Below are positions 1 to 64,000 of a stretch of DNA of 64,000 nucleotides, piece after piece. The notes under the pieces were generated by a model. That model did no database searches. It worked only from the letters and a program-made list of their open reading frames with translations, and had not been told where the DNA came from. Origin of the DNA: Thermoplasmatota archaeon (lineage in GTDB: Archaea > Thermoplasmatota > Thermoplasmata > Lutacidiplasmatales > JAMCUS01); assembly GCA_023379385.1 (NCBI GenBank), contig JAMCUS010000024.1, positions 30,776-94,775 of the forward strand, in the 5' to 3' direction. Within the stretch, counting starts at the first letter, position 1, and every line of letters starts with the position of its first letter. Position numbers and translations under genes: made by a program.

Positions 1-900
1 AGCTATATGGTTGATAAATTGATAGATAAACATGAGGTATCTGTTTTTGATAATCTGTCTACAGGAAGTTTATCATTCATAAAAAAACATATGGATACCA
101 AGAATTTTCACTTTATAAAAGGGGATATAAAAGATCTGAATACACTAAAAAGATCAATGAGCAATATGGATCTTGTTATTCATTTAGCCGCAAATCCAGA
201 TGTAAGGCTGGGTGTTAAAGATAGCTCTATAGATCTGAAGGAAGGAATAATCGGAACATACAATGTTGTTGAAGCCATGCGATTAAATAGCATAAATAAC
301 ATAATATTCTCCTCAAGCTCGGTGGTGTATGGTGATGCAAAAATACTTCCAACGCCTGAGAATTACGGACCTTTGATGCCAATTTCTATTTATGGTGCAT
401 CCAAGCTATCCGCGGAATCACTTATTTCAGCTTTCGTGGGATCCTTTGGAATGAAAGCATGGATATATAGATTTGCTAATGTTATAGGGGAGAGATCCAC
501 CCATGGTGTAATATTTGACTTCATAAAAAAGTTGCATAGAGATAATAAAGAGTTGGAGGTTCTGGGAAATGGAAAGCAGAGGAAATCCTATATTTTGGCA
601 GAGGATTGTGTTGATGCAATGCTATTCGGGTATGAACATAGGAGCAACAGTATCAATCTTTTTAATATAGGTGCTGAGGATCAGATATCTGTATCAAAAA
701 TATCAGAGATCGTTATCGAGGCTGTGAAATGCAATGCTGGGATCAGATACACAGGAACTGAAAGAGGATGGCCTGGTGATGTAATAAATCAGCATCTGGA
801 CATCAAGAAATTAAAGGAGCTTGGGTGGAGGCCAAGATACAGCTCTGAAGAAGCGGTAAGGATAACTGCCAAAAAAATTGCTGAATTATACAATGAATAA
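1..900 (+). CDS. NAD-dependent epimerase/dehydratase (SDR family, UDP-sugar 4-epimerase-like); 5' end runs off the window and the N-terminal Rossmann GxxGxxG is missing
   Basis: The ORF is open to base 1. YGASK (YxxxK) catalytic motif and typical extended-SDR C-terminal region. Confidence 0.7.
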   Translation, partial: SYMVDKLIDKHEVSVFDNLSTGSLSFIKKHMDTKNFHFIKGDIKDLNTLKRSMSNMDLVIHLAANPDVRLGVKDSSIDLKEGIIGTYNVVEAMRLNSINNIIFSSSSVVYGDAKILPTPENYGPLMPISIYGASKLSAESLISAFVGSFGMKAWIYRFANVIGERSTHGVIFDFIKKLHRDNKELEVLGNGKQRKSYILAEDCVDAMLFGYEHRSNSINLFNIGAEDQISVSKISEIVIEAVKCNAGIRYTGTERGWPGDVINQHLDIKKLKELGWRPRYSSEEAVRITAKKIAELYNE

Positions 901-964
901 AAAATCAATATCAGCTATATAACTTAATAGCTATATATCCTTGAGAATCTGTGGTGAAATACTT

Positions 965-1447
965 ATGTATATAGAGATGGATGGGTGGCGATTGGGAATA
1001 CACTTCTCTTCCTGCCATATGGTGCCAGGGCATACTAAATGTGGTAGGTTCCACGGCCACGTATATTCGGTGAGAATTCGGATACATGGAGATACCCAGG
1101 ATAACGGTATGATCGTGGATTTTCATTATGTAAAAGATTCTATTAAGAAGGCTGTCAATAAACTGGATCACAGAGTTATATTGCCACTTCCAGAAACAAC
1201 AAATAGAATGGTTGTTGAAGACGATGGAAAATCTGTCTATGTAAAATTTGATGAAAAAAAATACATGTTTCCAAAAGAGGATTGTGTAATGATTCCTGTT
1301 AATGTCCCTACGGCTGAAGAGATATGTAAAGTATTTATAAAGTGGATTGCAGATGACTTGAGGCAGTTCTCCAATATAGAAATAATTGAGCTTAGCATAG
1401 ACGAAGGAAGGGGACAGGGTGTATGGAGCTCACTTAAACTCAAGTAA
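965..1447 (+). CDS. 6-pyruvoyl-tetrahydropterin synthase / QueD-family protein
   Basis: 'HFSSCH...GHTKCGRFHGHVY' resembles the PTPS/QueD Zn-binding CxxxHGH motif. Size about 160 aa. The start was chosen at an internal Met of the 941..1447 ORF. Confidence 0.5.
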   Translation: MYIEMDGWRLGIHFSSCHMVPGHTKCGRFHGHVYSVRIRIHGDTQDNGMIVDFHYVKDSIKKAVNKLDHRVILPLPETTNRMVVEDDGKSVYVKFDEKKYMFPKEDCVMIPVNVPTAEEICKVFIKWIADDLRQFSNIEIIELSIDEGRGQGVWSSLKLK

Positions 1448-3367
1448 ATTTAGATCTTTGTTAGTACCTATATCGCCTGAAGGAAGAATGCTCATAATAT
1501 AGTCCATACCAACGCCTGTTTTTTTAGATAAAACTCTTGCAAAATCCTCCTTTTTTATATCTCCTGGATATATCCTTATGTGATGCTCATTTTCATTTTT
1601 ATTTTTTATGTATGAGTAAGGGACGATTTTCAATTTTCTGGAGTTATCAAAATCATCTATAAAAATGGCCATCTCAAGTGGTATTTTGTAAATATAGTTT
1701 TTGTTACCATAGATTATCCAGCTACCTTTAGCTATATATTCTCCTGTTGGTGCTGATTTACTTACCTGTTCTGGTGTTACCCAGAAAGCATCCGCCGATA
1801 CATGTTTCACGGCCCAGGCACGAGAATAGCATATTGAAAACTGGCATGCTTCATAAATGGATTTTTCTGAAATAATTGTGTTATTGCTTTTTACTATAGT
1901 AACCGCAGCACCGTGGATATCTGCATGAATGAATAGATCACGTTCCTTCAGGTAGTGTTTCACAACATAATCATTATCCTTTGCATTTTTACCGGATATA
2001 ACGATATTGCCATCTGAGGTTACGAACCAATGGTACCTTTCATACCATTTTCTTTTTGCATTATCAACATGATCCGTGCTATTGTTGTGAACAATAACCT
2101 TCTTATGTTCCAGTCCAGATAAGTCCTGCTCTATCTTTTTTAACTGTATATTGTATCCCTTTATCATTTCGTATAATCTGTTAACAGACAGTTCAATTTT
2201 TTTGTTCAAATAAAATGGTATTTCATATTCATTAAATTTGAAAATAGCTACATGTTCCTTGGGGATATATTTTATAATCATACCTTTTTCCATTAGTTTA
2301 TTAATTACAGATTGTTCCACCTCTGCAGTGCCAAATTGTTTTAGTACATCCAAGAAAATGTTATAATTATTGTATATCTCTGCTATCCATTTTTTGTGAA
2401 GATCCATTTCATTCCTAACTCTGTTAATTTCGGCATAAAGGTGATCTTTTTGTTTTCTTAGGTTCTCCTCCTCCTCTTTTATTATATTATCATTTTCCCT
2501 ATTTTTTATTAACTTATATCTTTCTATCAAAACATCTGATATTGTGGTATATATTTGCCAGTTATCTGCATTGCTATTATCATTTATTATATCAATCTCT
2601 CCTGTAACTTTATTAAACCATAAGCAATGCAGATCATCAGCAGTTTTTAGTAATGATATCCATAAACGATATATTTCACTATATACAGAAACATCAACCT
2701 CTTTTGCAGGGAAATGGATATCCATAGCTAATTTTTTTAATATATAATTTGCAACCTCCTTTCCCATAGCAACATCTGATGATAAAAATTGAATGATGGT
2801 TCTATCACTCGCCATTCCGGTTTGAAGCATAACTGTTTCATCCATTGATAGAGGATCTGCTCTGACTGGAGGAAATACATATTTTTCGTTGGGAAGAAGT
2901 GTCCTGCTCTTCCAAATCTTTTTTTCAGAACACCACTTTATTATCCAGTTCTGCAGAAGTGATACAGCCCCTGTACGAAAATTTTCTATAACTATTTGGA
3001 ATAACCCCAATTCTGATTCAAATTCAATGATTATTGTTCTATCAAATTTATACTGCCATACATCCTTTATTATGGATCCTGTTAAATATTTTCTAAACAG
3101 ATTGGCCACAGAATCTGGTTCGTTTTTATGAATCCATCTATCTGTTATAAATATAGCGTATTGTTCAATTATGACAAGTTCAAACTCATTAACTCCTTTT
3201 ATACGAATTGTTATGCCACCGGTGTCATGAAATATTTTTAATACCCTTCCGTTAACAGTTTTTTTTTTCAGTTCCATTACAAGAGCATGAATTGTTAGAC
3301 TGCCTATTTCGTTGTAAATTTTATGGTGATTCATTGCTAAATAGTTGCAAATTTTATGGGCATTCAT
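1430..3367 (-). CDS. NFACT-family protein (archaeal Rqc2/NEMF/FbpA homolog, DUF814)
   Basis: N-terminal 'SLTIHALVMELKKKTVNGRVLKIFH' NFACT-N signature, central coiled coil, 'LFIHADIHGAAVTIV' NFACT-R/DUF814 motif. The true start may be the Met at about 3334 (MNHHKIY...). Confidence 0.65.
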   Translation of the reverse strand: MNAHKICNYLAMNHHKIYNEIGSLTIHALVMELKKKTVNGRVLKIFHDTGGITIRIKGVNEFELVIIEQYAIFITDRWIHKNEPDSVANLFRKYLTGSIIKDVWQYKFDRTIIIEFESELGLFQIVIENFRTGAVSLLQNWIIKWCSEKKIWKSRTLLPNEKYVFPPVRADPLSMDETVMLQTGMASDRTIIQFLSSDVAMGKEVANYILKKLAMDIHFPAKEVDVSVYSEIYRLWISLLKTADDLHCLWFNKVTGEIDIINDNSNADNWQIYTTISDVLIERYKLIKNRENDNIIKEEEENLRKQKDHLYAEINRVRNEMDLHKKWIAEIYNNYNIFLDVLKQFGTAEVEQSVINKLMEKGMIIKYIPKEHVAIFKFNEYEIPFYLNKKIELSVNRLYEMIKGYNIQLKKIEQDLSGLEHKKVIVHNNSTDHVDNAKRKWYERYHWFVTSDGNIVISGKNAKDNDYVVKHYLKERDLFIHADIHGAAVTIVKSNNTIISEKSIYEACQFSICYSRAWAVKHVSADAFWVTPEQVSKSAPTGEYIAKGSWIIYGNKNYIYKIPLEMAIFIDDFDNSRKLKIVPYSYIKNKNENEHHIRIYPGDIKKEDFARVLSKKTGVGMDYIMSILPSGDIGTNKDLNLLEFK

Positions 3368-4463
3368 TTACTGAACCTCCATTTAACTTGCTTGATAGCG
3401 AACGGAGACTGTATCCTCCCGCCAATCCTAAGAATTCTAAATTCTTTGCACCTGCATGGTCTGCATTATCTACATGGCCACATCGCAAACATAAAAATTT
3501 AATCCCCTTACGATTTCTCCTGTCTATGTTGCCACATTCAGGGCATCTCTGCGAAGTCTTCCAGGGATCTTTGCGATATACGGATATCCCAAGCTCTTCA
3601 CACATCTGCTCTAACCGAATGCCAACCCTGGCATAATGCCAGAAAGACAGAAGTCTATTTACCCCACGTGAAAACCTTCCACGTTTATTCATCGTGACAT
3701 TTTTTAAATCTTCTATTACTATTGCCTTTACTCCCTCTAAATTCAGCTTTTTTATGTACCTGTTCTCCTCTGTTGTTATATACTGGTGATATGATTTCCT
3801 GTGCTTATCTACCGATAACATTTCTGCTTTCATTTCGCTTCCTAGGTCCTGTCCATCTGATGTAAACAGCATTGAATTTACTCCTCTATCTATTCCTATT
3901 ATTTTCCCTTTTGCACGTTTTTCATGTCTTTCTTTTTCTAATATTAAATCAATAAATAAGCCATTTTCTTTATTCCATCCTAATCTTATTGACTTCCCTA
4001 TCTGCCAACCGTCGTTAAGTAATGCATTTATTTGCTTATTCAGATTGAATAATATTACCACACCGGGAACGCCTGAACCGAATTTCACACACTTATCAAA
4101 AGAACCATCAAAACCATCTATTCTTGTGAATCTGCCATCTAAATTGGCTATTGTTTTATGGAACCTGGGCATTCTTTTATCTTTTTTTTCTAACTGTGAT
4201 GATATGATTTCTTTAGACTGCTTTCCTATGCATTGTGATAACCTGGCTGTAATATTAAATTTAAGGGATGTCCCATCTGTTACCTCCTTAGATAAAAATC
4301 CACTGGAGAAATCCTGTGCAGACCATAGCCTCTCTATTGTATAATTCACTGCCCTGTTATAAGTAACTAAAAACTCCTCAAGCTTATTGACCTTGTTTAT
4401 ATTTACCTCTTTCAGATATATACGGGATGTCCTCTTCATTTTATTATTATTGGTTAGATTCAT
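3354..4463 (-). CDS. tnpB: TnpB (RNA-guided RuvC-like nuclease, IS607/IS605 OrfB family)
   Basis: RuvC-I 'IGIDRGVNSM', RuvC-II 'IVIEDLKNV', C-terminal zinc finger 'CPECG...CLRCGHVDNADHAGAKNL' (RuvC-III). Overlaps the upstream tnpA by 17 nt. Confidence 0.75.
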   Translation of the reverse strand: MNLTNNNKMKRTSRIYLKEVNINKVNKLEEFLVTYNRAVNYTIERLWSAQDFSSGFLSKEVTDGTSLKFNITARLSQCIGKQSKEIISSQLEKKDKRMPRFHKTIANLDGRFTRIDGFDGSFDKCVKFGSGVPGVVILFNLNKQINALLNDGWQIGKSIRLGWNKENGLFIDLILEKERHEKRAKGKIIGIDRGVNSMLFTSDGQDLGSEMKAEMLSVDKHRKSYHQYITTEENRYIKKLNLEGVKAIVIEDLKNVTMNKRGRFSRGVNRLLSFWHYARVGIRLEQMCEELGISVYRKDPWKTSQRCPECGNIDRRNRKGIKFLCLRCGHVDNADHAGAKNLEFLGLAGGYSLRSLSSKLNGGSVNECP

Positions 4464-4994
4464 TCTTTATTACCTCTACTATCTTATCTTTCTTCCTCTT
4501 GCCCTTCCTCAGCCCGTAATATCTAGCGCACATTGATGTTACCATTGATATCATATCCTGCATCAGGTCGTTCCTATCATTATCCGTTTCATTCACTACC
4601 TCTATATGCTTCCCCAGCTCATTGAATAATATGTTTATGTAGTTGAATCCAAATCTGGTAAGCCTATCTTTATGCTCAACTATAAGTGTATTATAATTCT
4701 TATCTATAAATAATTTATTCAATTGCTTACGATTATCATCAACTCCACTGCCTGTTTCTTTGACTATCTTGTATATGGAATAACCTTTAGCTATTGCATA
4801 ATTTTCTAAACGTTGAGCCTGTGCATCCAGATTATTTTTATTTTCCGAACTGGAAACACTTGCATAAATGCATACCTTATGTGGGAATTTATTTCAATCA
4901 GATCATTTACAATAATTGTACCGGTTGGTAATGTGAAAGCATTTAATTTACCATCCTTCCATAATCTCCAAGCTGTTTTATAAGAAATACCCAA
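4447..4994 (-). pseudogene. tnpA: IS607-family TnpA serine recombinase, disrupted by a 1-nt frameshift between the MerR-like HTH and the catalytic domain
   Basis: N-terminal HTH 'MGISYKTAWRLWKDGKLNAFTLPTGTIIVN' (ORF 4806..4994). In another frame, 'KVCIYASVSSSENKNNLDAQAQRLENYAIAKGYSIYKIVKETGSGVDDNRKQLNKLFIDK...' carries the resolvase YA[SR]VSS active-site motif and continues into ORF 4447..4722. The frame change lies near 4885-4900 (ccc run). Confidence 0.6.
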
Positions 4995-5151
4995 TTTTTA
5001 GCCTATGTTGATAATTTCATATGTCACTATCTGTCCATATGTGTCTATTAAATATTTAAAGTTTTTTAATACCTTCAATTCACTTTCAATAAAAGAACAT
5101 TATTGGTTTCAGTCAACTCCGGTTGCATCAGGCTATTAATTATGCTGATTA

Positions 5152-6069
5152 TCAATCGATTTGCTCCATCCATTCATAATGGTTTATCTCTTTCATGTGA
5201 ATGATATTCTCAAATTTATTCATGATTTTTTTTGTGATACTGCCAATTTTTCCGTTGCCCACTATTCTTCTGTCAACCTCTACTATGGGGGTTATTTCTG
5301 CAGCGGTACCTGTTAAAAATAGTTCATCTGCAATATACAGTTCTTCTCTAGCAATATTATTCTTTCTAAATGGGATGTTCAGATCATTAGCAATTCTTAT
5401 AACAGAATCTCTGGTGATTCCTCTGAGAATGCCTGCTGTAGTAGGAGGCGTCATCAGCTCTCCGTCCTTAACATAGAACAGATTTTCACCTGTTCCTTCG
5501 GTTACGAGACCATACATGTTCAACATAATAGCTTCATCAAAACCTGTCTTCTGTGCCTCAACCTTTGCCAAAACGGAATTAGCATAATTTCCAACCGCCT
5601 TTGCCATTGGTGGTATACTCAATGGATTAACTCTCTGCCAGGAGGATACCATGCATCGTATGCCATTACTCTTTGCAGATTCTCCCAAATAAGCACCCCA
5701 CTTCCATGCAGCAATAGATAGATCAACTCTGTTTTTCAATGGGCTTATACCCATCTCACCATATCCATAGTATGCCAAAGGCCTTATATAACAATCTGTA
5801 AGCTCATTAATCTTAACTGTATCCTTAATAGCCTTTTTTATTTCACTGAATGTATATGGAATAGCCATTTCATAAATTTTAGCACTTTCCAGTAACCTTT
5901 TAATATGATCGTCTAATCTGAATATGGCAGCCTTACCATCTATGCCATATGATCGAATTCCTTCAAACACTGCTGTCGCGTAGTGCATGGCATGTGTAAG
6001 AACATGAACTTTAGCATCTTTCCATGGAACCATTTCACCATTCATCCAAATAAACTGTGATTCCTGCAT
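5152..6069 (-). CDS. ilvE: branched-chain amino acid aminotransferase (class IV PLP enzyme)
   Basis: 'MHYATAVFEGIRSY', 'TGTAAEITPI' and other BCAT signature regions. Length 305 aa. Confidence 0.85.
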   Translation of the reverse strand: MQESQFIWMNGEMVPWKDAKVHVLTHAMHYATAVFEGIRSYGIDGKAAIFRLDDHIKRLLESAKIYEMAIPYTFSEIKKAIKDTVKINELTDCYIRPLAYYGYGEMGISPLKNRVDLSIAAWKWGAYLGESAKSNGIRCMVSSWQRVNPLSIPPMAKAVGNYANSVLAKVEAQKTGFDEAIMLNMYGLVTEGTGENLFYVKDGELMTPPTTAGILRGITRDSVIRIANDLNIPFRKNNIAREELYIADELFLTGTAAEITPIVEVDRRIVGNGKIGSITKKIMNKFENIIHMKEINHYEWMEQID

Positions 6070-6295
6070 GTTGCAGTGTATATTGTAACCGCATTTAAAA
6101 TTATCCTATTAATTTCTTAAATTTCTTAGCATAAAGGATAATAACCCTTTACATATTATGGAAAATATTGGATAGGATCAAGCAATATTAATTTATAGTG
6201 TTTGACATAATACTGTATACCTATGAATAATCAAATATAAGGATAAATAGTGATGTCATGGACTATAATATGTTTTTAAATGAGAGGTGGTCACA

Positions 6296-8317
6296 ATGTC
6301 CGATAGTAATGATAACAGTTACAACGAAAGAAAGAGACTTTTAGAAGCAATGGATGAAACCAAACTATCAAAGTTTCATTTAAAAACATGGTTGGTATCT
6401 GGAATGGGTTTTTTTACAGATGCCTATGATCTATTCATTATAGGAATGGTTATTGCAATACTTGCAACTCCGTGGCATTTAACAAAATTTCAGGAAGGAT
6501 TGCTGGGGAGCACCTCGCTTATTGCTGCTGTTTTCGGTGCATTGATATTTGGAAAGTTGCTGGATGTATATGGCAGAAAGGCAATCTATGGCATTGAATT
6601 AATAATTCTTATAGCAGGTGCACTTTTGTCTGCATTATCTACCAATATAGATCAGCTAATTTTATGGCGGTTTGTACTTGGTATAGGTATAGGTGGTGAT
6701 TATGCAGCCAGTGCAATAATCATGAGTGAATATGCCAACAGAAAGGATAGAGGCAAACTTGTAGGTATGGTCTTTTCAATGCAAAGTTTAGGTCTTTTAG
6801 TAGGTCCTCTCATAACAATGATCCTATTACAGCTACCTATACCTGTTATGCTGGATTGGAGAATACTGTTGGCTATAGGAACCATACCACCATTACTTGT
6901 TGTTTATTACAGGCGACAGATATCTGAATCTCCCAGATTTTTACTTGCAGTTAAAGGTGATGTTAGCAGTGCAAAAAAAAGCATAAATCAGGTAGTTACA
7001 GTAGAAAATGAACAGAATATCAAAAACAATAATGTAAAAATAAATTCAAGTGGATGGATATTGTTTACCAACAAAAAGCTTCTCTTACTAACGATTGGTG
7101 TATCTTTGAGCTGGTTCCTCATGGACTGGGCATTTTACGGCAATACCATATCTACCTCTTTTATAATGGGCAGTATAGCAAGTAAAGCCTCTCTTTACAC
7201 AATAGCTCTGTATACCTTCGTAATATTTGCTGTTTTTGCTTTTCCAGGTTACTGGTTAGCTACCTCTCTTCTTGATACATTGGGAAGAAAGAGTATACAG
7301 GCAATGGGATTTGCTGTTATGTCTGTATGTTATATAACGATCAGTATTGTTCCTGCTATAATGCATAACATAACCTATTTTATAGGTATATATGGAATAA
7401 GCTATTTTTTTATAGAGTTTGGACCTAACGTTACAACTTTTGTGTATCCTTCAGAGATCTTTCCTTCGCATGTCAGAGGAACAGGTGATGGTATTGCAGC
7501 GTCAAGTGGCAAAATAGGGGCATTTATCGGTACATTACTGTTTCCGATACTCAATATTTTTGTACATATAACAGGGGTATTTGCAATACTTGCATTTTTA
7601 TCTTTAATCGGTGTAGTGGTAACAATTTTAATTCTTCCTGAAACCAAACAAAAATCACTGGAAGAGGCTTCGGGAGAGGATGAACTGACTGTTGTACTAA
7701 CACAATTTTCATCACAGTTATTATCTCTTATAACAAATGCTGAAGATGCTTCAGAAAAATTTGTTAAGCTGTGTAAGGAACCGGACCAGAATACGAAGGC
7801 AAAGTACGTAAAACAGATAAAGGTTATAGAGCATAACTCAGATACAATTGTTCATCAAATACATGTGAATATAAACAGAGGGAAAGTATCTCAATTAACC
7901 AGAATGGATGTTATAGCTATAGCATCCAGTGTTGACGATATAATTGATGAAGTAGAGGCTGTTTCTGCACGATTTGATATTTTTAACTACCCCGTACCTG
8001 ATAAAAGGATAATTGAGTTATCTAACATCATAAAAGAATCTATTAAAGAGATACATTATGGTATTACTGTACTTGATAGACTATTAAAAAAAGATTATAA
8101 GGATCTGGAAAAGGTGTGTATTAGTGTTAATACGCTTGAAAACAGAGCTGATGATATTCTCAGAGAAGGTATTAAAGAATTATTTAATAATGAGAAAAAT
8201 GTATACAGGTTATTGGTCTACAAAGAGATATACGAAAAACTAGAAGAGGTAACCGATAGATGTGAAGACGTAACTGATGTCTTTAAAGATCTGATAGTAA
8301 AATACATTCAGGAGTGA
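6296..8317 (+). CDS. MFS phosphate:H+ symporter (PHS-like) fused to a C-terminal PhoU-like DUF47 domain
   Basis: N-terminal about 470 aa with 12 TM helices and 'GFFTDAYDLFIIGMV', typical of the Pi-transporter MFS family. C-terminal about 200 aa is a helical PhoU/DUF47-like domain. RBS-like GAGAGGTGG lies upstream of the ATG at 6296. Confidence 0.6.
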   Translation: MSDSNDNSYNERKRLLEAMDETKLSKFHLKTWLVSGMGFFTDAYDLFIIGMVIAILATPWHLTKFQEGLLGSTSLIAAVFGALIFGKLLDVYGRKAIYGIELIILIAGALLSALSTNIDQLILWRFVLGIGIGGDYAASAIIMSEYANRKDRGKLVGMVFSMQSLGLLVGPLITMILLQLPIPVMLDWRILLAIGTIPPLLVVYYRRQISESPRFLLAVKGDVSSAKKSINQVVTVENEQNIKNNNVKINSSGWILFTNKKLLLLTIGVSLSWFLMDWAFYGNTISTSFIMGSIASKASLYTIALYTFVIFAVFAFPGYWLATSLLDTLGRKSIQAMGFAVMSVCYITISIVPAIMHNITYFIGIYGISYFFIEFGPNVTTFVYPSEIFPSHVRGTGDGIAASSGKIGAFIGTLLFPILNIFVHITGVFAILAFLSLIGVVVTILILPETKQKSLEEASGEDELTVVLTQFSSQLLSLITNAEDASEKFVKLCKEPDQNTKAKYVKQIKVIEHNSDTIVHQIHVNINRGKVSQLTRMDVIAIASSVDDIIDEVEAVSARFDIFNYPVPDKRIIELSNIIKESIKEIHYGITVLDRLLKKDYKDLEKVCISVNTLENRADDILREGIKELFNNEKNVYRLLVYKEIYEKLEEVTDRCEDVTDVFKDLIVKYIQE

Positions 8318-8469
8318 AGTTAGAATGTAAAAGAATGCCAGAAACAACCATTTTAAATTAAAAAATTAGTTTTTGAGTGTCTGTTTTTGGCGATTTTAGT
8401 GATTTCTATGTCGTATTAACATAATGTTAAATACTCCCACCATGATGCAAGATGACATCCAGATCCACT

Positions 8470-9846
8470 ATTTAAAGATTGATAGGGGTGTGGGGGAAGC
8501 TATAAATCTCCTCCCTTCAGGATGGAGATACATGGACTTCCCCCATCTTCCTTATCAACATCTTTATATATATATGTGCATATAAATGCCCTGTTATGAT
8601 TATATCAATACAGATTATATCCCAATAAAAAACTTACTAAAATTTTGAATGACCAAATAGAACTATGCAGGCGATTATATAACGCTGGTCTAACAGAACG
8701 TAAAGAAGCTTATAGATTATCCCAGACTTCTCTTACCTATAATTTACAACAAAATGAATTGCCTGCTGTTAAATCAGACAATCCTGAATATAACGATATT
8801 CATTCACAGGTTTTATGCGATGTTCTTAACCGATTAGATAAGGCTTATAAAGGATTCTTTGAACGAATTAAAAATAAAGGTAAAAAAGGTAAGAAAGCGG
8901 GTTTCCCACGTTATAAATCCAGAGGCAAATATAACTCCATTACCTATCCTCAACTCGGTTTTAAATTAATTCATAAAAACAACGGTTCTAAAAAAGGTAT
9001 ATTACAGTTAAGCAAGATAGGATATATTAAAATCATTGTAAGCAGAGATATAACATACGGTAAAATCAAGACGTGTACTGTTAAAAGAGATAAAGCAGGC
9101 GATTGGCTCGCTACCTTTACTGTGGAATTACCCGATACAGTTAAGAAGCCATTAGAACAGATTAAAGAACAGGATATTATTGGTGTTGATGTCGGCATAA
9201 ACAAATTAGCCGTGTTAACTGATGGTATAGAAGTTAAAGAGATAGATAATCCAAAGTTAATAGCGAAGTATGAAAAAGGTATTAAAACACTACAGAAACA
9301 ACTATCCAGAACAAAGAAACGCTCTTATAACAGAGCCAAGATAAGAAAGAAAGTCGCTAAAAAACAGCGTAAGTTAGCGAATGCACGAAAAGATAATCTG
9401 CATAAAGCATCTAATCAAATAGTGGAGAGTGAAAATATAATAGTCTTTGAGGATTTAAATGTTCAGGGAATGGTTCAGAATCACAATCTAGCAAAGAGTA
9501 TATCAGACGGTTCCTGGGGCAAACTGATAGACATGTGTGTTTACAAAGCCGAAAATGCTGGTAAATACATAGAGTTTGTAAATCCAAGAAACACAAGTCA
9601 GTTATGCTCACGTTGCGGAGCAGTTGTAAAGAAGGACTTATCCGTGAGAATCCATAGTTGTAATAACTGTGGATTAGTAATGGATCGGGATCTTAACGCT
9701 GCTCTGAACATAAGAGAGAAATACATACGGAACGTGTGGAACTCTGTAAAAATGCCTGCTGATGCTCTGACCTCTACTCATCTAAATGAGCAAGCTGGAG
9801 CGATGAAGCAGGAATTTCCGATGCTTTAGCTGAGGGGTAGTTCACA
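8470..9846 (+). mobile_element. IS200/IS605-family tnpB-only element (no tnpA), with a palindromic left end. The right end lies 97 nt upstream of tRNA-Ala.
   Basis: Ends were defined by comparison with the deleted copies at 50441..51000 and 45737..45945. The shared LE begins at ATTTAAAGATTG and the RE ends at ...GGGTAGTTCACA (9846). Confidence 0.6.
8600..9829 (+). CDS. tnpB: TnpB (IS605 OrfB family). There is no in-frame ATG and a 5-nt deletion just after the ancestral start is likely, so the gene may be a pseudogene or use a non-AUG start.
   Basis: 'YQYRLYPNKKLTKILNDQIELCRRLYNAGL' canonical TnpB N-terminus, RuvC-I 'IGVDVGINKLAV', RuvC-II 'IVFEDLNVQGM', Zn finger 'CSRCG...CNNCGLVMDRDLNAALNI'. 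The remnant copy at about 45.93 kb preserves ATGATAAGAACATATCAATACAGG in frame. Confidence 0.7.
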   Translation, partial: LYQYRLYPNKKLTKILNDQIELCRRLYNAGLTERKEAYRLSQTSLTYNLQQNELPAVKSDNPEYNDIHSQVLCDVLNRLDKAYKGFFERIKNKGKKGKKAGFPRYKSRGKYNSITYPQLGFKLIHKNNGSKKGILQLSKIGYIKIIVSRDITYGKIKTCTVKRDKAGDWLATFTVELPDTVKKPLEQIKEQDIIGVDVGINKLAVLTDGIEVKEIDNPKLIAKYEKGIKTLQKQLSRTKKRSYNRAKIRKKVAKKQRKLANARKDNLHKASNQIVESENIIVFEDLNVQGMVQNHNLAKSISDGSWGKLIDMCVYKAENAGKYIEFVNPRNTSQLCSRCGAVVKKDLSVRIHSCNNCGLVMDRDLNAALNIREKYIRNVWNSVKMPADALTSTHLNEQAGAMKQEFPML

Positions 9847-9943
9847 TAAATTATAACACTCTATATTTAAAAATTTTTGATAAGACAAAGTTATGTAAAA
9901 ATATATATATTTAGATAAGATGATATGTGTAGCACTGAAATAT

Positions 9944-10028
9944 GGGCCGGTAGATCAGCTGGAAGATCGCTATCTTGGCAAAAGATCCAAAATGGTAGAG
10001 GTCGTGAGTTCAAATCTCGCCCGGTCCA
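9944..10028 (+). tRNA. tRNA-Ala (anticodon GGC) with a putative 12-nt intron after position 37
   Basis: Acceptor GGGCCGG/CCGGTCC with the G3:U70 Ala identity pair, discriminator A73, D-arm GATC/GATC, T-arm GTGAG-TTCAAAT-CTCGC. Anticodon stem CTATC...GGTAG encloses TTGGCA[aaagatccaaaa]T. Confidence 0.7.
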
Positions 10029-10235
10029 TTGCAACTATGATTCGTGGTGTGATTGCTATAAATTTATTTGATTTACCCAAACTTTCTCTAAATTTTAATC
10101 CATCATCGGTATAAGTATTTCTGTCATAGCTTGATACGGCTTGATACGTAAACTATATAATATAGGTCTACATTAATATCCCTATAATTAGTATAGATGT
10201 CCGTATTGAATAATCTGATTATAGAGGGTTAATCA

Positions 10236-11201
10236 ATGTATAGAAAAGGTAAACGATTTATTAAAAATAGAAAGGCAGTAGCGTCAGTAGTTGGCACCAT
10301 GATGGCTATGATGGTATTTCTAAGTATCTTTACACTTATAACAACGCAATACATTCCTGTGTGGATGCAATCTAATGAGATAACTTTTATAGACAATTCA
10401 ATAGGTGGTATGATTTCACTAGATCATGCCCTTACCATGGAGGCAATATCCAATACAACTCAGATAACAGAAAGAACTCCTTTTAGGATGGAATCTGCAG
10501 ATGTACCAGTACTGTCACCTCCAACAGCAGGTGTGTTGACTTTTAATCCTCTTAACGGGTTATTTTACGTGAGCTTTCAGGTACCAACATCCAGTACATC
10601 TTCCGGGCCTAGTGGTTTTACTACGTTTAATTTAGGAACCTATAACCCAGGTTCTCCATCAACAAATTATGGAGGTGGATACGGTGGAAGTGTAGATTAT
10701 TATGTTCCTGCAAGATATGTGCAACCTGAAAGGATCGTGTATGAAGGCAGTGCAATTATTGTATCAGAGAGCTCAGCAATGGTGGTAAAGGTATCTCCAG
10801 AATTCAAAATAATGACATATACTGTATCAGGTACCACATACTATGAACTTTACCTAGGAATATATGGACTTTATGGACAACCGGCAACAGGAAGTGGTCC
10901 TGGTATTCAGAGTATTTATACAACTTTACTTGGTGAACAGCAATATAAGGAAAATTATGGAACAAATCTCGAGTCTACCACAATAAATATACTTACACCC
11001 TATCCAACTGCATGGATTAACTATTTAAATGGATATCTTTCTATACATGATCCTGGATCATACAGTGTAAGTAATCCACCAAGTGCTGGCCCACCTGGTA
11101 GCAATGAATTTCTTGTAACTGTAACTATTACAGGGTTATCAGCAGTGAATATTGTAGTTGCAACTTATGGATTTAGTATGTATAGTGGTTCATCTCTATA
11201 A
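10236..11201 (+). CDS. archaeal type IV pilin-like protein (class III signal peptide), Ser/Thr/Gly-rich and probably glycosylated
   Basis: N-terminus 'MYRKGKRFIKNRKAVASVVGTMMAMMVFLSIF' (basic residues then hydrophobic helix), several N-x-S/T sequons, RBS AGAGGGTT upstream. Confidence 0.55.
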   Translation: MYRKGKRFIKNRKAVASVVGTMMAMMVFLSIFTLITTQYIPVWMQSNEITFIDNSIGGMISLDHALTMEAISNTTQITERTPFRMESADVPVLSPPTAGVLTFNPLNGLFYVSFQVPTSSTSSGPSGFTTFNLGTYNPGSPSTNYGGGYGGSVDYYVPARYVQPERIVYEGSAIIVSESSAMVVKVSPEFKIMTYTVSGTTYYELYLGIYGLYGQPATGSGPGIQSIYTTLLGEQQYKENYGTNLESTTINILTPYPTAWINYLNGYLSIHDPGSYSVSNPPSAGPPGSNEFLVTVTITGLSAVNIVVATYGFSMYSGSSL

Positions 11202-11211
11202 TGGTGATAAA

Positions 11212-12837
11212 ATGAGTGTAGATATGAGAGGTAGAAACGGCGTTAAGATCAGATTGCCAAAAAAGGAAATTGGTGAGTTTGTTAATTCTTTAAAAAAAAG
11301 CACGGGGTCCAATCCAATAACAGAGATACCTAAAATTACGGATCCTGCTATTGAAATACTTGAATTTAAACCAATTAGACCACCCTATTCGTATGCAAGA
11401 ATTTTATATAATAACAGATCTAAAGATTTTCTTTATGAAGCGATAGAACCTCATCTTAATGATGAGGAGCAGGAGTTCTATAATTTTATTGAAGAATCTC
11501 TTAAAAAAACATTAACGTACGATGTAGACCATCTAAAATATCAGGATAAAGAAGAATATCTCAAAGGGAATGTTGAATCCTTTTTGCAGAGTAGAGCTAC
11601 AAAAATCACACCAATACTGCGTGAAAAACTTATATACTATGTTTTAAGGGATTATATTGGATATGGTCCAATTGATGTGCTCATACGTGATGAAGAGGTG
11701 GAAGATATCTCCTGTGACGGTGTAGGTATCAATGTATATATTTTTCATCAAAAATATGAATCTATTAGATCAAATGTTATTATAAACTCAGACGAGAAGA
11801 TAAATTCATTCGTAATCTCTTTAAGTCAACGATCTGGAAAGCAGGCTTCCGTAGCAAATCCGATTGTAGATGGGACTACCACCGAAGGGCATAGATTGCA
11901 GGCTACCTATGCTAGAGAGATATCTACAAGGGGTGGTAGTTTTACGATACGACGTTTTAAGGAAAGGCCGTTTACTCCTGTTGATATTATCATCAGCAAA
12001 ACTGCCAGTGTTGATATGATGGTATACATGTGGGTGGCAGCTGAAAATGGTGAATCTCTTATAATCTGTGGAGGCCCCGGTGCTGGTAAAACATCTACAT
12101 TAAATGCTGTAGCTCTTTTCATACCACCTACCTCAAAGATAGTATCCATGGAAGATACCAGAGAGATCAATCTACCTCATGAAAACTGGATCCCTGGAGC
12201 TACACGATCTGGAACCGGTGAAAGGGGTATAGACGGCAGGGCACCAGGTGAGATTGATATGTTTGATCTTGTAAGAGCTGCCTTAAGACAGAGACCAAAT
12301 TTCATTATTGTTGGAGAGGTTAGAGGTAAGGAAACCTATACAATGTTTCAGGCTATGGCTACAGGACATACAACCTATTCAACAATGCATGCAGATTCCG
12401 TTAAATCAATGGTAAACAGGCTCGAGAATCCTCCTATCAATACACCAAGAATTCTATTATCAGCTTTAAACAATGTTATTATACAGCATCAGGTCAGGGT
12501 AGGTATGAATGTTGTAAGACGTATTAAACAGATTGTGGAAATTGTTGGATTTGAACCTGAAACAAATGAACTTATAACAAATACTGTTTTTGAATGGGAT
12601 TCCAACAATGATACTTTCATATACAGAGGGCACTCCTTCCTGTACGACAAAGTTATGGAAATGAAGAATTTAACACACGAAGAAATGGAAGAAGAGGTAA
12701 ATAGACGTGTTGAAGTTTTAAATTATCTGGTTAGTAGAAAGGTAGTAGATTTTAAAAAGTTTGCCCAGATCATCATTTCATATTACAAAGAACCACATGA
12801 AACAATTGAAAAAATAAGAGGTGGAAAATTTGCCTGA
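11212..12837 (+). CDS. FlaI/TadA/VirB11-family secretion ATPase (paralog 1)
   Basis: Walker A 'GGPGAGKTSTLNA', Walker B/Asp box 'IIVGEVRGKE', His box 'TMHAD'. N-terminal domain conserved with paralog 2. Confidence 0.8.
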   Translation: MSVDMRGRNGVKIRLPKKEIGEFVNSLKKSTGSNPITEIPKITDPAIEILEFKPIRPPYSYARILYNNRSKDFLYEAIEPHLNDEEQEFYNFIEESLKKTLTYDVDHLKYQDKEEYLKGNVESFLQSRATKITPILREKLIYYVLRDYIGYGPIDVLIRDEEVEDISCDGVGINVYIFHQKYESIRSNVIINSDEKINSFVISLSQRSGKQASVANPIVDGTTTEGHRLQATYAREISTRGGSFTIRRFKERPFTPVDIIISKTASVDMMVYMWVAAENGESLIICGGPGAGKTSTLNAVALFIPPTSKIVSMEDTREINLPHENWIPGATRSGTGERGIDGRAPGEIDMFDLVRAALRQRPNFIIVGEVRGKETYTMFQAMATGHTTYSTMHADSVKSMVNRLENPPINTPRILLSALNNVIIQHQVRVGMNVVRRIKQIVEIVGFEPETNELITNTVFEWDSNNDTFIYRGHSFLYDKVMEMKNLTHEEMEEEVNRRVEVLNYLVSRKVVDFKKFAQIIISYYKEPHETIEKIRGGKFA

Positions 12838-13834
12838 AGTTGAAAATCCTTTTGATAAAATATTGAAGAATAGAAAAAAGTCGTTGCAACTTGGTACGTC
12901 TGAAGGAGGAACCCTGGGTTCACATCACACAAAGGTGCCGAAGGGATATGCACCTCAATTTGTGAATATGACGAATTTACAAAAAACTGCATGGCAAAAT
13001 ATGCATAAATTCGTTGAAGGAATGACTGTATCACAGGAACTGGAAGACGATCTGCTGAAGGCACATATAAATCTCAGAGGTGAGGAATACCTTTCTTACG
13101 TTCTTTTTATTACCCTTGTATCGGCACTTGTGTCGCTGGTAGCAGGTATTGTTGTCGGTGTCCTCATGTCTTTTGCGTATCCACTATATAAATCAATTCT
13201 AGTATCTGTACTTATAATATTTCTCATTCCGTTTATAGTATATTTTATGAATATGAAATTACCATCTATGAAGGCATCTGCTAGAGCAAGGGACATTGAC
13301 AAAAGACTTGCATCTGCAATGGGTTTTATAGCCGCAATGGGTTCTGCGGATGTGAATATTGATGTTATATTTAAAGAGTTATCTAAACAAAAATTATACG
13401 GTGAAATCAGAAATGAAGCGTTATGGATAACCAGAGATACAGAGATTCTTGGTTATGATATCCTTACCGCCATGAAAAACGCTGTGGGTAGAACCCCTTC
13501 CAGAAAATTTCAAGATTTTCTACAGGGAGCTATAACAACAGTTACATCCGGAGGGCAATTAAAGCCCTATTTTATGATGAAAACAACTGAATATGAGAGA
13601 GATGCAAAATTGGATATGGCAAAAATGCTGGAAACCTTTGGTATGCTTGCTGAATCGTTCGTAACTGTCGTTGTTGCATTTCCACTCTTTCTAGTCGTTA
13701 TACTTGCTATAATGGCAATTGTTGGTGGAAACGGTGTATACATGATGAATATTCTGTGGATAATCGTGCTTGTTATGATTCCTGCGTCGCAGTTTATGTT
13801 TATATTTATCATGGGTAATATGACTAAAGCTTAA
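12821..13834 (+). CDS. FlaJ/TadC-like polytopic membrane protein (single T2SS-F domain)
   Basis: T2SSF-like cytoplasmic domain flanked by TM helices. GTG start overlapping the ATPase stop. Confidence 0.6.
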   Translation: MENLPEVENPFDKILKNRKKSLQLGTSEGGTLGSHHTKVPKGYAPQFVNMTNLQKTAWQNMHKFVEGMTVSQELEDDLLKAHINLRGEEYLSYVLFITLVSALVSLVAGIVVGVLMSFAYPLYKSILVSVLIIFLIPFIVYFMNMKLPSMKASARARDIDKRLASAMGFIAAMGSADVNIDVIFKELSKQKLYGEIRNEALWITRDTEILGYDILTAMKNAVGRTPSRKFQDFLQGAITTVTSGGQLKPYFMMKTTEYERDAKLDMAKMLETFGMLAESFVTVVVAFPLFLVVILAIMAIVGGNGVYMMNILWIIVLVMIPASQFMFIFIMGNMTKA

Positions 13835-13844
13835 GGTGTTAAAA

Positions 13845-14795
13845 ATGGTAAGAAAAGTAGCTGTTAAAGAAGAGATTCCGATGAAGACCATTCTGTGGAT
13901 TGTATCAATTACAATACTCATGATCTTTATTATACTAGCAGTTTTGAATATGGTACCCAGTGGTACTGGTAGCGGTACACTTGTAAATACCGCAATATTA
14001 TCAGGAGAAAGTGCTCCCAATAGAGCTATAGATATGACCTCCTTTGGTCTTATCATTTTTTTCATGATTATGGGGCTATATCTGTCCCGTGAACAATCGG
14101 AAGTTGCAGATATTGAAAAGAGATTGCCAGATTTTCTTCATGATGTAGCGGAAGCCGGAAGATTTGGAATGAATCTAGCAGATGCCATTTCGGTTGCGTC
14201 TACCGGTAAATATGGTTCTTTAACTGCTGAAATAAAAAAGATGTCTGCACAGATACGATGGGGTGTATCCGTAACTGATGTTCTTCATCAATTTTATGAA
14301 AGGAGACCCACACCGCTTGTTAACAGGATAACCTCTATAATTATAAAAGCGAATGAAGCTGGTGGTAACATTGCAGATATACTATCACTTGTATCACATA
14401 CTACTAAGGAGGTTCAGGAAATGGATTCACAGAGAAAGATACAGATGAGTACCTATCTTGCAGTTATATACATATCCTATTTTGTATTTATTATCACAAT
14501 CATCATATTGAGTTCCACCTTCTTACCAGAGATGGTGAAAGCTGGTCAGGGAATTGCCAAATCAAGTGCTGCAGCATTAGGTGGATCTTCACCGATAACA
14601 ATATCATATCAACTTATTCCCGAGATTGCAATTATTCTATTCGTTGCTGTTATGGTTCACGCAATAGGTGATGGTCTAATGGCCGGTGTACTTGATACAG
14701 GTCAGGTCGTATCTGGTATGAAACACGCAGGTATAATGTTGCTGATAGGGTGGATCATGATGAGGTTTCTTGTACCGCAGTTCAATAATGTTTAA
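13845..14795 (+). CDS. FlaJ/TadB-like polytopic membrane protein (single T2SS-F domain)
   Basis: Second T2SSF-type domain with TM helices. ATG at 13845 preceded by AAGGTG. Confidence 0.6.
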   Translation: MVRKVAVKEEIPMKTILWIVSITILMIFIILAVLNMVPSGTGSGTLVNTAILSGESAPNRAIDMTSFGLIIFFMIMGLYLSREQSEVADIEKRLPDFLHDVAEAGRFGMNLADAISVASTGKYGSLTAEIKKMSAQIRWGVSVTDVLHQFYERRPTPLVNRITSIIIKANEAGGNIADILSLVSHTTKEVQEMDSQRKIQMSTYLAVIYISYFVFIITIIILSSTFLPEMVKAGQGIAKSSAAALGGSSPITISYQLIPEIAIILFVAVMVHAIGDGLMAGVLDTGQVVSGMKHAGIMLLIGWIMMRFLVPQFNNV

Positions 14796-14809
14796 AGAGG
14801 TGTAAATTT

Positions 14810-16465
14810 ATGGATTTAAGTCTCATGAAAGGAGGATTTACGTTTAAAAAAAGTGCTAGACCTGTACGATTACCCAAAGGTTCAAAAAATGTATCTGAAG
14901 CAACTACAGATATAACGCCAATTAAGGCAGTAACAGAAAGTAATTTTAGTGAAATAGAACTGGATCCTGTTGAATTTCCTTATTCATATATCAGAGTATT
15001 GTACGATAATGTGTTAAATGAATACATATATGAATGTATTGAGCCACCCATGAAAGATGAAGAATGGGATTTTGTTACAGCAATTGAGGAGGAATTGGTT
15101 AAAAAGGTTCAATACATAACCATAGATGACAAAGAGAGTAAAGTGAAATATCTTATGGAACTCGCAAATGAAGTTATGCGTTCAATGGATATACACTTCA
15201 GTCCCCTGGTAAAGAGACGGCTTGAGTATTATATAAGAAGGGATTTTATAGGATATGGTATTATCCAGATTCCAATGATAGATACACAGGTAGAGGATAT
15301 CTCTTGCGATGGAGTCGGAATTCCCATCTATATTTATCATCGTAAATATGGCTCTATAAGATCCACACTAAAATTCACCAACGAAAAGGATCTTGATTAC
15401 TTTGTTGTATGGCTTGCACAAAGATGTGGTAAGCATATCTCTGTTTCATCACCTATGTTAGATGCAACGGTTCCGGATGGCTCAAGACTGCAGGCTACAT
15501 TGGGTAAATACGTTACAAAAAAAGGCTCATCTTTTACTATAAGAAGATTCAGAGATAATCCATTCACACCCATTGATATGATCAAGTTTAAAACAGCGTC
15601 TCTGGAAATGATGGCCTATTTGTGGCTTGCCATTGAAAGTGGACAATCCATGATGGTATGTGGAGGTACTGCAAGTGGTAAAACAACCACTATAAATGCT
15701 GTCCTGTTATTTATACCACCTCAGATGAAGATTGTATCTATTGAAGATACCAGAGAACTTAATCTTCCACACGAAAATTGGGTGCCGCTTCTTACCAGAA
15801 GTGGATTTGGTGCAAAAAATCCAATAACAGGTAAGTCTCCAGGTGAAGTGGATATGTTTGATCTTCTTACCACATCACTTAGACAGAGACCCCAGTACCT
15901 GATGGTGGGAGAAGTTAGAGGTGCAGAAGCTTTTATAGTATTTCAGGCCATGGCAACTGGTAAAACAAGCTATACCACTTTCCACGCAGAATCTGTTTCT
16001 GCAATGGTACATAGAATGGAGAATCCACCAATCAATCTACCCAGAGCTTTAATGACTTCACTCAATCTTGTATCACTTCAGGCACAGGTTAAAGTGGGTA
16101 ACAAAATGACGAGACGTGTTAAAGGGCTTACTGAGATTGTAGGTATTGACCCGGAAACAAATGAACTTATAACAAATACTGTATACTCGTGGAATCCTGC
16201 TGATGATTCATTTACCTACAGCGGTCATAGTTACATATATGAAAAGATAGCCTCATCCAAAGCATGGAGCATGAAGGATATGGAGAAGGAGGTTAAGAGG
16301 AGAGCCGATGTACTTAACTATCTGGTACTAATGGAGTCAAAGGGTACAAGAGAACATCCATTTACTTTCAAGGATGTAGCCAAAACAGTAGCGTGGTATT
16401 ATAAAGAACCACTGGTAGTTGCAGAAAATGCTAAAAAAATGCTTTCTGAGGAAGGTATAGGCTGA
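14810..16465 (+). CDS. FlaI/TadA/VirB11-family secretion ATPase (paralog 2)
   Basis: Walker A 'GGTASGKTTTINA', 'LMVGEVRGAE', 'TFHAE'. Collinear similarity to paralog 1. Confidence 0.8.
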   Translation: MDLSLMKGGFTFKKSARPVRLPKGSKNVSEATTDITPIKAVTESNFSEIELDPVEFPYSYIRVLYDNVLNEYIYECIEPPMKDEEWDFVTAIEEELVKKVQYITIDDKESKVKYLMELANEVMRSMDIHFSPLVKRRLEYYIRRDFIGYGIIQIPMIDTQVEDISCDGVGIPIYIYHRKYGSIRSTLKFTNEKDLDYFVVWLAQRCGKHISVSSPMLDATVPDGSRLQATLGKYVTKKGSSFTIRRFRDNPFTPIDMIKFKTASLEMMAYLWLAIESGQSMMVCGGTASGKTTTINAVLLFIPPQMKIVSIEDTRELNLPHENWVPLLTRSGFGAKNPITGKSPGEVDMFDLLTTSLRQRPQYLMVGEVRGAEAFIVFQAMATGKTSYTTFHAESVSAMVHRMENPPINLPRALMTSLNLVSLQAQVKVGNKMTRRVKGLTEIVGIDPETNELITNTVYSWNPADDSFTYSGHSYIYEKIASSKAWSMKDMEKEVKRRADVLNYLVLMESKGTREHPFTFKDVAKTVAWYYKEPLVVAENAKKMLSEEGIG

Positions 16466-16779
16466 ACCTATAGTACCTATAACCCATTAAATTGCAATTG
16501 ATTGCTAGATATGGCATTCTACGTACTGGGAAGTACATGCTACTTACAAAAACAGGGTTTACCAGCATTCAATTATCTATCGTAATTGCTCTAACGGTTT
16601 ATAATGAACATAGTTCTGAACATATTCTATTCAAATCTATTATATTGCGATGTGTCCTCTCTATCTTACCTCCTTAGTTAATGGATTCCCGTAACATGGC
16701 AAGGGATGTATGTCATATTGGTAAACAATCGTCAACCCAATACGACAATTTCAAATATTACTAATTAATCTATTCTGTT

Positions 16780-17409
16780 ATGGATTATCTGACGTTTGCC
16801 ATTTCAAGTTTTGCTGCAATATTCGCAATAGTTGATCCTTTAACAGCAATTCCTTTTTTTCTAGCACTCACTGAAAATTTTTCAAAAAATGAAAAATATA
16901 GGGTGATACTTAGATCTACCACCGTAGCAATAGCAATATTGCTTGTATTTGCACTTATTGGTAAATATATATTTCTTATTCTTAACTTCACTACAGGAGC
17001 TTTTAAAATAGCTGGTGGTATTATTCTTTTTATGGTTGCTATGGATATGATCCATGGTGAAAGATCCAAAACGAAGCTTACTGAAAAGGATAGGGATGAG
17101 GCACTTTCACGTGAAGAGGTAGGTGTGGTCCCCCTTGGTATACCTTTGCTTGCAGGTCCCGGTGCAATTACAACTGTTATGATCTATATGTCTTATGCAT
17201 CAGGTAATGCCCCAGCAATAATGATCCTGTTTGGAACTATACTTTTTATTGGAGCTCTAACCTATATCATATTCTCTCTTGCTGGTTCCATATACAGAAT
17301 AGCAGGTAGAACGGGAATTCTTGTATTTTCAAGAGTTATGGGGCTATTGCTGGCTGCAATATCTATTCAGTTTATTATAGATGGTATACTGTTAAGTTTC
17401 AAAATTTAA
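16780..17409 (+). CDS. MarC-family (UPF0056) integral membrane protein
   Basis: N-terminal 'FAIVDPLTAIPFFLALT' MarC signature. About 6 TM helices. Confidence 0.65.
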   Translation: MDYLTFAISSFAAIFAIVDPLTAIPFFLALTENFSKNEKYRVILRSTTVAIAILLVFALIGKYIFLILNFTTGAFKIAGGIILFMVAMDMIHGERSKTKLTEKDRDEALSREEVGVVPLGIPLLAGPGAITTVMIYMSYASGNAPAIMILFGTILFIGALTYIIFSLAGSIYRIAGRTGILVFSRVMGLLLAAISIQFIIDGILLSFKI

Positions 17410-17513
17410 TTTATATTTTACCATTAAATATTATACAATATCTGATAAAAAATCAAGATGTAATGAAAAAGTAGATATCTTTATATTTTATCGTTATATA
17501 CAGTTCTGTTGTG

Positions 17514-17924
17514 ATGTTAATGACAGATATTGATATGAGTCCTAAAAGATATTCAAAAACAGCCTTGAAGGAGCCAGGCATGTTTGCATGGGTTATGCAT
17601 AGAATAACGGGTATAGCAATATTACTTTTCTTTGGGTGGCATGTGATTGATCTTGTACGATTAGCGTATCAAAAGACAATAACAATAGCTGATCTTCAAC
17701 CTTTTTTTACAGGATATGTCACCATGATTCTAAACGGAATATTTCTTGGAGTAATTGTATTTCATGGCATAAATGGATTCAGGGTTATTTTGCACGATAT
17801 CTTCCCATCCCTGAATAAATATTATAAGCAAATTTTTTGGATATTTATGATTTTAGCTATAATTGGCATTGTTGTGACCTTGTACTATATGATACTATTC
17901 ACATCTGTTATTGCATCAAGTTAG
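17514..17924 (+). CDS. sdhC: succinate dehydrogenase membrane anchor / cytochrome b subunit
   Basis: Small 3-TM protein with a conserved His in TM helices ('WHVIDL', 'FHGINGF'), immediately upstream of sdhA. Confidence 0.5.
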   Translation: MLMTDIDMSPKRYSKTALKEPGMFAWVMHRITGIAILLFFGWHVIDLVRLAYQKTITIADLQPFFTGYVTMILNGIFLGVIVFHGINGFRVILHDIFPSLNKYYKQIFWIFMILAIIGIVVTLYYMILFTSVIASS

Positions 17925-17934
17925 GGGTTATTAT

Positions 17935-19641
17935 ATGAATAAATTTGATGTTATCATTATAGGTGGTGGTCTTGCAGGATTGCGAGCAGGCATTGAGCTT
18001 TCTGGAAATGCAAAGGTAGCCATGTTAACCAAGGTATATCCCATGCGATCTCACTCATCTGCCGCCGAAGGAGGTGTAAATGCGGCTCTGGGTAACAGGG
18101 GTGATAATAAAGAAGACAATGTGTATACACACACCTACGATACTGTTAAAGGCAGTGATTACCTTGCTGATCAGGACGCCGCAGAGATTCTTTGTAAAGA
18201 GGGCATTGACAGAGTATATGAAATGGAACACTGGGGAGTTCCATTCAGCAGGACTGAGGAAGGCAAGATAGCACAGAGACCATTTGGAGGTGGAAGCTAT
18301 GCAAGAGCCTGTTACGCCTCTGATAAAACGGGTCATGCCCTGCTTGAAACGATGTATGAACGAAGTTTAAAAGAGAATCTTTTTGTGTTCAATGAATATA
18401 TGGTGCTTAAACTTGTTGTAAAGGATGGTTATGTTCATGGTGTGGTTGCATTATCACTCAGGACAGGAGAGGTGGAGGGGTTTATAGCAAAAACCATTAT
18501 TATTGCCACAGGTGGTCTTGGCAGAATATACTCCTTCACTACCAATGCACATATAAATACTGGATTTGGAAATGCTATTGCTTACTGGGCTGGCGTAACT
18601 CTAAAGGATTCTGAATTCATACAGTTTCATCCGACTGGATTGCCTACTACTGGTATATTAATAACAGAGGGTGTAAGAGGCGAAGGAGGCATTCTTAAAA
18701 ATAGACTTGGAGAACGATTCATGGAAAAATATGTGTCTATGAAACCACCTGAGCTAGCTCCTAGAGATATTGTTGCCAGATCAATGATGATTGAAATTAA
18801 CGAAGGTAGAGGCTTTCCAGATATGGGCGGGTATCTCCATCTTGATGTTACACATCTTGACCCTGAAATAGTAAAGAAAAGATTAAGTCAGATCAGGGAG
18901 CTAACTATCAGTTTTATGGGTATAGATCCACTTAAAAAACCCATTCCTGTAAGGCCAGTTCAGCATTACTCCATGGGTGGTATTGGTACAGATATTGACG
19001 GTGCTACAAACATAAAGGGAATCTATGCAGCTGGTGAAGCAGCCTGTGTGAGTGTTCATGGTGCCAACAGGTTAGGAGCAAATTCCCTGCTCGAAACACT
19101 GGTTTTTGGAAGGAGAGCTGGTGTTGCGGCTCTTAATTACGTAAGAAATGAACGCTTTAATCCATCGGAAAGTTACGTTAATAGTGCAGTTGTTGAGATC
19201 AAGAGCAAAATAAAGGGTCTGTTTAATAAAAAGAATGGTGGTACTGAGTCTACAAAGATCATGCACGAGCTTCAGCAGACCATGGATAAATATGTAGGTA
19301 TATTCAGAAATCAAATCGGCCTTGAGAGAGGTATCGAGATAATTGCTGATCTAAAGAAGAGATTTGAAAAGGTGGGTGTTTCATCAAAAGGTACAACCTA
19401 CAACCTGGAGCTTATAAGAGTACTTGAACTAGAGGGTATGCTTGATATAGCAGAGGTAATTGCGAAAGGGGCACTGGCGAGAACTGAAACCAGAGGTGCC
19501 CATTTCAGAACAGATCATAAAGAAAGGGATGATACAAACTGGTTGAAACATACTATTGCTGAATATACACCTGATGGACCCAGATTTTCCTATCAACCAG
19601 TTCTGATCGGCAAATATAAACCTCAGAAAAGGGTGTATTGA
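17935..19641 (+). CDS. sdhA: succinate dehydrogenase flavoprotein subunit
   Basis: 'FDVIIIGGGLAGL' FAD fold, 'RSHSSAAEGG' covalent-FAD His region, 'HYSMGGI'. RBS AGGGGTTA upstream. Confidence 0.9.
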   Translation: MNKFDVIIIGGGLAGLRAGIELSGNAKVAMLTKVYPMRSHSSAAEGGVNAALGNRGDNKEDNVYTHTYDTVKGSDYLADQDAAEILCKEGIDRVYEMEHWGVPFSRTEEGKIAQRPFGGGSYARACYASDKTGHALLETMYERSLKENLFVFNEYMVLKLVVKDGYVHGVVALSLRTGEVEGFIAKTIIIATGGLGRIYSFTTNAHINTGFGNAIAYWAGVTLKDSEFIQFHPTGLPTTGILITEGVRGEGGILKNRLGERFMEKYVSMKPPELAPRDIVARSMMIEINEGRGFPDMGGYLHLDVTHLDPEIVKKRLSQIRELTISFMGIDPLKKPIPVRPVQHYSMGGIGTDIDGATNIKGIYAAGEAACVSVHGANRLGANSLLETLVFGRRAGVAALNYVRNERFNPSESYVNSAVVEIKSKIKGLFNKKNGGTESTKIMHELQQTMDKYVGIFRNQIGLERGIEIIADLKKRFEKVGVSSKGTTYNLELIRVLELEGMLDIAEVIAKGALARTETRGAHFRTDHKERDDTNWLKHTIAEYTPDGPRFSYQPVLIGKYKPQKRVY

Positions 19642-20363
19642 TTATGAAAAAAAAGATGAGAAAATTCAAAATATACAGGTATGATCCTGAAAAGGATAGC
19701 AAGCCTTATTACAGGGAATATTCAGTTGAGACTCATGAAGGAATGACTCTGCTTGATGCCATCATCCATATTTCTGAGAATATGGATCCATCTCTTTCCG
19801 TCAGATATTCATGCAGAATGTCTGTATGTGGTTCATGTGGTATGTCTGTTAATGATTCACTTAAACTTGCATGCAAAACGCAGCTAGAAACACTTCACGG
19901 AGATGTGTTAAAGATAGAACCATTGCCGTCAATGAAAGTTATAAAGGATCTTGTAGTTGATATGGAGCCCTTCCTGGATAATCTTAAAAAGGTAAAGCCA
20001 TATCTTATAACACATACACCAGATCCGGCAAAAGAAAGATTACAATCGGTTTATGATAGGGAGCTTATAGATAGCAGTGTGGACTGTATCCTGTGTGGTT
20101 GCTGTACCACATCATGTCCTGTATTCTGGACTGATAAAGGATACCTTGGACCTGCCGCAATCACAAAGGCATTCAGATTTCTGTATGACTCCAGAGATGA
20201 AGGATATGAAGATAGACTGCATGTTCTTGGAGGCGTAGGTGGTGTTGATAAATGCCATCATGCATACAGATGTGTTGAGGCATGTCCAAAAAACATCAAT
20301 ACAACATATGCAATAGACATGGTGAAAAAGCTTATACTTACAGGAAAAAGAGATACAGAGTGA
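19638..20363 (+). CDS. sdhB: succinate dehydrogenase iron-sulfur subunit
   Basis: 2Fe-2S 'CRMSVCGSCG', 4Fe-4S 'CILCGCCTTSC', 3Fe-4S 'CHHAYRCVEACP'. ATGA overlap with sdhA. Confidence 0.9.
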   Translation: MIMKKKMRKFKIYRYDPEKDSKPYYREYSVETHEGMTLLDAIIHISENMDPSLSVRYSCRMSVCGSCGMSVNDSLKLACKTQLETLHGDVLKIEPLPSMKVIKDLVVDMEPFLDNLKKVKPYLITHTPDPAKERLQSVYDRELIDSSVDCILCGCCTTSCPVFWTDKGYLGPAAITKAFRFLYDSRDEGYEDRLHVLGGVGGVDKCHHAYRCVEACPKNINTTYAIDMVKKLILTGKRDTE

Positions 20364-20365
20364 AC

Positions 20366-20400
20366 TACTCAGGCCCTTACGGACGGGGTCTTCTCGTGAG
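20366..20400. repeat. conserved hairpin motif CCTTACGRAMGGGGTCTTCYCGTKAG (copy 1), between convergent sdhB and the membrane-protein gene; a second copy lies at 46005..46040
   Basis: 'CCCTTACGGACGGGGTCTTCTCGTGAGGG' has an 8-bp stem (CCCTTACG/CGTGAGGG). The second copy is 'CCTTACGAAAGGGGTCTTCCCGTTAG'. Confidence 0.35.
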
Positions 20401-20612
20401 GGATCTGATAAAAAAAGAAATTTCACCATAATAATCTATTATGACATTTGGTACCTGAACATAAATAATGTTTTTATAATAAAACATTTATACTAAAAAA
20501 CTCAGGAGTTTGTACAATATAAACAATACAAATTATGTTCTATTTATTTTCATATCCTGAGTGTTACAAAAAATAAAAATAAAAAATTTTAAAATATAAA
20601 ATCGTTTTCTGT

Positions 20613-21170
20613 TTAATCCTTCTTTCCATTTTTTATCATTGATGTTATATATGCAATTCCACCGGCAAAAACACCGAAAGCGCCTATAGCCATAAAGATA
20701 CCAATTGGTATCATTAATGAAGATAGTATGTTTACGTGTACCCATAACGCCGTCTCACCAAGGCCACCATCATATTTAGGTAACATCGCTGCGCCACCAA
20801 AGAAACCGCCGTACATCATCAATATTGACGCACCTATAGTGCCTATACTCATGAATATAATGTGTATCCATGCAAAAAATGCGGAGATGCCTTTTACACT
20901 TTTATTGAGAATCACTTCAAGATACCAGTAAAACAAACCACTTACAGCCGTACCTAGAACTCCTACAAGCATTAACCCAACAAATCCAACCGTTAGCCAC
21001 GTACCTGCACTGCCTGAAGCAACTACCATTGCAGCAGAGGGTTTATAAAACATACTCTGCATAAGAAATGTAGCCATAGAAAAGAATGCTACAGCTCCTA
21101 TAATTATAGCTACATATATAAACCGATTGGCCCATATGCTCTCTTTTATCACACTTTTTATTTCATCCAT
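20613..21170 (-). CDS. hypothetical integral membrane protein (about 5 TM)
   Basis: Hydrophobic, Gly-rich TM segments. No recognised motif. Confidence 0.4.
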   Translation of the reverse strand: MDEIKSVIKESIWANRFIYVAIIIGAVAFFSMATFLMQSMFYKPSAAMVVASGSAGTWLTVGFVGLMLVGVLGTAVSGLFYWYLEVILNKSVKGISAFFAWIHIIFMSIGTIGASILMMYGGFFGGAAMLPKYDGGLGETALWVHVNILSSLMIPIGIFMAIGAFGVFAGGIAYITSMIKNGKKD

Positions 21171-21309
21171 ATTGTATCACCACCAATACACCTCTAAATA
21201 ATATATGAAATAATGACTTTAAATGTATTATGTTATTATTGTATTTATATTATTATGTTATATATATATTGTAAATATAAGATGTGGTTGGTTGTTGTTA
21301 TCTGTTACT

Positions 21310-21384
21310 TTGAATTACACGTGTTTTATTATGTAAACGCCGTTTGAATATCTACCATTTATGGCCTTTGAATATTTACCACTT
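21310..21384. promoter_or_regulatory. three direct repeats of TTTGAAT(A)T(C/T)TACC in the AT-rich region between the divergent membrane-protein genes; candidate regulator binding site
   Basis: 'TTTGAATTACAC' (21310), 'TTTGAATATCTACCATTT' (21343), 'TTTGAATATTTACCACTT' (21367); spacing about 24-33 bp. Confidence 0.3.
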
Positions 21385-21533
21385 GTATTTATATTAAATA
21401 AAAGAGAATACAAAATTTAATATGATTTTGTTGTATTCTGTTTGATAATATGATATGTATAGGGTGTATGATATATACTATAAATAGACAAAGGATTTAA
21501 ATACATACTTCTATGTATGTCTGAGGTGTTAGT

Positions 21534-23390
21534 ATGAACAATAAAAGTTTGAAAGAAAAAATTTGGCTCTTTTTTCATTCGCCTAGGCAGTTATTTTACT
21601 TTACAGTAATATGGGGACTTATATTCAGTGTATTAAGTCCATTGTTTAATCAATTTTCGCCTATTTATGGAGGTACAAATGAGTTTCAACGTATTATGTA
21701 TCTTCATGTATTGACAATTGTACTTGTAGTAGCGTTATCCTATATCATTGTAGATGTCTACAGACCCTGTCTCGAAATGTCCGAAGGTGTAAGAACTTTT
21801 GAATTTGATTTTATTATGTATGGTGGTTTTATAGCTATTGTTATTAATAGCATCTTTGGAATGATTGATTCTGTAGAGAACAGTATTCCTATGTGGATGC
21901 AGATTGTTGCATTTCTGTTCCTTGATGAGATTGCTATTGCACTTATAATAGCGCTGCCAATTCACATGTACAGAACCAAAGGACTGGAAAATGCAGATCT
22001 AACCTTCTGGTTATTGTGGGTGTCAATAGGGTCTGCATTTACAGCCGCCATGATCGGTCACATTGGTGGTTTTATAATGGCATTTGGAGGCAGTTTCATG
22101 ACTCCTTATATCCATAGCATAGGCCTGAATTCTGCAACCTTTGAAGCCAATGCTATTACAAGCCATTCACACGAGATGATCGTAGCCATAATGGCAGGTA
22201 TAGTAGCACTGTTCGCTACGAAATATGGCTATAATGAATTGAAAGGATTAAAAAAGTTTATAGCAAAATTGGGACTGGAGGTGGCTTTATTCGGTGTTGT
22301 AGCCATGACTGCAGTATATGTTGTAGGTGGATTGACGAACTATGTTATTCCTACGATGTTTACATTTGGTCCAGGAGCTGCTAATGGTTTGGCACAGGAT
22401 GACCTTCTCACTGGAATTGTGGGAATAGGTGCCTTTTTGGTATTGATAGGCATGCTCTGGTCACCTGTAAAAAGTGCTGCTAAGAATATAGAAAAGGGTA
22501 CAGATTACCTGATGAACGATCCAATAGGCATGGCTATCCTTCTTTCATGGGTGTTTGCACTGGTAATGATACCTGTGCTGGGGTACAGTATTGAACTTCA
22601 GGAGAATTATTTCGGTATGCTTGGATTTATAACCAATGCCCCTGGAGCTATCAGTGATATCAACTTTATGAGATTCCACCAGATGTTTGGATTTTTCCTT
22701 ATGCCTGCAATGTCCACCCTGCTCATGGGTCTAGACTATTTTTCCTTTATTCCAAAAAACAGGGAATTGATCGGATATTCATTGATATTCGGTTCCCTGG
22801 TAATGTTCATAGGTGGCGTTGGTTTAATATTCTTTAATACAGCTAGCTGGAGTGTGTACTGGTATATAACAATACTGGGCATGATCCTATTTGCTTTTGG
22901 GGTAGGTACTGCTATATATACTGGGATGTCTGTATTTCAGGAAGAAAATATTGATAAGGTAAAAAAGGAGGTTAAGAAAGATAGTAGAACCTACTTTAAT
23001 AACGGAAAAAGGGTTCCTGTCATAGGAGGTGCTGTTGTGGTAATTCTTTTGCTCATATCCGCAGGAACAATATTCTATGTGCATTCCCAGTCAGTTAACT
23101 ATTCGTATATAGAAGGCATTAATGTCGCCGGTACTGCAGCGAATAATATTACTGTAAACATGACTTTTCCGTATGCATATAAGACCGGTACTTCTGTTGA
23201 TATTTCGATGATTGCTACTGCTAACTTCACTATGGAAAATGTATCAACAAATATTACGTCGTTCAGTGTTGTTTCTACCGATCCAAGTTTAGCATGTACA
23301 CTTACCTGCAATGAGTCAATGACCATGGTTCTATCTACGCCTGCAGGCTATTTTGATGGAACATTAACTATATTTGTAAATAGCAAATAG
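21534..23390 (+). CDS. hypothetical polytopic membrane protein (about 14 TM) with a C-terminal extracytoplasmic Ser/Thr-rich domain full of N-glycosylation sequons
   Basis: Multiple TM helices. C-terminal domain has NIT/NMT/NFT/NVS/NIT/NES sequons. Lies 9 nt upstream of ctaB. Confidence 0.45.
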   Translation: MNNKSLKEKIWLFFHSPRQLFYFTVIWGLIFSVLSPLFNQFSPIYGGTNEFQRIMYLHVLTIVLVVALSYIIVDVYRPCLEMSEGVRTFEFDFIMYGGFIAIVINSIFGMIDSVENSIPMWMQIVAFLFLDEIAIALIIALPIHMYRTKGLENADLTFWLLWVSIGSAFTAAMIGHIGGFIMAFGGSFMTPYIHSIGLNSATFEANAITSHSHEMIVAIMAGIVALFATKYGYNELKGLKKFIAKLGLEVALFGVVAMTAVYVVGGLTNYVIPTMFTFGPGAANGLAQDDLLTGIVGIGAFLVLIGMLWSPVKSAAKNIEKGTDYLMNDPIGMAILLSWVFALVMIPVLGYSIELQENYFGMLGFITNAPGAISDINFMRFHQMFGFFLMPAMSTLLMGLDYFSFIPKNRELIGYSLIFGSLVMFIGGVGLIFFNTASWSVYWYITILGMILFAFGVGTAIYTGMSVFQEENIDKVKKEVKKDSRTYFNNGKRVPVIGGAVVVILLLISAGTIFYVHSQSVNYSYIEGINVAGTAANNITVNMTFPYAYKTGTSVDISMIATANFTMENVSTNITSFSVVSTDPSLACTLTCNESMTMVLSTPAGYFDGTLTIFVNSK

Positions 23391-23398
23391 AGGTAGGT

Positions 23399-24277
23399 AT
23401 GTATGGGGTAAAAGCGAAGTTGAAGGGAGTTATCAAGATTACGAAACCTGCTGTGGTAACACTGCTCGCTTTCACTGCTATAGCATCTGCTATAGTAGCT
23501 TACGGCAGTATTACTGTCTTCTTTTATATGCCATTTGTACTGGCTCTGATCTCTGTTGTAACGGGGGCTGCAGGAGCTGAGGCTGTCACAGCTTACACTG
23601 ACAGGGATATTGACAGGATAATGGAGCGAACTAATAAAAGGCCAGTTCCATCAGGTACAATCAGCGGGGTAACCGCGTTAATCGTTGGGTTGGTACTTAT
23701 ATCCACATCCATAATTTTTGCCGTCGCTGTTAGTTTACTGGTTACAGTACTTATTTTAATAGCGTTGGTGGACAATATTGTAGTATACAGTCTATGGCTC
23801 AAGCGAAGTAGCAGATGGAATATCGTACTGGGTGGAATATGCGGTGGTATACCTGTCCTGATGGGGTGGGCATCTGTAACGGGTAGCCTGTCGTGGGCAT
23901 CACTTTTTTTGGCAATGCTGGTAATTGTATGGATACCCATTCATATATGGAGTTTTTCAATTGAATATATGGAGGATTATCGAAAAGCCTCCATACCAAT
24001 GTTTCCTCTTACCATTAAAACAGTTAAAAAATCCATGGTATGCGTAGGCATGGCTGGAATGGTTATTGCGATTTTTCCCATTTTGGCTTATTTTGCTGGT
24101 ATAGGATCCTACCTATTTTTGGCCATATCAACGTTAATGGGACTTATCACCATAGCCCTGTCAATATCCCTCATAATGAAGCCTGCGAAGAAAAATGCAA
24201 AACATCTGTTTATATTTTCCAACATCTATTTATTCATTGTTTTTGTAGCACTTATAATTCCATTTTTGAGATATTAA
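23399..24277 (+). CDS. ctaB: protoheme IX farnesyltransferase (heme O synthase, UbiA family)
   Basis: 'AYTDRDIDRIMERTNKRPVPSG' UbiA/CtaB Asp-rich motif; 8-9 TM. Confidence 0.7.
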   Translation: MYGVKAKLKGVIKITKPAVVTLLAFTAIASAIVAYGSITVFFYMPFVLALISVVTGAAGAEAVTAYTDRDIDRIMERTNKRPVPSGTISGVTALIVGLVLISTSIIFAVAVSLLVTVLILIALVDNIVVYSLWLKRSSRWNIVLGGICGGIPVLMGWASVTGSLSWASLFLAMLVIVWIPIHIWSFSIEYMEDYRKASIPMFPLTIKTVKKSMVCVGMAGMVIAIFPILAYFAGIGSYLFLAISTLMGLITIALSISLIMKPAKKNAKHLFIFSNIYLFIVFVALIIPFLRY

Positions 24278-24348
24278 AATGCGTGAAGGTCATCTGTAAT
24301 ACGCCAATTTTAAAAAATTTAAAAATTCTTGCATTTTAAGCCATAACA

Positions 24349-25266
24349 TTATTTGAATTTAGCATGACACTTCCAGCATTCATCGTCATCATCCTGTGCA
24401 ACAGCACCGCAATTGGAACATATAAATTCATTTTTTTCAGTATTTTCGTTTTTATCTTTTTTAATAATTTTATTTGTAGCATTCTTTACAATCCTATTTT
24501 TTTTCTTTTCTCTGAAGTAGTATATTAACGGAAGTATAATCATAACGGGGATGCCTGCATAAAGAAATATACTGAATGCAGATAAGGCCACGACATAGGG
24601 GTATTCATTGTATATATTGGGAGCTATCAATGGTCCCTGAAGATATCCATTGCTTGTAATCCAGTGATGACTTACAGTACCATTAGAAGTTGTATAATTA
24701 ACTTCAGCAGTAAGGGTGTATAGCCATAATCCACTTGAAAGGTTGTCAATTGTACAGTAATATTCTGTAAAATTTTTATTACTATGTAATATATGCATGA
24801 CATCTGCAAACGATCTAGACCCGTCTGTATTCGTTATATTTATGTATACAGCATATTTAGCAGAACTGTTTCCGTTGGCCATATATGTTGTAAAATTGAA
24901 TGTTGTTGGCGTTAAACTGTGATATGGTGAAACTGTGCTATTAATGAATGGTCCAGATGAGTTTATGGCAGGCGGTGCTGCGTATAACATAGATGAAAAT
25001 AGTATTCCGTAGAGCAAGGCAGACACAACCAGAACTACGATTATTATATACGCGAGCTTTTTTAATGATTTCCAGTGCAGAATGCCGTATGGAATCGCAA
25101 TTATAAGTATAGCACCTAAAAGTGCTCCAAGATCCTGCAAGGCATAGAAAGACAACACGAATATTCCTATAAATATCAATATCCATGCCACCTGCTTGAG
25201 GAAATCTTTATTCAGATATTTCTTATAGCTGTTTTCTTTCATGTTAGATTGATATGAATATATCAT
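24349..25266 (-). CDS. hypothetical membrane protein with a glycosylated extracellular domain and a C-terminal cytoplasmic zinc ribbon
   Basis: N-terminal TM helices, N-x-S/T-rich middle, C-terminus 'CSNCGAVAQDDDDECWKCHAKFK'. Confidence 0.4.
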   Translation of the reverse strand: MIYSYQSNMKENSYKKYLNKDFLKQVAWILIFIGIFVLSFYALQDLGALLGAILIIAIPYGILHWKSLKKLAYIIIVVLVVSALLYGILFSSMLYAAPPAINSSGPFINSTVSPYHSLTPTTFNFTTYMANGNSSAKYAVYINITNTDGSRSFADVMHILHSNKNFTEYYCTIDNLSSGLWLYTLTAEVNYTTSNGTVSHHWITSNGYLQGPLIAPNIYNEYPYVVALSAFSIFLYAGIPVMIILPLIYYFREKKKNRIVKNATNKIIKKDKNENTEKNEFICSNCGAVAQDDDDECWKCHAKFK

Positions 25267-25287
25267 ACATCTATATGAAATAAACTA

Positions 25288-27816
25288 TTATTTGGGGTGT
25301 CTGTTATAATTTTTATCTATCTTTTTTTTAATATATATTTTTTCAAGTTTCTCAATTCTAGTCAATAGTTCTCTGTTTCTTTCCTTAAGATTTTCTATCT
25401 CTTCCTGCAGTTGTTCAATATTATTTTTACCGGTCTCCACCAGATATCTTCTGAGTCCCTTCAGAGATCTTTTCAATCTTGCCTGTATGTCTTTTTCCAC
25501 AAGTCTATCGATAACCGGTATCACTGTTTTATCAGCAACCTCTTTTAACGATGCAACGGCAGCCATACTCACCTGTAAATATGGATCCTCTAATAATTTA
25601 ATGAGCAAATCCTTTATATCATCTCTATTTTTTCCAAGTTTACCCAGTGCATAGATAGCACCAATCCTTGTGTAAAGTGGTTTATCGGTGGATGAGTACT
25701 CCATTGCATAATTAATGTTCTTTTCAATGCCCAGATCACCCATGGCCTTCAGGGCTGAGCTTCTTATGATATCCATAAAAGATTCTTTTGATAAACCATC
25801 TACAAGCAGATCAAAACCATCTATAAATTTAGTTTTACCTATTGCAGTATATGCATATGCTTCAACAAAATAACTTTGATCACCCCTGCTGAGAATCTCT
25901 TTTATAGCATTCCACACCTTTTTATCTCTGTATTTTGATAATGCCTTCACAACAGCAGTTCTTGCCATTGCATTTTTAAGATTCATGTTATCAAGTAAAC
26001 CATCAAGTGCATGGTCTGTATGTATTTCTCCTAGTACTGATGCAGCTTCTGCCTGTATTCCCCAGAACTGATCTTTTTTAAGTTGCCCTGCCAGTATATC
26101 AACAGCCTTTATATCATAGCTTGATTTCATTTCCCTCATAGCCATGATCTTTTCATAAGTGCTATTTGAATTATTGAGGATATAGCTAAGTTCATCAACA
26201 GATTTTTTGAATGATGTTTTGCATAGCACCCACCCATCTGGATCAAAGGTTATTGTTACAGGTGGTTTATCCAAAGGTATGTAGAAAAGTTCACTCTCCT
26301 TGGATATTGTGAAGTTCCTGTCAACATATCCCTCTTTTGTATATATCCTGAATGTTGCCTCAAATTTGAATAAAGGGTTTTTAGAGAACGCATTTTTCTG
26401 TTTAACATCTATAATTGCATTTTTAAGATTGATATCATATTTCCATGATATGTCTAAAACAGGGTGTCCTGCTCTATAAATCCACTGTTCAAAAAACTGT
26501 TCCAGGCCTTTTCCAGATACCTCCTCCATGATCTTTCTGAAGTCATCTGTTTCAGCATATGATTCTGAATATCTTTTAAGGTACTCTTTTATACCCTCTC
26601 TGAATGTATCGTGGCCCAGAAATCCCCTGAGCATATGAAGGACAAGCGACCCTTTTTGATACGTGTGCCTGTCAAACAGCTCTATAGGTTCTGAATACAC
26701 GCGTTGAACTATGGGTCTCATGTATGTAGAAGATTCTTCCATATACGCAGCAATGTTATTCAGAAGATACATTGTGAATTCATCTTTGCCCAATAGGTGC
26801 TCCTCATATAAAAGTTCAAAATAGGTCGCAAAACCCTCGTTTAACCATGCATGATACCAGTTTTTGCAGGTTACAAGGTCACCTGCCCATTGATGTGCAA
26901 GTTCATGTGCTATTAATGGCTCACTTTTATAGTTAAGTTCTGCTTTTTCGTCGTGCAGTGTAACATCTGTCAGAGTTGTAGATGAGATGTTTTCCATACC
27001 ACCAAATATAAAATCAGATACAGTTACCTGTGAATATTTTTTATATGGATATCTAATGCCTGTAAAATTACTGAAAAAAGTCAGCATATCCTTTGTATTT
27101 TTAAAAGTTCTATCTGCGTCATTTACCCTTTCTGCAGGAACATAGTAATAGAGATCCACATCCTCCCATTTGTCTTTAATTTCTACAAAGTCACCAACTG
27201 CTATTGATGTTAAATAAGCAGAATGTTTTGTATCCTCTACCCAGTCAAACCATGTAAGACCATCTGGCGACTCATATTTTTCTTTCAGAACTCCGTTGGA
27301 TATAACTATATAGGGTTTTTTAACACCTATAACAACCTCTGTTGTAAATTTAATACCTGGATAATCAATGCATGGAAACCAGTATCTAGAATCCTCGTCT
27401 TCTCCCTGACTCCATACCTGGTATTTTTTATCAGGATGGTCTTTATCAGGCGTTATAAAATACAATCCCTTTCGTGGAACTGTATTATAGGAAACAGTAA
27501 GCTTATATTCTTCACCACTATCGAGTTTATCTGTTAATTTGATATCTATACTATCTGTATATTTAATAAATTCAACTGGTTTATCATTTATGAATATGTT
27601 ATCGATCTGAAGTTCAACAGCATCAAGTACTATGTGATCCAGGTTGTTTCTATATGGTTTAAACAGTATTATTGTTGTACCGTAAAATACCTTTTTATCA
27701 AAATCTATTTTTCCCTGTATTTTAAGATTATTTATAATAATATCAATATCTTTGGTATAATGTCTTGTAGCTCCTGGCAAAACAAAATTTTTTGATTCAT
27801 CAACTGTTATATCCAT
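25288..27816 (-). CDS. M1-family zinc aminopeptidase (aminopeptidase N / tricorn-interacting factor F2/F3-like) with C-terminal HEAT-like repeats
   Basis: 'GGMEN' exopeptidase motif, 'HELAHQWAGDLVT...WLNEGFATY' HExxH-x18-E zinc site. Confidence 0.8.
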   Translation of the reverse strand: MDITVDESKNFVLPGATRHYTKDIDIIINNLKIQGKIDFDKKVFYGTTIILFKPYRNNLDHIVLDAVELQIDNIFINDKPVEFIKYTDSIDIKLTDKLDSGEEYKLTVSYNTVPRKGLYFITPDKDHPDKKYQVWSQGEDEDSRYWFPCIDYPGIKFTTEVVIGVKKPYIVISNGVLKEKYESPDGLTWFDWVEDTKHSAYLTSIAVGDFVEIKDKWEDVDLYYYVPAERVNDADRTFKNTKDMLTFFSNFTGIRYPYKKYSQVTVSDFIFGGMENISSTTLTDVTLHDEKAELNYKSEPLIAHELAHQWAGDLVTCKNWYHAWLNEGFATYFELLYEEHLLGKDEFTMYLLNNIAAYMEESSTYMRPIVQRVYSEPIELFDRHTYQKGSLVLHMLRGFLGHDTFREGIKEYLKRYSESYAETDDFRKIMEEVSGKGLEQFFEQWIYRAGHPVLDISWKYDINLKNAIIDVKQKNAFSKNPLFKFEATFRIYTKEGYVDRNFTISKESELFYIPLDKPPVTITFDPDGWVLCKTSFKKSVDELSYILNNSNSTYEKIMAMREMKSSYDIKAVDILAGQLKKDQFWGIQAEAASVLGEIHTDHALDGLLDNMNLKNAMARTAVVKALSKYRDKKVWNAIKEILSRGDQSYFVEAYAYTAIGKTKFIDGFDLLVDGLSKESFMDIIRSSALKAMGDLGIEKNINYAMEYSSTDKPLYTRIGAIYALGKLGKNRDDIKDLLIKLLEDPYLQVSMAAVASLKEVADKTVIPVIDRLVEKDIQARLKRSLKGLRRYLVETGKNNIEQLQEEIENLKERNRELLTRIEKLEKIYIKKKIDKNYNRHPK

Positions 27817-27996
27817 TTCATATCACACTGTTCTAATTTACCAATAACACATATAAATTCAATATATTTTAAAATTTACATTGCAGTGTATGGAAACGAG
27901 AATATGCAACAATATTACAGATAGAATGCCTTAATGTATTCAAAATATTTAGCATCATTACATTTTAAATACTTTACTACATCTATCTCTATCACC

Positions 27997-28557
27997 ATGA
28001 CCAAAAAATTAGTTGTAGCTGTTACTGGTGCTTCAGGTGCTATATATGCATACAGGCTTCTTGAACATCTGAAAAAGGAGACGGTATATCTAATTATTTC
28101 CAGAGCTGCATCTCTAGTTATTGATGAAGAGCTAGGTCTTACAGAGAACGATTTTTATAAATTTGCAAAATTTCATTACGATGAAAACGAATTAAATGTA
28201 CCTGTTGCGTCTGGAAGCAATGAACTTGATGCCGTTATCATAGTACCCGCCTCGTTGTCAACCATTGCAAAGATATCAAACGGTATTGAAGATAATCTTA
28301 TAACGAGAGTTGCTTTTGTTGCGATCAAAGAAAACAAAAAATTAATAGTAGTGCCACGGGAGACTCCAATACCAGCTATCCAGCTCCATAACATGGAAAA
28401 GATCGCAACTAACGGTGGTATTGTTTTAATGGCTTCACCACCTTTTTATATTCACCCCGAAAGTGTTGATGATCTTGTTAACTACATGGTAGGCAAGATT
28501 CTAGACATCATAGGTATAAGTCATAATCTATATAAACGATATAAAAGTAACGAATGA
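27997..28557 (+). CDS. ubiX: flavin prenyltransferase UbiX/Pad1
   Basis: 'KKLVVAVTGASGAIYAYRLLEHLK' flavoprotein N-terminus; about 187 aa. Confidence 0.75.
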   Translation: MTKKLVVAVTGASGAIYAYRLLEHLKKETVYLIISRAASLVIDEELGLTENDFYKFAKFHYDENELNVPVASGSNELDAVIIVPASLSTIAKISNGIEDNLITRVAFVAIKENKKLIVVPRETPIPAIQLHNMEKIATNGGIVLMASPPFYIHPESVDDLVNYMVGKILDIIGISHNLYKRYKSNE

Positions 28558-28619
28558 TGCCGTATAACAAAATAACCATGCAAATTATCGTAAATTACTC
28601 TCTACAATTGAATCCTGCA

Positions 28620-31553
28620 CTATATTTCGCTGTTAAGAGCATCCCTTATGATTATAATATCGTGTATTGACTCATAAAGCACAGGATCATAATTGTTATT
28701 TAGAAATTTGTTTATTTGTACATCAACCTCTTTCATATTTTTTCTCTCAATAAGATCCTTTAGGATTTGATATATTTGCATGAGGTTGGGGTCCTTATCC
28801 ATGTATGTATCTAAACCATTCATTATATTTATTGCTTTTTTAATATCTGAGGCATGTATCATTGATACAGCCTTTGTTATATAAAAATAAAACAGTAATT
28901 TTTTATTATTCAAAGAATCAAATATATAATATGCGTCGTTAAAATACTTTTCTCCTCTTGATTGTTCATTCAGCAGGTATGACAATAATCCAAGATTGGT
29001 ATCGATCGTACCGAGCAATGATTGCTTTCCCCTTTTTGTAATGATTATTTGTGCCTGAATTAAGAGTTCATACGCCTTTTCCCAGTTTTTTTTATATTTT
29101 TCTATTCTTCCAAATGTGTTAAGAAGGGTACCCTTTTCGTTGAGAAGATTGTATCTTTCAGCTATATCCAGACCTTTTGAAGAATATTCCATAGCCATAT
29201 CATACTCTTTGTTGTTTAAATACAGGTTTGATATATTATTATATATATTACATTCCAGTGACAGATCTGCAATCTTTTTTGCTATATCTATTGCCTTTTT
29301 GTAAAATTCAAGAGAGGTATCCATTTTTTTAAGGCTGGAATAAACTGTGCCAAGACCATTATATGACGACACAAGCAGTTCTGGCGACGAAATATTGAAA
29401 GCAATATCCTGGCAATGCTCAAAATGTTTTTTTGCGTTATCTATGCTTCCCATCTCTATATAAATATACGCAACTCTTTCGTGAATTTTTCCCATACGAA
29501 GAAGATTATCATATTCCATTTTTTGTTTTTTAAGAACATTCAGAATTTTAATATATTCTGTTAGGGCATTGTTTTTTTCGTCATAAGTTTCAAGTAAAAT
29601 TGCGTGAAGAATAAAGAGGCTAGCGTCGTTAGAATCCTTGTTGAGCAGCATATTTACAAGAGATATCATTTCTCTGCCCAAGCCTGCATCTATCATGTTT
29701 AGGTAATGTTTTACTAAAGAACTTTTGGCTTCAATGATTTTATCACAATTTATAGCATGATATACCATTTCATATGTTATAACACCTATTCCCTCCTTTG
29801 TCTTATTAGATATGTTCAGATAGTGGTCGTATGCAAGTTCATGCCACCTTTTTTTTAGATCCTCTGAACTGTATTTATTGAAATACTCTCTGATAAGATC
29901 ATGTATTGATATAAGGTTTGTATTTGAGACGTATACGAAACCCTTTTTAATAAGCTGTTTAAGAATTGACTTATCCTTATCATCTTTTGTAATCGTATAT
30001 TCAGGCACCGGGTATCTGTAAATTGATACTTTACCCAGCAAATCTCTTTCAGTATCTGTAAGTTTTGAATTAATTGATTTATCTATGAAACTTTTGATGT
30101 TACTATCTATAATTGACAGGTCTGATTCGTTGTCTATAAGTGTGAGAAGGAGTGGATGTCCTGAAGTTATCTTATGTATCTCTTTGACAACCCTTTCGTT
30201 CGTGATATCCTTCAACTTTAAAAAACTAATTGTTCCATTAAGATCAAACCCAGATACATAAATGTCATTTATAGATGAAAATATATTGTCAGATGCTTTT
30301 TCCCTTCCCAAAAGGATCAGATTGCCTTTTTTACTCTTCTTCATAACTTCATTCAGTATTCTGTATATATGCGATAAAACATCAACAGCATATTGGATAT
30401 TGTCAAATATTATTAAAAGATCTGGAATGGCCTGAACATCATCGTAAAAAATTTTTTCAATGACAGATCTATTTACAGAGTCAGAGGTACTGAGATAGGT
30501 AGATAAATAGGGCCTGTTTAATGTAGAAAGATGTGTGGCAATAAGTTCCATAATATGCAATTCAGATATGCCTTCATATAGATCAATCCATATTATACTG
30601 TTTTTTTTATCTTCTAAATATTTTTTCACTATAGAGCTTTTACCTATACCGGCTATTCCCCATATAAGAACCGATTCTCCGGATAATTTTAAAATATCAT
30701 TCATTTTTGTTAAATAGGTCTCTCTATCCACAAAATTATTCTGTTCATATTTATTACCATTTTTTGGAGGTTGTTCTGAATCTCCAACTGCATTGAGTTC
30801 TTTTTCATTTTTTATTACGTTAGTTTCCCCTTCTAGAATTGCAAGCATACGTTTAGATACGCTATCAACGGATATTGGTAAAATAAATGTTATGTTGTAT
30901 ATTGTAACATAATCAATTATCTGGTGTATAAATTTTACAATGGAATCTTCTCCATTGTGCGTAGCAAGAAAATCAATTCCATCCAGAAAAAGCATATCAC
31001 CATTTGATAAGGTACTTGTTATTGTCAAAAGAATAGTTACAATTTTAGTAGGGTCTATACTGTCTTCAGCCTGAATTTTGGTAAACCAGTATGTTTTTAC
31101 ATGTTCATTATTCTCAATAAATCCTCTTTTTGCAGGTCGTGATAATATCAATGCCTTTGAATTGCCATGAATTAATGAATAAAATTTTTTATATACCAGT
31201 TTTGGAGCTAGATCCTCAATTAAATAAATTTTACCAGTATTTGCAGTATTTGTATTGAGAATATTTTCAGAAGGCAAAGTCTCCTTAACGTTCCTGCTAA
31301 ATAACCAGTTTATAGCATCCTGATCATCGAGTTTTTTTGCATATTTTTTCCCCTTAATAGTCAGTGAAAAAATCACATTATCATATAGTGGCATCTTTTC
31401 TATCAATTCTTTATTCATAAGATTTTTAAGTGCAGCGCTCACGTCACTTTCAGATATTGATAATATTCTCGACAAATTCTTCAAATTACTTTTATTATCT
31501 TTAGCATCCCAATTATAAAGGTATAACAGAATCCTTTCCTCCAAAAGCTTCAA
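28620..31553 (-). CDS. STAND-type P-loop NTPase with N-terminal winged-helix plus an unknown (DUF835-like?) domain and C-terminal TPR repeats
   Basis: HTH-like 'LKNLSRILSISESDVSAALKNLMNKELIEK', Walker A 'VLIWGIAGIGKSSIV', Walker B-like 'LLIIFDNIQ'. The C-terminal about 430 aa contain repeated TPR-like 34-aa helical units. Confidence 0.6.
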   Translation of the reverse strand: MKLLEERILLYLYNWDAKDNKSNLKNLSRILSISESDVSAALKNLMNKELIEKMPLYDNVIFSLTIKGKKYAKKLDDQDAINWLFSRNVKETLPSENILNTNTANTGKIYLIEDLAPKLVYKKFYSLIHGNSKALILSRPAKRGFIENNEHVKTYWFTKIQAEDSIDPTKIVTILLTITSTLSNGDMLFLDGIDFLATHNGEDSIVKFIHQIIDYVTIYNITFILPISVDSVSKRMLAILEGETNVIKNEKELNAVGDSEQPPKNGNKYEQNNFVDRETYLTKMNDILKLSGESVLIWGIAGIGKSSIVKKYLEDKKNSIIWIDLYEGISELHIMELIATHLSTLNRPYLSTYLSTSDSVNRSVIEKIFYDDVQAIPDLLIIFDNIQYAVDVLSHIYRILNEVMKKSKKGNLILLGREKASDNIFSSINDIYVSGFDLNGTISFLKLKDITNERVVKEIHKITSGHPLLLTLIDNESDLSIIDSNIKSFIDKSINSKLTDTERDLLGKVSIYRYPVPEYTITKDDKDKSILKQLIKKGFVYVSNTNLISIHDLIREYFNKYSSEDLKKRWHELAYDHYLNISNKTKEGIGVITYEMVYHAINCDKIIEAKSSLVKHYLNMIDAGLGREMISLVNMLLNKDSNDASLFILHAILLETYDEKNNALTEYIKILNVLKKQKMEYDNLLRMGKIHERVAYIYIEMGSIDNAKKHFEHCQDIAFNISSPELLVSSYNGLGTVYSSLKKMDTSLEFYKKAIDIAKKIADLSLECNIYNNISNLYLNNKEYDMAMEYSSKGLDIAERYNLLNEKGTLLNTFGRIEKYKKNWEKAYELLIQAQIIITKRGKQSLLGTIDTNLGLLSYLLNEQSRGEKYFNDAYYIFDSLNNKKLLFYFYITKAVSMIHASDIKKAINIMNGLDTYMDKDPNLMQIYQILKDLIERKNMKEVDVQINKFLNNNYDPVLYESIHDIIIIRDALNSEI

Positions 31554-31644
31554 TAGTAATCCCTATATTAGGAAATGTGAATGATACTAAAATCTTTTTC
31601 CTATCAAAATTAGATATTTTATAGATACTAATTATTTTGATATA

Positions 31645-31753
31645 TAGCCCCGGCAGGATTTTCTCAATATTATTCGAACCTGCGTCGCGGGATGTCTCCA
31701 GATATTGTGCATCTGCCAGAGTCCCACATGATTGACCACTACACTACGGGGCT
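31645..31753 (-). tRNA. tRNA-Gln (anticodon CUG) carrying two insertions (putative introns): 22 nt in the anticodon loop (37/38) and about 14 nt at the T-loop/T-stem junction (about 59-61)
   Basis: Minus-strand read: AGCCCCG-TA-GTGTAGTGGTCAATCAT-G-TGGGA-CTCTGG[cagatgcacaatatctggagac]A-TCCCG-CGAC-GCAGG-TTCGAAT[aatattgagaaaat]CCTGC-CGGGGCT-A. Perfect 7-bp acceptor stem with A1:U72, GGTTCGAAT T-loop. Confidence 0.55.
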
Positions 31754-32072
31754 ATCAGATACGATTATAATTTACATAGATATATATGTTTCAGTGAAGT
31801 ATCCTGTCTTTATGAATTGGTTGTTCATTCCTCAGTTTATTTTTAAAAATTTAACTCTGCGAACTGGAAGTTTCATTTCGCAAGAGAGGGGATGAATGCG
31901 AGCAAAATATTTTTATAGTTTTGTAAGGATACACTAGCTTTTATTAATATTAGAAAAATGTCCTACCGTTAACTTTTTCATGGTAGTAACAATGAAAATA
32001 TTTATTGCTTAGTAGTTACATATTAATATACAATAATTAATCTAACGGTTATAGGTCCGTTTAGAATATGAA

Positions 32073-32900
32073 ATGAAGTGGTGTTATATGGGTGTAGAAA
32101 ATGAACTGAAAGTTATTAAATGTCCTAAATGTAATAAATATGTAGATGCAAGACAGGCGATATGTACTTTCTGCGGAACTGATTTGTCCAATACAAAACA
32201 TGAATCCGAAATTGAATTGACGGGTGCTGTAAAAGAGTATATGGAGGATATTTCCAAGAGGCAGCAGGAACTACTTAAACTTGATGAACAGGTACGAATT
32301 AAAGACTCTGAAATCAAAAAGGTTGAAGAACGATTAAAAATCAGAATAGATGCAATAAAATCTGAACTAGATAGAATTCGTATAAGAGAATATAAAGTAA
32401 AACAGAAAGAGGTAGAACTCCTTAAAAGGGAAGATGATTTGGTTAAAAAAGAAAAGGAGATTAAAGATAGGCTGGACGAACTTGAAAAAAAGGAGAAAGA
32501 GTTTGCAGTAAATAACAGCAAGGTACAGACACTACTGGATGCATCTAAAAAGGATATAACTGATTTAACAGAGGCTACTGTTGACGAAAAGCTTATTAAA
32601 ATAGCCAAATATAATGATGAAATAGAGGCAAAGGAGGAGAAGCTTAATAAAATATTAACAGCAATAAAAAATGAGATGATAAAAATTCACGAGGAAAAAA
32701 AGAGTATTGAAGAAAAGTTATATAACCTGGGTAAAGAAAAAGAAAAAAATATGGCATTGTTAGATATAATTAAAAAAAAGGAGACTAAACATATTTTATT
32801 CAGTTATTCCAAAAAGAAAACAGTTGAATGTCCAAAATGTGGTTCGTTAAACAGTGAAGAATCAACAACATGCGAGATATGTGAATACACTTTAAAATGA
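32073..32900 (+). CDS. hypothetical coiled-coil protein with N- and C-terminal zinc ribbons
   Basis: 'CPKCNKYVDARQAICTFCG' and 'CPKCGSLNSEESTTCEICEY' flank about 200 aa of E/K-rich heptad-like sequence. Confidence 0.45.
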   Translation: MKWCYMGVENELKVIKCPKCNKYVDARQAICTFCGTDLSNTKHESEIELTGAVKEYMEDISKRQQELLKLDEQVRIKDSEIKKVEERLKIRIDAIKSELDRIRIREYKVKQKEVELLKREDDLVKKEKEIKDRLDELEKKEKEFAVNNSKVQTLLDASKKDITDLTEATVDEKLIKIAKYNDEIEAKEEKLNKILTAIKNEMIKIHEEKKSIEEKLYNLGKEKEKNMALLDIIKKKETKHILFSYSKKKTVECPKCGSLNSEESTTCEICEYTLK

Positions 32901-35350
32901 AGGTTATGAAATTATTTATATACTGGGCAATAATAATACTTTTTCTGACATCATTTATAGGTGCTACGGCAGCCGGTAGTGTTGCAACACAACCTCATTC
33001 TACCAATATGGTACTGATCAATGGATATGATAAACTTGGCACATTTGTAAAATATATGCCTGATAACATCAACTTATCATTCGTAGTAGCCTTGAATTTA
33101 AGAAATGAGATTATGCTTCAAAACATCCTATCAAATCACATAAAAATTTCCAGAAATGCGTTTATAAATAACATATCTCCGACGTTAAACGTTACAAATG
33201 TTGTTGAAGGTTATTTTAGAGGGTATGGATTGAATCTGTACACCTACAGTGATCGATTGAATCTGTTTGTGAGTGGTCCTGTAATGGGTGTCAATAGAGC
33301 ATTAAGTACCGATATGGCTTATTACATGATAAATAAGGGAATATACTATCATCCTGCATCATCTATATATCTGCCCAGAACTATAGCAATCTACATTTCA
33401 TCCATTACTGGATTAAACAGTTACAACGACACACTACATATATCATCACTTTACTATCACCATATAAACATACCGTCTAATGCAGGTAAATATTTTTATA
33501 CACAGAATGGCAATCAATATTTTTATGGTTCTGCATTTCAATTTGCATTTGGCGCGGACAAAATATTTTCTAAAAACATATATCCGGTTAATCAAACGAT
33601 TATAAATTTAATGTGGCAGGGTGTAAATTCAAATGATACCCCGGTAGGCCCCTACTACCCACCAGATATTACCAACTATATTAATGCAACATATCCACCC
33701 AATGAGCCATTACCAACTATACATTATATAGGTGTGCCGTACAATGGAATTCCAATAGTCAATCCAGGTAGCTCTGCACTACAGGAAATGTCTCCCCAGT
33801 ATGCAAGGTCTGAAAATACGGTTGATCTTGATATGTTGGCAACAAATTCCCCTGGAGCGAATATATATGATGTATATGCATCTACCAATACACTTGCCGC
33901 TATGATAAATGCTCTGGAGTATGCTTTAAATGATAAAGCTCTAACAAACGTATCTGTTATATCAAATTCATGGGGAACCTCTGATACCTTTAGTACATCA
34001 TGGAATAATCTTATAATGGAGGCGAATAGCAGAAGTATCACCGTTTTAGCTGCCAGCGGGGATTCGGGAAATAATGCGGTAATGTTTCCAGCTACAGATG
34101 CTAACAATACTTATGGCGTTGTAGCTGTGGGTGGCGTAACAATAACCATTTCAGGAACTCCATCATCTCCAGGGTATGTTAATTATGCGACTGTATGGAT
34201 AAACAGCAATATAGGAAAAGTTATAGGAACCACGGCTGGAATAAGCAACGTGTACAGTGAGCCATCATGGCAGGTTAACAGTATAGCCAATAAGCTGATC
34301 AATGGTAAAGGTAGAGGTGTTGCTGATATATCGTCTGTTGCTAATAATACGATTATTTATATGTATCCGTACAACAATGTAATTATGGAGGGTACAAGTG
34401 TAGCTACCCCTGTAACAGCATCACAGATATCTGTCATTGACGCCTACAGGCATAACTTTCTTGGATTTTTTTTACCTGAACTATATAAACTCGGAGATAA
34501 TGCTTCGACATATACCAACCCACCGTTTTTCTCTGTCTATAACGGAAGTACATTAAATTATTCAGCTCAACCTGGCTGGAGTTTTCCTACAGGGTTTGGA
34601 ATTATCTATCCATATTATTTTTCAATAGATATGTCTGGGTTGTCTGTAATAGTTACTCCAAACAGAGATGGTGGTACACAACTTCCTCTTAACGTGTCTT
34701 TTAATATTCATACATATGATGGCATAGCTCCTTACAATTACACCATATATTTTGGTAATGCAAGTAGAACTATGTTTACTGATCTGAATAATAATAGCCT
34801 GAGAGTATACCATATATTCAATAAAAAGGGTATATATCCGGTTACAGTAAATGTAACCGACAGCAAAGATAAATCCGGAAATATGACAATTTATATATAT
34901 GCTGGATATCCCCTATTCGCCAACTTATCTGTCAATGTTTATTCACAAAATATTGTGGCATCATATATTGCGTCAGTTACTATTGAACCCCATAGTGGCG
35001 TGTTACCGTACACTATAACATGGTCCTTTAGTGATGGGCAATCAGGAACTGTAATAACAAATGGAACGGTTATAGCAAGCAACCATTACATGCTTCCAGG
35101 TAGCTATCAATTCTCTGTTACCGTCACTGATTCCAACAATGGTACTTTTTCAAAAAATATTACGATCAATATTGTATCTAACTATACCTCTACAATATCC
35201 AATGATCTTTCTCCAATAAGCAAACTCTTCTTTGACCTGAATATATATACAATCATTCTTTATCTAATAGCTATACCGGCAGCCGTTATTGCTGTTATAT
35301 ACAGAAAAACAAAACCTCCAGAGCATAGAATACATGTAACCTATAAATAA
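32897..35350 (+). CDS. secreted S53-family (sedolisin/kumamolisin-like) serine-carboxyl peptidase with C-terminal PKD-like repeats and a TM anchor
   Basis: Signal peptide; pro-domain-like N-terminus; 'AASGDSGN' and 'EGTSVATPV' (GTSxAxP catalytic Ser) with no subtilisin HGT motif; C-terminal TM 'IILYLIAIPAAVIAVIY'. ATGA overlap with the upstream gene. Confidence 0.5.
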   Translation: MKVMKLFIYWAIIILFLTSFIGATAAGSVATQPHSTNMVLINGYDKLGTFVKYMPDNINLSFVVALNLRNEIMLQNILSNHIKISRNAFINNISPTLNVTNVVEGYFRGYGLNLYTYSDRLNLFVSGPVMGVNRALSTDMAYYMINKGIYYHPASSIYLPRTIAIYISSITGLNSYNDTLHISSLYYHHINIPSNAGKYFYTQNGNQYFYGSAFQFAFGADKIFSKNIYPVNQTIINLMWQGVNSNDTPVGPYYPPDITNYINATYPPNEPLPTIHYIGVPYNGIPIVNPGSSALQEMSPQYARSENTVDLDMLATNSPGANIYDVYASTNTLAAMINALEYALNDKALTNVSVISNSWGTSDTFSTSWNNLIMEANSRSITVLAASGDSGNNAVMFPATDANNTYGVVAVGGVTITISGTPSSPGYVNYATVWINSNIGKVIGTTAGISNVYSEPSWQVNSIANKLINGKGRGVADISSVANNTIIYMYPYNNVIMEGTSVATPVTASQISVIDAYRHNFLGFFLPELYKLGDNASTYTNPPFFSVYNGSTLNYSAQPGWSFPTGFGIIYPYYFSIDMSGLSVIVTPNRDGGTQLPLNVSFNIHTYDGIAPYNYTIYFGNASRTMFTDLNNNSLRVYHIFNKKGIYPVTVNVTDSKDKSGNMTIYIYAGYPLFANLSVNVYSQNIVASYIASVTIEPHSGVLPYTITWSFSDGQSGTVITNGTVIASNHYMLPGSYQFSVTVTDSNNGTFSKNITINIVSNYTSTISNDLSPISKLFFDLNIYTIILYLIAIPAAVIAVIYRKTKPPEHRIHVTYK

Positions 35351-35353
35351 ACC

Positions 35354-37192
35354 CTATTTTTTTATGTTTGGATAGGGAATTTTAAACATTTTTGTAAAGT
35401 ACCTTTTCTGTTCATACGTAGGTTTCTTGGATAATGAAATAGTCACATCTGATAACGGCTGGTCAGGTATAATATCTGCTGTATGAATCATACCATTTCT
35501 TGACACGATCAATCTGTATTTTCTATCAGGTGATAAATGTAATATAAGATCATTTACGTTTTCACCAGTTGCTCTTATATCATCTATTGCTATAAGTTCG
35601 TCAGCAGGGCATAATCCCGCCTTCTCTGCAGGAGATCCCCTATACACGACTTTTAATTTTAATTCTCCATCCATTTCAAGGCCAATATATGGATTATCCT
35701 TTTTTTTCATATCCTGCAATAAGCCAACATACGATAGATACCTTTTAAAATCTATTTCATCAGTTGTATATACAAGTTTTTTTATAATATTACGCAATGA
35801 TATTGTATCCAGGGCATCATCCATTATATCTACAATATTTTTTTCATCAAAACCTGATGTTTTATAATTTTTCCACATATATGCCATAAGATCATCCAAT
35901 GAATATTTTCCGTCGCTATTTTTAATAATATACAAATTAAGAATAAGCGCAATAAGTTCCCCTTTTTCATAATATGATACTGTACTGTTTACAGAATCTG
36001 GAGTTGGCTTATAAAATTTTATCCATGAATCAAAGCTAGAATCTGCAACCGACTGTATTAACCGTCCTGGTTTATTACGATAACTACTGATAGCTTTGCC
36101 CAGATATTCAATGTAATGACCAATATCATAACATTTTGCCCTGAGTGGTATTATATTTCCATAATAATTTGTAAAACCTTCATGAAACCAGAGAGTTTCT
36201 GTATACACTTCACTATCGTAGTTATAGGGAATAAGTTTTTTGGTTCTCAATCCTTTAACATTCCACATATGAAAATATTCATGTGCTATTACAGACAAAA
36301 GTATATTGTATTTTTTAATATCATTATAATTGAATGCTTCTGCTGGAAGCATTATTGATGATGAATTAATATGTTCAAGTCCTCCTCCACTGTTTCTGGT
36401 TCCAATATGAAATGAAAAATGGTATTTTTTCATATTTGGCCAGTCATTAAAAATTTTATACGATTCAAGTACAATTTTTTTAGAATTTTTTAATATTTTT
36501 GCATAATCTATTTTTTTATTAAAATTGCATAATGTAATACTGTGGCTTTTATCATTTACTATAAAATCTTTTTTAACTACGTTTCCTGATATATCAATTG
36601 GTGAATCCACCAGTTCATCATAATTCTCAGAATATAGTGTATTTTTATCTATAAATTTCAAGGATGTAAAAATTCTCCAGTGTTCAGGAATATCAAATTT
36701 GATTCTTACAGGTGCGTCTCTGTATACAGGTGAATAAATAAAGGAGGATGCGGGTATTATCTGTGCGTGAAATTTATCCATGTATGATGTTCTTACTGAC
36801 AATTCACCCATATAGACGGTATATTCTATTTTGATCTGATTACCACCTTTATTAGTCACCAACCAATGGTTTTTATCAATCTTTATAAGCATAGATATAT
36901 CATCAACTGTTTCAATCATCTCTATGTATCTTCCGAAATCCCTTATAACATATGAACCTGGAGTCCAGTTAGGTATTGAAATTATCAATTTGTCTATTTT
37001 TTTGGGTATTGTATAAACAATCGTAGCTGTATGCGTTTCAGGATGTTTCAGTGATACTGTATATTCTACAATTTCTGTCATATTTTTATATATTCTCATA
37101 TCAAATATAAATATATCTATTACATTTAACCATTTTATTGACAGGTTAGCTGCATTTTTTGGAATAATACCCAGCATGAAGGATTCATCCAC
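35354..37192 (-). CDS. M61-family glycyl aminopeptidase with a C-terminal PDZ domain
   Basis: 'HEYFHMWNVKGL' HExxH motif characteristic of M61; PDZ-like 'GLEMDGELKLKVVYRGSPAEKAGLCPADELIAIDD'. Confidence 0.65.
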   Translation of the reverse strand: MDESFMLGIIPKNAANLSIKWLNVIDIFIFDMRIYKNMTEIVEYTVSLKHPETHTATIVYTIPKKIDKLIISIPNWTPGSYVIRDFGRYIEMIETVDDISMLIKIDKNHWLVTNKGGNQIKIEYTVYMGELSVRTSYMDKFHAQIIPASSFIYSPVYRDAPVRIKFDIPEHWRIFTSLKFIDKNTLYSENYDELVDSPIDISGNVVKKDFIVNDKSHSITLCNFNKKIDYAKILKNSKKIVLESYKIFNDWPNMKKYHFSFHIGTRNSGGGLEHINSSSIMLPAEAFNYNDIKKYNILLSVIAHEYFHMWNVKGLRTKKLIPYNYDSEVYTETLWFHEGFTNYYGNIIPLRAKCYDIGHYIEYLGKAISSYRNKPGRLIQSVADSSFDSWIKFYKPTPDSVNSTVSYYEKGELIALILNLYIIKNSDGKYSLDDLMAYMWKNYKTSGFDEKNIVDIMDDALDTISLRNIIKKLVYTTDEIDFKRYLSYVGLLQDMKKKDNPYIGLEMDGELKLKVVYRGSPAEKAGLCPADELIAIDDIRATGENVNDLILHLSPDRKYRLIVSRNGMIHTADIIPDQPLSDVTISLSKKPTYEQKRYFTKMFKIPYPNIKK

Positions 37193-37466
37193 AATAAAGA
37201 GGAGGGGTCACATGTCAAAGGAAGGTGCACAGACAGCGAGATGGGCACTCTCCGTAGCGGTAGACGCAATAATACTGAGAAATAAACCCATCAACGAATA
37301 CTATAATTCAATCAAGAAAAGGAAGGGGTCAGGTAGGTTTGCACATGTGTCCACAATGCGCAAACTCACGAGAATGATATACAAAATGCTAACGGAGAAA
37401 GAGGAGTGGAAATATCAAAGTCCTGTACTGACAGAGAAGAAGCTGCCAAAGCTTGAGGAGGAATGA
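37176..37466 (+). pseudogene. C-terminal fragment of an IS110-family transposase (remnant)
   Basis: 'AQTARWALSVAVDAIILRNKPINEYYNSIKKRKGSGRFAHVSTMRKLTRMIYKMLTEKEEW' matches the conserved C-terminal domain of IS110/IS116/IS902 transposases. The N-terminal DEDD domain is absent. Confidence 0.55.
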
Positions 37467-38030
37467 ATCAATCCGGATAAACAGGTCAACGAAACCTGCT
37501 GCATGGCTATGCCCTACATGAGTCAAATATTTGAACTCTTAGTGCTGAGTGCCAGTATCTGTCTTCGCTGTATTGTCAGATTGCATCTATGAATGCTTAT
37601 GCGTGTTTGCGAAAAGGCAGAAAAGGCAGGTTTCGCCCTGGTCCATAGGATAGGATCATAAGGATGGAGATGTTAACTATGTAACGGTGAAGGGCTGACC
37701 TTAGATTTTACATGTGTGTAAGAGAGCAAAATATTTTGACAAAGTATTCAAAAAATCACCCTCAAAAAATATTTTTTAGGATTAAAATAAACCGTTTTTG
37801 GTATTCTTTTACAGCCTGTTGAGTAAAAACAACGATACATCCATTGATCAAGGTATAATTCTATACGACTTTATTTAGCATATTTTTCTTTTTGCATGTT
37901 TTTACTGGTTGTACAGGATATATATCCAGTACAAAAAGTAAAAGAATAAATATAATGTAAACATATAGAATAGATGCAGGATACGAGCATGGCATATTAA
38001 TTCATATCTTAATGTTGTGGTGTACATATC

Positions 38031-41000
38031 ATGGGGTTATTGGATTCTTTCAGATCTAAGGAAAATAAATTGACTACTACTGTTTCGACATTGCTTCAAG
38101 AATGTGATATGTTATATTCACAGAATAATCTTGCTGGTGAATTACAGAAGTTAGCTGAGTTATACGAGTTATTAAAAAATAACTATCAGAATCAGAATAT
38201 ATCTAATCGCCTAGAAATATCAAAATTTCTGGATTTATTGGGTATAAGGTTTATGAACCATGTCCAGAGGTATGATTATGCATATGCATCTTTTGAAATG
38301 GCTCTTAATATAAATCCAAATGATGAAAATTTATGGATACACCTTGCCATGACAATGTTAGATCTTAATCAAAATTTGGATAATGTTCTTCAGGCAGTTG
38401 AAAAGGCAATATCTATAAAGGAGAGCTCAGAGACATGGGGCCTTAAGGGGGATGTTCTTGCAAAAATGGGTAGGATTGATGAAGCAATTCAGGCGTATAT
38501 ATCCGCCCAAAATTTAGATGATAAATCAACCATATACATTGATAAAGCGTCTCAACTTGCTCCTGATAATTTAGATTTACTTGTACTAAAAATGAGGATG
38601 CTTTTAAACGCAGGTAATATTGATGAAGCGTCACAAATTTTGGCATCTTTAATAAATAGGGAACCTAACAGAGCAGAGTTATGGATCATTAAAGTAGAAC
38701 TTGATATGCACAAAAATGATATTGATGGGGCACTGAATTCTGTGGATAAAGCCATATCCATATACCCCGACAATTCTGACTATTATGTACTCAAAGGAAA
38801 CATAATTATGGAAGAGAAGAAATGGGATCTAGCTCTAAATTGTTATAATATCGCTTTAACCAAGGACCCAAACCATATCAATGCTTTAACAGGAAAGGCA
38901 AATACCCTGGCAATGTTAAATAAGGTTCCTGATTTACTTGAAGTTAGAAGGAGAATATCTGCAGTTGATCCAGACAATAATGAAAACTGGAAACAGCGTA
39001 TGTTTTTGGCAAAAAGTCTTAATTTATATGATGAAGCTAATATATGTGCGGAGGCTGTGCTAAAAAGGGACCCCAATGATCTTGAAGCAAGGGATATAAT
39101 AACAGACATAAAGTTTGGAACAAAACCAGATACAGAATCAAAAATGGATGAGGTTCAGATGCAACCCTCCTTTGATTTATCAGCAGACGAAGAAAAATTA
39201 AGAATATTAAAAGAAAGCGGTGATATTGACGGATCAATAAATTGTGCAAAGGACATGCTTTCAAAAGATCCAAATAATAAAGTAGCAATACTTGAAATTG
39301 CCAGATTTTACTCCATGAATAATGCCATGGATGAAGGTCTGACATATTTTGATAAATACGTAAAACTATATCCTGACGATGTAAATGTATCAATGGAACG
39401 GGCTACACTGCTTTACTCATTAAAGAGGTATGACGAAGCCATTGCAGCAACAGATGCTATATTAAATAAACATGAATCAGGAGAAGTATGGTTGTTGAAA
39501 GGACAAATTCTTCAGGAATACGCTTCAACCAAAAATAATGTAGATAAAGCTGATATTTATAAAGAGGTAGAAAATGCTTTTAATAGTGGACTACGATTGT
39601 ATGGTCATGCAGTGCCAAGACTGCTGGAAGCTAAAGGAAAATTTTATCTGACTACTGGGAGGTATTCTGAATCCCTTTCTGTGTTTGAACTATTGACATC
39701 CACCTCTCCGTTAAATATTGATGGTATTATAGGAATGGCTAATAGTTTTATAGGCCTAAAAAATTACCCTAAAGCTTTAGATATGATCGATAAAGCACTT
39801 CAGTACGAAACTCAGAATATTGAATTATGGAAGACAAGAGGTAATTGCTATGAAGAAATGTCTCAATTTGAAAATGCACTATCTTCCTATAAACAGGCAC
39901 TCGTCATTAAACCTGATAATACTGAACTCATGGGGCTTATTTTGAAATTATTAATAAAGCTTAATAGAAATGATGAAGCACTGTCATGGGTCAATAATTT
40001 ATTAGCGTATAGAAAGGATTATTATCTATATGCTGTAAAAGGAGATATTCTTGTCAGTTTAAGCAGAATAAATGAAGCCATAGATGTTTATAAAATCGGT
40101 GTAAGCGTAAGCAACGACATAGACCTAATGGTAAAGCTTGCTAAGGCTGAATATATTGCAGGAAACATAGCTGATACCGATAATCTCTGCAAGGAGATCC
40201 TTGAAATGGATGAAAATAATATAAATGCATTGTCACTACATGCCCATATACTGTATGGTGAAAATAAATTTGAAGAAGCATTGAAAATTGTCAATAATGT
40301 TTTAGAAGTAGATAAAAAAAATTTGGATATTCTTAAATTAAAACTTTTCATACTTAAAGAATTAAGAATGAATGGTGAATATCTTAAATTAATAGATTTG
40401 ATAATATCTATAGATAGTTCAGATTCATCCCTGCTGCTGGAGAAAGCAAAAGCTATTATAAAAACAGATAAAAAAGAGGAAGCAGAGGATTTACTTAAAA
40501 AGGTCATATCCGCAAATCCACAAAACAGAATTGCATTGGTAACACTTGCCGAACTGTATCTTTCTGAAAAAAAATATAACGAAGCCTTGAATCTTGGCGA
40601 AATCCTTGTAGCTGCAGATAACAACAGTTATGATGGATGGAATATAAAGACAAATGCACTTGTGGAGATGGATAGACTCAATGATGCCATGACCTTACTT
40701 AATAATGCACTTGTATCGTCACCCCACAATAATGGATTATTGGTTATAGGTGGTAATGTTCTGTTTAAAAAAGGAAGGAGAGATGAAGCAGAAATATATT
40801 ACAGAAGGGCACTTGAAGTTGACCCAGAAAATATCAATGCATTGAAAGGTATTGGAAAATTAAAATTGCAATTAAATAATATTAAAGGTGCAAAAGAGTT
40901 TGTATTAAAGGCACTTAAAAAAGGAGAAACAGATCCAGAATTATGGTTAATGCTTGCCACTATAAACGAACAGATGGGTTTATTAGATGACGCTATTGAT

Positions 41001-42431
41001 GATCTAAAAAAGGTAATTAATCTTGAAAATGGAGAAGAAGGGTATGAACGATTAGGTGAACTGTATAAAAGTACATCTAAATTCGATAGTGCTGAAAAAT
41101 ATTTTGAAATGGCACTAAAATATTATCCTGAAAAATATGAAATTGAGGTAAATAGAGGAGAGTGTCTTGAGCATTTGAAGCGATATGATGAAGCTCTTGC
41201 ATGTTATGACAGAGTTATTACGCATAATCCAAATGATAAATATACATGGAATACAAAGGGTCTTCTGCATCTTCAACTTAAAAGATATGAAGAAGCTATA
41301 AAATGTTTTGATACCGCTATCAAGATTGATCCGCGATTTCAGAGTGCTATTGAAAGTAAAAGGGTATGTGAAGAGAAGGTTACAGAAAGTTCTATAGAAA
41401 GTTATTCTAAAAAAGTACTTGAACTGGAGTTCAAGAGTGGCAGACCATTAACTAAACAGGAAATCTTTTTGCATTGTGGTGTCCCATTTCCTCTTCTGGA
41501 TAAAGTCGTTTCATACATAACAATACTTGACAAAATGGATGTTTTATCGTTGACCCAGGAGGATGTTAATAAATTAGATGACCTCTCCCTTGAGCTTTTT
41601 AAATTTTATGTAAGAAAAAGTGGGTTTATAGAGCCAAGAAATATTGCTTTATCAGAGGTTGTTGGATATCTACCAAGATTAAACACCTTTGAAACCAAAC
41701 AATTGCTTTCCTATATAAAAGGTGTCATGGAACTTGAAGAGTCAAGGATCCCAATTATAGATGGTATAGATGATCTTCTACGAAAGGCACTTTCAGTTCC
41801 TAATTCATCTCATAATTTAATTGCCATGGCAGTTAATTATGGCATCGGTATTCTTAAAGCAAGAGCTCTTGAGAAAGGATTAAAAATGTTTGAAAATTAT
41901 GACTCAGGTAATGAGTCTAAAGCGCCTTTAACTAACAATATGCAACCCACTATAGCTCCAACACCTCCAACAGATACCGGAATTAATGATGAAAAGGAAT
42001 TGCCTGTATTGATAGAAAATGAAACAACATCTGAAATTAAGGATAATAGTTCATCATTCATCAGTAAGATACCGGTGAATAATAAAAAAATTAAGATGGA
42101 AGATAAAAATGCTAATGAAGAACGCTCTGGTCCGGTGTATAGATGCGCTATATGTGGTGGAAAAGCATATACTATGCATGATTGTGGAACACCACTTTGC
42201 GATAGATGCATATCAATTCATAGTGGAACCTGCCCCAAGTGTGGATTGCCTATATTGAGAAATACCACGTCATTTGATCAGGGAACTGGAATAAAAGAGG
42301 TTGAACTACCATCTGCAGATACATCCACAAAAAGGAAAAAAAGAAAAAAAGAACCCATGATTTTAAAAGCTACACCTGGAATTGTAAATAATATTAACAA
42401 TACAGAAGAACATGAAAAAAACGAACGATAA
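38031..42431 (+). CDS. giant TPR-repeat protein (1466 aa) with a C-terminal Cys-rich zinc-ribbon/RING-like module
   Basis: More than 25 TPR-like units (W/LG-Y-A-F-P consensus positions), C-terminal 'YRCAICGGKAYTMHDCGTPLCDRCISIHSGTCPKCGLP'. Confidence 0.6.
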   Translation: MGLLDSFRSKENKLTTTVSTLLQECDMLYSQNNLAGELQKLAELYELLKNNYQNQNISNRLEISKFLDLLGIRFMNHVQRYDYAYASFEMALNINPNDENLWIHLAMTMLDLNQNLDNVLQAVEKAISIKESSETWGLKGDVLAKMGRIDEAIQAYISAQNLDDKSTIYIDKASQLAPDNLDLLVLKMRMLLNAGNIDEASQILASLINREPNRAELWIIKVELDMHKNDIDGALNSVDKAISIYPDNSDYYVLKGNIIMEEKKWDLALNCYNIALTKDPNHINALTGKANTLAMLNKVPDLLEVRRRISAVDPDNNENWKQRMFLAKSLNLYDEANICAEAVLKRDPNDLEARDIITDIKFGTKPDTESKMDEVQMQPSFDLSADEEKLRILKESGDIDGSINCAKDMLSKDPNNKVAILEIARFYSMNNAMDEGLTYFDKYVKLYPDDVNVSMERATLLYSLKRYDEAIAATDAILNKHESGEVWLLKGQILQEYASTKNNVDKADIYKEVENAFNSGLRLYGHAVPRLLEAKGKFYLTTGRYSESLSVFELLTSTSPLNIDGIIGMANSFIGLKNYPKALDMIDKALQYETQNIELWKTRGNCYEEMSQFENALSSYKQALVIKPDNTELMGLILKLLIKLNRNDEALSWVNNLLAYRKDYYLYAVKGDILVSLSRINEAIDVYKIGVSVSNDIDLMVKLAKAEYIAGNIADTDNLCKEILEMDENNINALSLHAHILYGENKFEEALKIVNNVLEVDKKNLDILKLKLFILKELRMNGEYLKLIDLIISIDSSDSSLLLEKAKAIIKTDKKEEAEDLLKKVISANPQNRIALVTLAELYLSEKKYNEALNLGEILVAADNNSYDGWNIKTNALVEMDRLNDAMTLLNNALVSSPHNNGLLVIGGNVLFKKGRRDEAEIYYRRALEVDPENINALKGIGKLKLQLNNIKGAKEFVLKALKKGETDPELWLMLATINEQMGLLDDAIDDLKKVINLENGEEGYERLGELYKSTSKFDSAEKYFEMALKYYPEKYEIEVNRGECLEHLKRYDEALACYDRVITHNPNDKYTWNTKGLLHLQLKRYEEAIKCFDTAIKIDPRFQSAIESKRVCEEKVTESSIESYSKKVLELEFKSGRPLTKQEIFLHCGVPFPLLDKVVSYITILDKMDVLSLTQEDVNKLDDLSLELFKFYVRKSGFIEPRNIALSEVVGYLPRLNTFETKQLLSYIKGVMELEESRIPIIDGIDDLLRKALSVPNSSHNLIAMAVNYGIGILKARALEKGLKMFENYDSGNESKAPLTNNMQPTIAPTPPTDTGINDEKELPVLIENETTSEIKDNSSSFISKIPVNNKKIKMEDKNANEERSGPVYRCAICGGKAYTMHDCGTPLCDRCISIHSGTCPKCGLPILRNTTSFDQGTGIKEVELPSADTSTKRKKRKKEPMILKATPGIVNNINNTEEHEKNER

Positions 42432-42490
42432 AATATAATACTTTTTTATATTAAAAAATATTCAATCAAAAATTTAGAACAAAAAAAGGT

Positions 42491-43657
42491 TTATTGAATA
42501 AAGTCTATGTCTGTATCGTCTTTTTCATTCGGTCTGGAGGGTATTACTCCTGGCATTGATTTTGAAAATTTTGATTTTTGACCTAGTAGTGAAGGTGCAT
42601 TAACCCCCGTTATTATGAGTAATACCTTAATTGTATTCTCCATAGTTTGATCAATAGTACATCCCCATATCATTCGTGCACGTTTACTTATTTTTGAACC
42701 AACAATTTCAGCTGCTTTCTGAGCCTCACTTACGGTCATATCAGGCCCTCCAACAACTCTCACAAGTGCTCCCTGTGCATCCTTCAGTTCAACGTCTCCT
42801 AACAATGGAGATGTTATTGCCTCATTTACCGATTCAGTAACTCTATCTGTAGTGGATTGAGATTCACCAAGTCCAATAAGTGCCACACCTGCATCCTTCA
42901 TGACAGTTTGTAAATCTGCATAATCTATGTTAACAAGACCTGGCTTTGTAACGATCTCTGTTATACCCTTTATCGCAGTCATCAAAACTTCATCAGCAAC
43001 CTTAAAAGCTGCTTCCAGTGGTAAACGCGGAACCAGTTCCAGTAATTTATCATTGGAAATTACAATAGTAGTGTCGCAGACCTTTCTCAGTTTATCTAAC
43101 CCTCTTAATGCCTGTTCCATTCTAACGCTACCTTCAGCTGAAAACGGCAAGGTTGTTATACCCATTGTGAGGGACCCCATCTCTTTGGATAATTTTGCGA
43201 CGTAATGAGCAGAACCTGTACCTGTACCACCACCCATACCCGCTGTGATAAAGGTTATATCAGATCCATTTAGAAATCTTTTTATTTCTTCTTCATTCTC
43301 ACGTGCAGCTTCCTCACCAATCTCTGGCTTAGCCCCTGCACCAAGTCCCTTGGTAATCCTCCTGCCAATAAGTATTTTTTTAGGTGCTTTAATAGTAAAA
43401 AGATGTTTTGCATCCGTATTCAAGGCAGCCATATCTGCTCCTGTTATTCCTTCCTCTACACATCTATTTATTGTATTTGTCCCACCACCACCACATCCAA
43501 CAATCTTTATATTAACTTTTAACTGTTCTGCAAGCCTAGCAAGCTCCTCATCTGTAGGATTCAGCGGTATAGTTGGACCTGCACTACTAATAGCCGGATC
43601 TACCTTTCTTTCTGCTTCATGTCTAGCCAGTGCCTCACTAATCAATGATTTAACCAT
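42491..43657 (-). CDS. ftsZ: cell division GTPase FtsZ
   Basis: '[12 protein letters not shown]' and tubulin signature '[12 protein letters not shown]'. Confidence 0.9.
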
Positions 43658-43837
43658 CTCAATTACCTCTTAACAATAATTTATCTCTTAACACCTATGT
43701 ATATAATCCTATATATATTTTATTGATTGTTAGAGGTATGGGGATAACTATAAAACTCCGTTGCTTTGGCTTAGGAGGGATGTCAATACGACATGGAAAG
43801 AATATAGAGTATTCAACAATTCTAAAATAATCGCATT

Positions 43838-45115
43838 TTAATTTATAAAATTACTATGTTTTTTTGTTTCAACAACAGACCTTCCAGCTGGATCACTATT
43901 TAATTCGTATTCTTTGATAACTCTGATTCCACCAATATACACATCTTTGGGAAATATAGCCGAAAATCCTTCATAAGGAGTCCATCCAGCCTTGCTATGA
44001 AGTCTATTACCTTTTATGTTTGTTACTTTATCCATGTCAAATATTGCAAGATCTGCATCCATATTTGACGCTATCACTCCTTTTTGTAGATTAAATAACT
44101 TTGCAGGATTTTCAGATAAGGACCTTATAACATTTGATATATTTAACAGACCTTTTTTAGAAAGATACAGCATTAATGGATACATTGTTTCCACACCTGG
44201 TATTCCTGCAGGAGCATTCTCGAATGAAACAATTTTCTCATTCTCCAGATGGGGTGCATGATCCGATGCCATAATAGGTACAATACCCTCTTTAAAGGCA
44301 TTGAATAGATTTAATCTATCTTTTTCAGATCTTATGGGTGGGTTTACCTTTCCATATGTATTTAATGGAAGTTCATTATTAAGCAAAATATGATGTGGTG
44401 TTACCTCAAAACTTTTTCCGTACACGTATTGTAAATTATCTGGGCAACTCAGATGAGCTATATGTATATTTTTTGCATTCACATTAATAACCCTTTTTAT
44501 AGCTTCTGCTTCCGATTTACAGTTACGTATTTTAGAATATTTTACCAAATTATCTGCCTGTTCTTTTAAAAAATATTTAGGTTCTTCAGCATGAAAAACA
44601 GTTATTTTTCCTGTTAAATCTAAATTTCTTATTAAATCAGGTAAATCAATACTATCATCTAGTACTAAACCCCCTGTTGTATGTGCCATAAATATTTTAA
44701 ATCCAATAACGTGATTTATTAAATTTTTTATATTATTGATATTGTCTGTGTATCCATAAATACCATAATTACTGAAAGAGTTTTTTTTCATAGTTGCCAG
44801 TTTTTCTATACAGGCATCTGCAGATGAAGTAGCTGGTCTAGTATTTGGCATATCAAAATAGGTACCAATTCCACCATATACAGCAGACATACTCCCGGTA
44901 TAAATGGTTTCCTTTTCTCTATATCCAGGATCTCTGAAATGTACATGCATGTCAATACCTGCAGGAACAATAATACAGCCACCATAATCAATTTTTGATA
45001 AAGCACTTATTGATGGCTTAATCTCTTTAATCTTACCGTCTAAAATTCCTATATCATTATCCTCAAATTTACCATTACGCCAGACTCTACCGGAAATTAC
45101 AGTATCAAACACCAT
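43838..45115 (-). CDS. pyrC: dihydroorotase (cyclic amidohydrolase family)
   Basis: 'GIDMHVHFRDPG' metal-binding motif, conserved Asp near the C-terminus ('MASDHAPH'). Confidence 0.7.
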   Translation of the reverse strand: MVFDTVISGRVWRNGKFEDNDIGILDGKIKEIKPSISALSKIDYGGCIIVPAGIDMHVHFRDPGYREKETIYTGSMSAVYGGIGTYFDMPNTRPATSSADACIEKLATMKKNSFSNYGIYGYTDNINNIKNLINHVIGFKIFMAHTTGGLVLDDSIDLPDLIRNLDLTGKITVFHAEEPKYFLKEQADNLVKYSKIRNCKSEAEAIKRVINVNAKNIHIAHLSCPDNLQYVYGKSFEVTPHHILLNNELPLNTYGKVNPPIRSEKDRLNLFNAFKEGIVPIMASDHAPHLENEKIVSFENAPAGIPGVETMYPLMLYLSKKGLLNISNVIRSLSENPAKLFNLQKGVIASNMDADLAIFDMDKVTNIKGNRLHSKAGWTPYEGFSAIFPKDVYIGGIRVIKEYELNSDPAGRSVVETKKHSNFIN

Positions 45116-45710
45116 CCATCACCTTTCTTATAACATTACCTTCTGGCTCTATTTCATAAAAAATTTCTGCACTGAATTTCTCTATTTTACAATGTTTGTC
45201 TCTCCATGAATCCCTGCATAATCCAGCCTTTATACATGTTTGATTAAGGAATTCTTCTGTCGTCCAGTTATATTCTACGGCTACCTGTGGGAGTAACAGA
45301 CCCCTATAAAATTCCTCTGTTATTATGAGTCCATCTCGTCCTATTTTTATTTGTTTAACTGGATCGTTAGAAGGGTCGATCTCTTCTGGTGGTGTTAGAA
45401 TACTTACCTCTACGATTATTTTTTTTAATTCATTCCTTTCTAGTGGAGGAAATCTAGGGTCTCCAAAAGCGGCATTGAGAGCAGACTCCTTTATAGCCTC
45501 TTTTAGTTTCATAACTGGTGTTGGATACCCTATACACCCCCTTAGTTCTTTTTCAGGATATGTATTAAGTGTTATAAACACTCCTGATTTTTTTTCAAAA
45601 ATATTTGAAAATTCAATAGATTTATTGTTATGTATATCAAATTTTTCCATTATAACATTTCTTGCGTACCTTACAGCAGTTATACCATCTTTATCCATAT
45701 AGAAATACAT
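45105..45710 (-). CDS. AMMECR1-domain protein
   Basis: 'LRGCIGYPTP' and 'LLPQVAVEYNWTTEEFL' AMMECR1 motifs. The start was set at MYFYMDKDG, because the longer ORF (to 45812) reads into a tnpB remnant. Confidence 0.6.
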   Translation of the reverse strand: MYFYMDKDGITAVRYARNVIMEKFDIHNNKSIEFSNIFEKKSGVFITLNTYPEKELRGCIGYPTPVMKLKEAIKESALNAAFGDPRFPPLERNELKKIIVEVSILTPPEEIDPSNDPVKQIKIGRDGLIITEEFYRGLLLPQVAVEYNWTTEEFLNQTCIKAGLCRDSWRDKHCKIEKFSAEIFYEIEPEGNVIRKVMDGV

Positions 45711-45736
45711 ATTCACACTCTCGTTTGATCTGCCCC

Positions 45737-45945
45737 CTAGATTTACAAACTCCACGGATTTACCAGCATTTTCGGCGCTGTAAATACATTGATCTATCGG
45801 TTTGCTTTCCAAGAGGCGTAGTCTGGTATACTCTCTGCAAGATTGTGATTTTAAGCCATGTTATTAGCATTTTTAATATTTTAACAGTTTTTTTATCAGG
45901 ATATAACCTGTATTGATATGTTCTTATCATAATAATACAGTGAAT
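45737..45945 (-). mobile_element. truncated remnant of the IS200/IS605 tnpB element (5' end of tnpB with ATG plus an internal fragment)
   Basis: The reverse complement matches element 1 at 8596-8670 and 9525-9600 ('...AAAATGCTGGTAAATCCGTGGAGTTTGTAAATC'). Confidence 0.55.
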
Positions 45946-46132
45946 GTTTATATACTATTTATATATTATTGCATTTATCTATATAATTATAAAAACTTTT
46001 TGCTTGCTTTCATCCCCTACCTTACGAAAGGGGTCTTCCCGTTAGCAGAGATATAAATGAGAAAGGGTTAAATTTGATGAAATCTATCTGTAACATTTGA
46101 TACAATAACTTTATCAAAAATTCCTAAAATAG

Positions 46133-47257
46133 TTGGAGCAGATCAAAATGAATATAACACAGATAAACTCTGTATTTTTTAATGGTGATGCAGTAAGTAC
46201 ATTAGCTATACAAACTCACAAAATGTTTAACGACATGGGCTATAACTCTGCATTGGTAGCCGACTTATTCAGCGAGATAGATGAAGCCGAGGTATTGGCA
46301 TTCAAAGATTACGACACATCAACGGTAATGGAAACGATTGCATACTTAACATCACGCTTTCTCAGACTGGATAACAAAACATATTATCTGAAAGAATACC
46401 TTAAAGCATTAGTTAATTATAACAAAGGCAAATCAAGAAATCTTATAGAGAATGCAGATGTCCGCATCTGGCATTTTGGTGCATTTTATCCTACATTTCA
46501 ATATTTCCATGAGAAGGATTTTTTATTTTATCATGGAATAACCTATCCATATCTTAGCAACTTTACGAAATTTGGGTTATTCAGTAAAAACATGTTGCAA
46601 GCGACGTTAGATATGCAACCAAGGGTAATAACCCATAGCGAATTCATAAAACAGAGCATTATGGCATTGGGATTTCCAGAGCATTCAATAAGAAAGCTGC
46701 CACCTTTTACAAATATTAATATTCCATATCAGGAGCATACCCACAATAAGCCCAAGTTTGTGGCATACGGGCGTTATTCCCTAAATAAACAGATACCATC
46801 CATGGCAAAGTTCTGTAATGAATCAAATATTGAATTTACCCATTTTGGGGATAATATGCAAACAAAAGAGTTCAAGGAACAGTACAAAAAAGCAATGCAA
46901 TACGCCTCAAGCAAAGTAAGAATACTACCCAAGCAACCTACGATTGACAAATTCCTTAAGGTAGCCAATATATATGTATCTGCAAGCCTGCATGAAGGGT
47001 TTGGTAGACCCATAATTGAAGCCTACGCCCATAGTTTGCCTGTCATTTGTAAAGATGGAACAGCCATGTCAGAAATTGTCAAGGATGGTGTAACTGGCTA
47101 TCTGTTTAACCATTTTGATGAGATCCCTGCTCTAGCAGATAGGATAATACACAAATATAAAGAATTCAGTATGGCAGCGTATAAGGAGAGTAAAAAATAC
47201 AGTATGGCGGCGTATAAAGAAGGATTGTTAAATATTATAAATGAAAAATATAAATAA
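46133..47257 (+). CDS. glycosyltransferase family 4 (GT-B fold)
   Basis: 'EGFGRPIIEAYAHSLPVICKDGTAMSEIV' GT4 EX7E motif. Confidence 0.7.
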   Translation: MEQIKMNITQINSVFFNGDAVSTLAIQTHKMFNDMGYNSALVADLFSEIDEAEVLAFKDYDTSTVMETIAYLTSRFLRLDNKTYYLKEYLKALVNYNKGKSRNLIENADVRIWHFGAFYPTFQYFHEKDFLFYHGITYPYLSNFTKFGLFSKNMLQATLDMQPRVITHSEFIKQSIMALGFPEHSIRKLPPFTNINIPYQEHTHNKPKFVAYGRYSLNKQIPSMAKFCNESNIEFTHFGDNMQTKEFKEQYKKAMQYASSKVRILPKQPTIDKFLKVANIYVSASLHEGFGRPIIEAYAHSLPVICKDGTAMSEIVKDGVTGYLFNHFDEIPALADRIIHKYKEFSMAAYKESKKYSMAAYKEGLLNIINEKYK

Positions 47258-47302
47258 CATTACGGAATTAGTCACTATTATATGTAATGGTTATTATCTG
47301 GT

Positions 47303-47923
47303 GTGAACATGGAATCATCCAATAACAGAAATGTTAAGAATGAGTGTATCAAGGAACCACTTCTAATTATAGAAAATTGTGAACCGGATCTGTCAGAATG
47401 GTTAGGTCTGGAATATAATCATGTAATGAAGATCTGGAGCAATACTATATTTACCAATATTCCTGAAAGCTGGAATAACAATGTAAATATAAAATTTAAA
47501 AATAGTAACGCTAACCATGTTTATGAAATTTATTCAGAATACAAATTTATTGTTTTGGATCCAAAATCTGATGTTACGCTATCTGTCAATGATTTCAGCA
47601 GTGCAGATGGCATAATAATTGGTGGTATTTTAGGGTATGAAAAATTTACGGGAAATACATCCAGATACATAACAAAACATATCAATAAAAAAATAGTAAG
47701 GAGTTTAGGTAAAATTCAGCTTTCTATAGATTCAGCAGCTCTTGTTACAAAAATGGTTTTATTAGGAATTGAGATGAACGATATTGAACTTACTGATTCT
47801 TTTGAAATAAGATGGAATGATAACGAATCCACAATACTTCCGTATGGTTATGTTGTCATCGACAACAAAGTTATATTCACACCTGGGTTGATGGAATATA
47901 TACGAAAAAAAAGAGATACGTAA
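47303..47923 (+). CDS. hypothetical conserved protein (possibly SPOUT-like RNA methyltransferase fold; unverified)
   Basis: No clear motif. 'ADGIIIGGILG' glycine-rich segment. Confidence 0.3.
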   Translation: MNMESSNNRNVKNECIKEPLLIIENCEPDLSEWLGLEYNHVMKIWSNTIFTNIPESWNNNVNIKFKNSNANHVYEIYSEYKFIVLDPKSDVTLSVNDFSSADGIIIGGILGYEKFTGNTSRYITKHINKKIVRSLGKIQLSIDSAALVTKMVLLGIEMNDIELTDSFEIRWNDNESTILPYGYVVIDNKVIFTPGLMEYIRKKRDT

Positions 47924-47947
47924 ATTTATGATACAATACTAAAGAAA

Positions 47948-49054
47948 TCAATATTTTATATTAAGATCTCCCAAATTCGTCCATTCACATTTTAATTGTT
48001 TTCGATTTTTATGCAGTTCAGACTGAAGAATGTAGCCAACAATTAATGGCAACGCAATAGTTATTTCTGAATAAACAGTCGCTTTTTTAGCATCTTCCCA
48101 GATCTTTCCCCATGACTGGGCTTCTTCCAATGTACTTCCACTTAATCCACCCCAGTGTGGTGAATCTGTGGTGATCTGAAATGCATAATCATGCCCATGC
48201 GTATCGTATCCAAGTTCTTCTGATATTATTTCAACATCATTAATATAATTTTTTGGTGTTCCACCTCCAAGATATATGACACCAGTTTTTTTACTTTTAG
48301 CTTTAATCATTGTAAGTTCATATGTGTCTTTTATAGGATCTATATACATATGCTTAGAACCTTTCTTTCTAGCATACATCTCTGTAAGTCCAATACCTAT
48401 ACTGGAATCATTAAGAGCTGGTACAAATATGGGCACACCGTGTTTATAAGCAGAGGATACTATTGAATATTTATCATCTATTTTTGATCCTATGTAACCA
48501 ATAAATTCCCTACTGGAATATCCCCTGGGATCTAGATTCTCTGCAAGCATTCCCAGGTATTTATCCGTTTCTCTGAACTTCTCTTCATCAACAAGGGTGT
48601 CATATATCCTATCTACAAATATATCGTGAAGTCCACCATTATCCATATCCGGACTTCCAATATAATGGTGGAATCCTCTCGCATTGTATATATCCTGGTA
48701 AACAATAGCTCCTGTAGATACTATAACATCAACAATCTTGTAAACAATCATATCTCTGATAATCTTTCTGAGACCTCCTGCAATAAGTGCACCACTCATT
48801 CCAAGTATGATTGTAGGTCTATCTCTGTCTGTTAACATGTTTTTGTACACAGAAGCACATAATCCAATATTTCTAGATTGTATTGAGGTATTTTTAAATG
48901 ATTCAACAAGATCCTTTATGGTAGTAACTTCATCAAGATCCACAGGAACAACTCTATCCTTTAAAACCTCTTTCTTTATATATTTGACAGATCTATTTTT
49001 TTTTTGCATGCCCTTACCACTTCCCGTATGTCCCATTCTACCCTTTTTTATCAT
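47948..49054 (-). CDS. dys: deoxyhypusine synthase
   Basis: 'ILGMSGALIAGGL', 'VDVIVSTGA', 'LGGGTPKNYI' match DHS NAD-binding and active-site-Lys regions. Confidence 0.65.
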   Translation of the reverse strand: MIKKGRMGHTGSGKGMQKKNRSVKYIKKEVLKDRVVPVDLDEVTTIKDLVESFKNTSIQSRNIGLCASVYKNMLTDRDRPTIILGMSGALIAGGLRKIIRDMIVYKIVDVIVSTGAIVYQDIYNARGFHHYIGSPDMDNGGLHDIFVDRIYDTLVDEEKFRETDKYLGMLAENLDPRGYSSREFIGYIGSKIDDKYSIVSSAYKHGVPIFVPALNDSSIGIGLTEMYARKKGSKHMYIDPIKDTYELTMIKAKSKKTGVIYLGGGTPKNYINDVEIISEELGYDTHGHDYAFQITTDSPHWGGLSGSTLEEAQSWGKIWEDAKKATVYSEITIALPLIVGYILQSELHKNRKQLKCEWTNLGDLNIKY

Positions 49055-49078
49055 ATCCTATCACCGCATAAAAATAGT

Positions 49079-49528
49079 TTATTCAAAATAGGTTTTATCG
49101 TTATAGATATGATGTATAAGTTCATTATCTTTAAAGTATATGCCCAATTCACGTTCTGCACTTTCTATACTGTCTGACGCATGAACTATATTCTTTCCCA
49201 TATCAAGCCCAAAATCACCCCTGATCGTTCCAGGTGAGGCATCTATTGGGTTAGTCTTTCCTACTATGGATCTGACAACCTTTATGGCATCTGAACCCTC
49301 CCATACCATTGCAATAACAGGACCGGAAGTCAAATGCTTAATTAGACCATCATAGAATGGCTTTCCTACGTGTTCTGCATAATGCTCCATTGCCATTTTT
49401 TCAGTAGGTATCAATATTTTAATACCCTGCAATCTAAGTCCTTTTAATTCTAACTTATTTATAACTATTCCAGACAATCTCCTTTCAACACCGTCTGGTT
49501 TTATCATAACAAAAGTACGTTGAATCAT
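49079..49528 (-). CDS. ndk: nucleoside diphosphate kinase
   Basis: 'RTFVMIKPDGVERRL', 'NIVHASDS' active-site His region. Confidence 0.9.
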   Translation of the reverse strand: MIQRTFVMIKPDGVERRLSGIVINKLELKGLRLQGIKILIPTEKMAMEHYAEHVGKPFYDGLIKHLTSGPVIAMVWEGSDAIKVVRSIVGKTNPIDASPGTIRGDFGLDMGKNIVHASDSIESAERELGIYFKDNELIHHIYNDKTYFE

Positions 49529-49544
49529 GCTTTCACTTTACTTA

Positions 49545-49757
49545 CTATATCTTTTTGGCACTGGTTATTCCTTTTTTATATGAGCCTGTCCATTTTACAT
49601 TTTTAGATTCTCTTTTAAGTTTAAGCTGATTTTGCTGACATTTGTGGCTGCAGAAAAAAAAGACTATACCATCCCTTTTTATATACATTTTGCCTGTACC
49701 TGGTTCAATACTTTTATTACAGAATGAACATCGTTTATGTTCTACCATCAAAATCAC
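49545..49757 (-). CDS. rpl24e: 50S ribosomal protein L24e
   Basis: '[31 protein letters not shown]' zinc ribbon of L24e. Confidence 0.9.
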
Positions 49758-49975
49758 CTTATAGATAATTTCTTCGCTTCCCTTGCAGTTTCTCTCAAAA
49801 GAAGAACATCCCCAATTCTTACTGCTCCCATTACATTCCTGGTTATAATCTTTCCTTTATCTCTACCATTCAGAACCCTAACCTTAACCTGCAGGGCTTC
49901 ACCGGCCATTCCCGTTCTACCCACAATTTCTACAACCTCTGCAGGAGTTCCATTTTCATCCTCCATAAAGATCAC
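49754..49975 (-). CDS. rps28e: 30S ribosomal protein S28e
   Basis: '[25 protein letters not shown]' S28e signature. Confidence 0.9.
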
Positions 49976-50343
49976 CTTTTAATAGATGATACTGCCGCTA
50001 CAATTTCGTTAAGAATCGGTTCACCTTTACCTGGTATTATAACTGCTACAGATGAGGCATTTTTATTTATACCTGCCGATTTACCGAGTTCCTGTTTATT
50101 CTTTACGTATACATATGGAATGTTTTTTTCTTCGCAAAGCATTGGTATATGCTCAAGTATCTCTGGAGGTTGTACATCCTCTGCAATAACTACAAGCTTG
50201 GCCTCACTTCTTTCGATCATTTTCGTAACCTCATTGGTACCTTTTGCAAGTTTACCAGATGCTCCGGCTACCTTTACCAATTCATATGCTTTATCCCCTA
50301 TTTCCTTCGGAGTTTCAAATCTTATATATGATTCTTTTGCCAT
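49972..50343 (-). CDS. rpl7ae: 50S ribosomal protein L7Ae (K-turn binding)
   Basis: '[33 protein letters not shown]' L7Ae/L30e fold signature. Confidence 0.9.
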
Positions 50344-50440
50344 ATTACACACCTCTACACTGCATAATCATGCTGTTCATTGATGTAGTGGTTAGTAATT
50401 ACTACCATCATATAAACTTTTAGTTTAAAACTATGGTGCC

Positions 50441-51000
50441 TGTGAACTACACCATGCTAAAGCATCGGAGCTTCCAGCTTCATCGTTCCAGCTTGCTCAT
50501 TTAGATGAGTAGAGGTCAGAACATCCACAGGCATTTTTACAGAGTTCCACACATGCCGTATGAATGCTATATGAGATCTAACCTCTCTCTTATGTTCAGA
50601 GCAGCGTTAAGATCCCGATCCATTACTAATCCACAGTTATTACAACTATGGATTCTCACGGATAAGTCCTTCTTTACAACTGCTCCGCAACGTGAGCATA
50701 ACTGACTTGTATCTCTTGGATTTACAAACTCTATGTATTTACCAGCATTTTAGGATTTGTGAGTACACATGTCTATCAGTTTGCTCTAGGAGGAGTCTGA
50801 TATACTGCCTGCACAGTTCCAGCTGATAGTTTAGAATTTTAGTAGTCTTTTTATTTGGATACAGTCTGTATTGATATGTGTCTATTATAGATAGACATAT
50901 ATATATGTGTAGTTATAGTTATGTTAAGGAAGATGGGGGAAGTCCATGTATCTCCATGCTAAGGCGTCGGAGTATTATAGCTTCCCCCATTCCCCTAACA
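50441..51000 (-). mobile_element. internally deleted (about 820-bp deletion) derivative of the IS200/IS605 tnpB element that retains both ends (MITE-like)
   Basis: The reverse complement of 50925-51000 equals the LE palindrome of element 1 (GGGGGAAGCTATAA...ATACATGGACTTCCCCCATCTTCC). The reverse complement of 50441-50770 equals the tnpB 3' end plus RE. Deletion junction is at about 50770. Confidence 0.65.
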
Positions 51001-51040
51001 ATCTATAAATGTTATATACTCTTTTTGATTATATTCAGTC

Positions 51041-51760
51041 ATGCAATTAAAATATTCTGTTAAAGTAATTGAAAACGTAACAGATACTGAATCTACGTAT
51101 CTACTCAGACTTGAAAGAGGAGCTTCATGGCCATTTGATTATGATCCCGGTATGTTTATAACTGTATTTATTCCACGTAACGAAAAACCGCCTTTGACAA
51201 GGTCCTATTCTATCGCATCACCACCGTCACAAAAAGGATATCTTGAACTCTGCATAAAACGTGTTGAAGGAGGATTTGGTTCCAATTATTTATGTGACAG
51301 AAAACCCGGTGATGTTTTAGATATAACAAAACCGTTAGGAGTATTCACCTTAAAAGAAACAGGACATAAAAACATTTTATTTTTAGCAACTGGTACAGGA
51401 ATTGCTCCCTTCAAATCTATGATTGAATCAATTTATGAGAATAAATTAAAAAATAAGCAGTTATGGCTATTTTTTGGTGTCAGAACACAAAAAGATATAA
51501 TCTACAGGCATAGAATGGAGGAACTTGCTGGTATAACTAAGGATTATTTTCATTATATAGTATCATTAAGTAGGGAACCTTTGGATAGCAACTGGAAAGG
51601 AGAACGTGGACATATAGAAGATATAATAAAAAAATATATTCCTGATGTTAATGATACTGATGCATATATATGTGGATTACCTGTAATGGTGAATGAAACA
51701 GTTGCACTTCTGGAAAAACTAGGAATTCCTGAAAAATATATATTTAAAGAAAGATATTAA
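51041..51760 (+). CDS. FAD/NAD(P)-binding oxidoreductase of the ferredoxin-NADP reductase family (no C-terminal Fe-S Cys cluster)
   Basis: 'RSYSIASPP' FAD-binding RxYS motif, 'LFLATGTGIAP' NAD(P) motif, 'YICGLP' motif. Confidence 0.65.
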   Translation: MQLKYSVKVIENVTDTESTYLLRLERGASWPFDYDPGMFITVFIPRNEKPPLTRSYSIASPPSQKGYLELCIKRVEGGFGSNYLCDRKPGDVLDITKPLGVFTLKETGHKNILFLATGTGIAPFKSMIESIYENKLKNKQLWLFFGVRTQKDIIYRHRMEELAGITKDYFHYIVSLSREPLDSNWKGERGHIEDIIKKYIPDVNDTDAYICGLPVMVNETVALLEKLGIPEKYIFKERY

Positions 51761-51768
51761 GAATGTTG

Positions 51769-52122
51769 TTATATGCCAAGGGTTCTTCTGGCGTCATCGC
51801 TCATTTTTTCCGGTGTCCATGGAGGATCCCAAACAATTTCTACAATTACATCCTTAACGTTCTTTATTTTTAGAAGTTCTGATTTAACCTCTTCAGCTAG
51901 CAGATCTCCTACAGGACATCCTATCGCTGTTAACGTCATTTTAACGGATACCACACCATCTTTACCAATATCAAGAGCATATATAAGACCCAGATCAACG
52001 ATATTTATTGGTATTTCTGGATCATAACAATTTTTTAAACTGTTCAATACTTCATCCTTTGAAATGGTTGACTTTTGTTCTCTGGTATTTTGGCGTTCTT
52101 TTTCATCGTTCATATGCATCAA
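51769..52122 (-). CDS. DUF59/MIP18-family Fe-S cluster assembly protein
   Basis: 'CYDPEIPINIVDLGLIY...LTAIGCPVGD' DUF59 signature with conserved Cys. Confidence 0.65.
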   Translation of the reverse strand: MMHMNDEKERQNTREQKSTISKDEVLNSLKNCYDPEIPINIVDLGLIYALDIGKDGVVSVKMTLTAIGCPVGDLLAEEVKSELLKIKNVKDVIVEIVWDPPWTPEKMSDDARRTLGI

Positions 52123-52358
52123 ATCAACATATCTATACAGAATATATAATGTTTGTTTTTACTCAACGCTTATATTTGTAAAAATTCCCATCTTAACACC
52201 TCAATTAACCCTGTATAAGTAACCTATATGCCAGTATCAAAGTTACAGTGCTATCTCCATTTTTAAATGAACAACCTATAGTATACATGTGCTTGATAGC
52301 CCGTTTTAAAATTTTTTGAAACTCAACTTTAAATATTATGGTTTTAATTATCTGTCTG

Positions 52359-53258
52359 ATGCATATTGAAGTAAAAAAAATATCAAAGATTTATGAAAAT
52401 AATAAATACGCTTTAAAAGGAATCTCCCTTGATATAGACGCGAACGGCGTATTCTCTATTATTGGAAAGAATGGCGCAGGTAAAACTACGTTGGTTAGAA
52501 TACTGGCAACACAGCTTATGCCCACATCTGGATATGCAAAAATAAATGGATATGATCTATTAACAGAGTCCAAAAAGATAAGAAGGTTTATAGCGGCTGT
52601 ACCACAGGAAGCAAGAACCATACCATGGCTTACACCTATTCAAACTGTATTATCGTACCTAATGTGGAGAGGTTACTCTTACAGTGAAGCAAAAGAAAAA
52701 GCCAAGGATTCACTAAGAATGCTTAATCTTGAAGACATTGAAAATAAAAAAACTAGAAAATTATCAGGCGGACAAAAACGAAAAGTAATTGTAGCTACAA
52801 TATTGGCTAGCGACGCTACGCTTATTTTTTTAGATGAGCCAACAACAGGGCTAGACTACCTGTCAAGAAAAGAGTTGTGGAATCTACTATATACAATGAA
52901 AAAAGATAGATTGATTATCCTCACTACACATTATCTGGAGGAAGCAGAAAATTTAGGGGATACAATATGCATACTCAATAAAGGAAGGGTAGTTGATATG
53001 GGAACTATTTTGGAATTAAGAAAGAAAATTAAATATTCATATTGCATGAAGGTTTTTTCTAACGATTTTAAAATTAGCAACTTGGACGGATATATAAAAA
53101 GGGTATCCTCCAATGAAATACAAATTTTTACATCTGGAAAATATGTTTACGATATAGCAAACAGACTTATATCTGAAAAAATACGATTTACCTTTCAGGA
53201 AGTATCATTAACAAATATATTTGAATTCTTGCTGGAGGACGATATTGATGTGCAGTAA
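52359..53258 (+). CDS. ABC transporter ATP-binding protein (ABC-2 type)
   Basis: Walker A 'GKNGAGKTT', signature 'LSGGQKRKV', Walker B 'LIFLDEPTTGLD'. Confidence 0.85.
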   Translation: MHIEVKKISKIYENNKYALKGISLDIDANGVFSIIGKNGAGKTTLVRILATQLMPTSGYAKINGYDLLTESKKIRRFIAAVPQEARTIPWLTPIQTVLSYLMWRGYSYSEAKEKAKDSLRMLNLEDIENKKTRKLSGGQKRKVIVATILASDATLIFLDEPTTGLDYLSRKELWNLLYTMKKDRLIILTTHYLEEAENLGDTICILNKGRVVDMGTILELRKKIKYSYCMKVFSNDFKISNLDGYIKRVSSNEIQIFTSGKYVYDIANRLISEKIRFTFQEVSLTNIFEFLLEDDIDVQ

Positions 53259-53997
53259 ATATCATGCCTTGAACCAGATTATTGCATCAATACTGGTCAA
53301 TTCAATTTATGCCATGATAAATTATCCTGTTGTGTTAATAAATACTTTGTTAGCACCTTTATCATTATTAATCATAGTTACATTTGCCAGTCATGGCACG
53401 TTATTGCCAATTGCTGCAGAGGGTGCTATTATCATGAACGTAATATCCAGTGGAACCTCTTTACAAGGCGACCTTTCACATCTCAAAAATGATATGAAGG
53501 TCCAGGAGATGATAGTAAGTTCACCTACAGGTGCTGGTATTTACGTTACAGGTATGGCGATCTCAGAGCTGGTTTATTCTATTCCGACCCTGTCTGTTTT
53601 GGTAATTTTGAATATTATTTTCGTTAAAGTTACATATCTTGCTGGTCTGTATATATGCATGGATGTAGGCGTGGTGTTTATATTTTCTACATCACTTGGT
53701 TTTTTATTATCCACGTTTTCCTCCGATATTGTAGAGAGCTGGGCGTTCAGTGGAATATTATCACCACTACTAGCTACGATACCACCAGTATATTACCCTA
53801 TAAGCTATATTCCATACCCATACAGATACCTAGCATATCTATCTCCGACTACATATGCGGCAGAAATAGCCCAAAGTGCTGCAGGACTTGTTTACATCAG
53901 CTACGTGAATCTTATATTAGCATGGGGCATACTTATATCTGTTACCTTTTTTGTTTTATTTATTGCAATAACTCGATCCAGATGGGTTGATGTATGA
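53248..53997 (+). CDS. ABC-2 type transporter permease
   Basis: Six predicted TM helices immediately downstream of, and overlapping, the ATPase gene. Confidence 0.6.
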   Translation: MCSKYHALNQIIASILVNSIYAMINYPVVLINTLLAPLSLLIIVTFASHGTLLPIAAEGAIIMNVISSGTSLQGDLSHLKNDMKVQEMIVSSPTGAGIYVTGMAISELVYSIPTLSVLVILNIIFVKVTYLAGLYICMDVGVVFIFSTSLGFLLSTFSSDIVESWAFSGILSPLLATIPPVYYPISYIPYPYRYLAYLSPTTYAAEIAQSAAGLVYISYVNLILAWGILISVTFFVLFIAITRSRWVDV

Positions 53998-54115
53998 AAA
54001 TAGCTTGTTTTAATATTTTACAAAATCCATAAAATATCTATGTAACAAATATATATATGTTCTAAACGCTCTATGTTATATGTAACAACCATGAAATTTA
54101 AATGAAGGAGTCTTC

Positions 54116-55930
54116 ATGAGCATAGTGTCTGATACCATTAAAAGGTTTTCTTCTGTTTCTTTAGAGAATTTTAAGGAATTCTGGAATTTTAATAAAGATA
54201 TATTAAATGAGGTTGACAAAATATTGAATGAAAAACTTACAATTGATCTATTATTAAAGTTATCACCCCTCAACTGGTTTATAATAAGGTCCTATCTTAC
54301 CTTGGATACCAAAATAATCTACAGCATAAAGAACGTATCTTATAGAGATATCACCCCTTTAATCTACACAACCATTCTACTTCCGATAGACAATACAGTA
54401 CTAACTCGCGCTAGGGATAGATCAAATGATATTCCTGATTTTGATGACTTTTATATAAATCCATATATTAAAAATAAACTTTTTAATTTAATGTTTAATG
54501 ATGTATCTTTTAAAAAGAATGAAAGTATAGATCTTGCCGATGACCTTAAGGTACAGCTATCGATACCCGTAATATTGGCGGAATCTAAGAAACAGAGAAT
54601 AGAAATTACCCAGAACAGGTTAATATCAAAAAAATCAATAGAAAATTTAGCTAAATTAACAAATCTGGATATTCCTGCAGCAAGATACCTCATAAAAACA
54701 ATTGCACATGAAGGATACATGGATATTGTAAATAACAGACTGATTATAAATTCAGAAGGAGTAAAGCTTTTAAAATATAGCATCTGTGACATATGGAAAA
54801 TCATTTCCAAATCAGTTATATCTTATCTTGAAAAAAGTCAGGATTATTTTTATATATTATATTTGATTATTGGTTCTGTACCAAAGGATAAATCTGTTAA
54901 TCTCAATCATTTTATGTGGAATTTATATCTCAATATATGGAGATTGGGTAAGAAAGTATGGATTGATGATTCAAATATTATAATCAACTGGCTTACTCCG
55001 CTTCATTACCTTTCGCTTATAAGATTGTCAGGAAAAAGAGAGAATATAAAAATAGGGATAAGCGATGAACTTAAAAACATTATTAAAGATAATATAAAAG
55101 TAAATAGTGCATTTCCTACCAATAAATTTTATATTTTACAGAATAATGAGGTACACATATATTCTTTGGAATCTGCTGGCAATATTCTATACACAGGTGC
55201 ATTAACTGGAATACTGGATACACTGGACAGAATATCTATTTTCAGGATAACCTCTGATTCATTGAAAACAGCCTTGATATCTGGGTTAAGCATGGAAGAT
55301 GCCAATTATTTTTTTAATAATGCAAAAACAAAAATATCTGATAATTTAAGGTATCTGGTAAAGACTATCTACAAAGATATATCACATTTTGATGTGAAAA
55401 AAGGTACTGTTTTTATATGCAGGACTCGTTTAGATTGCGAAATCATCAAAAAAAACGGTGGTGATTGTGTTGAATGGATTACTAAGAATATTGCAATTGT
55501 AACCAATAATGACAAAGCCGAAACCATCATAAACATGCTTGTAAGTGCAGGATTATTGATAAGCCACACACCTGAGGTTACAGAAAAGTACAGTGGTATG
55601 GAGGATATTCCATTATCAGATGGTATGAAATGGATGATAACATATATGCCCAGGTATATCATATCTGATCTATACGAATGGAATCAATTAGATAGCAGGA
55701 ATGAGAGTGAGATGTCAGTTATAGATGCCAACGATATTTTAAAATTTATAAAGAATGCCGTTGATAAAAAAATGGCAATAACAGTTTCATATTTTAATGA
55801 CAAAGGGAGAATAAATAATGTTTCAATTGTTCCAGTGAACCTTATTAATAACAGCTACATTGCCTGTCTTTCAAAAAATAAAAAAATAACCATAAATATA
55901 AATCACATTATCTCTATAAAAAAATCATAA
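54116..55930 (+). CDS. hypothetical protein (604 aa, soluble, no recognisable catalytic motif)
   Basis: Long ORF with good coding periodicity. No Walker or metal motifs. Confidence 0.4.
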   Translation: MSIVSDTIKRFSSVSLENFKEFWNFNKDILNEVDKILNEKLTIDLLLKLSPLNWFIIRSYLTLDTKIIYSIKNVSYRDITPLIYTTILLPIDNTVLTRARDRSNDIPDFDDFYINPYIKNKLFNLMFNDVSFKKNESIDLADDLKVQLSIPVILAESKKQRIEITQNRLISKKSIENLAKLTNLDIPAARYLIKTIAHEGYMDIVNNRLIINSEGVKLLKYSICDIWKIISKSVISYLEKSQDYFYILYLIIGSVPKDKSVNLNHFMWNLYLNIWRLGKKVWIDDSNIIINWLTPLHYLSLIRLSGKRENIKIGISDELKNIIKDNIKVNSAFPTNKFYILQNNEVHIYSLESAGNILYTGALTGILDTLDRISIFRITSDSLKTALISGLSMEDANYFFNNAKTKISDNLRYLVKTIYKDISHFDVKKGTVFICRTRLDCEIIKKNGGDCVEWITKNIAIVTNNDKAETIINMLVSAGLLISHTPEVTEKYSGMEDIPLSDGMKWMITYMPRYIISDLYEWNQLDSRNESEMSVIDANDILKFIKNAVDKKMAITVSYFNDKGRINNVSIVPVNLINNSYIACLSKNKKITININHIISIKKS

Positions 55931-56419
55931 CTCGCCACTTTCAATTTTCCATGTTTTATCTCCTATGTAATGGATCGTAGCTACCACTTTTCCAGTAATC
56001 TTTGTTATAATTTCATTACCGTCTTTCAGTGCAATACCTATTGCAAGTGGTTTCTTATGTACCTCCTCGTTTATCCATACAATATCATCTGTTTTTATAT
56101 CCAGATCACAGTTAACAACGCCTCTGCCCATAACATCTGCACCGTTTACAATAAAACTGACAGCACCACTATCTACGGTAACAAATTTTTTATTCAATGG
56201 ATGCTTTAAAATCTGTGAAATAGAGAGCATATACTGTTCATTTTTTTCTATAACAGCTATTTTATTGTCCGCAAGTATTAGATTAAATGATCCTGTGTTT
56301 TCTACCCTTTCAACGTTGAGAGTATTGAACCTATAATTTATTCCCAGAGCTTCCTCCATCTTTTTTTCTATAACGTGTATCTCTTTCTCTCTAATCCTTA
56401 TTCTGTTTTTCCATATCAT
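55925..56419 (-). CDS. PUA-domain protein (archaeal Nip7-like ribosome biogenesis factor)
   Basis: About 164 aa, C-terminal PUA-like 'GADVMGRGVV...VWINEEVHKKPLAIGIA'. Confidence 0.45.
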   Translation of the reverse strand: MIWKNRIRIREKEIHVIEKKMEEALGINYRFNTLNVERVENTGSFNLILADNKIAVIEKNEQYMLSISQILKHPLNKKFVTVDSGAVSFIVNGADVMGRGVVNCDLDIKTDDIVWINEEVHKKPLAIGIALKDGNEIITKITGKVVATIHYIGDKTWKIESGEL

Positions 56420-56425
56420 TGTTAT

Positions 56426-56929
56426 TCATACCTTATCCTTTTCAATTCTAAGGGTTGAAAGCATTTTATCCCTTGATTCAACACCATATAATTTATAAAA
56501 TTTATCTGATACATAAAGTGTATCTATCCTACCTTCCTTTACAACCCTGATATATTTCATCTTCTTAAGTTCCTGTAAGACTTCTATGTAGGATTTACCA
56601 AGTGCGGATATTATATCCTTCTGCTTCACAGGTTCTCTAAACATAACAAAAATAAGCAATTTTAACTGCTTTTCTGTAAATGGAATGTTTACCATTTTTT
56701 TAACAAGTTCCTTGTACCTGTCTTTTAATTTTATAAATATAAATTTATCTTTTCTAACTATTTCAAGAGCACTACCCCTTTCGTCGTAGTCCTTTATCAG
56801 AAGGTCTATTGCTTCATCAAGCTCCTCATTGCTATGTATACTTGCCTTCTCCATAACCTCTACATAGCTGCATGGAGATGGATAAAGGTATAATATGGCT
56901 TCAATCTTTTTTGCACTTTCACTTAACAT
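56426..56929 (-). CDS. scpB: segregation and condensation protein B (ScpB, tandem wHTH)
   Basis: 'KKIEAILYLYPSPCSYVEVMEKA' ScpB N-terminus. Position is immediately downstream of scpA and smc. Confidence 0.6.
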   Translation of the reverse strand: MLSESAKKIEAILYLYPSPCSYVEVMEKASIHSNEELDEAIDLLIKDYDERGSALEIVRKDKFIFIKLKDRYKELVKKMVNIPFTEKQLKLLIFVMFREPVKQKDIISALGKSYIEVLQELKKMKYIRVVKEGRIDTLYVSDKFYKLYGVESRDKMLSTLRIEKDKV

Positions 56930-57765
56930 TAATTCAAGGTCCTCCGTATCTGTATACCTCCATAGGAATGTTTTTGTATGATTTTAATTTTGCCGTAGTA
57001 GATAAGAAATAACATAGCTACGAAATACCTGACGGTTTTATCAATATTATTCCTGCATAACTCTTCAAATGATATCTCCACATCCCCTTTATATGTGCTA
57101 ATTAAAGATAACAGTTCATTCATATCGTCTGTTATACTTTCTCCATGGACCTCTATTTTAAATTCAAATAAGGTTTTATCTTTAACTATATTCTTTTTAC
57201 TATATTTTTTATCCTCAATATAGATATTTTCTATCTCTTCTACTATATCCAGAAGTGTTAACGTTCTAGGAGTAAAATCCAGTTTAGCAACCTCTTCGGA
57301 TAATTTGATCATATCCATATCAACAGAATTGATATAATCGTATCCATAATCAACTGTATCCTCCTCCTGGGGGCTAATCTTTTTAAGAACCTGTTCTGAT
57401 TGTAACTGTAGCACATTCCATGCTAGGTGTATAAGTTTACCAGCATTTACTATGTTTACAAAATTTTCTTTAATATGTTTGAAATAGATTTCAGAGAACT
57501 TTGTAAGATCTATATCCCAGGGATCAAAATCTCCATCTATAATGACTTCAAAAAGAGATATCAATGCTCTATCCACAGGATCATCAATATGAGCGTATCT
57601 TCCTTCTCCAACGCTTTTCACTATGCCTATATATCTGGATAATCTGTTGTCATCATCTTCCGATATAATTGATTGGTTGAATAGCAGGTAATTCATTATT
57701 TTTTCATAATTGTTTACCTCTACAATGCTGTTTATTTCTCCATTTTGAGGTATTATACTTGCCAT
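56929..57765 (-). CDS. scpA: segregation and condensation protein A (ScpA kleisin)
   Basis: Size and position between smc and scpB. N-terminal helical 'LLFNQSI...' region. Confidence 0.55.
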   Translation of the reverse strand: MASIIPQNGEINSIVEVNNYEKIMNYLLFNQSIISEDDDNRLSRYIGIVKSVGEGRYAHIDDPVDRALISLFEVIIDGDFDPWDIDLTKFSEIYFKHIKENFVNIVNAGKLIHLAWNVLQLQSEQVLKKISPQEEDTVDYGYDYINSVDMDMIKLSEEVAKLDFTPRTLTLLDIVEEIENIYIEDKKYSKKNIVKDKTLFEFKIEVHGESITDDMNELLSLISTYKGDVEISFEELCRNNIDKTVRYFVAMLFLIYYGKIKIIQKHSYGGIQIRRTLN

Positions 57766-60700
57766 TAAGCAACACCACCTTCTCCTTCTTTGCCTATCGC
57801 AGTATCTGGTATTTCATGATCCTTTATAGATATAATATCCTTTGATATAATCATAGAGATCCCATCTCCCTGCTGGGTTACCCCGTATATTCTATCTGCC
57901 TCTCTTAATGTAGCTTTTCGTAGCGATATCATCACGATCTGCGTATTCTCTGATAATCTCTTTATCATCTTGCCAATTCTTTCTGCACTCACTGCATCCA
58001 GAAACATATCCACTTCATCCAAAACATAGAATGGTGATGGCAGATATTTCTGTATTGACATAATGAAGGTAAGCGATGTTAAGCTTTTTTCACCACCTGA
58101 TAAGGCTTCAATTCTTTGCACTTTCTTGCCAATTGGTTTTGCTTTAATTATCAGACCACCGTTAAATGGGTCTTCATAGTTATCAAGAAGTATCTCTGCC
58201 TCACCACCTGAAGATAGAATACCATATATCTCTTTGAAATTTTTATTAATTTCGTAAAATACCTGAAGGAATCTGTTCTTTTTTTCTATGTTTATCTCTT
58301 CCGTTACCTTCTGTATCTCTTTTTTCTCTAAATCCATCTTGTCAAGGGACTGGACAAGCTCATCCAGTCTATGCCTAATCTCCTGATATTCCTCAATAGC
58401 TTTCATGTTTACATTACCCATCTCTTTGAGCATACGTTCCTGGTTGTTTACTGTAGAGATTAGTTCATCCTTACTAACATTTTTGAAATTCTCTTTCATT
58501 TCCATCTTGAGTTCTGGTTCTATAATTTTTATCTCTTCCTGAATTTCCTTGCATTTAGATGTTAATGTATCTACAACAATCTGTCTGTTGCTGATATTTC
58601 CCTTAATAGCTTCCCTTTTTGTATTTAACCTATCTATTTCTTTTTTCTGTTTTTCCAGTTGTTCCTTAAGCTCTCCGTATTGGCTTATTATTGATGATAT
58701 TAACAATTCTGAACTTTTTATCTTATCCCGTGTAACATCAAGCTCTTTTTTGATTTTGTTAAGTTCATCTTTATTATTAGCCATATTATAGGTAAATATT
58801 TTAATTTCATCTTCAAGTTCATGAATCCTCTTATTTTCATTCTCAATAGTTGTACTGAGTTCTACAATTGAACTGGTAAGTCCATTGATCTCCTTCTGAT
58901 ACGTTTCTCTCAATTTTTCTAATTTTTCTAGATTGTTAACAATTTCTTTGGGAGCTTTATTTAATAACTCTTCTTTAATATTTTTATAATCCGCATTTAA
59001 TTTGCTGACCGATTCATTAAATGATTCCAAATCCCTTTCCACCTTCGATATTTCATCTGTATATCCGTTAATATCCTTATCAAGCATCTCTGCTTTGCTG
59101 GTATTCACGTTATAATCCTTTTTAAGTTTTATTAGTTCATCAGCACCAGTTCTGCTTTTCTCATTCAACTTTCCTATCTCTACCATATTTATATTTAGTT
59201 TTGCTTCTATATCTTTTAAATAAATATCTACATCCGCCTTCTTTTGCTTAAGCATATCCAGTCTGGATTCAAGCTTATTTATAGTTAGAAGCAGATTCTC
59301 AAGATCGGTAGCATTTGCGCTACTTCCAAATGTGATATTGGATTCACGTGTGAACCCACCTATCATGGCACCGTTTGCTTCTATAAGGTCTCCGTCAACA
59401 GTTATCAGCCTTACACCTCCCATAACTGATTTTGCACTTTCAATAGAGTCCACAAGAACCGTATCCCCCACTGCATACCATATTGCTTTTCTATACTCTT
59501 CGTTGAATTTAATGATCTCTATTAACATGCCTATTGCATGCTCATTCTTGCATACCATCAATGCCTTTCCTCTGGGTCTACCATCTAACAATTTATTTAG
59601 AGGTAAAAAAGTGGTTCTACCCAATTTTTTTTCCTTAAGATAGGATATGCATTCTGAAGCTACATTCTCATCCCTAACAACAACAGAGTTTATTCTGCTA
59701 CCTATTGCAACAAGTACCGCTTTTCTATATTTTTCATCTACGGATATAAGTTCTTTTATGTGTCCTATTATTCCCTCTATAGAACCACTATTTCTGAGAG
59801 ATATTATGTACTCGCTTCCGTCTGATGTTGTAAGAATCTCTTTTTTTCCCTCCAATTTTCCCCTGTCACGTGTAAGAGTCCTGAGTTTACCCTCAATCTC
59901 CTCTTTTTCCTTCTCTATTGACGTTAGTTCTCCCCTGTTTTTATAAAATTGATTTTTCAGTTCTTCTGTTTCCTTCTCCAGTTTTGTTATATTGCCCGAT
60001 TTAATATATTTTTCAAGGTCAGTAATCTCAAACTTTATTCTTTTACATTCTTCATCTATTTCTGATTTTTCAACAATTTTTTTATCCTTTTCCTTGCGAA
60101 GCTGTTCCATCCTTTCGTTGGTTAGCTGGATCATCTCTTTCATCTTTTCCAGTTCCTTTTCAATGGATATTCTTCTCTTTTCCAGTTCATTGTATTCCAT
60201 GAGGTTGCTTGTATGATTCTTTTTTAATAAAGTAAGTTCATCATCTACGGTCTTGAATCTGTTCTCTTTATCCTCTTTATCAGTTTTGAGTGAGTCAATC
60301 TTATCCCTGTATTCAATAATCCTTTTTTTTCTTTTTTCAATCTCAGTTTTGCTTGTGTTCATATTGGAATTGATATCTTTTATTCCTGCTTCTATATTTT
60401 CCATTTTCTCTGTTAACTTGGCCTCCATAATAGCATTTTGCTGATACTCTTTTGAAGTTACCTCGTTCTTATATTGCTCCTTTTCATTAATCTTTGATAT
60501 GAGATTGCTCTGTTCTTTCTGTGCCTCTGTCAGATCATCGTCAACTTTTTTAAGTTCCTCTTTATAATGTTCTACCTCACTTCCAGTCTCTTTTATCTGA
60601 TTCATCAAACCATCTATTGATTTAACCTTATCCAGATATTCCTTCCACTTAATTGCCAGTCTCTCTTCCTCCATTTTAGATAAAATATCTCTGTATTTTT

Positions 60701-61355
60701 CTGCATCCTTTTTATCATGTTCGAGCATCTTTAATCGCTGTTCAGTTTCATTTTTTATAATCTCTATTTTAGATACATTCTCCTCTATAGCTACTTTTTT
60801 TTCTTCTGCTTTAAGAAGCTCAACATCATATACCGAAACACCTGAGATTGTATCTATAATTTTTCTCCTCTCCTTTGAACCTATCTCTATTACTGACGTA
60901 ATATCACCCTGCTGAACTATGTTGAAGCTATCCATGTTTATTCTGGCATTATCCAGAATTGTTTCAAGGTCTGTATGTGACACCTTTTTATTGTTGATAT
61001 ATATGTTACTGCTGTACCCATCCGGATTATTTGGAGACAATCTGATGGTTCTTGTTATTTCAATCTCATCACTGTCTATAGCTATTTCCCTGCTTTTGTT
61101 ATCAAAAACAATTGATACAGAAGCATGCGTAGCAGGATCCCTATTTGCCCCTCCATTGAAAATAAGATCTGTCAACTTCTGTGCTCTCAGAGCCCTGCTG
61201 CCTTTCTGTCCCAGGACAAAAATTATTGCATCGCTTATATTGGACTTACCACTTCCGTTAGGTCCTGTAACAGCAGTGAATCCCTTCTCAAACGGTATTA
61301 CTGTCTTTTTATGAAATGATTTAAAATTCTCCATTTTCATCATTTTAATATACAT
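57765..61355 (-). CDS. smc: chromosome segregation protein SMC
   Basis: Walker A 'GPNGSGKSNISDAI', long coiled coils, hinge, 'LSGGEKSLTSLTF' signature, Walker B 'FYVLDEVD'. Confidence 0.9.
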   Translation of the reverse strand: MYIKMMKMENFKSFHKKTVIPFEKGFTAVTGPNGSGKSNISDAIIFVLGQKGSRALRAQKLTDLIFNGGANRDPATHASVSIVFDNKSREIAIDSDEIEITRTIRLSPNNPDGYSSNIYINNKKVSHTDLETILDNARINMDSFNIVQQGDITSVIEIGSKERRKIIDTISGVSVYDVELLKAEEKKVAIEENVSKIEIIKNETEQRLKMLEHDKKDAEKYRDILSKMEEERLAIKWKEYLDKVKSIDGLMNQIKETGSEVEHYKEELKKVDDDLTEAQKEQSNLISKINEKEQYKNEVTSKEYQQNAIMEAKLTEKMENIEAGIKDINSNMNTSKTEIEKRKKRIIEYRDKIDSLKTDKEDKENRFKTVDDELTLLKKNHTSNLMEYNELEKRRISIEKELEKMKEMIQLTNERMEQLRKEKDKKIVEKSEIDEECKRIKFEITDLEKYIKSGNITKLEKETEELKNQFYKNRGELTSIEKEKEEIEGKLRTLTRDRGKLEGKKEILTTSDGSEYIISLRNSGSIEGIIGHIKELISVDEKYRKAVLVAIGSRINSVVVRDENVASECISYLKEKKLGRTTFLPLNKLLDGRPRGKALMVCKNEHAIGMLIEIIKFNEEYRKAIWYAVGDTVLVDSIESAKSVMGGVRLITVDGDLIEANGAMIGGFTRESNITFGSSANATDLENLLLTINKLESRLDMLKQKKADVDIYLKDIEAKLNINMVEIGKLNEKSRTGADELIKLKKDYNVNTSKAEMLDKDINGYTDEISKVERDLESFNESVSKLNADYKNIKEELLNKAPKEIVNNLEKLEKLRETYQKEINGLTSSIVELSTTIENENKRIHELEDEIKIFTYNMANNKDELNKIKKELDVTRDKIKSSELLISSIISQYGELKEQLEKQKKEIDRLNTKREAIKGNISNRQIVVDTLTSKCKEIQEEIKIIEPELKMEMKENFKNVSKDELISTVNNQERMLKEMGNVNMKAIEEYQEIRHRLDELVQSLDKMDLEKKEIQKVTEEINIEKKNRFLQVFYEINKNFKEIYGILSSGGEAEILLDNYEDPFNGGLIIKAKPIGKKVQRIEALSGGEKSLTSLTFIMSIQKYLPSPFYVLDEVDMFLDAVSAERIGKMIKRLSENTQIVMISLRKATLREADRIYGVTQQGDGISMIISKDIISIKDHEIPDTAIGKEGEGGVA

Positions 61356-61607
61356 TCATTCCCATCCCCGTTTTATAAACATCATCAATGTGTCAGCTAT
61401 GTTTATATATTGTATATGCTGTTATATATACTTTTTGTGTTCAATATGTGGTTAAATGTCTGAAATGTATTGGGTTGATAGATGACGTGTTGTGACATCT
61501 CTTCTTCTGTCTAGGCATAGGTGTATTTTCAGTTATCCCTCTTTTTGAAACAGAAGTCATTCAAAAATGTTAAATATTGTGTTTACGTTGTAACGGCGTG
61601 GTGAAAA

Positions 61608-61844
61608 ATGACAAAAAAAGTAGAGCTAAGGGTATACGGGATGACGTGTGATGATTGCGTAGCTCATGTAAGTGAAGGGTTAAAGGGTACCAAAGGTGTG
61701 CTTGACGTCATTGTTTCACTAAAGGATGGCAAAGCTGAAGTATTGATAAACGATGCAGTTAATCCAAAAGAATTGGAAAATATTGAAGTCTTCAAAAAAC
61801 CATCACACTACAAAGCACAGGTTAGGCGTGTTAAAGATGAGTGA
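61608..61844 (+). CDS. heavy-metal-associated (HMA) domain metallochaperone (MerP/MerH-like)
   Basis: 'GMTCDDCV' GMTCxxC metal-binding motif; 78 aa. Confidence 0.75.
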   Translation: MTKKVELRVYGMTCDDCVAHVSEGLKGTKGVLDVIVSLKDGKAEVLINDAVNPKELENIEVFKKPSHYKAQVRRVKDE

Positions 61845-63222
61845 ATACGATCTGGCTATCATAGGCATAGGTGCAGCAGCTTTTTCGGCAGCAATAAAAG
61901 CTAGTGAACTCACATCAAATCAGATGAAGATTGCAATGATAGGTTATGGTGCTCTTGGTGGAACATGCGTTAATGTTGGTTGTGTACCTTCAAAATATCT
62001 TATAGAGGCATCAAAGAGTTTCAGAAATGCTAAAAAGATGGTATATGACGGTATGGAATCCTCTGTAACCATAGATTTCAATGAATTCATGGAATCTTTA
62101 AATAAATTCGTTGAAACTGAAAGGGAAGAGAAATATACAAAGGTCCTCAAAAACTTTAAGAATATTGATTTATACGATGGAAAAGCCAAATTTATAGACA
62201 AAAATACTGTTACAGTTAATGGTAATAAAATAAGTGCATTCAATTTTATTATCGCTACAGGGTCCAAAACTTTTATACCTGATTTAAAGGGGCTTGTAAA
62301 TTACTATACCAGCGATAACATATGGACAATCAGAAAAATACCTGAAAAATTGGCAATACTAGGTTCTGGAGAAGTAGCATTAGAACTTGCAAATGCATTC
62401 TCTAATTTTGGTTCAGAAGTTCATATTATAAACAGATCAAATAGATTATTGAAAGGATTTGATGATGATATAACCAATGAATTAAGAAACATAATGGCTA
62501 AAAACGGTATAAAATTTCATCTGGGTGTTGATATAAAAGAAATAAAGAACAATAAAGAAAAGAAAATAATATTTTATAACGGAACCGAACAACCAATTGA
62601 TGTAGACGAAATAATTGTTGCCATGGGTAGACAGCCCAATATAGAAGAGTTATGTCTTGAAAAAGCTGAGGTAAAATATAACCACGGCATATTGGTAGAT
62701 AGCCATATGAAAACATCCTGTGAGAACATCTATGCTGCCGGTGATTGCGTTGAACAGGAATTAAAACTGGAAACATTAGCCGGAAAGGAAGGTGCCGTGG
62801 CTGCTGGAAACATACTGGGATCAGATGAGAGCATAAATATAAAGGAAATTCCGTGGGCTGCTTTCTGTGAACCAAATGTAGCCTCTGTTGGTTATACTGA
62901 AAAGGAGCTGAAATTACAAAATAGGGATTATATCGTAAGGAAAATTGATCTGAAAAATGTTGTCAAGGCCAATATACTCAAATCAAATGAAGGTATTGTT
63001 AAAATTATATCAGATAACGAAAAAAGGATACTCGGTATGCAAATTATTGCTCCACATGCAGCCGAATTTATAATTGAAGGTGTTTATCTGGTAAAACACA
63101 GACTTACCTATGATGATATAATAAACACAAGCCATATATTTCCTACAGTTGCGGAATCCGTAAAAATAGCGGGGCAATCTTTTATAAGAGATATATCTAA
63201 AATGAGCTGTTGCATGGAGTAA
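61837..63222 (+). CDS. merA: mercuric reductase (pyridine nucleotide-disulfide oxidoreductase, no fused NmerA)
   Basis: FAD motif 'DLAIIGIGAAA', redox-active 'GGTCVNVGCVPSK', C-terminal vicinal Cys pair '...KMSCCME' typical of MerA. ATGAGTGA overlap with the HMA gene. Confidence 0.75.
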   Translation: MSEYDLAIIGIGAAAFSAAIKASELTSNQMKIAMIGYGALGGTCVNVGCVPSKYLIEASKSFRNAKKMVYDGMESSVTIDFNEFMESLNKFVETEREEKYTKVLKNFKNIDLYDGKAKFIDKNTVTVNGNKISAFNFIIATGSKTFIPDLKGLVNYYTSDNIWTIRKIPEKLAILGSGEVALELANAFSNFGSEVHIINRSNRLLKGFDDDITNELRNIMAKNGIKFHLGVDIKEIKNNKEKKIIFYNGTEQPIDVDEIIVAMGRQPNIEELCLEKAEVKYNHGILVDSHMKTSCENIYAAGDCVEQELKLETLAGKEGAVAAGNILGSDESINIKEIPWAAFCEPNVASVGYTEKELKLQNRDYIVRKIDLKNVVKANILKSNEGIVKIISDNEKRILGMQIIAPHAAEFIIEGVYLVKHRLTYDDIINTSHIFPTVAESVKIAGQSFIRDISKMSCCME

Positions 63223-63345
63223 ACTTAAAAGTAATACACTTAATACTGTGATGCAATAAATATTGTTAAACTTTTATTTTTAACGTTATATGGAATAAAA
63301 TATATTTCCATTTTTTTAAATAGTAATTTTGTATATCTTGTAATC

Positions 63346-64000
63346 ATGATTGAATTAGCAGAAAAGATAGCTGAATACGTGGTTGATGTTGATTATAAAG
63401 ATCTTTCCCAGACAGTAATTGATGAAGCTAAACGCAGGGTTATTGATACATTAGGAGTTGCCAAAGCATCTCTTCAGTCCCCACCTGCATTGGTAAATAA
63501 AAAAATGGTTAACTATTACCCAGGAGATAGTTACCTGATTGGTGGTGGTAGAGCCTCCCCTGATTTTTCATCGTTCTATAACGGCCTATTAATACGATAT
63601 CTGGATTTTAATGATACCTATCTATCCAAAGAACCGTTGCACCCCAGTGATATGATTGGCGCCCTTTTATCTGTCGGTACATTGTTCAACAAAACAGGCA
63701 AGGACCTCATATTATCTGTTGCCGTAGGATATGAAGTAGGGGTTAGATTATGTAACAGCAGTTCTTTAAGAAAAAAGGGATATGATCACGTAAATTTTTT
63801 AGAAGTGGCTACAGCATCTGCATTATCAAAGATGCTTTCTTTATCCAGGGAACAGGTTGTCAATGCGATATCCATAACATTAGTACCTCACATAGCTATG
63901 AGAGAGACCAGATCTGGTGAGTTATCTATGTGGAAGGCAGGTGCTGCTGCTAATGCAGATAGAAATGCTACTTTCGCTACATTGTCTGCGTTGAATGGAT
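63346..64000 (+). CDS. MmgE/PrpD-family protein (2-methylcitrate dehydratase-like); 3' end beyond the window
   Basis: Manual translation 'MIELAEKIAEYVVDVDYKDLSQTVIDEAKRRVIDTLGVA...AVGYEVGVRL...' matches the PrpD N-terminal domain. No stop codon before 64000. Confidence 0.6.
   Translation, partial: MIELAEKIAEYVVDVDYKDLSQTVIDEAKRRVIDTLGVAKASLQSPPALVNKKMVNYYPGDSYLIGGGRASPDFSSFYNGLLIRYLDFNDTYLSKEPLHPSDMIGALLSVGTLFNKTGKDLILSVAVGYEVGVRLCNSSSLRKKGYDHVNFLEVATASALSKMLSLSREQVVNAISITLVPHIAMRETRSGELSMWKAGAAANADRNATFATLSALNG

Follow-up and report, generated by a model that had tools for sequence, protein, structure and literature searches.

A tnpB-only IS200/IS605-type element beside a tRNA-Ala gene in a Thermoplasmatota archaeon carries a deletion at the start of tnpB

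Copy 1, which lies at positions 8476-9846 on the forward strand of the 64,000-nt stretch of Thermoplasmatota archaeon DNA that was analyzed (the window), is very probably a non-autonomous, tnpB-only element of the IS200/IS605 type whose gene is a young pseudogene disabled at its start, fixed in the population and now a substrate for recombination. Its architecture, with tnpB as the single gene, is that of the IS1341-type elements. Copy 1 thus belongs to an already known type of element and is a transposon relic undergoing ordinary decay, not a novel sort of system.

The tnpB frame, which has no start codon of its own at the expected place, extends over 8600-9829 on the forward strand, opening after a TGA at 8597-8599 and closing with a TAG at 9827-9829. 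Similarity to the TnpB family, on which the preliminary description had staked its reading, was found in Pfam, NCBIfam and the PDB: the frame matched HTH_OrfB_IS605, OrfB_IS605 and Cas12f1-like_TNB, all above the Pfam cut-offs, and the conceptual translation from 8603 scored 320.9 bits against guided_TnpB (NCBIfam NF040570; cut-off 100), covering profile positions 1-388 of 389. The protein scored 277 bits with the IS200_TnpB model versus 162 bits with the IS607_TnpB model, and its best natural PDB match was ISDra2 TnpB (E=3.5e-56). The RuvC residues D (9188-9190), E (9449-9451) and D (9689-9691) aligned with the catalytic columns D191, E278 and D361 of an ISDra2-like chain, as did the cysteines of the zinc finger at 9605-9616 (CSRC) and 9659-9670 (CNNC), all on the forward strand; the RuvC-I/II/III residues and zinc finger are therefore intact, as had been proposed.

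What is missing is an in-frame start at the conserved N-terminus, such as an expressible tnpB would have. The conserved tnpB sequence sets in at 8603, and no start codon occurs in frame before a TTG at 8645, from which the GenBank entry (MCL4326027.1, a 394-aa 'transposase') and gene callers alike begin the protein. The ATG at 8596 lies in another frame, where it heads a vestigial 10-codon frame (8596-8628, forward strand; MIISIQIISQ) that ends at a TAA at 8626-8628, in agreement with the earlier statement that no in-frame ATG is present. What puts it out of frame is the absence of exactly 5 nt (AAACT) between 8602 and 8603 (forward strand) relative to paralogs that start MI(K/R)TYQYRLYP. This deletion, first proposed from a comparison of the copies in the window, was evident in the alignment of copy 1 with copies 2 and 3 and with the related loci L007, L008, L009, L010 and L056: copy 1 reads ATGATTA followed directly by TATCAATAC, versus ATGATTA[AAACT]TATCAATAC in the same-genome paralog L008, and the start region of copy 3 reads ATGATAAGAACATATCAATAC. 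All close homologs have an ATG start at the conserved MI(K/R)TYQYRLYP position, and an allele of 98% identity whose ATG is intact (P0122, 412 aa) was found at another site in a related metagenome-assembled genome (MAG). With the ATG at 8596 in the wrong frame and the TGA at 8597-8599 shutting the frame upstream, the tnpB of copy 1 is a pseudogene or, at best, N-terminally truncated.

Every contig with the MFS-LE junction carried the same lesion, and these contigs came from eight separate assemblies or samples (GCA_021792665.1, GCA_027378915.1, GCA_027379155.1, GCA_027379135.1, JGI 3300039716, ERZ27237009, ERZ27237373 and ERZ27237162), and because it recurs in these independent assemblies it is not a sequencing error. 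The notion that the 5 nt were lost in sequencing or assembly, and that the true gene has its ATG intact, has the general possibility of such errors in its favor, together with the existence of the intact 98% identical allele, although that allele occupies a different locus; since the start region is identical in the contigs of all eight assemblies and the site of the lesion is no homopolymer, this notion is effectively refuted and its probability negligible. Programmed frameshifting or slippage on the A-run at 8627-8632 was also considered and rejected, as the ATG frame has already ended at the TAA and the reading frame is not restorable, and even with a late frameshift the conserved YQYRLYP residues would still be lost from copy 1. 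A second and weightier alternative is that the gene remains active, with a cryptic internal promoter or re-initiation permitting a start at the TTG at 8645 and the production of a TnpB of 394 aa able to function with its omega-RNA. The ORF at 8645-9829 is indeed open with all catalytic and zinc residues, its TTG-initiated product still scores 307 bits against guided_TnpB, a TATA-like TTATAT is located about 28 nt upstream of the TTG, and the TTG sits 17 nt after the 10-codon leader ORF, as a re-initiation route would have it. However, the first 15 positions of the profile are absent from that product, and the YRLYPN strand, where the HTH_OrfB_IS605 match sets in, is missing as well. The close homologs, without exception, use the conserved ATG as their start, no Shine-Dalgarno-like sequence precedes the TTG, and the TTATAT consists simply of codons for the conserved RLYP that occur in all homologs; sister alleles at the tRNA-Ala site are, moreover, decaying. 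We therefore regard an active, TTG-initiated gene as unlikely. The preliminary description had left silencing and TTG initiation side by side, and of the two it is silencing that is much better supported, because the homologs are ATG-started, a TATA-like box (TTTATATA, 8563-8570) stands 25 nt before the ATG at 8596, as it does at intact homologs, the TTG product is incomplete at its N-terminus and other strains carry different inactivating lesions. Judged from these features, a decaying pseudogene is the most likely state of the gene. The position of the TATA-like box would fit a leaderless mRNA that now encodes a 10-aa peptide, and translation of a truncated protein could still occur, given the 409 open codons after the lesion and the annotated 394-aa TTG ORF.

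The left end (LE) of copy 1 was assigned to 8476-8595 (forward strand) rather than to 8470, where the element had been taken to begin, because the TTTAA at 8471-8475 (forward strand), directly 5' of the LE, is the conserved target motif (transposon-adjacent motif, TAM) and is outside the DNA of the element. The G-rich palindrome reported for this end, GGGGGAAG...CTTCCCCC, is present at 8492-8544, as the core of a longer imperfect hairpin at 8473-8566 (94 nt), for which the DNA fold was -22.9 kcal/mol (z=-5.7, with 0/200 shuffles as good). The 3' arm of the LE, GGAGATACAYGGACTTCCCCC, was present in 41 metagenome loci, and many compensatory versions of its apical stem keep the pairing, those of Thermus phage and plasmid copies included. 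Among 41 distinct left-end instances, with 37 different 20-nt flanks upstream, the junction tetranucleotide was TTAT in 36 and TTAA in three (39/41), and it was preceded by a T in 30 of these 39. No direct repeats were found around copies 1 and 2, L008 or L010, and the insertions are 3' of a fixed tetra- or pentanucleotide (TTAW junctions) without a target-site duplication. An empty, uninserted TTTAA/TAAATTATAAC site was not found, the right end being there in every context of the downstream pilin-like gene. Subterminal imperfect palindromes occur at both ends in the same orientation, and copy 1 has neither an inverted repeat between LE and right end (RE) nor a terminal inverted repeat. The signature of the family ends can be written as TTAT/AGAAAC..GGGGGAAGC...GGAGATACAYGGACTTCCCCC for the LE and ...GAGGAGTAGYTSACW for the RE.

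The RE and a presumed omega-RNA scaffold together occupy 9700-9846 (forward strand) and overlap the 3' end of tnpB. The RE terminal motif, at 9803-9846 (forward strand), ends ...GGGGTAGTTCACA, and 9846 (±1) is where homology to copy 2, L008 and L060 ends, so that the position given previously for this end is upheld to within one nucleotide; it was not three copies in the window that defined it, since a right end is preserved in copies 1 and 2 alone, and the remaining support came from relatives outside. The RE motif is common to 18 divergent elements, resembles the 5' half of the LE in direct orientation and can form hairpins through CTCC..GC-TTTA-GC..GGAG and AAGCT/AGCTT, 94% paired across the 18 elements; two competing hairpin models are both about 94% paired and too conserved to be separated. 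In copy 1 the terminal stem is weakened by a change of GC to TT that is specific to this copy, and as the strain comparison indicates that copy 1 may also be a recombination mosaic, calling it complete was too generous. In the consensus fold of the RNA region, a long-range stem, CCUGY/RCAGG, and inner stems have a few compensatory pairs, in a region that is also coding, and the single-sequence fold of copy 1 was not significant (z=-0.8). A search for omega-RNA and IS605 right-end models in Rfam, as had been suggested, matched no such family over 8000-10500 (evalue mode), the sole match being a tRNA. From the right-end boundary and the known mechanism of TnpB, the guide is predicted to start at 9847, in line with the earlier proposal, and to derive from the presumed guide flank TAAATTATAACACTCT (9847-9862, forward strand), for which no second target beyond chance was found in the window. 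The tRNA gene is a neighbor outside the element, at 9944-10028 (forward strand; RF00005, 49.3 bits), exactly 97 nt past the right end as had been stated. The Rfam alignment puts GGC at positions 34-36 and shows an insert of 14 nt in the anticodon loop, and the acceptor stem, read from the sequence, has G3:U70; based on the GGC (with a 12-nt intron) and G3:U70, it was identified as tRNA-Ala(GGC). ARAGORN called the same interval tRNA-Cys(gca), which we rejected as an intron artefact.

The LE hairpin and RE motif constitute a family signature that was found at the 41 hot-spring metagenome loci, and the same signature lies beside solo tnpB genes in Thermus plasmids and a Thermus phage (phiLo). 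BLAST with the LE consensus gave one match in phages and none in plasmids; with the Thermus LE as query, three Thermus plasmids were matched, in all of which the LE adjoins a solo tnpB. An autonomous partner bearing these ends was not identified via these Thermus plasmid and phage matches. The absence of tnpA from copy 1, as first described, was borne out along with its class by the protein profiles and the lack of a Y1 tnpA in the 64,000-nt window; two generic Y1 TnpA probes, run with tblastn, detected none in the window plus about 0.4 Mb of archaeal loci (about 0.5 Mb together; best E=1.3), and TnpA was recovered with this approach from the bacterial controls L001, L002 and L005. In these bacterial relatives, which are 31-46% identical, a Y1 tnpA is directly upstream of tnpB. 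The protein scan of the genome contigs gave distant bacterial relatives only, and a literature search with the end motifs as strings returned unrelated primer matches only. As a separate observation, this family of ends spans Thermus phages to archaea, and its cognate TnpA was not found in the sequence searched.

Two further copies are present in the window, both on the reverse strand. Copy 2 (50441-51004) is a 564-bp internally deleted derivative with LE and RE, adjoined by a TTTAT target motif at 51005-51009 (reverse strand); it matches 8470-8680 at 75.6% and 9497-9846 at 88% in BLAST, it has ATA in place of the ATG, and its RNA region carries an insertion of 17 nt. Copy 3 (45740-45930) is a doubly deleted stump without a right end that retains ATG ATA AGA ACA TAT CAA TAC AGG in frame, just as had been noted for a remnant at about 45.93 kb, and about 115 nt of the RuvC/TNB region. 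In other strains, the tRNA-Ala site carries alleles that are broken differently, by a frameshift close to residue 220 (L056, L057) or by internal deletions (L052, L054, L055), and in L052 and L054 copy-2 sequence is joined to copy-1 sequence with a crossover that falls within the RE region. Strains are also distinguished by an inversion of 41 kb between copies 1 and 2. The copies thus act as recombination substrates, giving inversions and mosaics, and since strains differ by recombination between them, copy 1 may owe its left end and its right end to different insertion events.

These comparisons bear on two other explanations. It could be that the RE/omega-RNA module beside tRNA-Ala is kept because it serves the host or acts in trans, for instance as a regulatory RNA or as guide RNA to a paralogous TnpB, while the nuclease gene decays; the RE and tRNA-Ala junction was found in 6/6 contexts examined with a variable left partner, related metagenomes commonly contain LE+RE elements that lack tnpB, and intact or near-intact paralogs exist. 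However, the flanking genes are as conserved as the RE module (99.7-99.8%), so that there is no sign of special constraint on it, and the degraded terminal stem of copy 1 speaks against retention, making this explanation very unlikely. We judge it highly improbable that copy 1 belongs to, or is moved by, another type of transposon, be it an IS607-like serine recombinase encoded 3.5 kb upstream or a DDE-type system with terminal inverted repeats and target-site duplications, at which the type-B ends of close relatives hint. Resolvase fragments at 4447-4994 do adjoin another TnpB-like gene, and inverted termini of 18/19 nt accompany a 9-bp direct repeat in the relative L009 (type-B ends), but the ends of copy 1 are of type A (a hairpin LE, no terminal inverted repeat and no duplication), the IS200-type model outscores the IS607-type model for its protein, and no serine-recombinase tnpA exists in copy 1, nothing being encoded between 8476 and 8595. 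The upstream resolvase is split in the genome, and its fragments are part of a separate element with an unrelated TnpB-like gene.

In the mechanism we favor, that of a start-disabled IS200/IS605 relic, the family inserts 3' of TTAT/TTAA without target duplication, and its LE hairpin and RE motif would be recognized as single-stranded DNA by a Y1 TnpA in trans, as in IS608 and ISDra2; because no TnpA matching the ends of copy 1 was found, this mode of transposition is one that we infer. Transcription of the 3' end of tnpB and the RE would yield an omega-RNA with the flank from 9847 as guide, by analogy with ISDra2 and SisTnpB1. The 5-nt deletion after the ATG shifts the first codons out of frame, with the consequence that full-length TnpB would not be made, and copy 1, fixed in place, now serves mainly as a recombination substrate for its paralogs, for whose TnpB it might also supply omega-RNA. 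We further speculate, while holding it to be rather unlikely, that the RE modules of decayed copies (copy 1 and tnpB-less LE+RE derivatives such as copy 2) are dispersed guide RNAs acting in trans for TnpB-encoding paralogs (such as P0122 and the same-genome P0003), in which case a start-dead copy would still programme cleavage or homing at its own site, or that the ends are moved by a non-Y1 enzyme.

Copy 1, known from its sequence alone, has the architecture of ISDra2 TnpB of Deinococcus radiodurans (PDB 8BF8, 8EXA, 8H1J), with the same D/E/D and C4 zinc-finger columns, a region for an RNA scaffold, presumed in copy 1, that extends over the 3' end of tnpB and the right end, a guide (likewise presumed) from the flank, and a 5' target motif that abuts the left end without target duplication. 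It differs in having no tnpA, an archaeal host, a destroyed start codon, a TTTAW-like target versus TTGAT, and a much longer LE hairpin (about 94 nt). SisTnpB1 of Sulfolobus islandicus REY15A has the AT-rich TAM 5'-TTTAA, and solo tnpB copies exist in that strain beside tnpA-linked ones (bioRxiv 10.1101/2023.03.06.531077). Likened by description rather than by sequence, it is also an IS200/IS605 TnpB of a thermoacidophilic archaeon, and its TAM equals the motif at 8471-8475, whereas copy 1 is from another phylum (Thermoplasmatota) and is start-disabled. Solo TnpBs are reported to be mobile and to have ends in common with elements that carry a transposase (Altae-Tran et al. 2023, PMC10691335). 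Like the IS1341-type and solo TnpBs, copy 1 has one gene within asymmetric IS200/IS605-like ends, occurring at many sites with no nearby transposase, but here an autonomous partner with these ends was not found and the end signature crosses domains (Thermus phage phiLo and Thermus plasmids). Copy 2 and many metagenome loci resemble PATE/MITE-like derivatives in keeping only the LE hairpin and the RE RNA module, and differ from them in that a long omega-RNA-like module is kept beyond two TnpA-binding hairpins.

These results leave the current understanding of TnpB biology unchanged. MCL4326027.1 is better annotated as a start-disabled tnpB in a defined element than as a 394-aa TTG 'transposase', and the copies, as breakpoints for inversions and mosaics, are relevant to the assembly and comparison of MAGs. 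For one TnpB family of thermoacidophilic archaea, a description has been gained that comprises a TTTAW target motif, an LE hairpin signature, an RE terminal motif and a guide start, and P0122, with 412 aa from its ATG, is predicted to be a candidate heat- and acid-adapted RNA-guided nuclease.

The tnpB element on the forward strand at 8476-9846 (copy 1) is a decaying, non-autonomous, ordinary IS200/IS605-type tnpB element, and the preliminary description was in essence right in both observation and interpretation. The tnpB frame, closed upstream by a TGA at 8597-8599, stays open between 8600 and a TAG stop at 9827-9829 in a window with 34.5% G+C, and its translation from 8603 matched HTH_OrfB_IS605, OrfB_IS605 and Cas12f1-like_TNB in Pfam and guided_TnpB in NCBIfam (320.9 bits, covering profile positions 1-388 of 389). 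The top natural PDB match was ISDra2 TnpB (E=3.5e-56), with the RuvC Asp, Glu and Asp residues and both CxxC pairs aligned at the catalytic columns; the RuvC residues and zinc finger are in place, as initially claimed. No further genes were found on either strand of 8470-9846, and the sole Rfam match over the copy-1 region was the neighboring tRNA. One contig of the 'Candidatus Thermoplasmatota archaeon' MAG GCA_021792665.1 is 100% identical to the window. In the bacterial relatives L001, L002 and L005, a tblastn probe placed a Y1 TnpA gene immediately before tnpB (E 1e-23 to 5e-40); the probe was blank in the window and ~0.4 Mb of archaeal loci, bearing out the reported lack of tnpA; no archaeal homolog locus examined had a tnpA neighbor. 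Copy 1 is therefore of the tnpB-only (IS1341-type) class. Solo TnpBs inside IS200/IS605-like ends, presumably mobilised in trans, have already been described (PMC10691335).

The G-rich palindrome described at the left end (LE) is real: 8492-8544 is the core of a 94-nt imperfect hairpin (8473-8566), which as DNA folds at -22.9 kcal/mol versus -9.7±2.3 in shuffles (z=-5.7). Because it is positioned upstream of a TATA-like box, the hairpin probably falls outside the tnpB mRNA and more likely acts as DNA. The apical stem is upheld by differing complements (ACGC/GCGT, GCAC/GTGC, TGCC/GGCA, CC/GG and TC/GA). A public metagenome scan recovered 41 loci with the LE 3' arm, and the cargo behind the hairpin was very diverse, some loci encoding TnpBs merely 27-37% identical to that of copy 1 and others being short, gene-less elements of LE and right end (RE). 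Since TTAT or TTAA, usually preceded by T, lies directly 5' of the LE in 39/41 instances with 37 unrelated flanks further upstream, TTTAA at 8471-8475 is best read as the target motif (TAM), the element beginning at 8476. Of the boundaries first proposed, 8470 and 9846, the right one thus stands and the left one moves inward. The same TTTAA is the experimentally shown TAM of Sulfolobus SisTnpB1. At a few metagenome loci (L034, 4556-4612 plus flanks; L012; L035) the hairpin is lengthened to a perfect long palindrome, TTTATAGAAACGTTAGGGGTTTGGGGGAAGC...GCTTCCCCCAAACCCCTAACGTTTCTATAAA, resembling two LEs face to face, and in L012 and L035 it adjoins a truncated tnpB.

Comparison with copy 2 (50441-51004, reverse strand, an internally deleted derivative), L008 (a paralog locus of the same genome) and the related locus L060 confirmed the RE at 9846 (±1). 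Its last 45 nt are common to 18 divergent elements (family form GAAGCAGGAAGCTCCGAnGCTTTAGCTGAGGRGTAGYTSACW), and the terminal motif is, in direct orientation, similar to the 5' half of the LE hairpin. The RE has two alternative small hairpins, each ~94% paired across the family; a GC->TT change present in copy 1 alone (GGAATTTCC) disrupts one of them. Elements with such ends (type A) have no flanking direct repeats, and since an LE hairpin, a fixed 5' motif, an RE motif and the lack of direct repeats together define IS200/IS605-type ends, copy 1, judged by its sequence, carries the defining features. If organised as in ISDra2 and SisTnpB1, the likely omega-RNA would have a scaffold spanning roughly 9700-9846 and a putative guide from 9847 (TAAATTATAACACTCT...). 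It is supported indirectly, by the sharpness of the RE boundary and by gene-less derivatives that keep the RNA-region sequence. A consensus fold of this region comprises an outer stem (CCUGY/RCAGG), an inner stem and a small hairpin, and shows a few compensatory pairs; the single-sequence fold is no better than shuffles (z=-0.8), no Rfam model matches the region, and it doubles as coding sequence for the poorly conserved TnpB tail. At locus L039 (318-709, reverse strand), two RE/omega-like modules lie in tandem behind one LE hairpin, suggesting that gene-less elements inserted in tandem or into one another.

Both the LE hairpin and the terminal motif of the RE (...GGGGAGTCGTCAC) show conservation across domains. 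Thermus phage phiLo (L069, MH673673.1, 3001-3072) and Thermus brockianus plasmids (L070, NZ_AP025594.1, 2501-2574) have the same LE architecture with fully Watson-Crick stems, in each case directly upstream of a solo tnpB; one T. brockianus plasmid TnpB is 39% identical to that of copy 1, and the phiLo tnpB is broken into two ORFs. Different, inverted termini (type B) occur in close relatives with 75-79% amino acid identity (L009; also L006, L007, L056, L060, L068 and L072), as do A/B and B/A hybrids. In L009, the one available element with both type-B ends, TGCTTTGGGACAAAATTA at 2874-2891 and its inverted complement at about 4225-4254 match at 18/19 positions, with a 9-bp direct repeat, ACTGTTTAC, on either side, a TIR-plus-duplication anatomy around an otherwise homologous TnpB/RNA core.

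All close homologs (69-79% identity) begin MI(K/R)TYQYRLYPNKK. The start region reads ATGATTAAAACTTATCAATAC in L008 and ATGATTATATCAATAC in copy 1, from which AAACT is cleanly lost; the alignment thus upholds the 5-nt deletion proposed to shift the first codons. Copy 3, a remnant at 45740-45930 (reverse strand), retains ATG ATA AGA ACA TAT CAA TAC AGG at 45930, as claimed. The lesion is base-identical in every contig having the upstream MFS/PhoU transporter-LE junction (eight separate assemblies); because of this recurrence it is real and fixed, and an artefact is ruled out. Given P0122 (MIKTYQYRLYP...), a 98% identical protein with intact ATG that a related MAG encodes at another site, the copy-1 protein was evidently functional until recently. 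The L008 paralog (P0003/P0123; 3139-4356 of JAJYUE010000007.1) also has an intact ATG. It carries an internal 12-aa deletion (LSRTKKRSYNRA), has His for Cys in the second zinc-finger pair (HSHNNCG) and, in sister allele P0123, reads DMN in place of DRD at RuvC-III, so it may be impaired as well.

Between the two alternatives left by the preliminary description, silencing or initiation at TTG 8645, we consider silencing quite probable. A TATA-like TTTATATA at 8563-8570 lies 25 nt upstream of ATG 8596, at a distance similar to that in L007, L008, L009 and L010. In archaeal promoters, a TATA box ~25 nt before the ATG is the arrangement typical of leaderless mRNAs. A leaderless copy-1 mRNA would now be read from an out-of-frame AUG, as ATG 8596 is one base off the TnpB register and opens a 10-codon ORF (MIISIQIISQ*). 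Translation of a truncated TnpB may instead start at TTG 8645, but no Shine-Dalgarno-like sequence precedes it and the first 15 family-profile positions would be missing from its product; going by ISDra2 structures, these would include the strand matching the first WED-domain beta-strand. Also against a TTG start are other defects at the same chromosomal site in other strains: the ATG of L056 and L057 is intact but their frame shifts near residue 220, and large stretches of the interior are missing from L052, L054 and L055. Such independent lesions at one locus look like neutral decay.

The gap between the RE and tRNA-Ala(GGC) (9944-10028; 12-nt intron, G3:U70) is exactly 97 nt, as described. 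This is the sole tRNA reported in the 64-kb window; the Cys(gca) label given by ARAGORN (9943-10029) was rejected as an intron artefact. Its TATA-like sequence lies outside the element, and nothing suggests a functional link with copy 1. A second, unrelated element with an IS607-like layout occupies 3354-4994 (reverse strand). Its TnpB-like gene (3354-4463; 369 aa; Cas12f1-like_TNB, guided_TnpB 97 bits) is preceded by a serine-recombinase (Resolvase) gene in fragments (4806-4994 and 4447-4722), which is whole in another sample (182-aa ORF, L064 16-564). Several MAG contigs end inside this Resolvase/IS607-like region, near 4630-4660.

The element copies also serve as recombination substrates. 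In L052 and L054, the copy-2 left flank and LE are joined to the copy-1 RE and tRNA-Ala, with a crossover within the shared RE region near window 9715-9720. This junction is the product expected when the 41 kb between inverted copies 1 and 2 inverts, and comparison with window 9847-50440 looks like such an inversion; the reciprocal junction was not recovered. L006 and L072 combine a type-A LE with a type-B RE and other genes downstream, and L060 joins the copy-1 LE, lesion included, to a body like that of L008 and a further flank. Given these mosaics, the LE and RE of copy 1 may not derive from one insertion. The TAM at 8471-8475 and the 'guide' at 9847 would then not necessarily have adjoined in an empty site; no uninserted site was found. 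What is new here is that the ends and TAM of the family are precisely described, that an intact sister allele has been found, and that there is evidence of the copies reshuffling the genome.

Follow-up and report, generated by a model that had tools for sequence, protein, structure and literature searches.

Split platform and two motor ATPases in a five-gene operon for type IV pilus assembly from a Thermoplasmatota archaeon

The locus at positions 10236-16465 of the stretch of DNA analyzed here (64,000 nucleotides from a Thermoplasmatota archaeon, hereafter the window) is an intact archaeal operon of five genes for the assembly of a type IV pilus, in which the platform is split into two proteins and two motor ATPases are encoded. 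An earlier note made from the sequence alone had described a pilin, an ATPase, two membrane proteins, and a second ATPase in the same direction, and this order was recovered as five abutting plus-strand ORFs, all of them intact (Table 1). Neighboring ORFs overlapped or were separated by gaps of at most 14 nt, and the identical locus was present on independent ENA and NCBI contigs. The start of ATPase 1 is ambiguous (TTG at 11158, 11167 according to the gene callers, or ATG at 11212), and that of the platform C half is either GTG 13836 or ATG 13845. The arrangement has already been published for Aciduliprofundum and Cuniculiplasma; the locus is a correct rediscovery and not a new kind of system. 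What is new here is the class-wide conservation of the module, the ancient origin of the ATPase duplication, and the membership of gene 1 in Pfam DUF7289 together with its pilin-like model.

Table 1. Features of the pilus assembly operon in the window
Feature	Coordinates	Strand	Description
Gene 1, pilin-like	10236..11201	+	321 aa; class-III signal peptide; Pfam DUF7289
ATPase 1 (CdiPE1 counterpart)	11158..12837	+	559 aa; T2SSE E 7e-31
Platform N half (CdiPFa counterpart)	12821..13834	+	337 aa; single T2SSF, E 4e-11
Platform C half (CdiPFb counterpart)	13836..14795	+	319 aa; single T2SSF, E 2e-17
ATPase 2 (CdiPE2 counterpart)	14810..16465	+	551 aa; T2SSE E 6e-31

The claim that the platform is split, with one T2SS-F domain in each membrane protein, was borne out by the Pfam and NCBIfam searches. 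The two proteins are the N and C halves of FlaJ, because they covered positions 12-243 and 295-543, respectively, of the 555 positions in the NCBIfam FlaJ model. Both halves matched the archaeal FlaJ, UpsF, and BasF models, and the C half only had an additional weak match to the bacterial ComGB model, while no TadB or TadC model in NCBIfam was matched by either half. Since the matches are of this kind, the fission of the platform may be independent of that in the bacterial Tad system. The N-half protein had a relative in 206 species genomes.

The two ATPases shared 49% identity over 527 aa. Both proved to be full-length, with the Walker A sequences that the earlier note had given (GGPGAGKT and GGTASGKT), and both retained the Walker A, the Asp box, the Walker B with its catalytic Glu, and the His box. 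All catalytic motifs of ATPase 1 were conserved in 72 orthologs, with a paralog-specific EGHRVQAT signature, and those of ATPase 2 were invariant or nearly so in 63 orthologs. ATPase 2 keeps a PDGSRLQAT motif that is common to the Archaeoglobus fulgidus pilus-type 'GspE' (afGspE), and PDGSR is common to FlaI and CpaF too. The N-domain motif beside a conserved Arg is EGHR in the ATPase 1 clade (ATP1) but PDGSR in the ATPase 2 clade (ATP2), afGspE, FlaI, and CpaF, and 30 positions were fixed differently between the two clades. Mean identity was 67% and 69% within the clades versus 46% between them. The two paralogs are under similar constraint, with ATPase 2 being the better conserved one. The closest solved structure for both was that of afGspE (2OAP; E 7e-121 for ATPase 1 and 9e-120 for ATPase 2; 404-408 bits), ahead of FlaI and CpaF, the latter matching at 125-130 bits. 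The two alignments with 2OAP ran from residue 10 and residue 53, and the N-terminal region typical of assembly-type ATPases is complete in both paralogs.

In NJ trees of the ATPases (Kimura distances, 482 columns, 100 bootstraps), ATP2 excluded ATP1 in 100/100 replicates and ATP1 excluded ATP2 in 80/100. The sister relation of the two clades was not resolved in these trees, and the long Cuniculiplasma branches were not placed (support 31 and 24 of 100), so BLAST rankings were used for them instead. The distance between the window paralogs was 0.78 substitutions per site, and that from either of them to afGspE was about 1.06. When ATPase 1 was searched against 50%-identity representatives, most of the proteins retrieved were long and unnamed and were useful as tree background only.

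The five-gene order was found in nearly all of the 80 best-matching species genomes (Thermoplasmata, Methanomassiliicoccales, and Sysuiplasma), the order pilin, E1, Fa, Fb, E2 being kept in about 70 species besides that of the window. In these, the ATPase in position 2 always matched ATP1 best and that in position 5 always matched ATP2 best. The module is conserved across the class. Distance matrices of the five proteins were correlated at r 0.85-0.97, with a raw r of 0.97 between ATP1 and ATP2. The mirror-tree partial correlations are exploratory and cannot be assigned any significance, given the non-independence of pairwise distances. The largest were 0.67 for ATP1 and ATP2 and 0.39 each for the pairs ATP2/C half and pilin/N half, and ATP1 preferred neither platform half (0.20 and 0.19). 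The high value for ATP1 and ATP2 could simply come from their being proteins of one kind, which would count against a mixed motor.

Gene 1 encodes a product with a class-III signal, i.e., a short charged leader, G or A at position -1, and then a hydrophobic stretch of at least 20 aa. Cleavage is predicted after A14 (NRKA/VASVVGTMMAMMVF); the context in the window protein is NRKA/VASVVGTMMAMMVFLSIF, and at least 90% of the orthologs had G at -1. The AF2 model, with a helix at 6-72, shows a predicted pilin-like helix and a beta-rich head, for which structural comparison gave no convincing relative. The Pfam archaeal Pilin_N model did not match gene 1, and a homology search with the single sequence retrieved gene 1 alone; its relatives were found with a profile built from the orthologs in the fetched loci. 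In position and size, gene 1 is like the arCOG02911 'predicted pilin' of Aciduliprofundum. In Cuniculiplasma, the gene for the major pilin, a protein of 135 aa, lies about 500 kb away from the machinery (PMC12448462). Gene 1 is predicted to be a large minor pilin of the arCOG02911/DUF7289 type and not the filament subunit, which qualifies the label 'pilin' in the earlier note.

When all remaining ORFs of at least 120 aa in the 64-kb window were scanned with Pfam, neither Peptidase_A24 nor archaellum accessory genes were detected, in agreement with what had been noted from the sequence. No small ORF with a class-III signal and no major pilin gene was found within the window either. A sixth conserved neighbor was sought, and only clade-restricted neighbors were found; antisense ORFs in GC-rich genomes confound this search. 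A scan for sigma-70 promoters and terminators gave 23 sites versus 31 expected, the sigma-70 model being uninformative for an archaeon.

These results are best read together as an operon that assembles an adhesive type IV pilus of an archaeon. It would be of the euryarchaeal 'clade 2' kind, which has been described in Cuniculiplasma divulgatum as the CdiP machinery. We find this reading, as a whole, somewhat more probable than its opposite. A prepilin peptidase encoded elsewhere would cut the gene 1 product after A14, and this product would most likely have the role of a minor, priming, or tip pilin. By pairing, as TadB and TadC do in bacteria, both single-domain membrane proteins would make up the equivalent of one FlaJ/PilC platform, and both ATPases would be catalytically active on this same platform and may divide the work between them. 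Our preference is for a single motor that is mixed or on which the ATPases dock in alternation, ATPase 1 possibly on the N half and ATPase 2 on the C half. A single symmetry-breaking event could then underlie both the platform split and the motor duplication, and the genes for the small major pilin and for the peptidase would lie outside the window. In an AlphaFold-Multimer model of the bacterial Tad motor, each TadB/TadC heterodimer spans two adjacent ATPase subunits (PMC11300603), which offers a structural template for one paralog per platform half. However, Fa:Fb was 2:1 in RNA-seq of C. divulgatum (PMC12448462), a poor fit with a simple 1:1 heterodimer. A bolder form of the proposal, which we put forward tentatively and regard as rather doubtful, is that fission and duplication are coupled and that the E1/E2 motor is obligately mixed, e.g., an alternating E1(3)E2(3) ring in which each Fa/Fb heterodimer bridges an E1-E2 pair, Fa on E1 and Fb on E2, while the DUF7289 pilin primes the fiber and could be the 'hook' at the Cuniculiplasma pilus tip. 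If true, no heteromeric motor of a type IV filament would have been described before it, and it would be conserved throughout the class Thermoplasmata. The 'hook' proposal is weakened by a Cuniculiplasma-type locus in which no DUF7289 gene lies within 13 kb; because of this locus, gene 1 is also not required beside the core in every lineage.

Other explanations of the two ATPases should also be considered. A division as between PilB and PilT, with one ATPase polymerizing the pilus and the other being a dedicated retraction motor that evolved independently in Thermoplasmata, was raised by the authors of the cryo-EM study themselves (PMC12448462), and it would agree with two separate, ancient, and catalytically intact paralog clades and with their differently fixed positions, including EGHR versus PDGSR. 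We judge it unlikely. No twitching of C. divulgatum was seen in live microscopy (PMC12448462), and a single ATPase suffices for retraction in Sulfolobus and Caulobacter (PMC11178785, PMC6920026). Moreover, neither paralog is PilT-like, as their scores for pilT_fam (TIGR01420) were 46 and 36 bits, where the cut-off is 319, and they matched PilT structures in the PDB at E 1e-4 to 1e-9 only, and the assembly-type N-terminal region is complete in both. Still less probable is that the ATPases are alternative motors for one platform, used under differing conditions or with different pilin sets, e.g., the large pilin of the operon versus small major pilins encoded elsewhere. Pilins of Cuniculiplasma are indeed encoded in trans (PMC12448462), but in about 70 species the two ATPase genes belong to a single co-directional operon with tight packing, RNA-seq of the C. 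divulgatum machinery operon was without growth-phase differences (PMC12448462), and the strict co-inheritance of ATP1 and ATP2 speaks against independent use.

The locus might instead belong to something other than a pilus, either the remnant of an archaellum or a machine for secretion or DNA transfer built with parts of type IV filaments, as the names of the top NCBIfam matches (FlaI and FlaJ) and the missing major pilin gene could suggest. This is very improbable: FlaI was the top match for both ATPases, but at 391 and 405 bits versus a cut-off of 550, the platform proteins reached 42-69 bits with FlaJ models versus cut-offs of 400-550, and homologous machinery has been assigned to the imaged and solved pilus of C. 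divulgatum (PMC12448462). With these scores below the cut-offs and no archaellin or flaF/G/H found in the window, the archaellum reading was rejected, and the pilus-like, non-archaellum character proposed in the earlier note agrees with these scores and with 2OAP being the closest structure. Finally, an artefact, in which a frameshift has broken one FlaJ gene and the second ATPase is decaying, could account for two membrane ORFs that abut, differ in reading frame, and together span one FlaJ. The comparative data refute it, and we give it practically no weight. The best 120 homologs of the N-half protein were all single-T2SSF proteins of 330-358 aa (120/120), the C half was a separate ORF in the loci of 72 species, and the split also occurs in the complete genomes of Aciduliprofundum and Cuniculiplasma; ATPase 2 keeps every catalytic motif.

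Type IV filaments pose the question of how one ATPase of the secretion family can power their assembly as well as their disassembly, and of how it contacts the pseudo-symmetric platform. In the Thermoplasmata module, the platform is naturally parted into halves and the motor into two paralogs, and the module therefore lends itself well, as a natural system, to asking which of the halves contacts which motor subunit. Because the module is present in about 70 species with both ATPases intact, the 'enigmatic' second ATPase of Cuniculiplasma is an ancient selected feature and not the quirk of one species.

Among the known systems, the archaellum (ArlI/FlaI and ArlJ/FlaJ) has a homologous ATPase and platform, but with a single ATPase and an unsplit ArlJ. 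Neither archaellins (ArlB) nor ArlF/G/H/C/D/E/X were found among ORFs of at least 120 aa in the 64-kb window, and by its gene content the locus is not an archaellum. The bacterial Tad/Flp system (TadA/CpaF, TadB/CpaG, and TadC/CpaH) also has two single-T2SSF platform proteins, which is a likeness of form, and it is helpful as a template for the mechanism. The term 'Tad' in the earlier note is apt for this two-protein platform but not for kinship with TadA, since the ATPases scored 138-139 bits with the TadA model (TIGR03819) versus a cut-off of 373. The Tad ATPase is of the same superfamily but is one bifunctional enzyme, and no Flp pilin, TadZ, secretin, or TadV was found among the ORFs of the 64-kb window. 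Judged from the sequences, the locus is not a bacterial Tad system, and the name 'Tad' is no more than an analogy. The Aap, Ups, and bindosome systems of Sulfolobus (AapE/AapF, UpsE/UpsF, and BasE/BasF) share the core of ATPase and platform; the UpsF and BasF models matched both platform halves and BasE both ATPases, all far below the cut-offs. Unlike the present locus, these systems have a single ATPase and usually a platform of one gene, although one or two platform genes were reported in some Sulfolobales and Desulfurococcales (Makarova, PMC4858521). Similarly, afGspE (2OAP/2OAQ) aligns nearly end to end with both ATPases and has all their motifs, but it is a single ATPase and not one of a paralogous pair.

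For Aciduliprofundum, an identical five-gene order was tabulated by Makarova et al. 2016 (PMC4858521, supplementary table). The 'clade 2' type IV pilus locus of A. boonei and MAR08-339 encodes an arCOG02911 predicted pilin of about 300 aa, an ATPase of 545 aa, TadC proteins of 332 and 290 aa, and an ATPase of 547 aa (PMC4858521). It is known from the catalogue entry alone, and its equivalence to the present locus is based on order, similar sizes, and family labels. The duplicated motor, unusual in the earlier note, is indeed so among characterized archaeal systems, but it had already been reported: 'two distinct ATPases encoded in the same locus' were mentioned in the main text of Makarova, Koonin & Albers 2016 (PMC4858521), the four-gene core was first noted in Cuniculiplasma by Golyshina et al. 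2016 (Sci Rep, PMC5155288), and the core of CdiPE1, CdiPFa, CdiPFb, and CdiPE2 was assigned to the solved pilus of C. divulgatum in the cryo-EM paper (ISME J 2025, PMC12448462). CdiP sequences were taken for comparison from the supplement of that paper and from an acid-mine-drainage contig, L089. The order ATPase, platform N half, platform C half, ATPase is common to the window and the CdiP core, and in L089 the two ATPases likewise flank the platform genes. Both operons are without the major pilin, AapX, and the peptidase; the window differs in its fifth, upstream gene, the 321-aa DUF7289 protein, which the 13-kb L089 locus does not have. The N half was 33-35% identical to CdiPFa (E 6e-40 and 9e-46) and the C half 33-34% identical to CdiPFb (E 9e-36 and 2e-36). 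Cuniculiplasma-type E1 was 40% identical to ATP1, with 400 bits versus 360 to ATP2 (clade medians 422 vs 389), and E2 was 41% identical to ATP2, with 409 bits versus 350 to ATP1 (clade medians 418 vs 359). The locus is thus a distant member of the CdiP kind, only 33-41% identical but collinear in its positions.

The five genes form an intact type IV pilus assembly module that is kept under selection. An earlier note had described a Tad/type-IV-pilus-like locus with a divided FlaJ and two ATPases, and its observation was confirmed; it was accurate in every particular, since the ORF, domain, flank and absence results all agree. The ORF coordinates gave five co-directional frames across 10236-16465, with neighbouring frames sharing up to 44 nt or standing 1-14 nt apart, according to the start codon chosen. 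As the note had proposed, HMM searches were run, and Pfam found T2SSE in both full-length ATPases and a single T2SSF domain in each membrane protein. On the NCBIfam FlaJ model (555 positions) the N half of the platform covers positions 12-243 and the C half 295-543; the two together correspond to one FlaJ/PilC. The operon is flanked upstream by an IS200/IS605-type TnpB gene and tRNA-Cys, and downstream by MarC and succinate dehydrogenase genes. Neither a prepilin peptidase nor archaellum accessory proteins were found among the window ORFs of at least 120 aa, as the note had stated, and its interpretation of the operon is supported. The case that would have undone it, a membrane gene split by a frameshift beside a pseudogene ATPase, did not hold: the halves are read in different frames and separated by a stop codon, the split is kept across homologues, and both ATPases are intact.

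Independent contigs carry the exact locus too, one of them from the Thermoplasmata MAG GCA_027378975.1. In a scan with each GTDB species represented by a single genome, 206 genomes had relatives and the best 80 loci were kept; these cover Thermoplasmata, Methanomassiliicoccales, Methanomethylophilaceae and Sysuiplasma. Among these, nearly all loci with sufficient flanking DNA have the order pilin-like gene, ATPase, N half, C half, ATPase. The ATPase in position 2 always matched window ATPase 1 best (typically 57-79%), and that in position 5 always matched ATPase 2 (typically 58-79%). The neighbouring genes vary among loci, and the five genes therefore travel as a unit. For the N half, all 120 of the 120 best database matches were single-domain proteins of 330-358 aa. 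An artefactual operon is ruled out by the independent contigs, the conserved gene order and the single-domain platform homologues.

Two kinds of neighbour are seen elsewhere and are not in the window. One is an 802-aa KaiC-type ATPase protein (PF06745 + HHH + DUF7504; 1930-4338 on the related contig L005), with equivalents in about 29 related loci, on the same strand and at most 4 kb upstream of the module. KaiC-family ATPases are among the candidate T4P regulators (Makarova et al., PMC4858521), and this proximity could equally be clade-restricted synteny. The other, which may be a recurrent neighbour, is a zinc-ribbon/CARDB surface protein of about 1500 aa (L005, 12584-17038, minus strand; gene 10 of Aciduliprofundum boonei, 9568..14079, minus strand), directly downstream of the second ATPase and convergent with it in a soil Thermoplasmata MAG and in Aciduliprofundum.

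Over 527 residues the two window ATPases share 49% identity. In 72 ATPase-1 and 63 ATPase-2 sequences, those of the window among them, both clades showed little or no variation in Walker A (GxxxxGKT), the Asp box (EDTRE), the His box, the conserved arginines and Walker B (VGEVRG); Walker B carries the catalytic Glu, the residue changed to Ala in FlaI structure 4IHQ. About 90% of ATPase-1 orthologues have the Walker A sequence GGTASGKT, the same as ATPase 2. Window ATPase 1 has GGPGAGKT (residues about 301-308) and the Cuniculiplasma-type E1 has GVPGVGKT, so that the deviating P-loop is a minority variant common to two distant lineages. Sequences of the ATPase-1 clade share 67% identity on average and those of the ATPase-2 clade 69%; across the two clades the mean is 46%, and 30 positions are fixed differently. 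FlaI agrees with ATPase 2 at 13 of these positions and with ATPase 1 at 4. The most distinct of the differences is a motif that reads EGHRVQAT in ATPase 1 and PDGSRLQAT in ATPase 2 and afGspE, with PDGSR common to ATPase 2, afGspE, FlaI and CpaF. Judged from these residues, ATPase 1 looks the more derived copy. In the phylogeny that the earlier note had called for (NJ, 150 diverse representatives), the two clades stayed apart, with bootstraps of 100/100 for ATPase 2 and 80/100 for ATPase 1; the tree does not settle whether they are sisters. The closest solved structure for both is the pilus-type 'GspE' of Archaeoglobus fulgidus (2OAP, ~405 bits), followed by S. acidocaldarius FlaI (~270 bits) and bacterial CpaF (~127 bits); both score under the curated cut-offs for archaellum FlaI, TadA and PilT.

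Gene 1 begins NRKA|VASVVGTMMAMMVF..., matching the archaeal class-III signal peptide pattern, which no other window ORF carries. The motif G|VA(S/A)T(V/I)GTIMALMVFL..FTNQYVPVWM is kept in orthologues from 57 species, beyond which they are 21-41% identical to the window protein; all are annotated 'hypothetical protein' at source, and 28 of 36 match Pfam DUF7289. AlphaFold2, run on an alignment of 66 sequences, gave a confident model (pLDDT 86.7, pTM 0.80) in which residues 6-72 form a helix and a beta-rich head comes after it; the predicted shape is the lollipop of a type IV pilin with a much larger head. The Aciduliprofundum arCOG02911 gene has the same position and size and may be the counterpart of gene 1. 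Makarova et al. (PMC4858521) suggest that arCOG02911 proteins serve euryarchaeal clade 2 systems as minor pilins, and this would be the likeliest role for gene 1 as well.

As to mechanism, the N and C halves would pair into a single platform, in the way put forward for TadB/TadC and CdiPFa/CdiPFb of Cuniculiplasma divulgatum, and both ATPases would hydrolyse ATP and act on it. A coupled motor is favoured, in which each ATPase paralogue would serve one platform half. It is favoured because a split platform is accompanied by a duplicated motor, in the same mirrored order, in every surveyed locus with enough flank, because both ATPases are equally constrained, and because published modelling of the bacterial Tad motor has each TadB/TadC heterodimer span two adjacent ATPase subunits (PMC11300603). 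A further reason comes from an exploratory correlation test, in which no two distance matrices were more closely coupled than those of the two ATPases (raw r 0.97, partial r 0.67), and that of ATPase 2 was coupled to the C half (partial r 0.39, vs 0.06 with the N half). Against the coupled motor, ATPase 1 showed no preference for either half in the same test, and the 2:1 ratio of Fa to Fb transcripts in Cuniculiplasma (PMC12448462) is a weakness of the reading. That the two ATPases are instead an extension and retraction pair seems unlikely, and their use as alternative motors for different pilins or conditions is quite improbable.

Features of the window, with strand and length where recorded
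Feature	Coordinates	Strand	Length	Remarks
TnpB/Cas12f-like ORF	3354-4463	-	369 aa	OrfB_IS605, TNB domain
TnpB/Cas12f-like ORF	8645-9829	+	394 aa	OrfB_IS605, TNB domain
tRNA-Cys(GCA)	9943-10029		87 nt	between IS end and pilus operon
Gene 1, pilin-like	10236-11201	+	321 aa	
ATPase 1	11158-12837	+	559 aa	T2SSE (Pfam)
Platform N half	12821-13834	+	337 aa	single T2SSF (Pfam)
Platform C half	13836-14795	+	319 aa	single T2SSF (Pfam)
ATPase 2	14810-16465	+	551 aa	T2SSE (Pfam)
TrmB-like HTH + DUF835 + AAA/STAND-like NTPase + TPR repeats	28620-31553		977 aa	
TPR-repeat protein	38031-42431		1466 aa	nearly all TPR

Inverted repeats of ~335 nt (9497-9830 and 50456-50806, 91-95% complementary) bound a 40.6-kb segment that holds the operon. 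The TnpB gene at 8645-9829 supplies one arm with its 3' end, and the other arm is an isolated fragment. The window genes at 51-56 kb (FAD/NAD-binding oxidoreductase, ABC ATPase, ABC-2 permease and a 604-aa protein) lie directly upstream of the pilin-like gene, in opposite orientation, on the related contigs L001 and L002, whereas L003 is like the window. The inversion, with IS fragments on its flanks, is therefore present in the population in both orientations. Further partial IS-end copies (45740-45931, 50719-50889 and 9519-9584; 77-83% identity, direct and inverted) suggest several decayed IS200/IS605 remnants. No TnpA was seen adjacent to either TnpB ORF. A 64-aa ORF (9920-10114) overlapping the tRNA is probably spurious. 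At 6287-8317 an MFS/sugar-transporter-type permease is fused to a C-terminal PhoU_div (DUF47) domain (676 aa), an uncommon architecture that may be a phosphate-related transporter carrying its own regulator. Two ORFs kept on sister contigs, 20613-21170 (minus strand, 185 aa) and 21534-23390 (plus strand, 618 aa), had no Pfam match; the product of the former looks like a multi-pass membrane protein.

The arrangement has been published before, and the finding correctly rediscovers it in a member that is distant and uncharacterised. Genes 5-9 of A. boonei (clade 2) encode an arCOG02911 predicted pilin, a FlaI-type ATPase, two TadC proteins and a second FlaI-type ATPase of about 300, 545, 332, 290 and 547 aa (PMC4858521 supplementary table), an order identical to that of the window. 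In C. divulgatum the cluster is ATPase, TadC, TadC, ATPase (Golyshina et al. 2016, PMC5155288), later named CdiPE1, CdiPFa, CdiPFb and CdiPE2 (ISME J 2025, PMC12448462). The pilus thought to be built by these proteins has been solved; the gene for its 135-aa pilin lies some 500 kb from the machinery genes, hooked pilus tips were seen and no twitching, and the second ATPase was called 'enigmatic' (PMC12448462). CdiPFa and CdiPFb, rebuilt from the machine-read supplement of that paper, match the window N half (33% identity, E 6e-40) and C half (34%, E 9e-36). An acid-mine-drainage contig (L089), 96% identical to the rebuilt sequence, encodes E1, Fa, Fb and E2 of 525, 324, 284 and 529 aa; a tRNA-like sequence appears, by eye, just upstream of its first ATPase. 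Its E1 scores 400 bits to ATPase 1 vs 360 to ATPase 2 (clade medians 422 vs 389), and its E2 409 bits to ATPase 2 vs 350 to ATPase 1 (medians 418 vs 359), assignments that rely on score rankings and gene order because the NJ tree could not place the long Cuniculiplasma-type branches. By these scores and this gene order, the duplication is older than the split of Thermoplasmatales from the other orders. Modest additions are made to the known arrangement: the conservation of the module throughout the class, an ATPase duplication of ancient date whose copies are both intact, the assignment of gene 1 to DUF7289 with a pilin-like model, and the contrast between two forms. L089 is without a DUF7289-like gene within 13 kb, whereas the window operon has one; the same module comes in a five-gene form, in the window and Aciduliprofundum, and in a four-gene form, in Cuniculiplasma.

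Follow-up and report, generated by a model that had tools for sequence, protein, structure and literature searches.

We found that the minus strand of positions 31645–31753 in a 64,000-nt stretch of archaeal DNA, called the window below, carries a tRNA-Gln(CUG) gene that is split by two introns, one at the canonical position 37/38 and one in the T-loop at 59/60. Unspliced, the gene spans 109 nt and reads AGCCCCGTAGTGTAGTGGTCAATCATGTGGGACTCTGG-cagatgcacaatatctggagac-ATCCCGCGACGCAGGTTCGAA-taatattgagaaaa-TCCTGCCGGGGCTA, where the two lower-case segments are the insertions; the mature tRNA has 73 nt, and a CCA end is not encoded. The host is a Thermoplasmatota MAG of 34% GC, with 29–41% GC across the window and 31–34% around the gene. 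A sequence-only reading had already proposed a tRNA-Gln(CUG) with two introns, one of them at a non-canonical T-loop position, and the comparative evidence given here supports this. From sequence comparison, we consider it quite probable that the gene is functional and that both introns are spliced in this AT-rich archaeon.

The locus displays the 7-bp acceptor stem AGCCCCG/CGGGGCT, the discriminator A, GGTTCGAAT and, after removal of 22 nt, the anticodon loop CUCUGGA. In its unspliced form, it escapes the usual tools. ARAGORN gave no call, either in default mode or with intron search, and the Rfam tRNA model RF00005 found nothing at the gathering threshold, nor in the surrounding 300-nt region at E values up to 10, as is expected for a gene with a T-loop insertion. 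When both insertions were deleted, ARAGORN called tRNA-Gln(ctg) with exons of 58.7% GC, showing that a textbook tRNA fold does emerge, as had been claimed, once the two segments are taken out. Deletion of the 14-nt segment alone was sufficient for the ARAGORN intron search, a check suggested together with the original reading, to report tRNA-Gln(ctg) with a 22-nt intron beside the anticodon; deletion of the 22-nt segment alone furnished no call. We also scanned both strands of the 64 kb for acceptor-stem and T-arm combinations, allowing up to 60 nt of insertion in the T-loop. The only GC-rich candidates were the tRNA-Gln locus and a tRNA at 9944–10028. This outcome, together with a score of 78.2 bits (E 5.9e-17) against a covariance model of related genes, shows that the locus is not a chance match.

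With the insertions removed, all elements of an archaeal tRNA-Gln cloverleaf are in place: a 7-bp acceptor stem, a D-arm, a 5-bp anticodon stem, CUG in a 7-nt loop, a 5-bp T-stem and a 7-nt T-loop. The conserved nucleotides U8, A14, G18 G19, U33, G53, U54 U55 C56 and A58 are all present, and the stems are fully paired except for U13.U22, which all relatives have as well. The first pair is A1:U72 and the discriminator A73. This combination is found in 84 of 84 related Thermoplasmata sequences, where it is partly built into the search pattern, and also in most metagenomic tRNA-Gln genes among the matches listed.

We compared both introns with the bulge-helix-bulge (BHB) motif. The strict form, hBHBh', consists of two 3-nt bulges with a 4-bp helix between them and, on either side, an outer helix of 2 bp or more (PMC5829648, PMC4090602). 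In the relaxed form, hBH or bulge-helix-loop, the central helix is accompanied by a single intact outer helix and a single 3-nt bulge, and the other splice site falls in a loop at the distance expected from symmetry (PMC5829648, PMC3239211). Exon 1 (31716–31753, minus strand) covers positions 1–37 with the 5' acceptor strand, the D-arm, the 5' strand of the anticodon stem and C32 U33 C34 U35 G36 G37; from the consensus of 84 Thermoplasmata orthologues, it departs solely at position 19 and within the anticodon stem, whose base pairs are preserved. It is followed by intron 1 (31694–31715, minus strand), 22 nt with the sequence CAGATGCACAATATCTGGAGAC, at the canonical position 37/38. The intron reported by ARAGORN has the same length and sequence. 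It forms a strict hBHBh' motif, in which the anticodon stem is followed by the bulge AC|A38, a 4-bp central helix (C32:G, U33:A, C34:G and U35:G), the bulge G36 G37|C and an outer helix AGAU:AUCU of 4 bp that closes a 7-nt loop. The earlier placement of a 22-nt insertion after position 37 is thus confirmed by ARAGORN and by the strict BHB alike.

Exon 2 (31673–31693, minus strand) comprises positions 38–59, that is, the 3' strand of the anticodon stem, the variable loop CGAC, the T-stem strand GCAGG and U54 U55 C56 G57 A58 A59. Exon 3 (31645–31658, minus strand) supplies U60, the 3' T-stem strand CCUGC, the 3' acceptor strand CGGGGCU and the discriminator A73. Between them lies intron 2 (31659–31672, minus strand), 14 nt with the sequence TAATATTGAGAAAA and a GC content of 2/14 (14%). 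Four registers of this insertion, from 57/58 to 60/61, yield the identical mature T-loop UUCGAAU; we place it at 59/60, a listed non-canonical intron position (PMC4090602), because of homology and the BHB rule. The insertion of about 14 nt in the T-arm that had been noticed initially is hence real, but its site is 59/60 and not the junction of T-loop and T-stem at 60/61.

Intron 2 is laid out as 1 + 7 + 4 + 2 nt, the geometric minimum of a BHB: the first nucleotide belongs to a bulge, the next 7 correspond to an outer helix of 2 bp closed by a triloop, 4 make up one strand of the central helix, and the last two lie in the other bulge. In the central helix, U54:A, U55:A and C56:G are standard pairs, while G57 faces an A. 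The outer helix consists of an A.G opposition followed by a single A:U pair, so that 0 pairs directly adjoin the bulge. The 3' splice site is located in the 3-nt bulge AA|U60 between the T-stem and the 3-bp helix UUC:GAA, and the 5' splice site A59|U is effectively in a loop, four positions across. Intron 2 is therefore not a strict hBHBh', in contrast to intron 1, but with the 5-bp T-stem, the bulge AA|U60 and the helix UUC:GAA it has the form of a relaxed, hBH-like motif. Of the BHB motifs expected at both junctions, only the one at intron 1 is strict. In a nearest-neighbour model, the BHB-like conformer of the T-arm has -7.4 kcal/mol versus -8.1 for a competing fold with a 5-nt bulge, which puts it 0.7 kcal/mol above the local minimum free energy. 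We considered a kink-turn for the G.A and A.G oppositions by the 5' bulge but abandoned this reading, as these purine oppositions enclose the bulge instead of following it. The A/T-rich upstream boxes TATATATA (about -28 to -35) and TAAATTATAA (about -12 to -21) were likewise set aside as promoter evidence, as the spacer is 80% AT and the promoter/terminator scan was bacterial and uninformative for an archaeon.

For comparison, we scanned one genome per species for genes that resemble tRNA-Gln but whose T-loop is longer by 4 or more nucleotides. At the same tRNA-Gln site, 107 loci were found to carry an insertion, all but about six of them labelled Thermoplasmata or Thermoplasmatota (about 100 MAGs, including Candidatus Lutacidiplasma silvani and UBA184) and located on contigs of 60–73% GC. 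Among these loci (L007–L113), 84 distinct Thermoplasmata sequences are exactly 107 nt long and are tRNA-Gln(CUG) genes that lack a canonical intron and are interrupted at 59/60 by 34 nt. We aligned them (A1) and built a covariance model (R1) from this family. U54–G57 are paired with the four intron nucleotides that precede the 3-nt bulge NN|U60 in 100% of the cells, the 5' bulge is AA|N in every sequence, and compensatory changes occur in 3/3 pairs of the outer helix next to the bulge; alignment positions 1–10, 52–58, 95–96 and 99–107 are fixed by the search pattern. Overall, 98.8% of the structure is paired, compared with 17–50% when the partners are slid, and 0 of 500 column shuffles matched the observed pairing or covariation. 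The exon positions 11–51, which the pattern leaves free, are nearly all invariant or nearly so, in contrast to the highly variable interior of the intron. Despite this freely varying interior, the intron is exactly 34 nt long in all 84 sequences; the BHB requirement alone does not explain the fixed length.

The window gene matches the model R1 over its full length, from model position 1 to 107, and its 14-nt insertion falls at the intron site of the family, where AGAA-AAU is aligned to CGAA-ACU and G57.A is flagged as the sole non-standard pair. Its exons are orthologous, with 4 differences to the A1 consensus in 73 positions, one of which is a compensated G30:C40 for A:U that three family members have as well. 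Shared are also the insertion between A59 and U60, the 3-nt bulges AA|N and NN|U, and the pairing of U54–C56 with the 3' part of the intron. Different are the introns themselves: the family lacks a canonical intron, and its 59/60 intron is a strict hBHBh' of 33–34 nt (34 nt in A1) whose outer hairpin is GC-rich, whereas the window gene has only 14 nt with G57.A and almost no outer helix, plus the extra canonical intron of 22 nt. With this length, intron 2 is the shortest of 104 distinct T-loop-intron sequences that we tabulated. Because of the R1 match at the family site and the likeness of the exons, intron 2 is best read as an inherited 59/60 intron that was shortened and AT-enriched in this lineage, not as a fresh lesion. 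The view that multi-intron or non-canonically interrupted tRNAs are rare in euryarchaeal lineages fails for this clade, in which the 59/60 intron is present in about 100 species-level genomes.

Interruption of tRNA-Gln at 59/60 reaches beyond the Thermoplasmata. We detected it in an Asgard MAG (L057), a Woesearchaeota MAG (L087) and an Aenigmatarchaeota MAG (L062), and in the metagenomic contigs L124, L166, L172, L189, L227 and L233 among the matches listed, some of which have two or three introns. The species of the window does not appear among the listed matches of the metagenome scan. The unclassified archaeon L101 (35% GC) combines a 16-nt 59/60 intron with a strict motif and a D-loop intron. 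Several of the non-Thermoplasmata genes have added D-loop and/or canonical introns and reach up to 188 nt unspliced. Across the 104 distinct T-loop-intron sequences, the central helix has 4/4 pairs in 96 cases and 3/4 in 7; one is a mis-parse. Among the 3/4 cases, G57 is unpaired in the window gene, in L124 and in the GC-rich Thermoplasmata L046 (AGAA), L038, L048 and L111 (all GGAA), which have these motifs in place of CGAA. The G57 mismatch thus appears to be tolerated in other lineages, although these relatives, unlike the window gene, carry strong outer helices. In L142 (44% GC), which has two neighbour genes in common with the window at 39–47% identity, the tRNA-Gln gene has nearly the same exons and a 49-nt canonical intron, but no T-loop intron. 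Among the three lineages compared here, the canonical intron stands alone in L142, the T-loop intron stands alone in the 34-nt family, and both occur together only in the window.

The identical tRNA-Gln gene is found at the same locus in six other assemblies of the same species. The seven copies of the locus are 99.85–99.97% identical overall, and this variation is too low to be informative about constraint. The neighbouring gene (28620–31553, minus strand) encodes a 977-aa protein with a weak TrmB-like match at the N-terminus, a DUF835 domain, an AAA_22/AAA_16 NTPase domain and TPR repeats. It had been described as a large STAND NTPase gene directly beside the tRNA; the DUF835, AAA and TPR neighbour is indeed there, but we see no link to the tRNA and no synteny in relatives. 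No protein synteny was found between the window and the 107 genome loci, and the nearest homologues of the neighbouring S53-peptidase gene are 45% identical and have no tRNA-Gln nearby on their contigs. Judged from these comparisons, the window lineage appears to be isolated. In the assembly GCA_027324445.1 (L002), the sequence from about 14760 departs from the window at 37654, just past a 96-aa ORF; there follow a transposase of the IS110 family and genes for the biosynthesis of aromatic amino acids. The difference resembles a rearrangement at strain level, located at an insertion sequence.

The only other tRNA of the window, at 9944–10028 on the plus strand, is a tRNA-Ala(GGC) with G3:U70 and A73. 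It contains a 12-nt intron at 37/38 with the central helix UUGG/CCAA, the 3' bulge AA|U and an outer helix of just one A:U pair. ARAGORN in default mode mislabels this gene as Cys(GCA), and in the Rfam alignment the anticodon is misplaced. Given that the tRNA-Ala intron is minimal too, mini-introns look like a style of this genome. Directly upstream lies a TnpB/IS605 OrfB gene (8645–9829; Pfam Cas12f1-like_TNB and OrfB_IS605). An inverted copy of its 3' end region, 88.6% identical over 368 nt, lies at 50441–50806, and a further match of 77% links 8470–8680 to 50800–51010; the regions concerned are 8470–9846 and 50441–51010. A related copy is present in L003 at 15944–16613.

How would such a transcript be processed? 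In the mechanism that we propose, the 109-nt precursor would be transcribed with two protein-spliced introns, the second of which would be the shrunken descendant of the T-loop intron that about 100 species of Thermoplasmata have conserved in their tRNA-Gln(CUG). The 3' part of intron 2 (GAA) is predicted to pair with U54-U55-C56, so that each splice site would fall within a 3-nt bulge or a loop, at a distance of four "pairs" from the other. An archaeal EndA would then cut at G37|C and C|A38 as well as at A59|U and A|U60, and a ligase of the RtcB type would join the three exons to give a normal 73-nt tRNA. A tblastn search with the M. jannaschii EndA (PDB 1a79) detected no EndA in the window or in the Thermoplasmata loci examined. 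Homologues appeared only in L138 (814–1326) and L153 (92–598), with 35% identity over 171 aa; both are unrelated loci, and the same short contigs carry an intron-less tRNA-Gln. A weak match in L198 proved to be ribosomal protein S6e. The characterized EndA of the Thermoplasmatales is of the α'2 type, and for α'2 and α4 enzymes the cleavage of relaxed motifs is reported to be poor or absent (PMC5829648, PMC4033280). This reported strictness, together with the failed strict hBHBh' motif, weakens the case for functional splicing of intron 2.

Introns of this kind are documented elsewhere. The closest likeness is the pre-tRNA-Cys(GCA) of ARMAN-2 (Candidatus Micrarchaeum acidiphilum), which has a relaxed hBH intron at 59/60 as in the window (PMC3239211). 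In both, the T-stem is the outer helix, there is one good 3-nt bulge with a central helix, and the second outer helix is missing. ARMAN-2 differs in the isoacceptor, in the phylum and in its ε2 EndA, for which broad specificity has been shown (PMC3239211); the additional canonical intron is found only in the window gene. The pre-tRNA-Glu(UUC) of Methanopyrus kandleri is a "euryarchaeal" two-intron case like the window, having a strict canonical BHB intron and a relaxed HBh' intron at 20b/21, but there the second intron is in the D-loop and not in the T-loop and the EndA is an (αβ)2 enzyme (PMC5829648). Thermoproteales and other Crenarchaeota have multi-intron tRNAs with BHB introns, including 59/60, up to three per gene and down to 11–12 nt in length; these lineages differ by their (αβ)2 EndA, their many disrupted genes and introns with signs of transposition (PMC4090602, PMC8450103). 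In contrast to these crenarchaeal introns, the 59/60 intron of the Thermoplasmata behaves like a single orthologous intron that is inherited vertically.

What has been observed is the anatomy of the gene, its homology and the BHB motifs, strict in intron 1 and relaxed in intron 2; these raise the question whether the gene still works. The relaxed motif of intron 2 and the strict in vitro specificity reported for α'2 (PMC5829648) would be in line with a recently inactivated pseudogene, in which the BHB was lost through a C-to-A change opposite G57 and the disappearance of the outer helix, splicing ceased and the exons have had no time to decay. We regard this as unlikely. There are 0 stem-breaking substitutions in the 73 exon positions, the differences from relatives being compensated or wobble changes; no conserved loop nucleotide is lost, nothing is truncated and the BHB of intron 1 is perfect. 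The same G57 mismatch is present in other lineages. Moreover, intron 2 has been remodelled to an AT-rich sequence that is 20 nt shorter, while the exons have remained GC-rich. Such a difference between exons of 58.7% GC and an intron of 14% GC suggests that the exons were held by selection while the intron drifted to the composition of the genome, which implies a long coexistence. The codon usage points in the same direction: in the 32 window ORFs of 250 aa or more, CAG is the majority glutamine codon (203 CAG, 119 CAA), so that a CAG-reading tRNA should be in demand. A decaying pseudogene had been named as the alternative from the start, and the intact exons, the ARAGORN call and the CAG demand now disfavour it. 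The CAG preference is itself unusual in a window of 34% GC, given that the same ORFs have GAA/GAG at 717/348 and AAA/AAG at 952/363.

Two further explanations carry far less weight. The 14 nt could be retained, so that the RNA works, or has another role, with a T-loop of 21 nt. Apart from the weak BHB, nothing further speaks for this, and cytosolic tRNAs need a 7-nt T-loop for the interaction between D-loop and T-loop. The insertion also sits at the exact BHB-intron site of about 100 related species, and the GAA-AA|U signature, which pairs with U54–C56, is retained at its 3' end; we consider retention highly improbable. Since tRNA 3' halves are common targets of integration (PMC4033280), one could also think of a remnant of an integration event that split the 3' end of the tRNA, or of a tRNA-like sequence formed by chance. 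This is barely conceivable in view of the R1 E value, the mere two GC-rich tRNA-like candidates in 64 kb, the identity of the gene in independent assemblies and the absence of a duplicated tRNA 3' end in the window; an att-like duplication was sought with the 14-mer of exon 3, which does not recur in the window even when as many as 2 mismatches are allowed. A functional tRNA-Gln(CUG) gene with two spliced introns consequently remains the reading that we prefer.

In summary, the kind of intron described here is already known, as 59/60 introns and relaxed hBH introns have been documented in ARMAN-2 (PMC3239211), while we found no description of a conserved T-loop intron of Thermoplasmata tRNA-Gln in the literature searched. 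According to reviews, Euryarchaeota with α4 or α'2 endonucleases have canonical introns only (PMC4090602); a T-loop intron in about 100 Thermoplasmata species is a clear exception to this statement. There is also a practical side. ARAGORN calls no tRNA-Gln in L101 and L124, and of four Thermoplasmata loci submitted to Rfam, three (L017, L010 and L102) were missed and L035 gave a borderline 31.3 bits. Because ARAGORN and Rfam miss the window gene and its relatives, the tRNA complement and the "completeness" of such MAGs can be under-called when no BHB-aware finder is used; tRNAscan-SE 2 models non-canonical introns of this kind (PMC8450103). With its 14 nt at the geometric minimum of a BHB, intron 2 offers a natural minimal substrate for testing which motif elements the endonuclease of this phylum needs. 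One may speculate, tentatively and with considerable doubt, that this lineage processes mini-introns without a proper second outer helix (the 12-nt intron at 37/38 of tRNA-Ala and the 14-nt T-loop intron with G.A in tRNA-Gln), and that the 59/60 intron is old and selectively maintained in the Thermoplasmata. If true, the processing of mini-introns would indicate an endonuclease with a broadened substrate range that evolved in a phylum whose characterized α'2 enzyme is strict, and the 59/60 intron, fixed at 34 nt in 84 species-level sequences while its sequence is free, would contradict the textbook picture of canonical-only introns in euryarchaea.

Follow-up and report, generated by a model that had tools for sequence, protein, structure and literature searches.

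Architecture of the short tnpB copy

In the window (the whole 64-kb stretch of DNA analyzed here), a 564-bp remnant of a tnpB element lies on the minus strand between the r-protein operon and an FNR-like gene, where a sequence-only reading had placed it. Domain searches agree with both neighbors: the gene on the right-end side, rpl7ae, carries a Ribosomal_L7Ae domain, and the gene on the left-end side carries FAD_binding_6 and NAD_binding_1 domains. The parts of the short copy and its immediate flanks are as follows.

50441-51004, minus strand: internally deleted tnpB element of 564 bp, consisting of the left end, the first ~27 codons, the junction, and the last ~350-366 bp (tnpB 3' end plus right end)
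51005-51009, minus strand: TTTAT pentanucleotide adjoining the left end on its 5' side, candidate target site or transposon-adjacent motif (TTTAW)
50926-51004, minus strand: left end, a long imperfect hairpin with arms GGGGGAAG at 50935-50942 and CTTCCCCC at 50981-50988
50800-50925, minus strand: AT-rich promoter-like spacer, ATA start, and remnant of tnpB codons 1-27, assigned by alignment to intact family members
50800-50807, minus strand: deletion junction with the imperfect microhomology AGT(T)ATAT; ~816 bp lost relative to 8681-9496
50584-50710, minus strand: 127-bp tract 100% identical to 9593-9719 of the full copy, the longest exact match; apparent crossover or gene-conversion tract
50441-50595, minus strand: right-end module, presumed omega-RNA scaffold (155 nt, of which 17 are an insertion) with the conserved tail ...CCGATGCTTTAGCATGGTGTAGTTCACA at its end
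50421-50440, minus strand: flank GGCACCATAGTTTTAAACTA, upstream of rpl7ae and co-oriented with it; putative guide of a right-end read-out transcript

With the reverse complement of 50301-51100 as a BLASTN query against 8301-10000, the short copy (minus strand, 50441-51004) aligned in collinear order with the full tnpB element (8475-9846). The left-end block (51010-50800 versus 8470-8680) has 77% identity over 219 columns with an E value of 3.5e-27, and the block covering the 3' part and the right end (50806-50441 versus 9497-9846) has 88.6% identity over 368 columns with an E value of 6.6e-124. The two blocks abut in the short copy and are 816 bp apart in the full copy, and tblastn matches the short copy to residues 281-394 of the full-copy TnpB at 80-86%. 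The earlier claim of an internally deleted, opposite-strand tnpB copy that keeps both termini and lacks ~820 bp is thus borne out by the pairwise alignment that had been proposed as its check: the homology is collinear at both ends across the deletion and does not consist of spurious matches. Two of the limits given earlier shift slightly, the left end reaching 51004 instead of 51000 and the 3' part reaching 50806 instead of 50770.

The reading frame is destroyed by an ATA start, the 816-bp deletion, two stop codons, and a frameshift, while both ends are kept. Alignment with intact relatives confirms the predicted change of ATG to ATA (ATGATAAGAACATATCAA in the short copy versus ATAATAGACACATATCAA). 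Folded as single-stranded DNA, the left-end hairpin of the short copy has a free energy of -15 kcal/mol (z = -3.83) and that of the full copy -17.8 kcal/mol (z = -3.83); the right-end hairpin is weak, with z about 0.2. The 564-bp structure is also present in nine contigs of other assemblies (L001-L006, L019, L023, and L025 (in part)) and is therefore not an assembly artifact of one sequence.

The full copy and its tnpB family

The second family member needed for these comparisons lies on the opposite strand.

8475-9846, plus strand: full-length family member, with TTTAA at 8470-8474; tnpB ORF open only from TTG 8645

Its ORF (8645-9829) encodes a TnpB with the Pfam domains HTH_OrfB_IS605 (PF12323), OrfB_IS605 (PF01385), and Cas12f1-like_TNB (PF07282), and it scores 307 bits against the NCBIfam model guided_TnpB (NF040570; cut-off, 100). 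Intact family members have 406-409 residues and start with MIRTYQYRLYPNKKTTKILNYQLELCRQLYNAALTERKEAY, and Candidatus Thermoplasmatota archaeon MAGs are the annotated source of the nearest proteins. Of the 12 closest TnpB relatives, 7 carry a truncation or a frameshift. In the full copy, 4 nt are deleted right after ATG 8597 (ATGATTA----TATCAATACAG versus ATGATTAAAACTTATCAATACAG in L029), which shifts the frame, so that the ORF opens only at TTG 8645 and encodes 394 instead of ~409 residues. The same defect occurs in two further contigs (L007 and L008). Positions 4644-12317 of the window are 100% identical to contig JAJYUE010000002.1 of GCA_021792665.1.

Element boundaries were set by aligning copies at unrelated loci (the window, L007, L009, L016-L018, L021, and L029). 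The right ends of the family stop in either of two conserved tails, ...CCGATGCTTTAGC..GTAGTTCAC or ...TCATTTAATTTYGTCCCAATGCAT, beyond which the flanks are unrelated, and 9846 and 50441 are therefore the right-end boundaries. The left end forms a long hairpin (GGGGGAAGC...GGACTTCCCCC), and TTTAA or TTTAT stands directly 5' of all six left ends in a small sample (the full and short copies of the window, L018, L021, L029, and a mini-element whose TTTAT starts at 43719). A comparison of the ends AGATTGTTAGGGG... and ...GTAGTTCACA revealed no terminal inverted repeats, and a comparison of the flanks ...AACATTTAT and GGCACC... revealed no target duplication. A homologous block of ~45 nt is common to the left and right ends in direct orientation. 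No Y1 transposase adjoins any family member or occurs among the 20 window ORFs scanned. On these sequence features, the family fits a tnpB-only (IS1341-type) IS200/IS605 element with TTTAW as its putative target or transposon-adjacent motif.

ISDra2 and IS608-type elements are IS200/IS605 elements that combine TnpB with an omega-RNA (reRNA). Like them, the family described here has a TnpB with HTH, OrfB_IS605, and zinc-ribbon/RuvC domains, an AT-rich pentanucleotide beside the left end, and a predicted structured RNA region that would lie over the tnpB 3' end and stop at the right-end boundary. Unlike them, it is tnpB-only and archaeal, its putative motif is TTTAW, and its RNA has no Rfam match. 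An archaeal TnpB family thereby gains a provisional TTTAW motif and a right-end boundary, which could guide the prediction of omega-RNAs and transposon-adjacent motifs in mining for genome-editing tools.

Origin and decay of the short copy

The two copies of the window had been taken for the same element, one derived from the other. Direct descent of the short copy from the full copy is ruled out by the left-end identity of 77% together with subfamily-specific residues: the N-terminal remnant of the short copy, IDTYQYRLYPNKKTTKILNYQLELCRQ, is of the P0002/P0009 subfamily type, whereas the full copy reads LTKILNDQIELCRR. In the closest subfamily (L016), the N-terminal breakpoint has the sequence GGCAGTTATATAAC and the C-terminal one AAGAGTATAACAGAC; the short copy reads GGCAGTATATCAGAC. 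This comparison places the deletion within an imperfect AGT(T)ATA(T) direct repeat. Set against the intact family protein, the remnant breaks off at about codon 27 (...LELCRQ) and continues from SISD.SW.KLIDMC; an internal joint in tnpB had been recognized correctly, but it had been put near codon 20. A deletion at an imperfect direct repeat is the signature of slippage or microhomology-mediated deletion, and from it we infer that such a process formed the short copy.

The coding remnant has decayed further. It contains two in-frame stops, and in its first 96 nt, 10 of 12 substitutions fall at codon position 1 or 2. After AACATAAGAGAGA, a 17-nt insertion shifts the frame and lies inside the presumed scaffold. 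This insertion (TTAGATCTCATATAGCA, in the region 50566-50583) is polymorphic among the contigs compared (L020, L022, L025, and L026 versus L021 and L024). Wherever a contig includes the upstream part, alleles that are gutted or reduced to the right end have the insertion; L021 and the L024 allele, which is attached to a full tnpB body, lack it.

The order of events would then be as follows. An intact tnpB may have lost ~816 bp in situ through a microhomology-mediated, slippage-type deletion. The putative signals of single-strand transposition would have survived (the left-end hairpin, the TTTAW target motif, and the right-end tail), as would the last ~350 bp, which in intact copies would comprise the tnpB 3' end overlapping the omega-RNA scaffold. 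The stop codons and the 17-nt insertion would have been gained later. The short copy is probably a vertically inherited, noncoding remnant of a tnpB-only (IS1341-type) IS200/IS605 element of an uncultured Thermoplasmatota archaeon, with a core deletion like that of PATEs (palindrome-associated transposable elements), that acts as a substrate for homologous recombination.

The short copy was found at one locus

The short copy had been described as MITE-like, and by structure this description is apt: it is noncoding, keeps both ends, and on sequence would qualify as a PATE-like protein-less IS605 derivative. Its distribution is another matter. Within a census of the 64-kb window and roughly 100 kb of related contigs (about 160 kb), a sequence search returned the junction of the short copy, J1 (CTGTGCAGGCAGTATATCAGACTCC), from the window and L001-L006, and solely at the locus of the FNR-like gene. 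It adjoins that gene in every case in L001-L006, L019, and L023. All contigs with the FNR-like gene carry the left end and J1, all contigs with rpl7ae carry the right end, and no empty site was seen. Neither BLAST nor a right-end covariance model (R1) detected a second copy in the window and ~100 kb of related contigs. In public genome contigs, a scan with the right-end pattern returned only a chance match in a Prevotellaceae MAG, and in public metagenome contigs, scans with the right-end and left-end patterns returned no match; the source species is evidently absent from both collections.

Other deletion derivatives of the family were present in the same material, two of them in the window.

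45740-46052, minus strand: third family remnant, with a junction at about 8664|9470 in full-copy coordinates; right end truncated just upstream of an AMMECR1 gene
43724-43785, plus strand: ~62-bp terminal-only mini-element, with TTTAT from 43719, between ftsZ and an amidohydrolase gene

In L021, the deletion junction is at about 8628|9433, and L026 has several internal deletions behind a different left end. J1 was considered as the junction of the remnant at 45740-46052 and of the L021 element as well and was rejected, the junctions differing by about 15-65 bp on each side. The remnant at 45740-46052 also has a different left end (GGGAAGACCCCTTTCGTAAGGTAGGGG) and an intact ATG (MIRTYQYRLYPDKK). 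In the mini-element, the start of a left end (TGATTGTTAGAGGTATGGGG...) is fused to an L018-type right-end tail (...GGCTTAGGAGGGATGTCA) via the block shared by both ends.

At least three other derivatives therefore have their own junctions, which indicates independent decay and not amplification. The overall picture of the family, as judged from the contigs retrieved, would be one of recurrent independent decay and not the spread of one MITE progenitor. A single 64-kb window thus holds a decay series of IS605 elements, with frameshifted full, core-deleted, truncated, and 62-bp terminal-only copies.

These observations bear on whether the short copy is an active nonautonomous MITE or PATE, moved by a Y1 TnpA encoded elsewhere in the genome. 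Mobilization by TnpA in trans is physically possible, the termini and the TTTAT being intact: the left-end hairpin, the TTTAT flank, and the right-end tail are all preserved, the ~45-nt direct block in both ends would be expected if one TnpA reads both, and PATEs are mobile in other archaea (PMC3119063). Nevertheless, we consider current activity quite improbable, given that every assembly has J1 at the same single locus and none shows an empty site, that BLAST and the covariance model found no second copy in the window and its flanks, that no Y1 transposase was found among the tested ORFs or beside family members, and that each deletion derivative has its own junction. The short copy shows no sign of mobilization or amplification within the ~160 kb searched, and further J1 copies may lie outside that span. 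It merits masking or labeling as a PATE-like dead tnpB copy and not as a gene.

The presumed omega-RNA and its guide

RNAalifold predicts a consensus structure common to ten family right ends over their final ~140 nt. Its stems are AGAG/CUCU, a CAUAC/GUGUG hairpin, and the long-range pairings CCUGY/RCAGG and GYUCUG/CUGGARC, with an inner hairpin whose sequence varies by subfamily. The consensus has 21 pairs, 95.7% of cells paired, and three compensatory pairs, and only 2 of 500 shuffles were as good; this is modest support, since divergence among the sequences is low and their 5' part is coding. With covariance model R1, the short copy's right end reaches 146 bits (E = 1.4e-30), in agreement with the earlier statement that the region for the presumed omega-RNA scaffold is retained. 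It has a U-U mismatch in the CCUGU/GCUGG stem. At the gathering score, Rfam returned only a tRNA and no family for the right-end RNA, and a permissive Rfam scan of 9350-9900 gave only chance-level hits, the best being RAGATH-18 with an E value of 1.1.

If transcribed, the right end of the short copy would encode a putative omega-RNA with a guide of its own. The flanks beyond the right ends differ as had been noted before, GGCACCATAGTTTTAAACTA for the short copy versus TAAATTATAACACTCTATAT for the full copy. An apparently intact TnpB of the family is present in the same genome (P0003 / L029), and use in trans is therefore conceivable. The L029 scaffold is ~85% identical to that of the short copy where the two align and has its own 12-nt insertion. 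The guide GGCACCATAGTTTTAAACTA has no second match within three mismatches over its first 16 nt in the window, L016-L018, and L029. A TldR-like regulatory reading is unsupported, there being no second guide target in these sequences.

The short copy could accordingly be a functional guide-only module, whose right-end omega-RNA would be loaded in trans by an intact TnpB such as that of L029 and would either direct recutting of an emptied donor site or serve as a decoy or regulator by the rpl7ae operon. The conserved right-end structure with its compensatory pairs, the score of 146 bits with the family model, the intact TnpB in the same genome, and a right-end/rpl7ae junction that is invariant across strains agree with such a role, as does the published view that PATEs frequently encode omega-RNAs for use in trans (PMC10055086). 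However, the scaffold of the short copy is interrupted by the 17-nt insertion and carries the U-U mismatch, the L029 scaffold is only ~85% identical with an insertion of its own, the guide matches its own flank only, Rfam finds nothing, and conservation of the tract is explained equally well by recombination. We therefore regard a guide-only function as unlikely. A combined model, in which use of the right-end omega-RNA in trans by intact TnpBs (e.g. L029) keeps the gutted copy and TnpB breaks near right ends drive frequent recombination, seems very unlikely to us; if true, guide-only remnants would be programmed hotspots of archaeal genome rearrangement beside an essential ribosomal-protein operon.

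The short copy as a recombination substrate

The segments 9593-9719 and 50710-50584, which are in opposite orientation, have zero differences over 127 bp and diverged sequence on either side. Hybrid alleles are observed at this tract. In L002 (ENA ERZ27237490) and L004 (GCA_027378975.1), a short-type left end, J1, and the proximal markers stand next to the FNR-like gene, and full-type distal markers follow the 127-bp tract. Past the hybrid right end, both contigs continue into positions 9847-12262 of the window in reverse, with the tRNA, the 321-residue gene, and the T2SSE ATPase. In L024, which comes from the same sample as L002, the rpl7ae-side right end sits on an undeleted tnpB body nearly identical to the full copy of the window. 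The two hybrids and their reciprocal product therefore indicate an inversion of the 40,594-bp segment 9847-50440. From these metagenome and MAG contigs, a crossover in the 127-bp tract appears to have inverted the intervening 40.6 kb in some strains. The absence of differences in the tract could reflect functional constraint instead of gene conversion.

The inversion is accompanied by other rearrangements. The junction of the right end with rpl7ae is joined to a different short element in L021, to another gutted element in L026, and to unrelated DNA from position ~9672 in L020 and L022. The rpl7ae-side right end thus has at least five different upstream partners in strains that are >99% identical, and the right-end side of the full copy also varies among strains (L007 and L009). 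In these contigs (L007, L009, L020-L022, and L026), both sites have many different neighbors and flanks that are >99% identical. Synteny breaks in this lineage seem to stem in large part from the tnpB family, inside which many metagenome contigs also end. An IS630-like element with HTH and DDE_3 genes lies at 1375-2479 of L005, inside the right end of the short copy, and the displaced right-end tail is found 1.07 kb away with its orientation unchanged.

The comparison contigs are all metagenome (k141_ names) or MAG assemblies, in which chimerism at repeats is possible, and the rearrangements might be chimeric joins at the repeat, the element itself being a static remnant with no recombination role. 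That many contigs break inside tnpB (L010-L014, L024, L025, L027, and L028) would be in keeping with this explanation. In contrast, the identical tract of 127 bp is shorter than the k of 141 implied by the contig names, and the joining k-mers must therefore exist in reads. In addition, the hybrid allele is found in both an ENA assembly and an NCBI MAG (L002 and L004), the reciprocal product comes from the same sample, and the alleles are mosaics with SNPs of their own and not simple joins. Chimeric assembly is, in our view, a quite unlikely account of these data.

As a recombination substrate, the short copy would take part in crossovers that either invert the segment between the two copies or join its right end to other family copies. 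In a natural population, a 40-kb inversion and further rearrangements appear to need no more than a 564-bp remnant with only 127 bp in common with its partner, and rearrangement at such tnpB remnants matters for the reading of MAG synteny and contig breaks. Chromosomal inversion mediated by ISs through homologous recombination between inverted repeats is a general phenomenon. The present case resembles it: two opposed copies appear to have crossed over reciprocally where they are identical, inverting 40.6 kb in some strains. It differs from the usual case in that one partner is a gutted remnant of 564 bp and the shared tract is only 127 bp long.

Comparison with known PATEs

In Haloquadratum walsbyi, repeat-mediated loss of the core of IS1341-type IS605 elements has given rise to PATEs (Dyall-Smith et al. 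2011, PMC3119063). The short copy shares with them an origin from an IS1341-type (tnpB-only) IS200/IS605 element through deletion between short direct repeats, the lack of inverted terminal repeats and target duplication, a retained near-terminal palindrome, and a target motif of 4-5 nt at the 5' end. Likewise, the ~62-bp mini-element of the window (43724-43785) is analogous to the 52-bp terminal-only PATEs of Haloquadratum. However, the host here is represented by a Thermoplasmatota MAG and is not a haloarchaeon, the short copy is without evidence of amplification or strain-specific insertion, and its deletion used a 6-8-nt imperfect microhomology inside the ORF, whereas the Haloquadratum deletions involve near-terminal repeats of 19-22 bp.

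In Geobacillus stearothermophilus, IS200/IS605 elements that resemble PATEs and have no protein gene often carry omega-RNA sequences (Meers et al. 2023, preprint PMC10055086). Like them, the short copy keeps both of its ends and the right-end region presumed to encode an omega-RNA, lacks a nuclease gene, and would depend on TnpA and TnpB in trans. The Geobacillus elements reside in a genome with an identified tnpA and have small-RNA evidence, whereas for the short copy no tnpA was found among the ORFs scanned or beside family members, and its putative scaffold bears an insertion. The short copy joins the known class of core-deleted IS605 derivatives (PATEs), and the added result is evidence for a remnant-mediated inversion and other rearrangements among close strains.

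Neighboring genes

A mere ~31 nt separate the left end of the short copy and its TTTAT from the start codon (ATG) of the FNR-like gene (51005-51041). A TATA-like sequence, TTATATAC, lies at 51012-51019, directly beside the element boundary, and the insertion therefore abuts the likely promoter/BRE of this gene. On the other side, the right end is co-oriented with rpl7ae and about 90 nt upstream of it.

Downstream of the right end of the full copy, at a distance of 97 bp, a tRNA gene of 85-87 nt is found at 9943-10029 on the plus strand (Rfam tRNA, 49 bits). ARAGORN assigns it the putative identity tRNA-Cys(gca) with the anticodon at position 36, and its length suggests an intron. A distant TnpB-like gene of 369 residues lies at 3354-4722 on the minus strand; it has a Cas12f1-like_TNB domain and scores 97 bits with guided_TnpB, just below the cut-off. 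It is preceded by a 91-residue fragment of a serine resolvase, and this locus looks like a decayed IS607-type element. In L013, a resolvase gene of 182 residues is present on the corresponding side of the aminotransferase gene.
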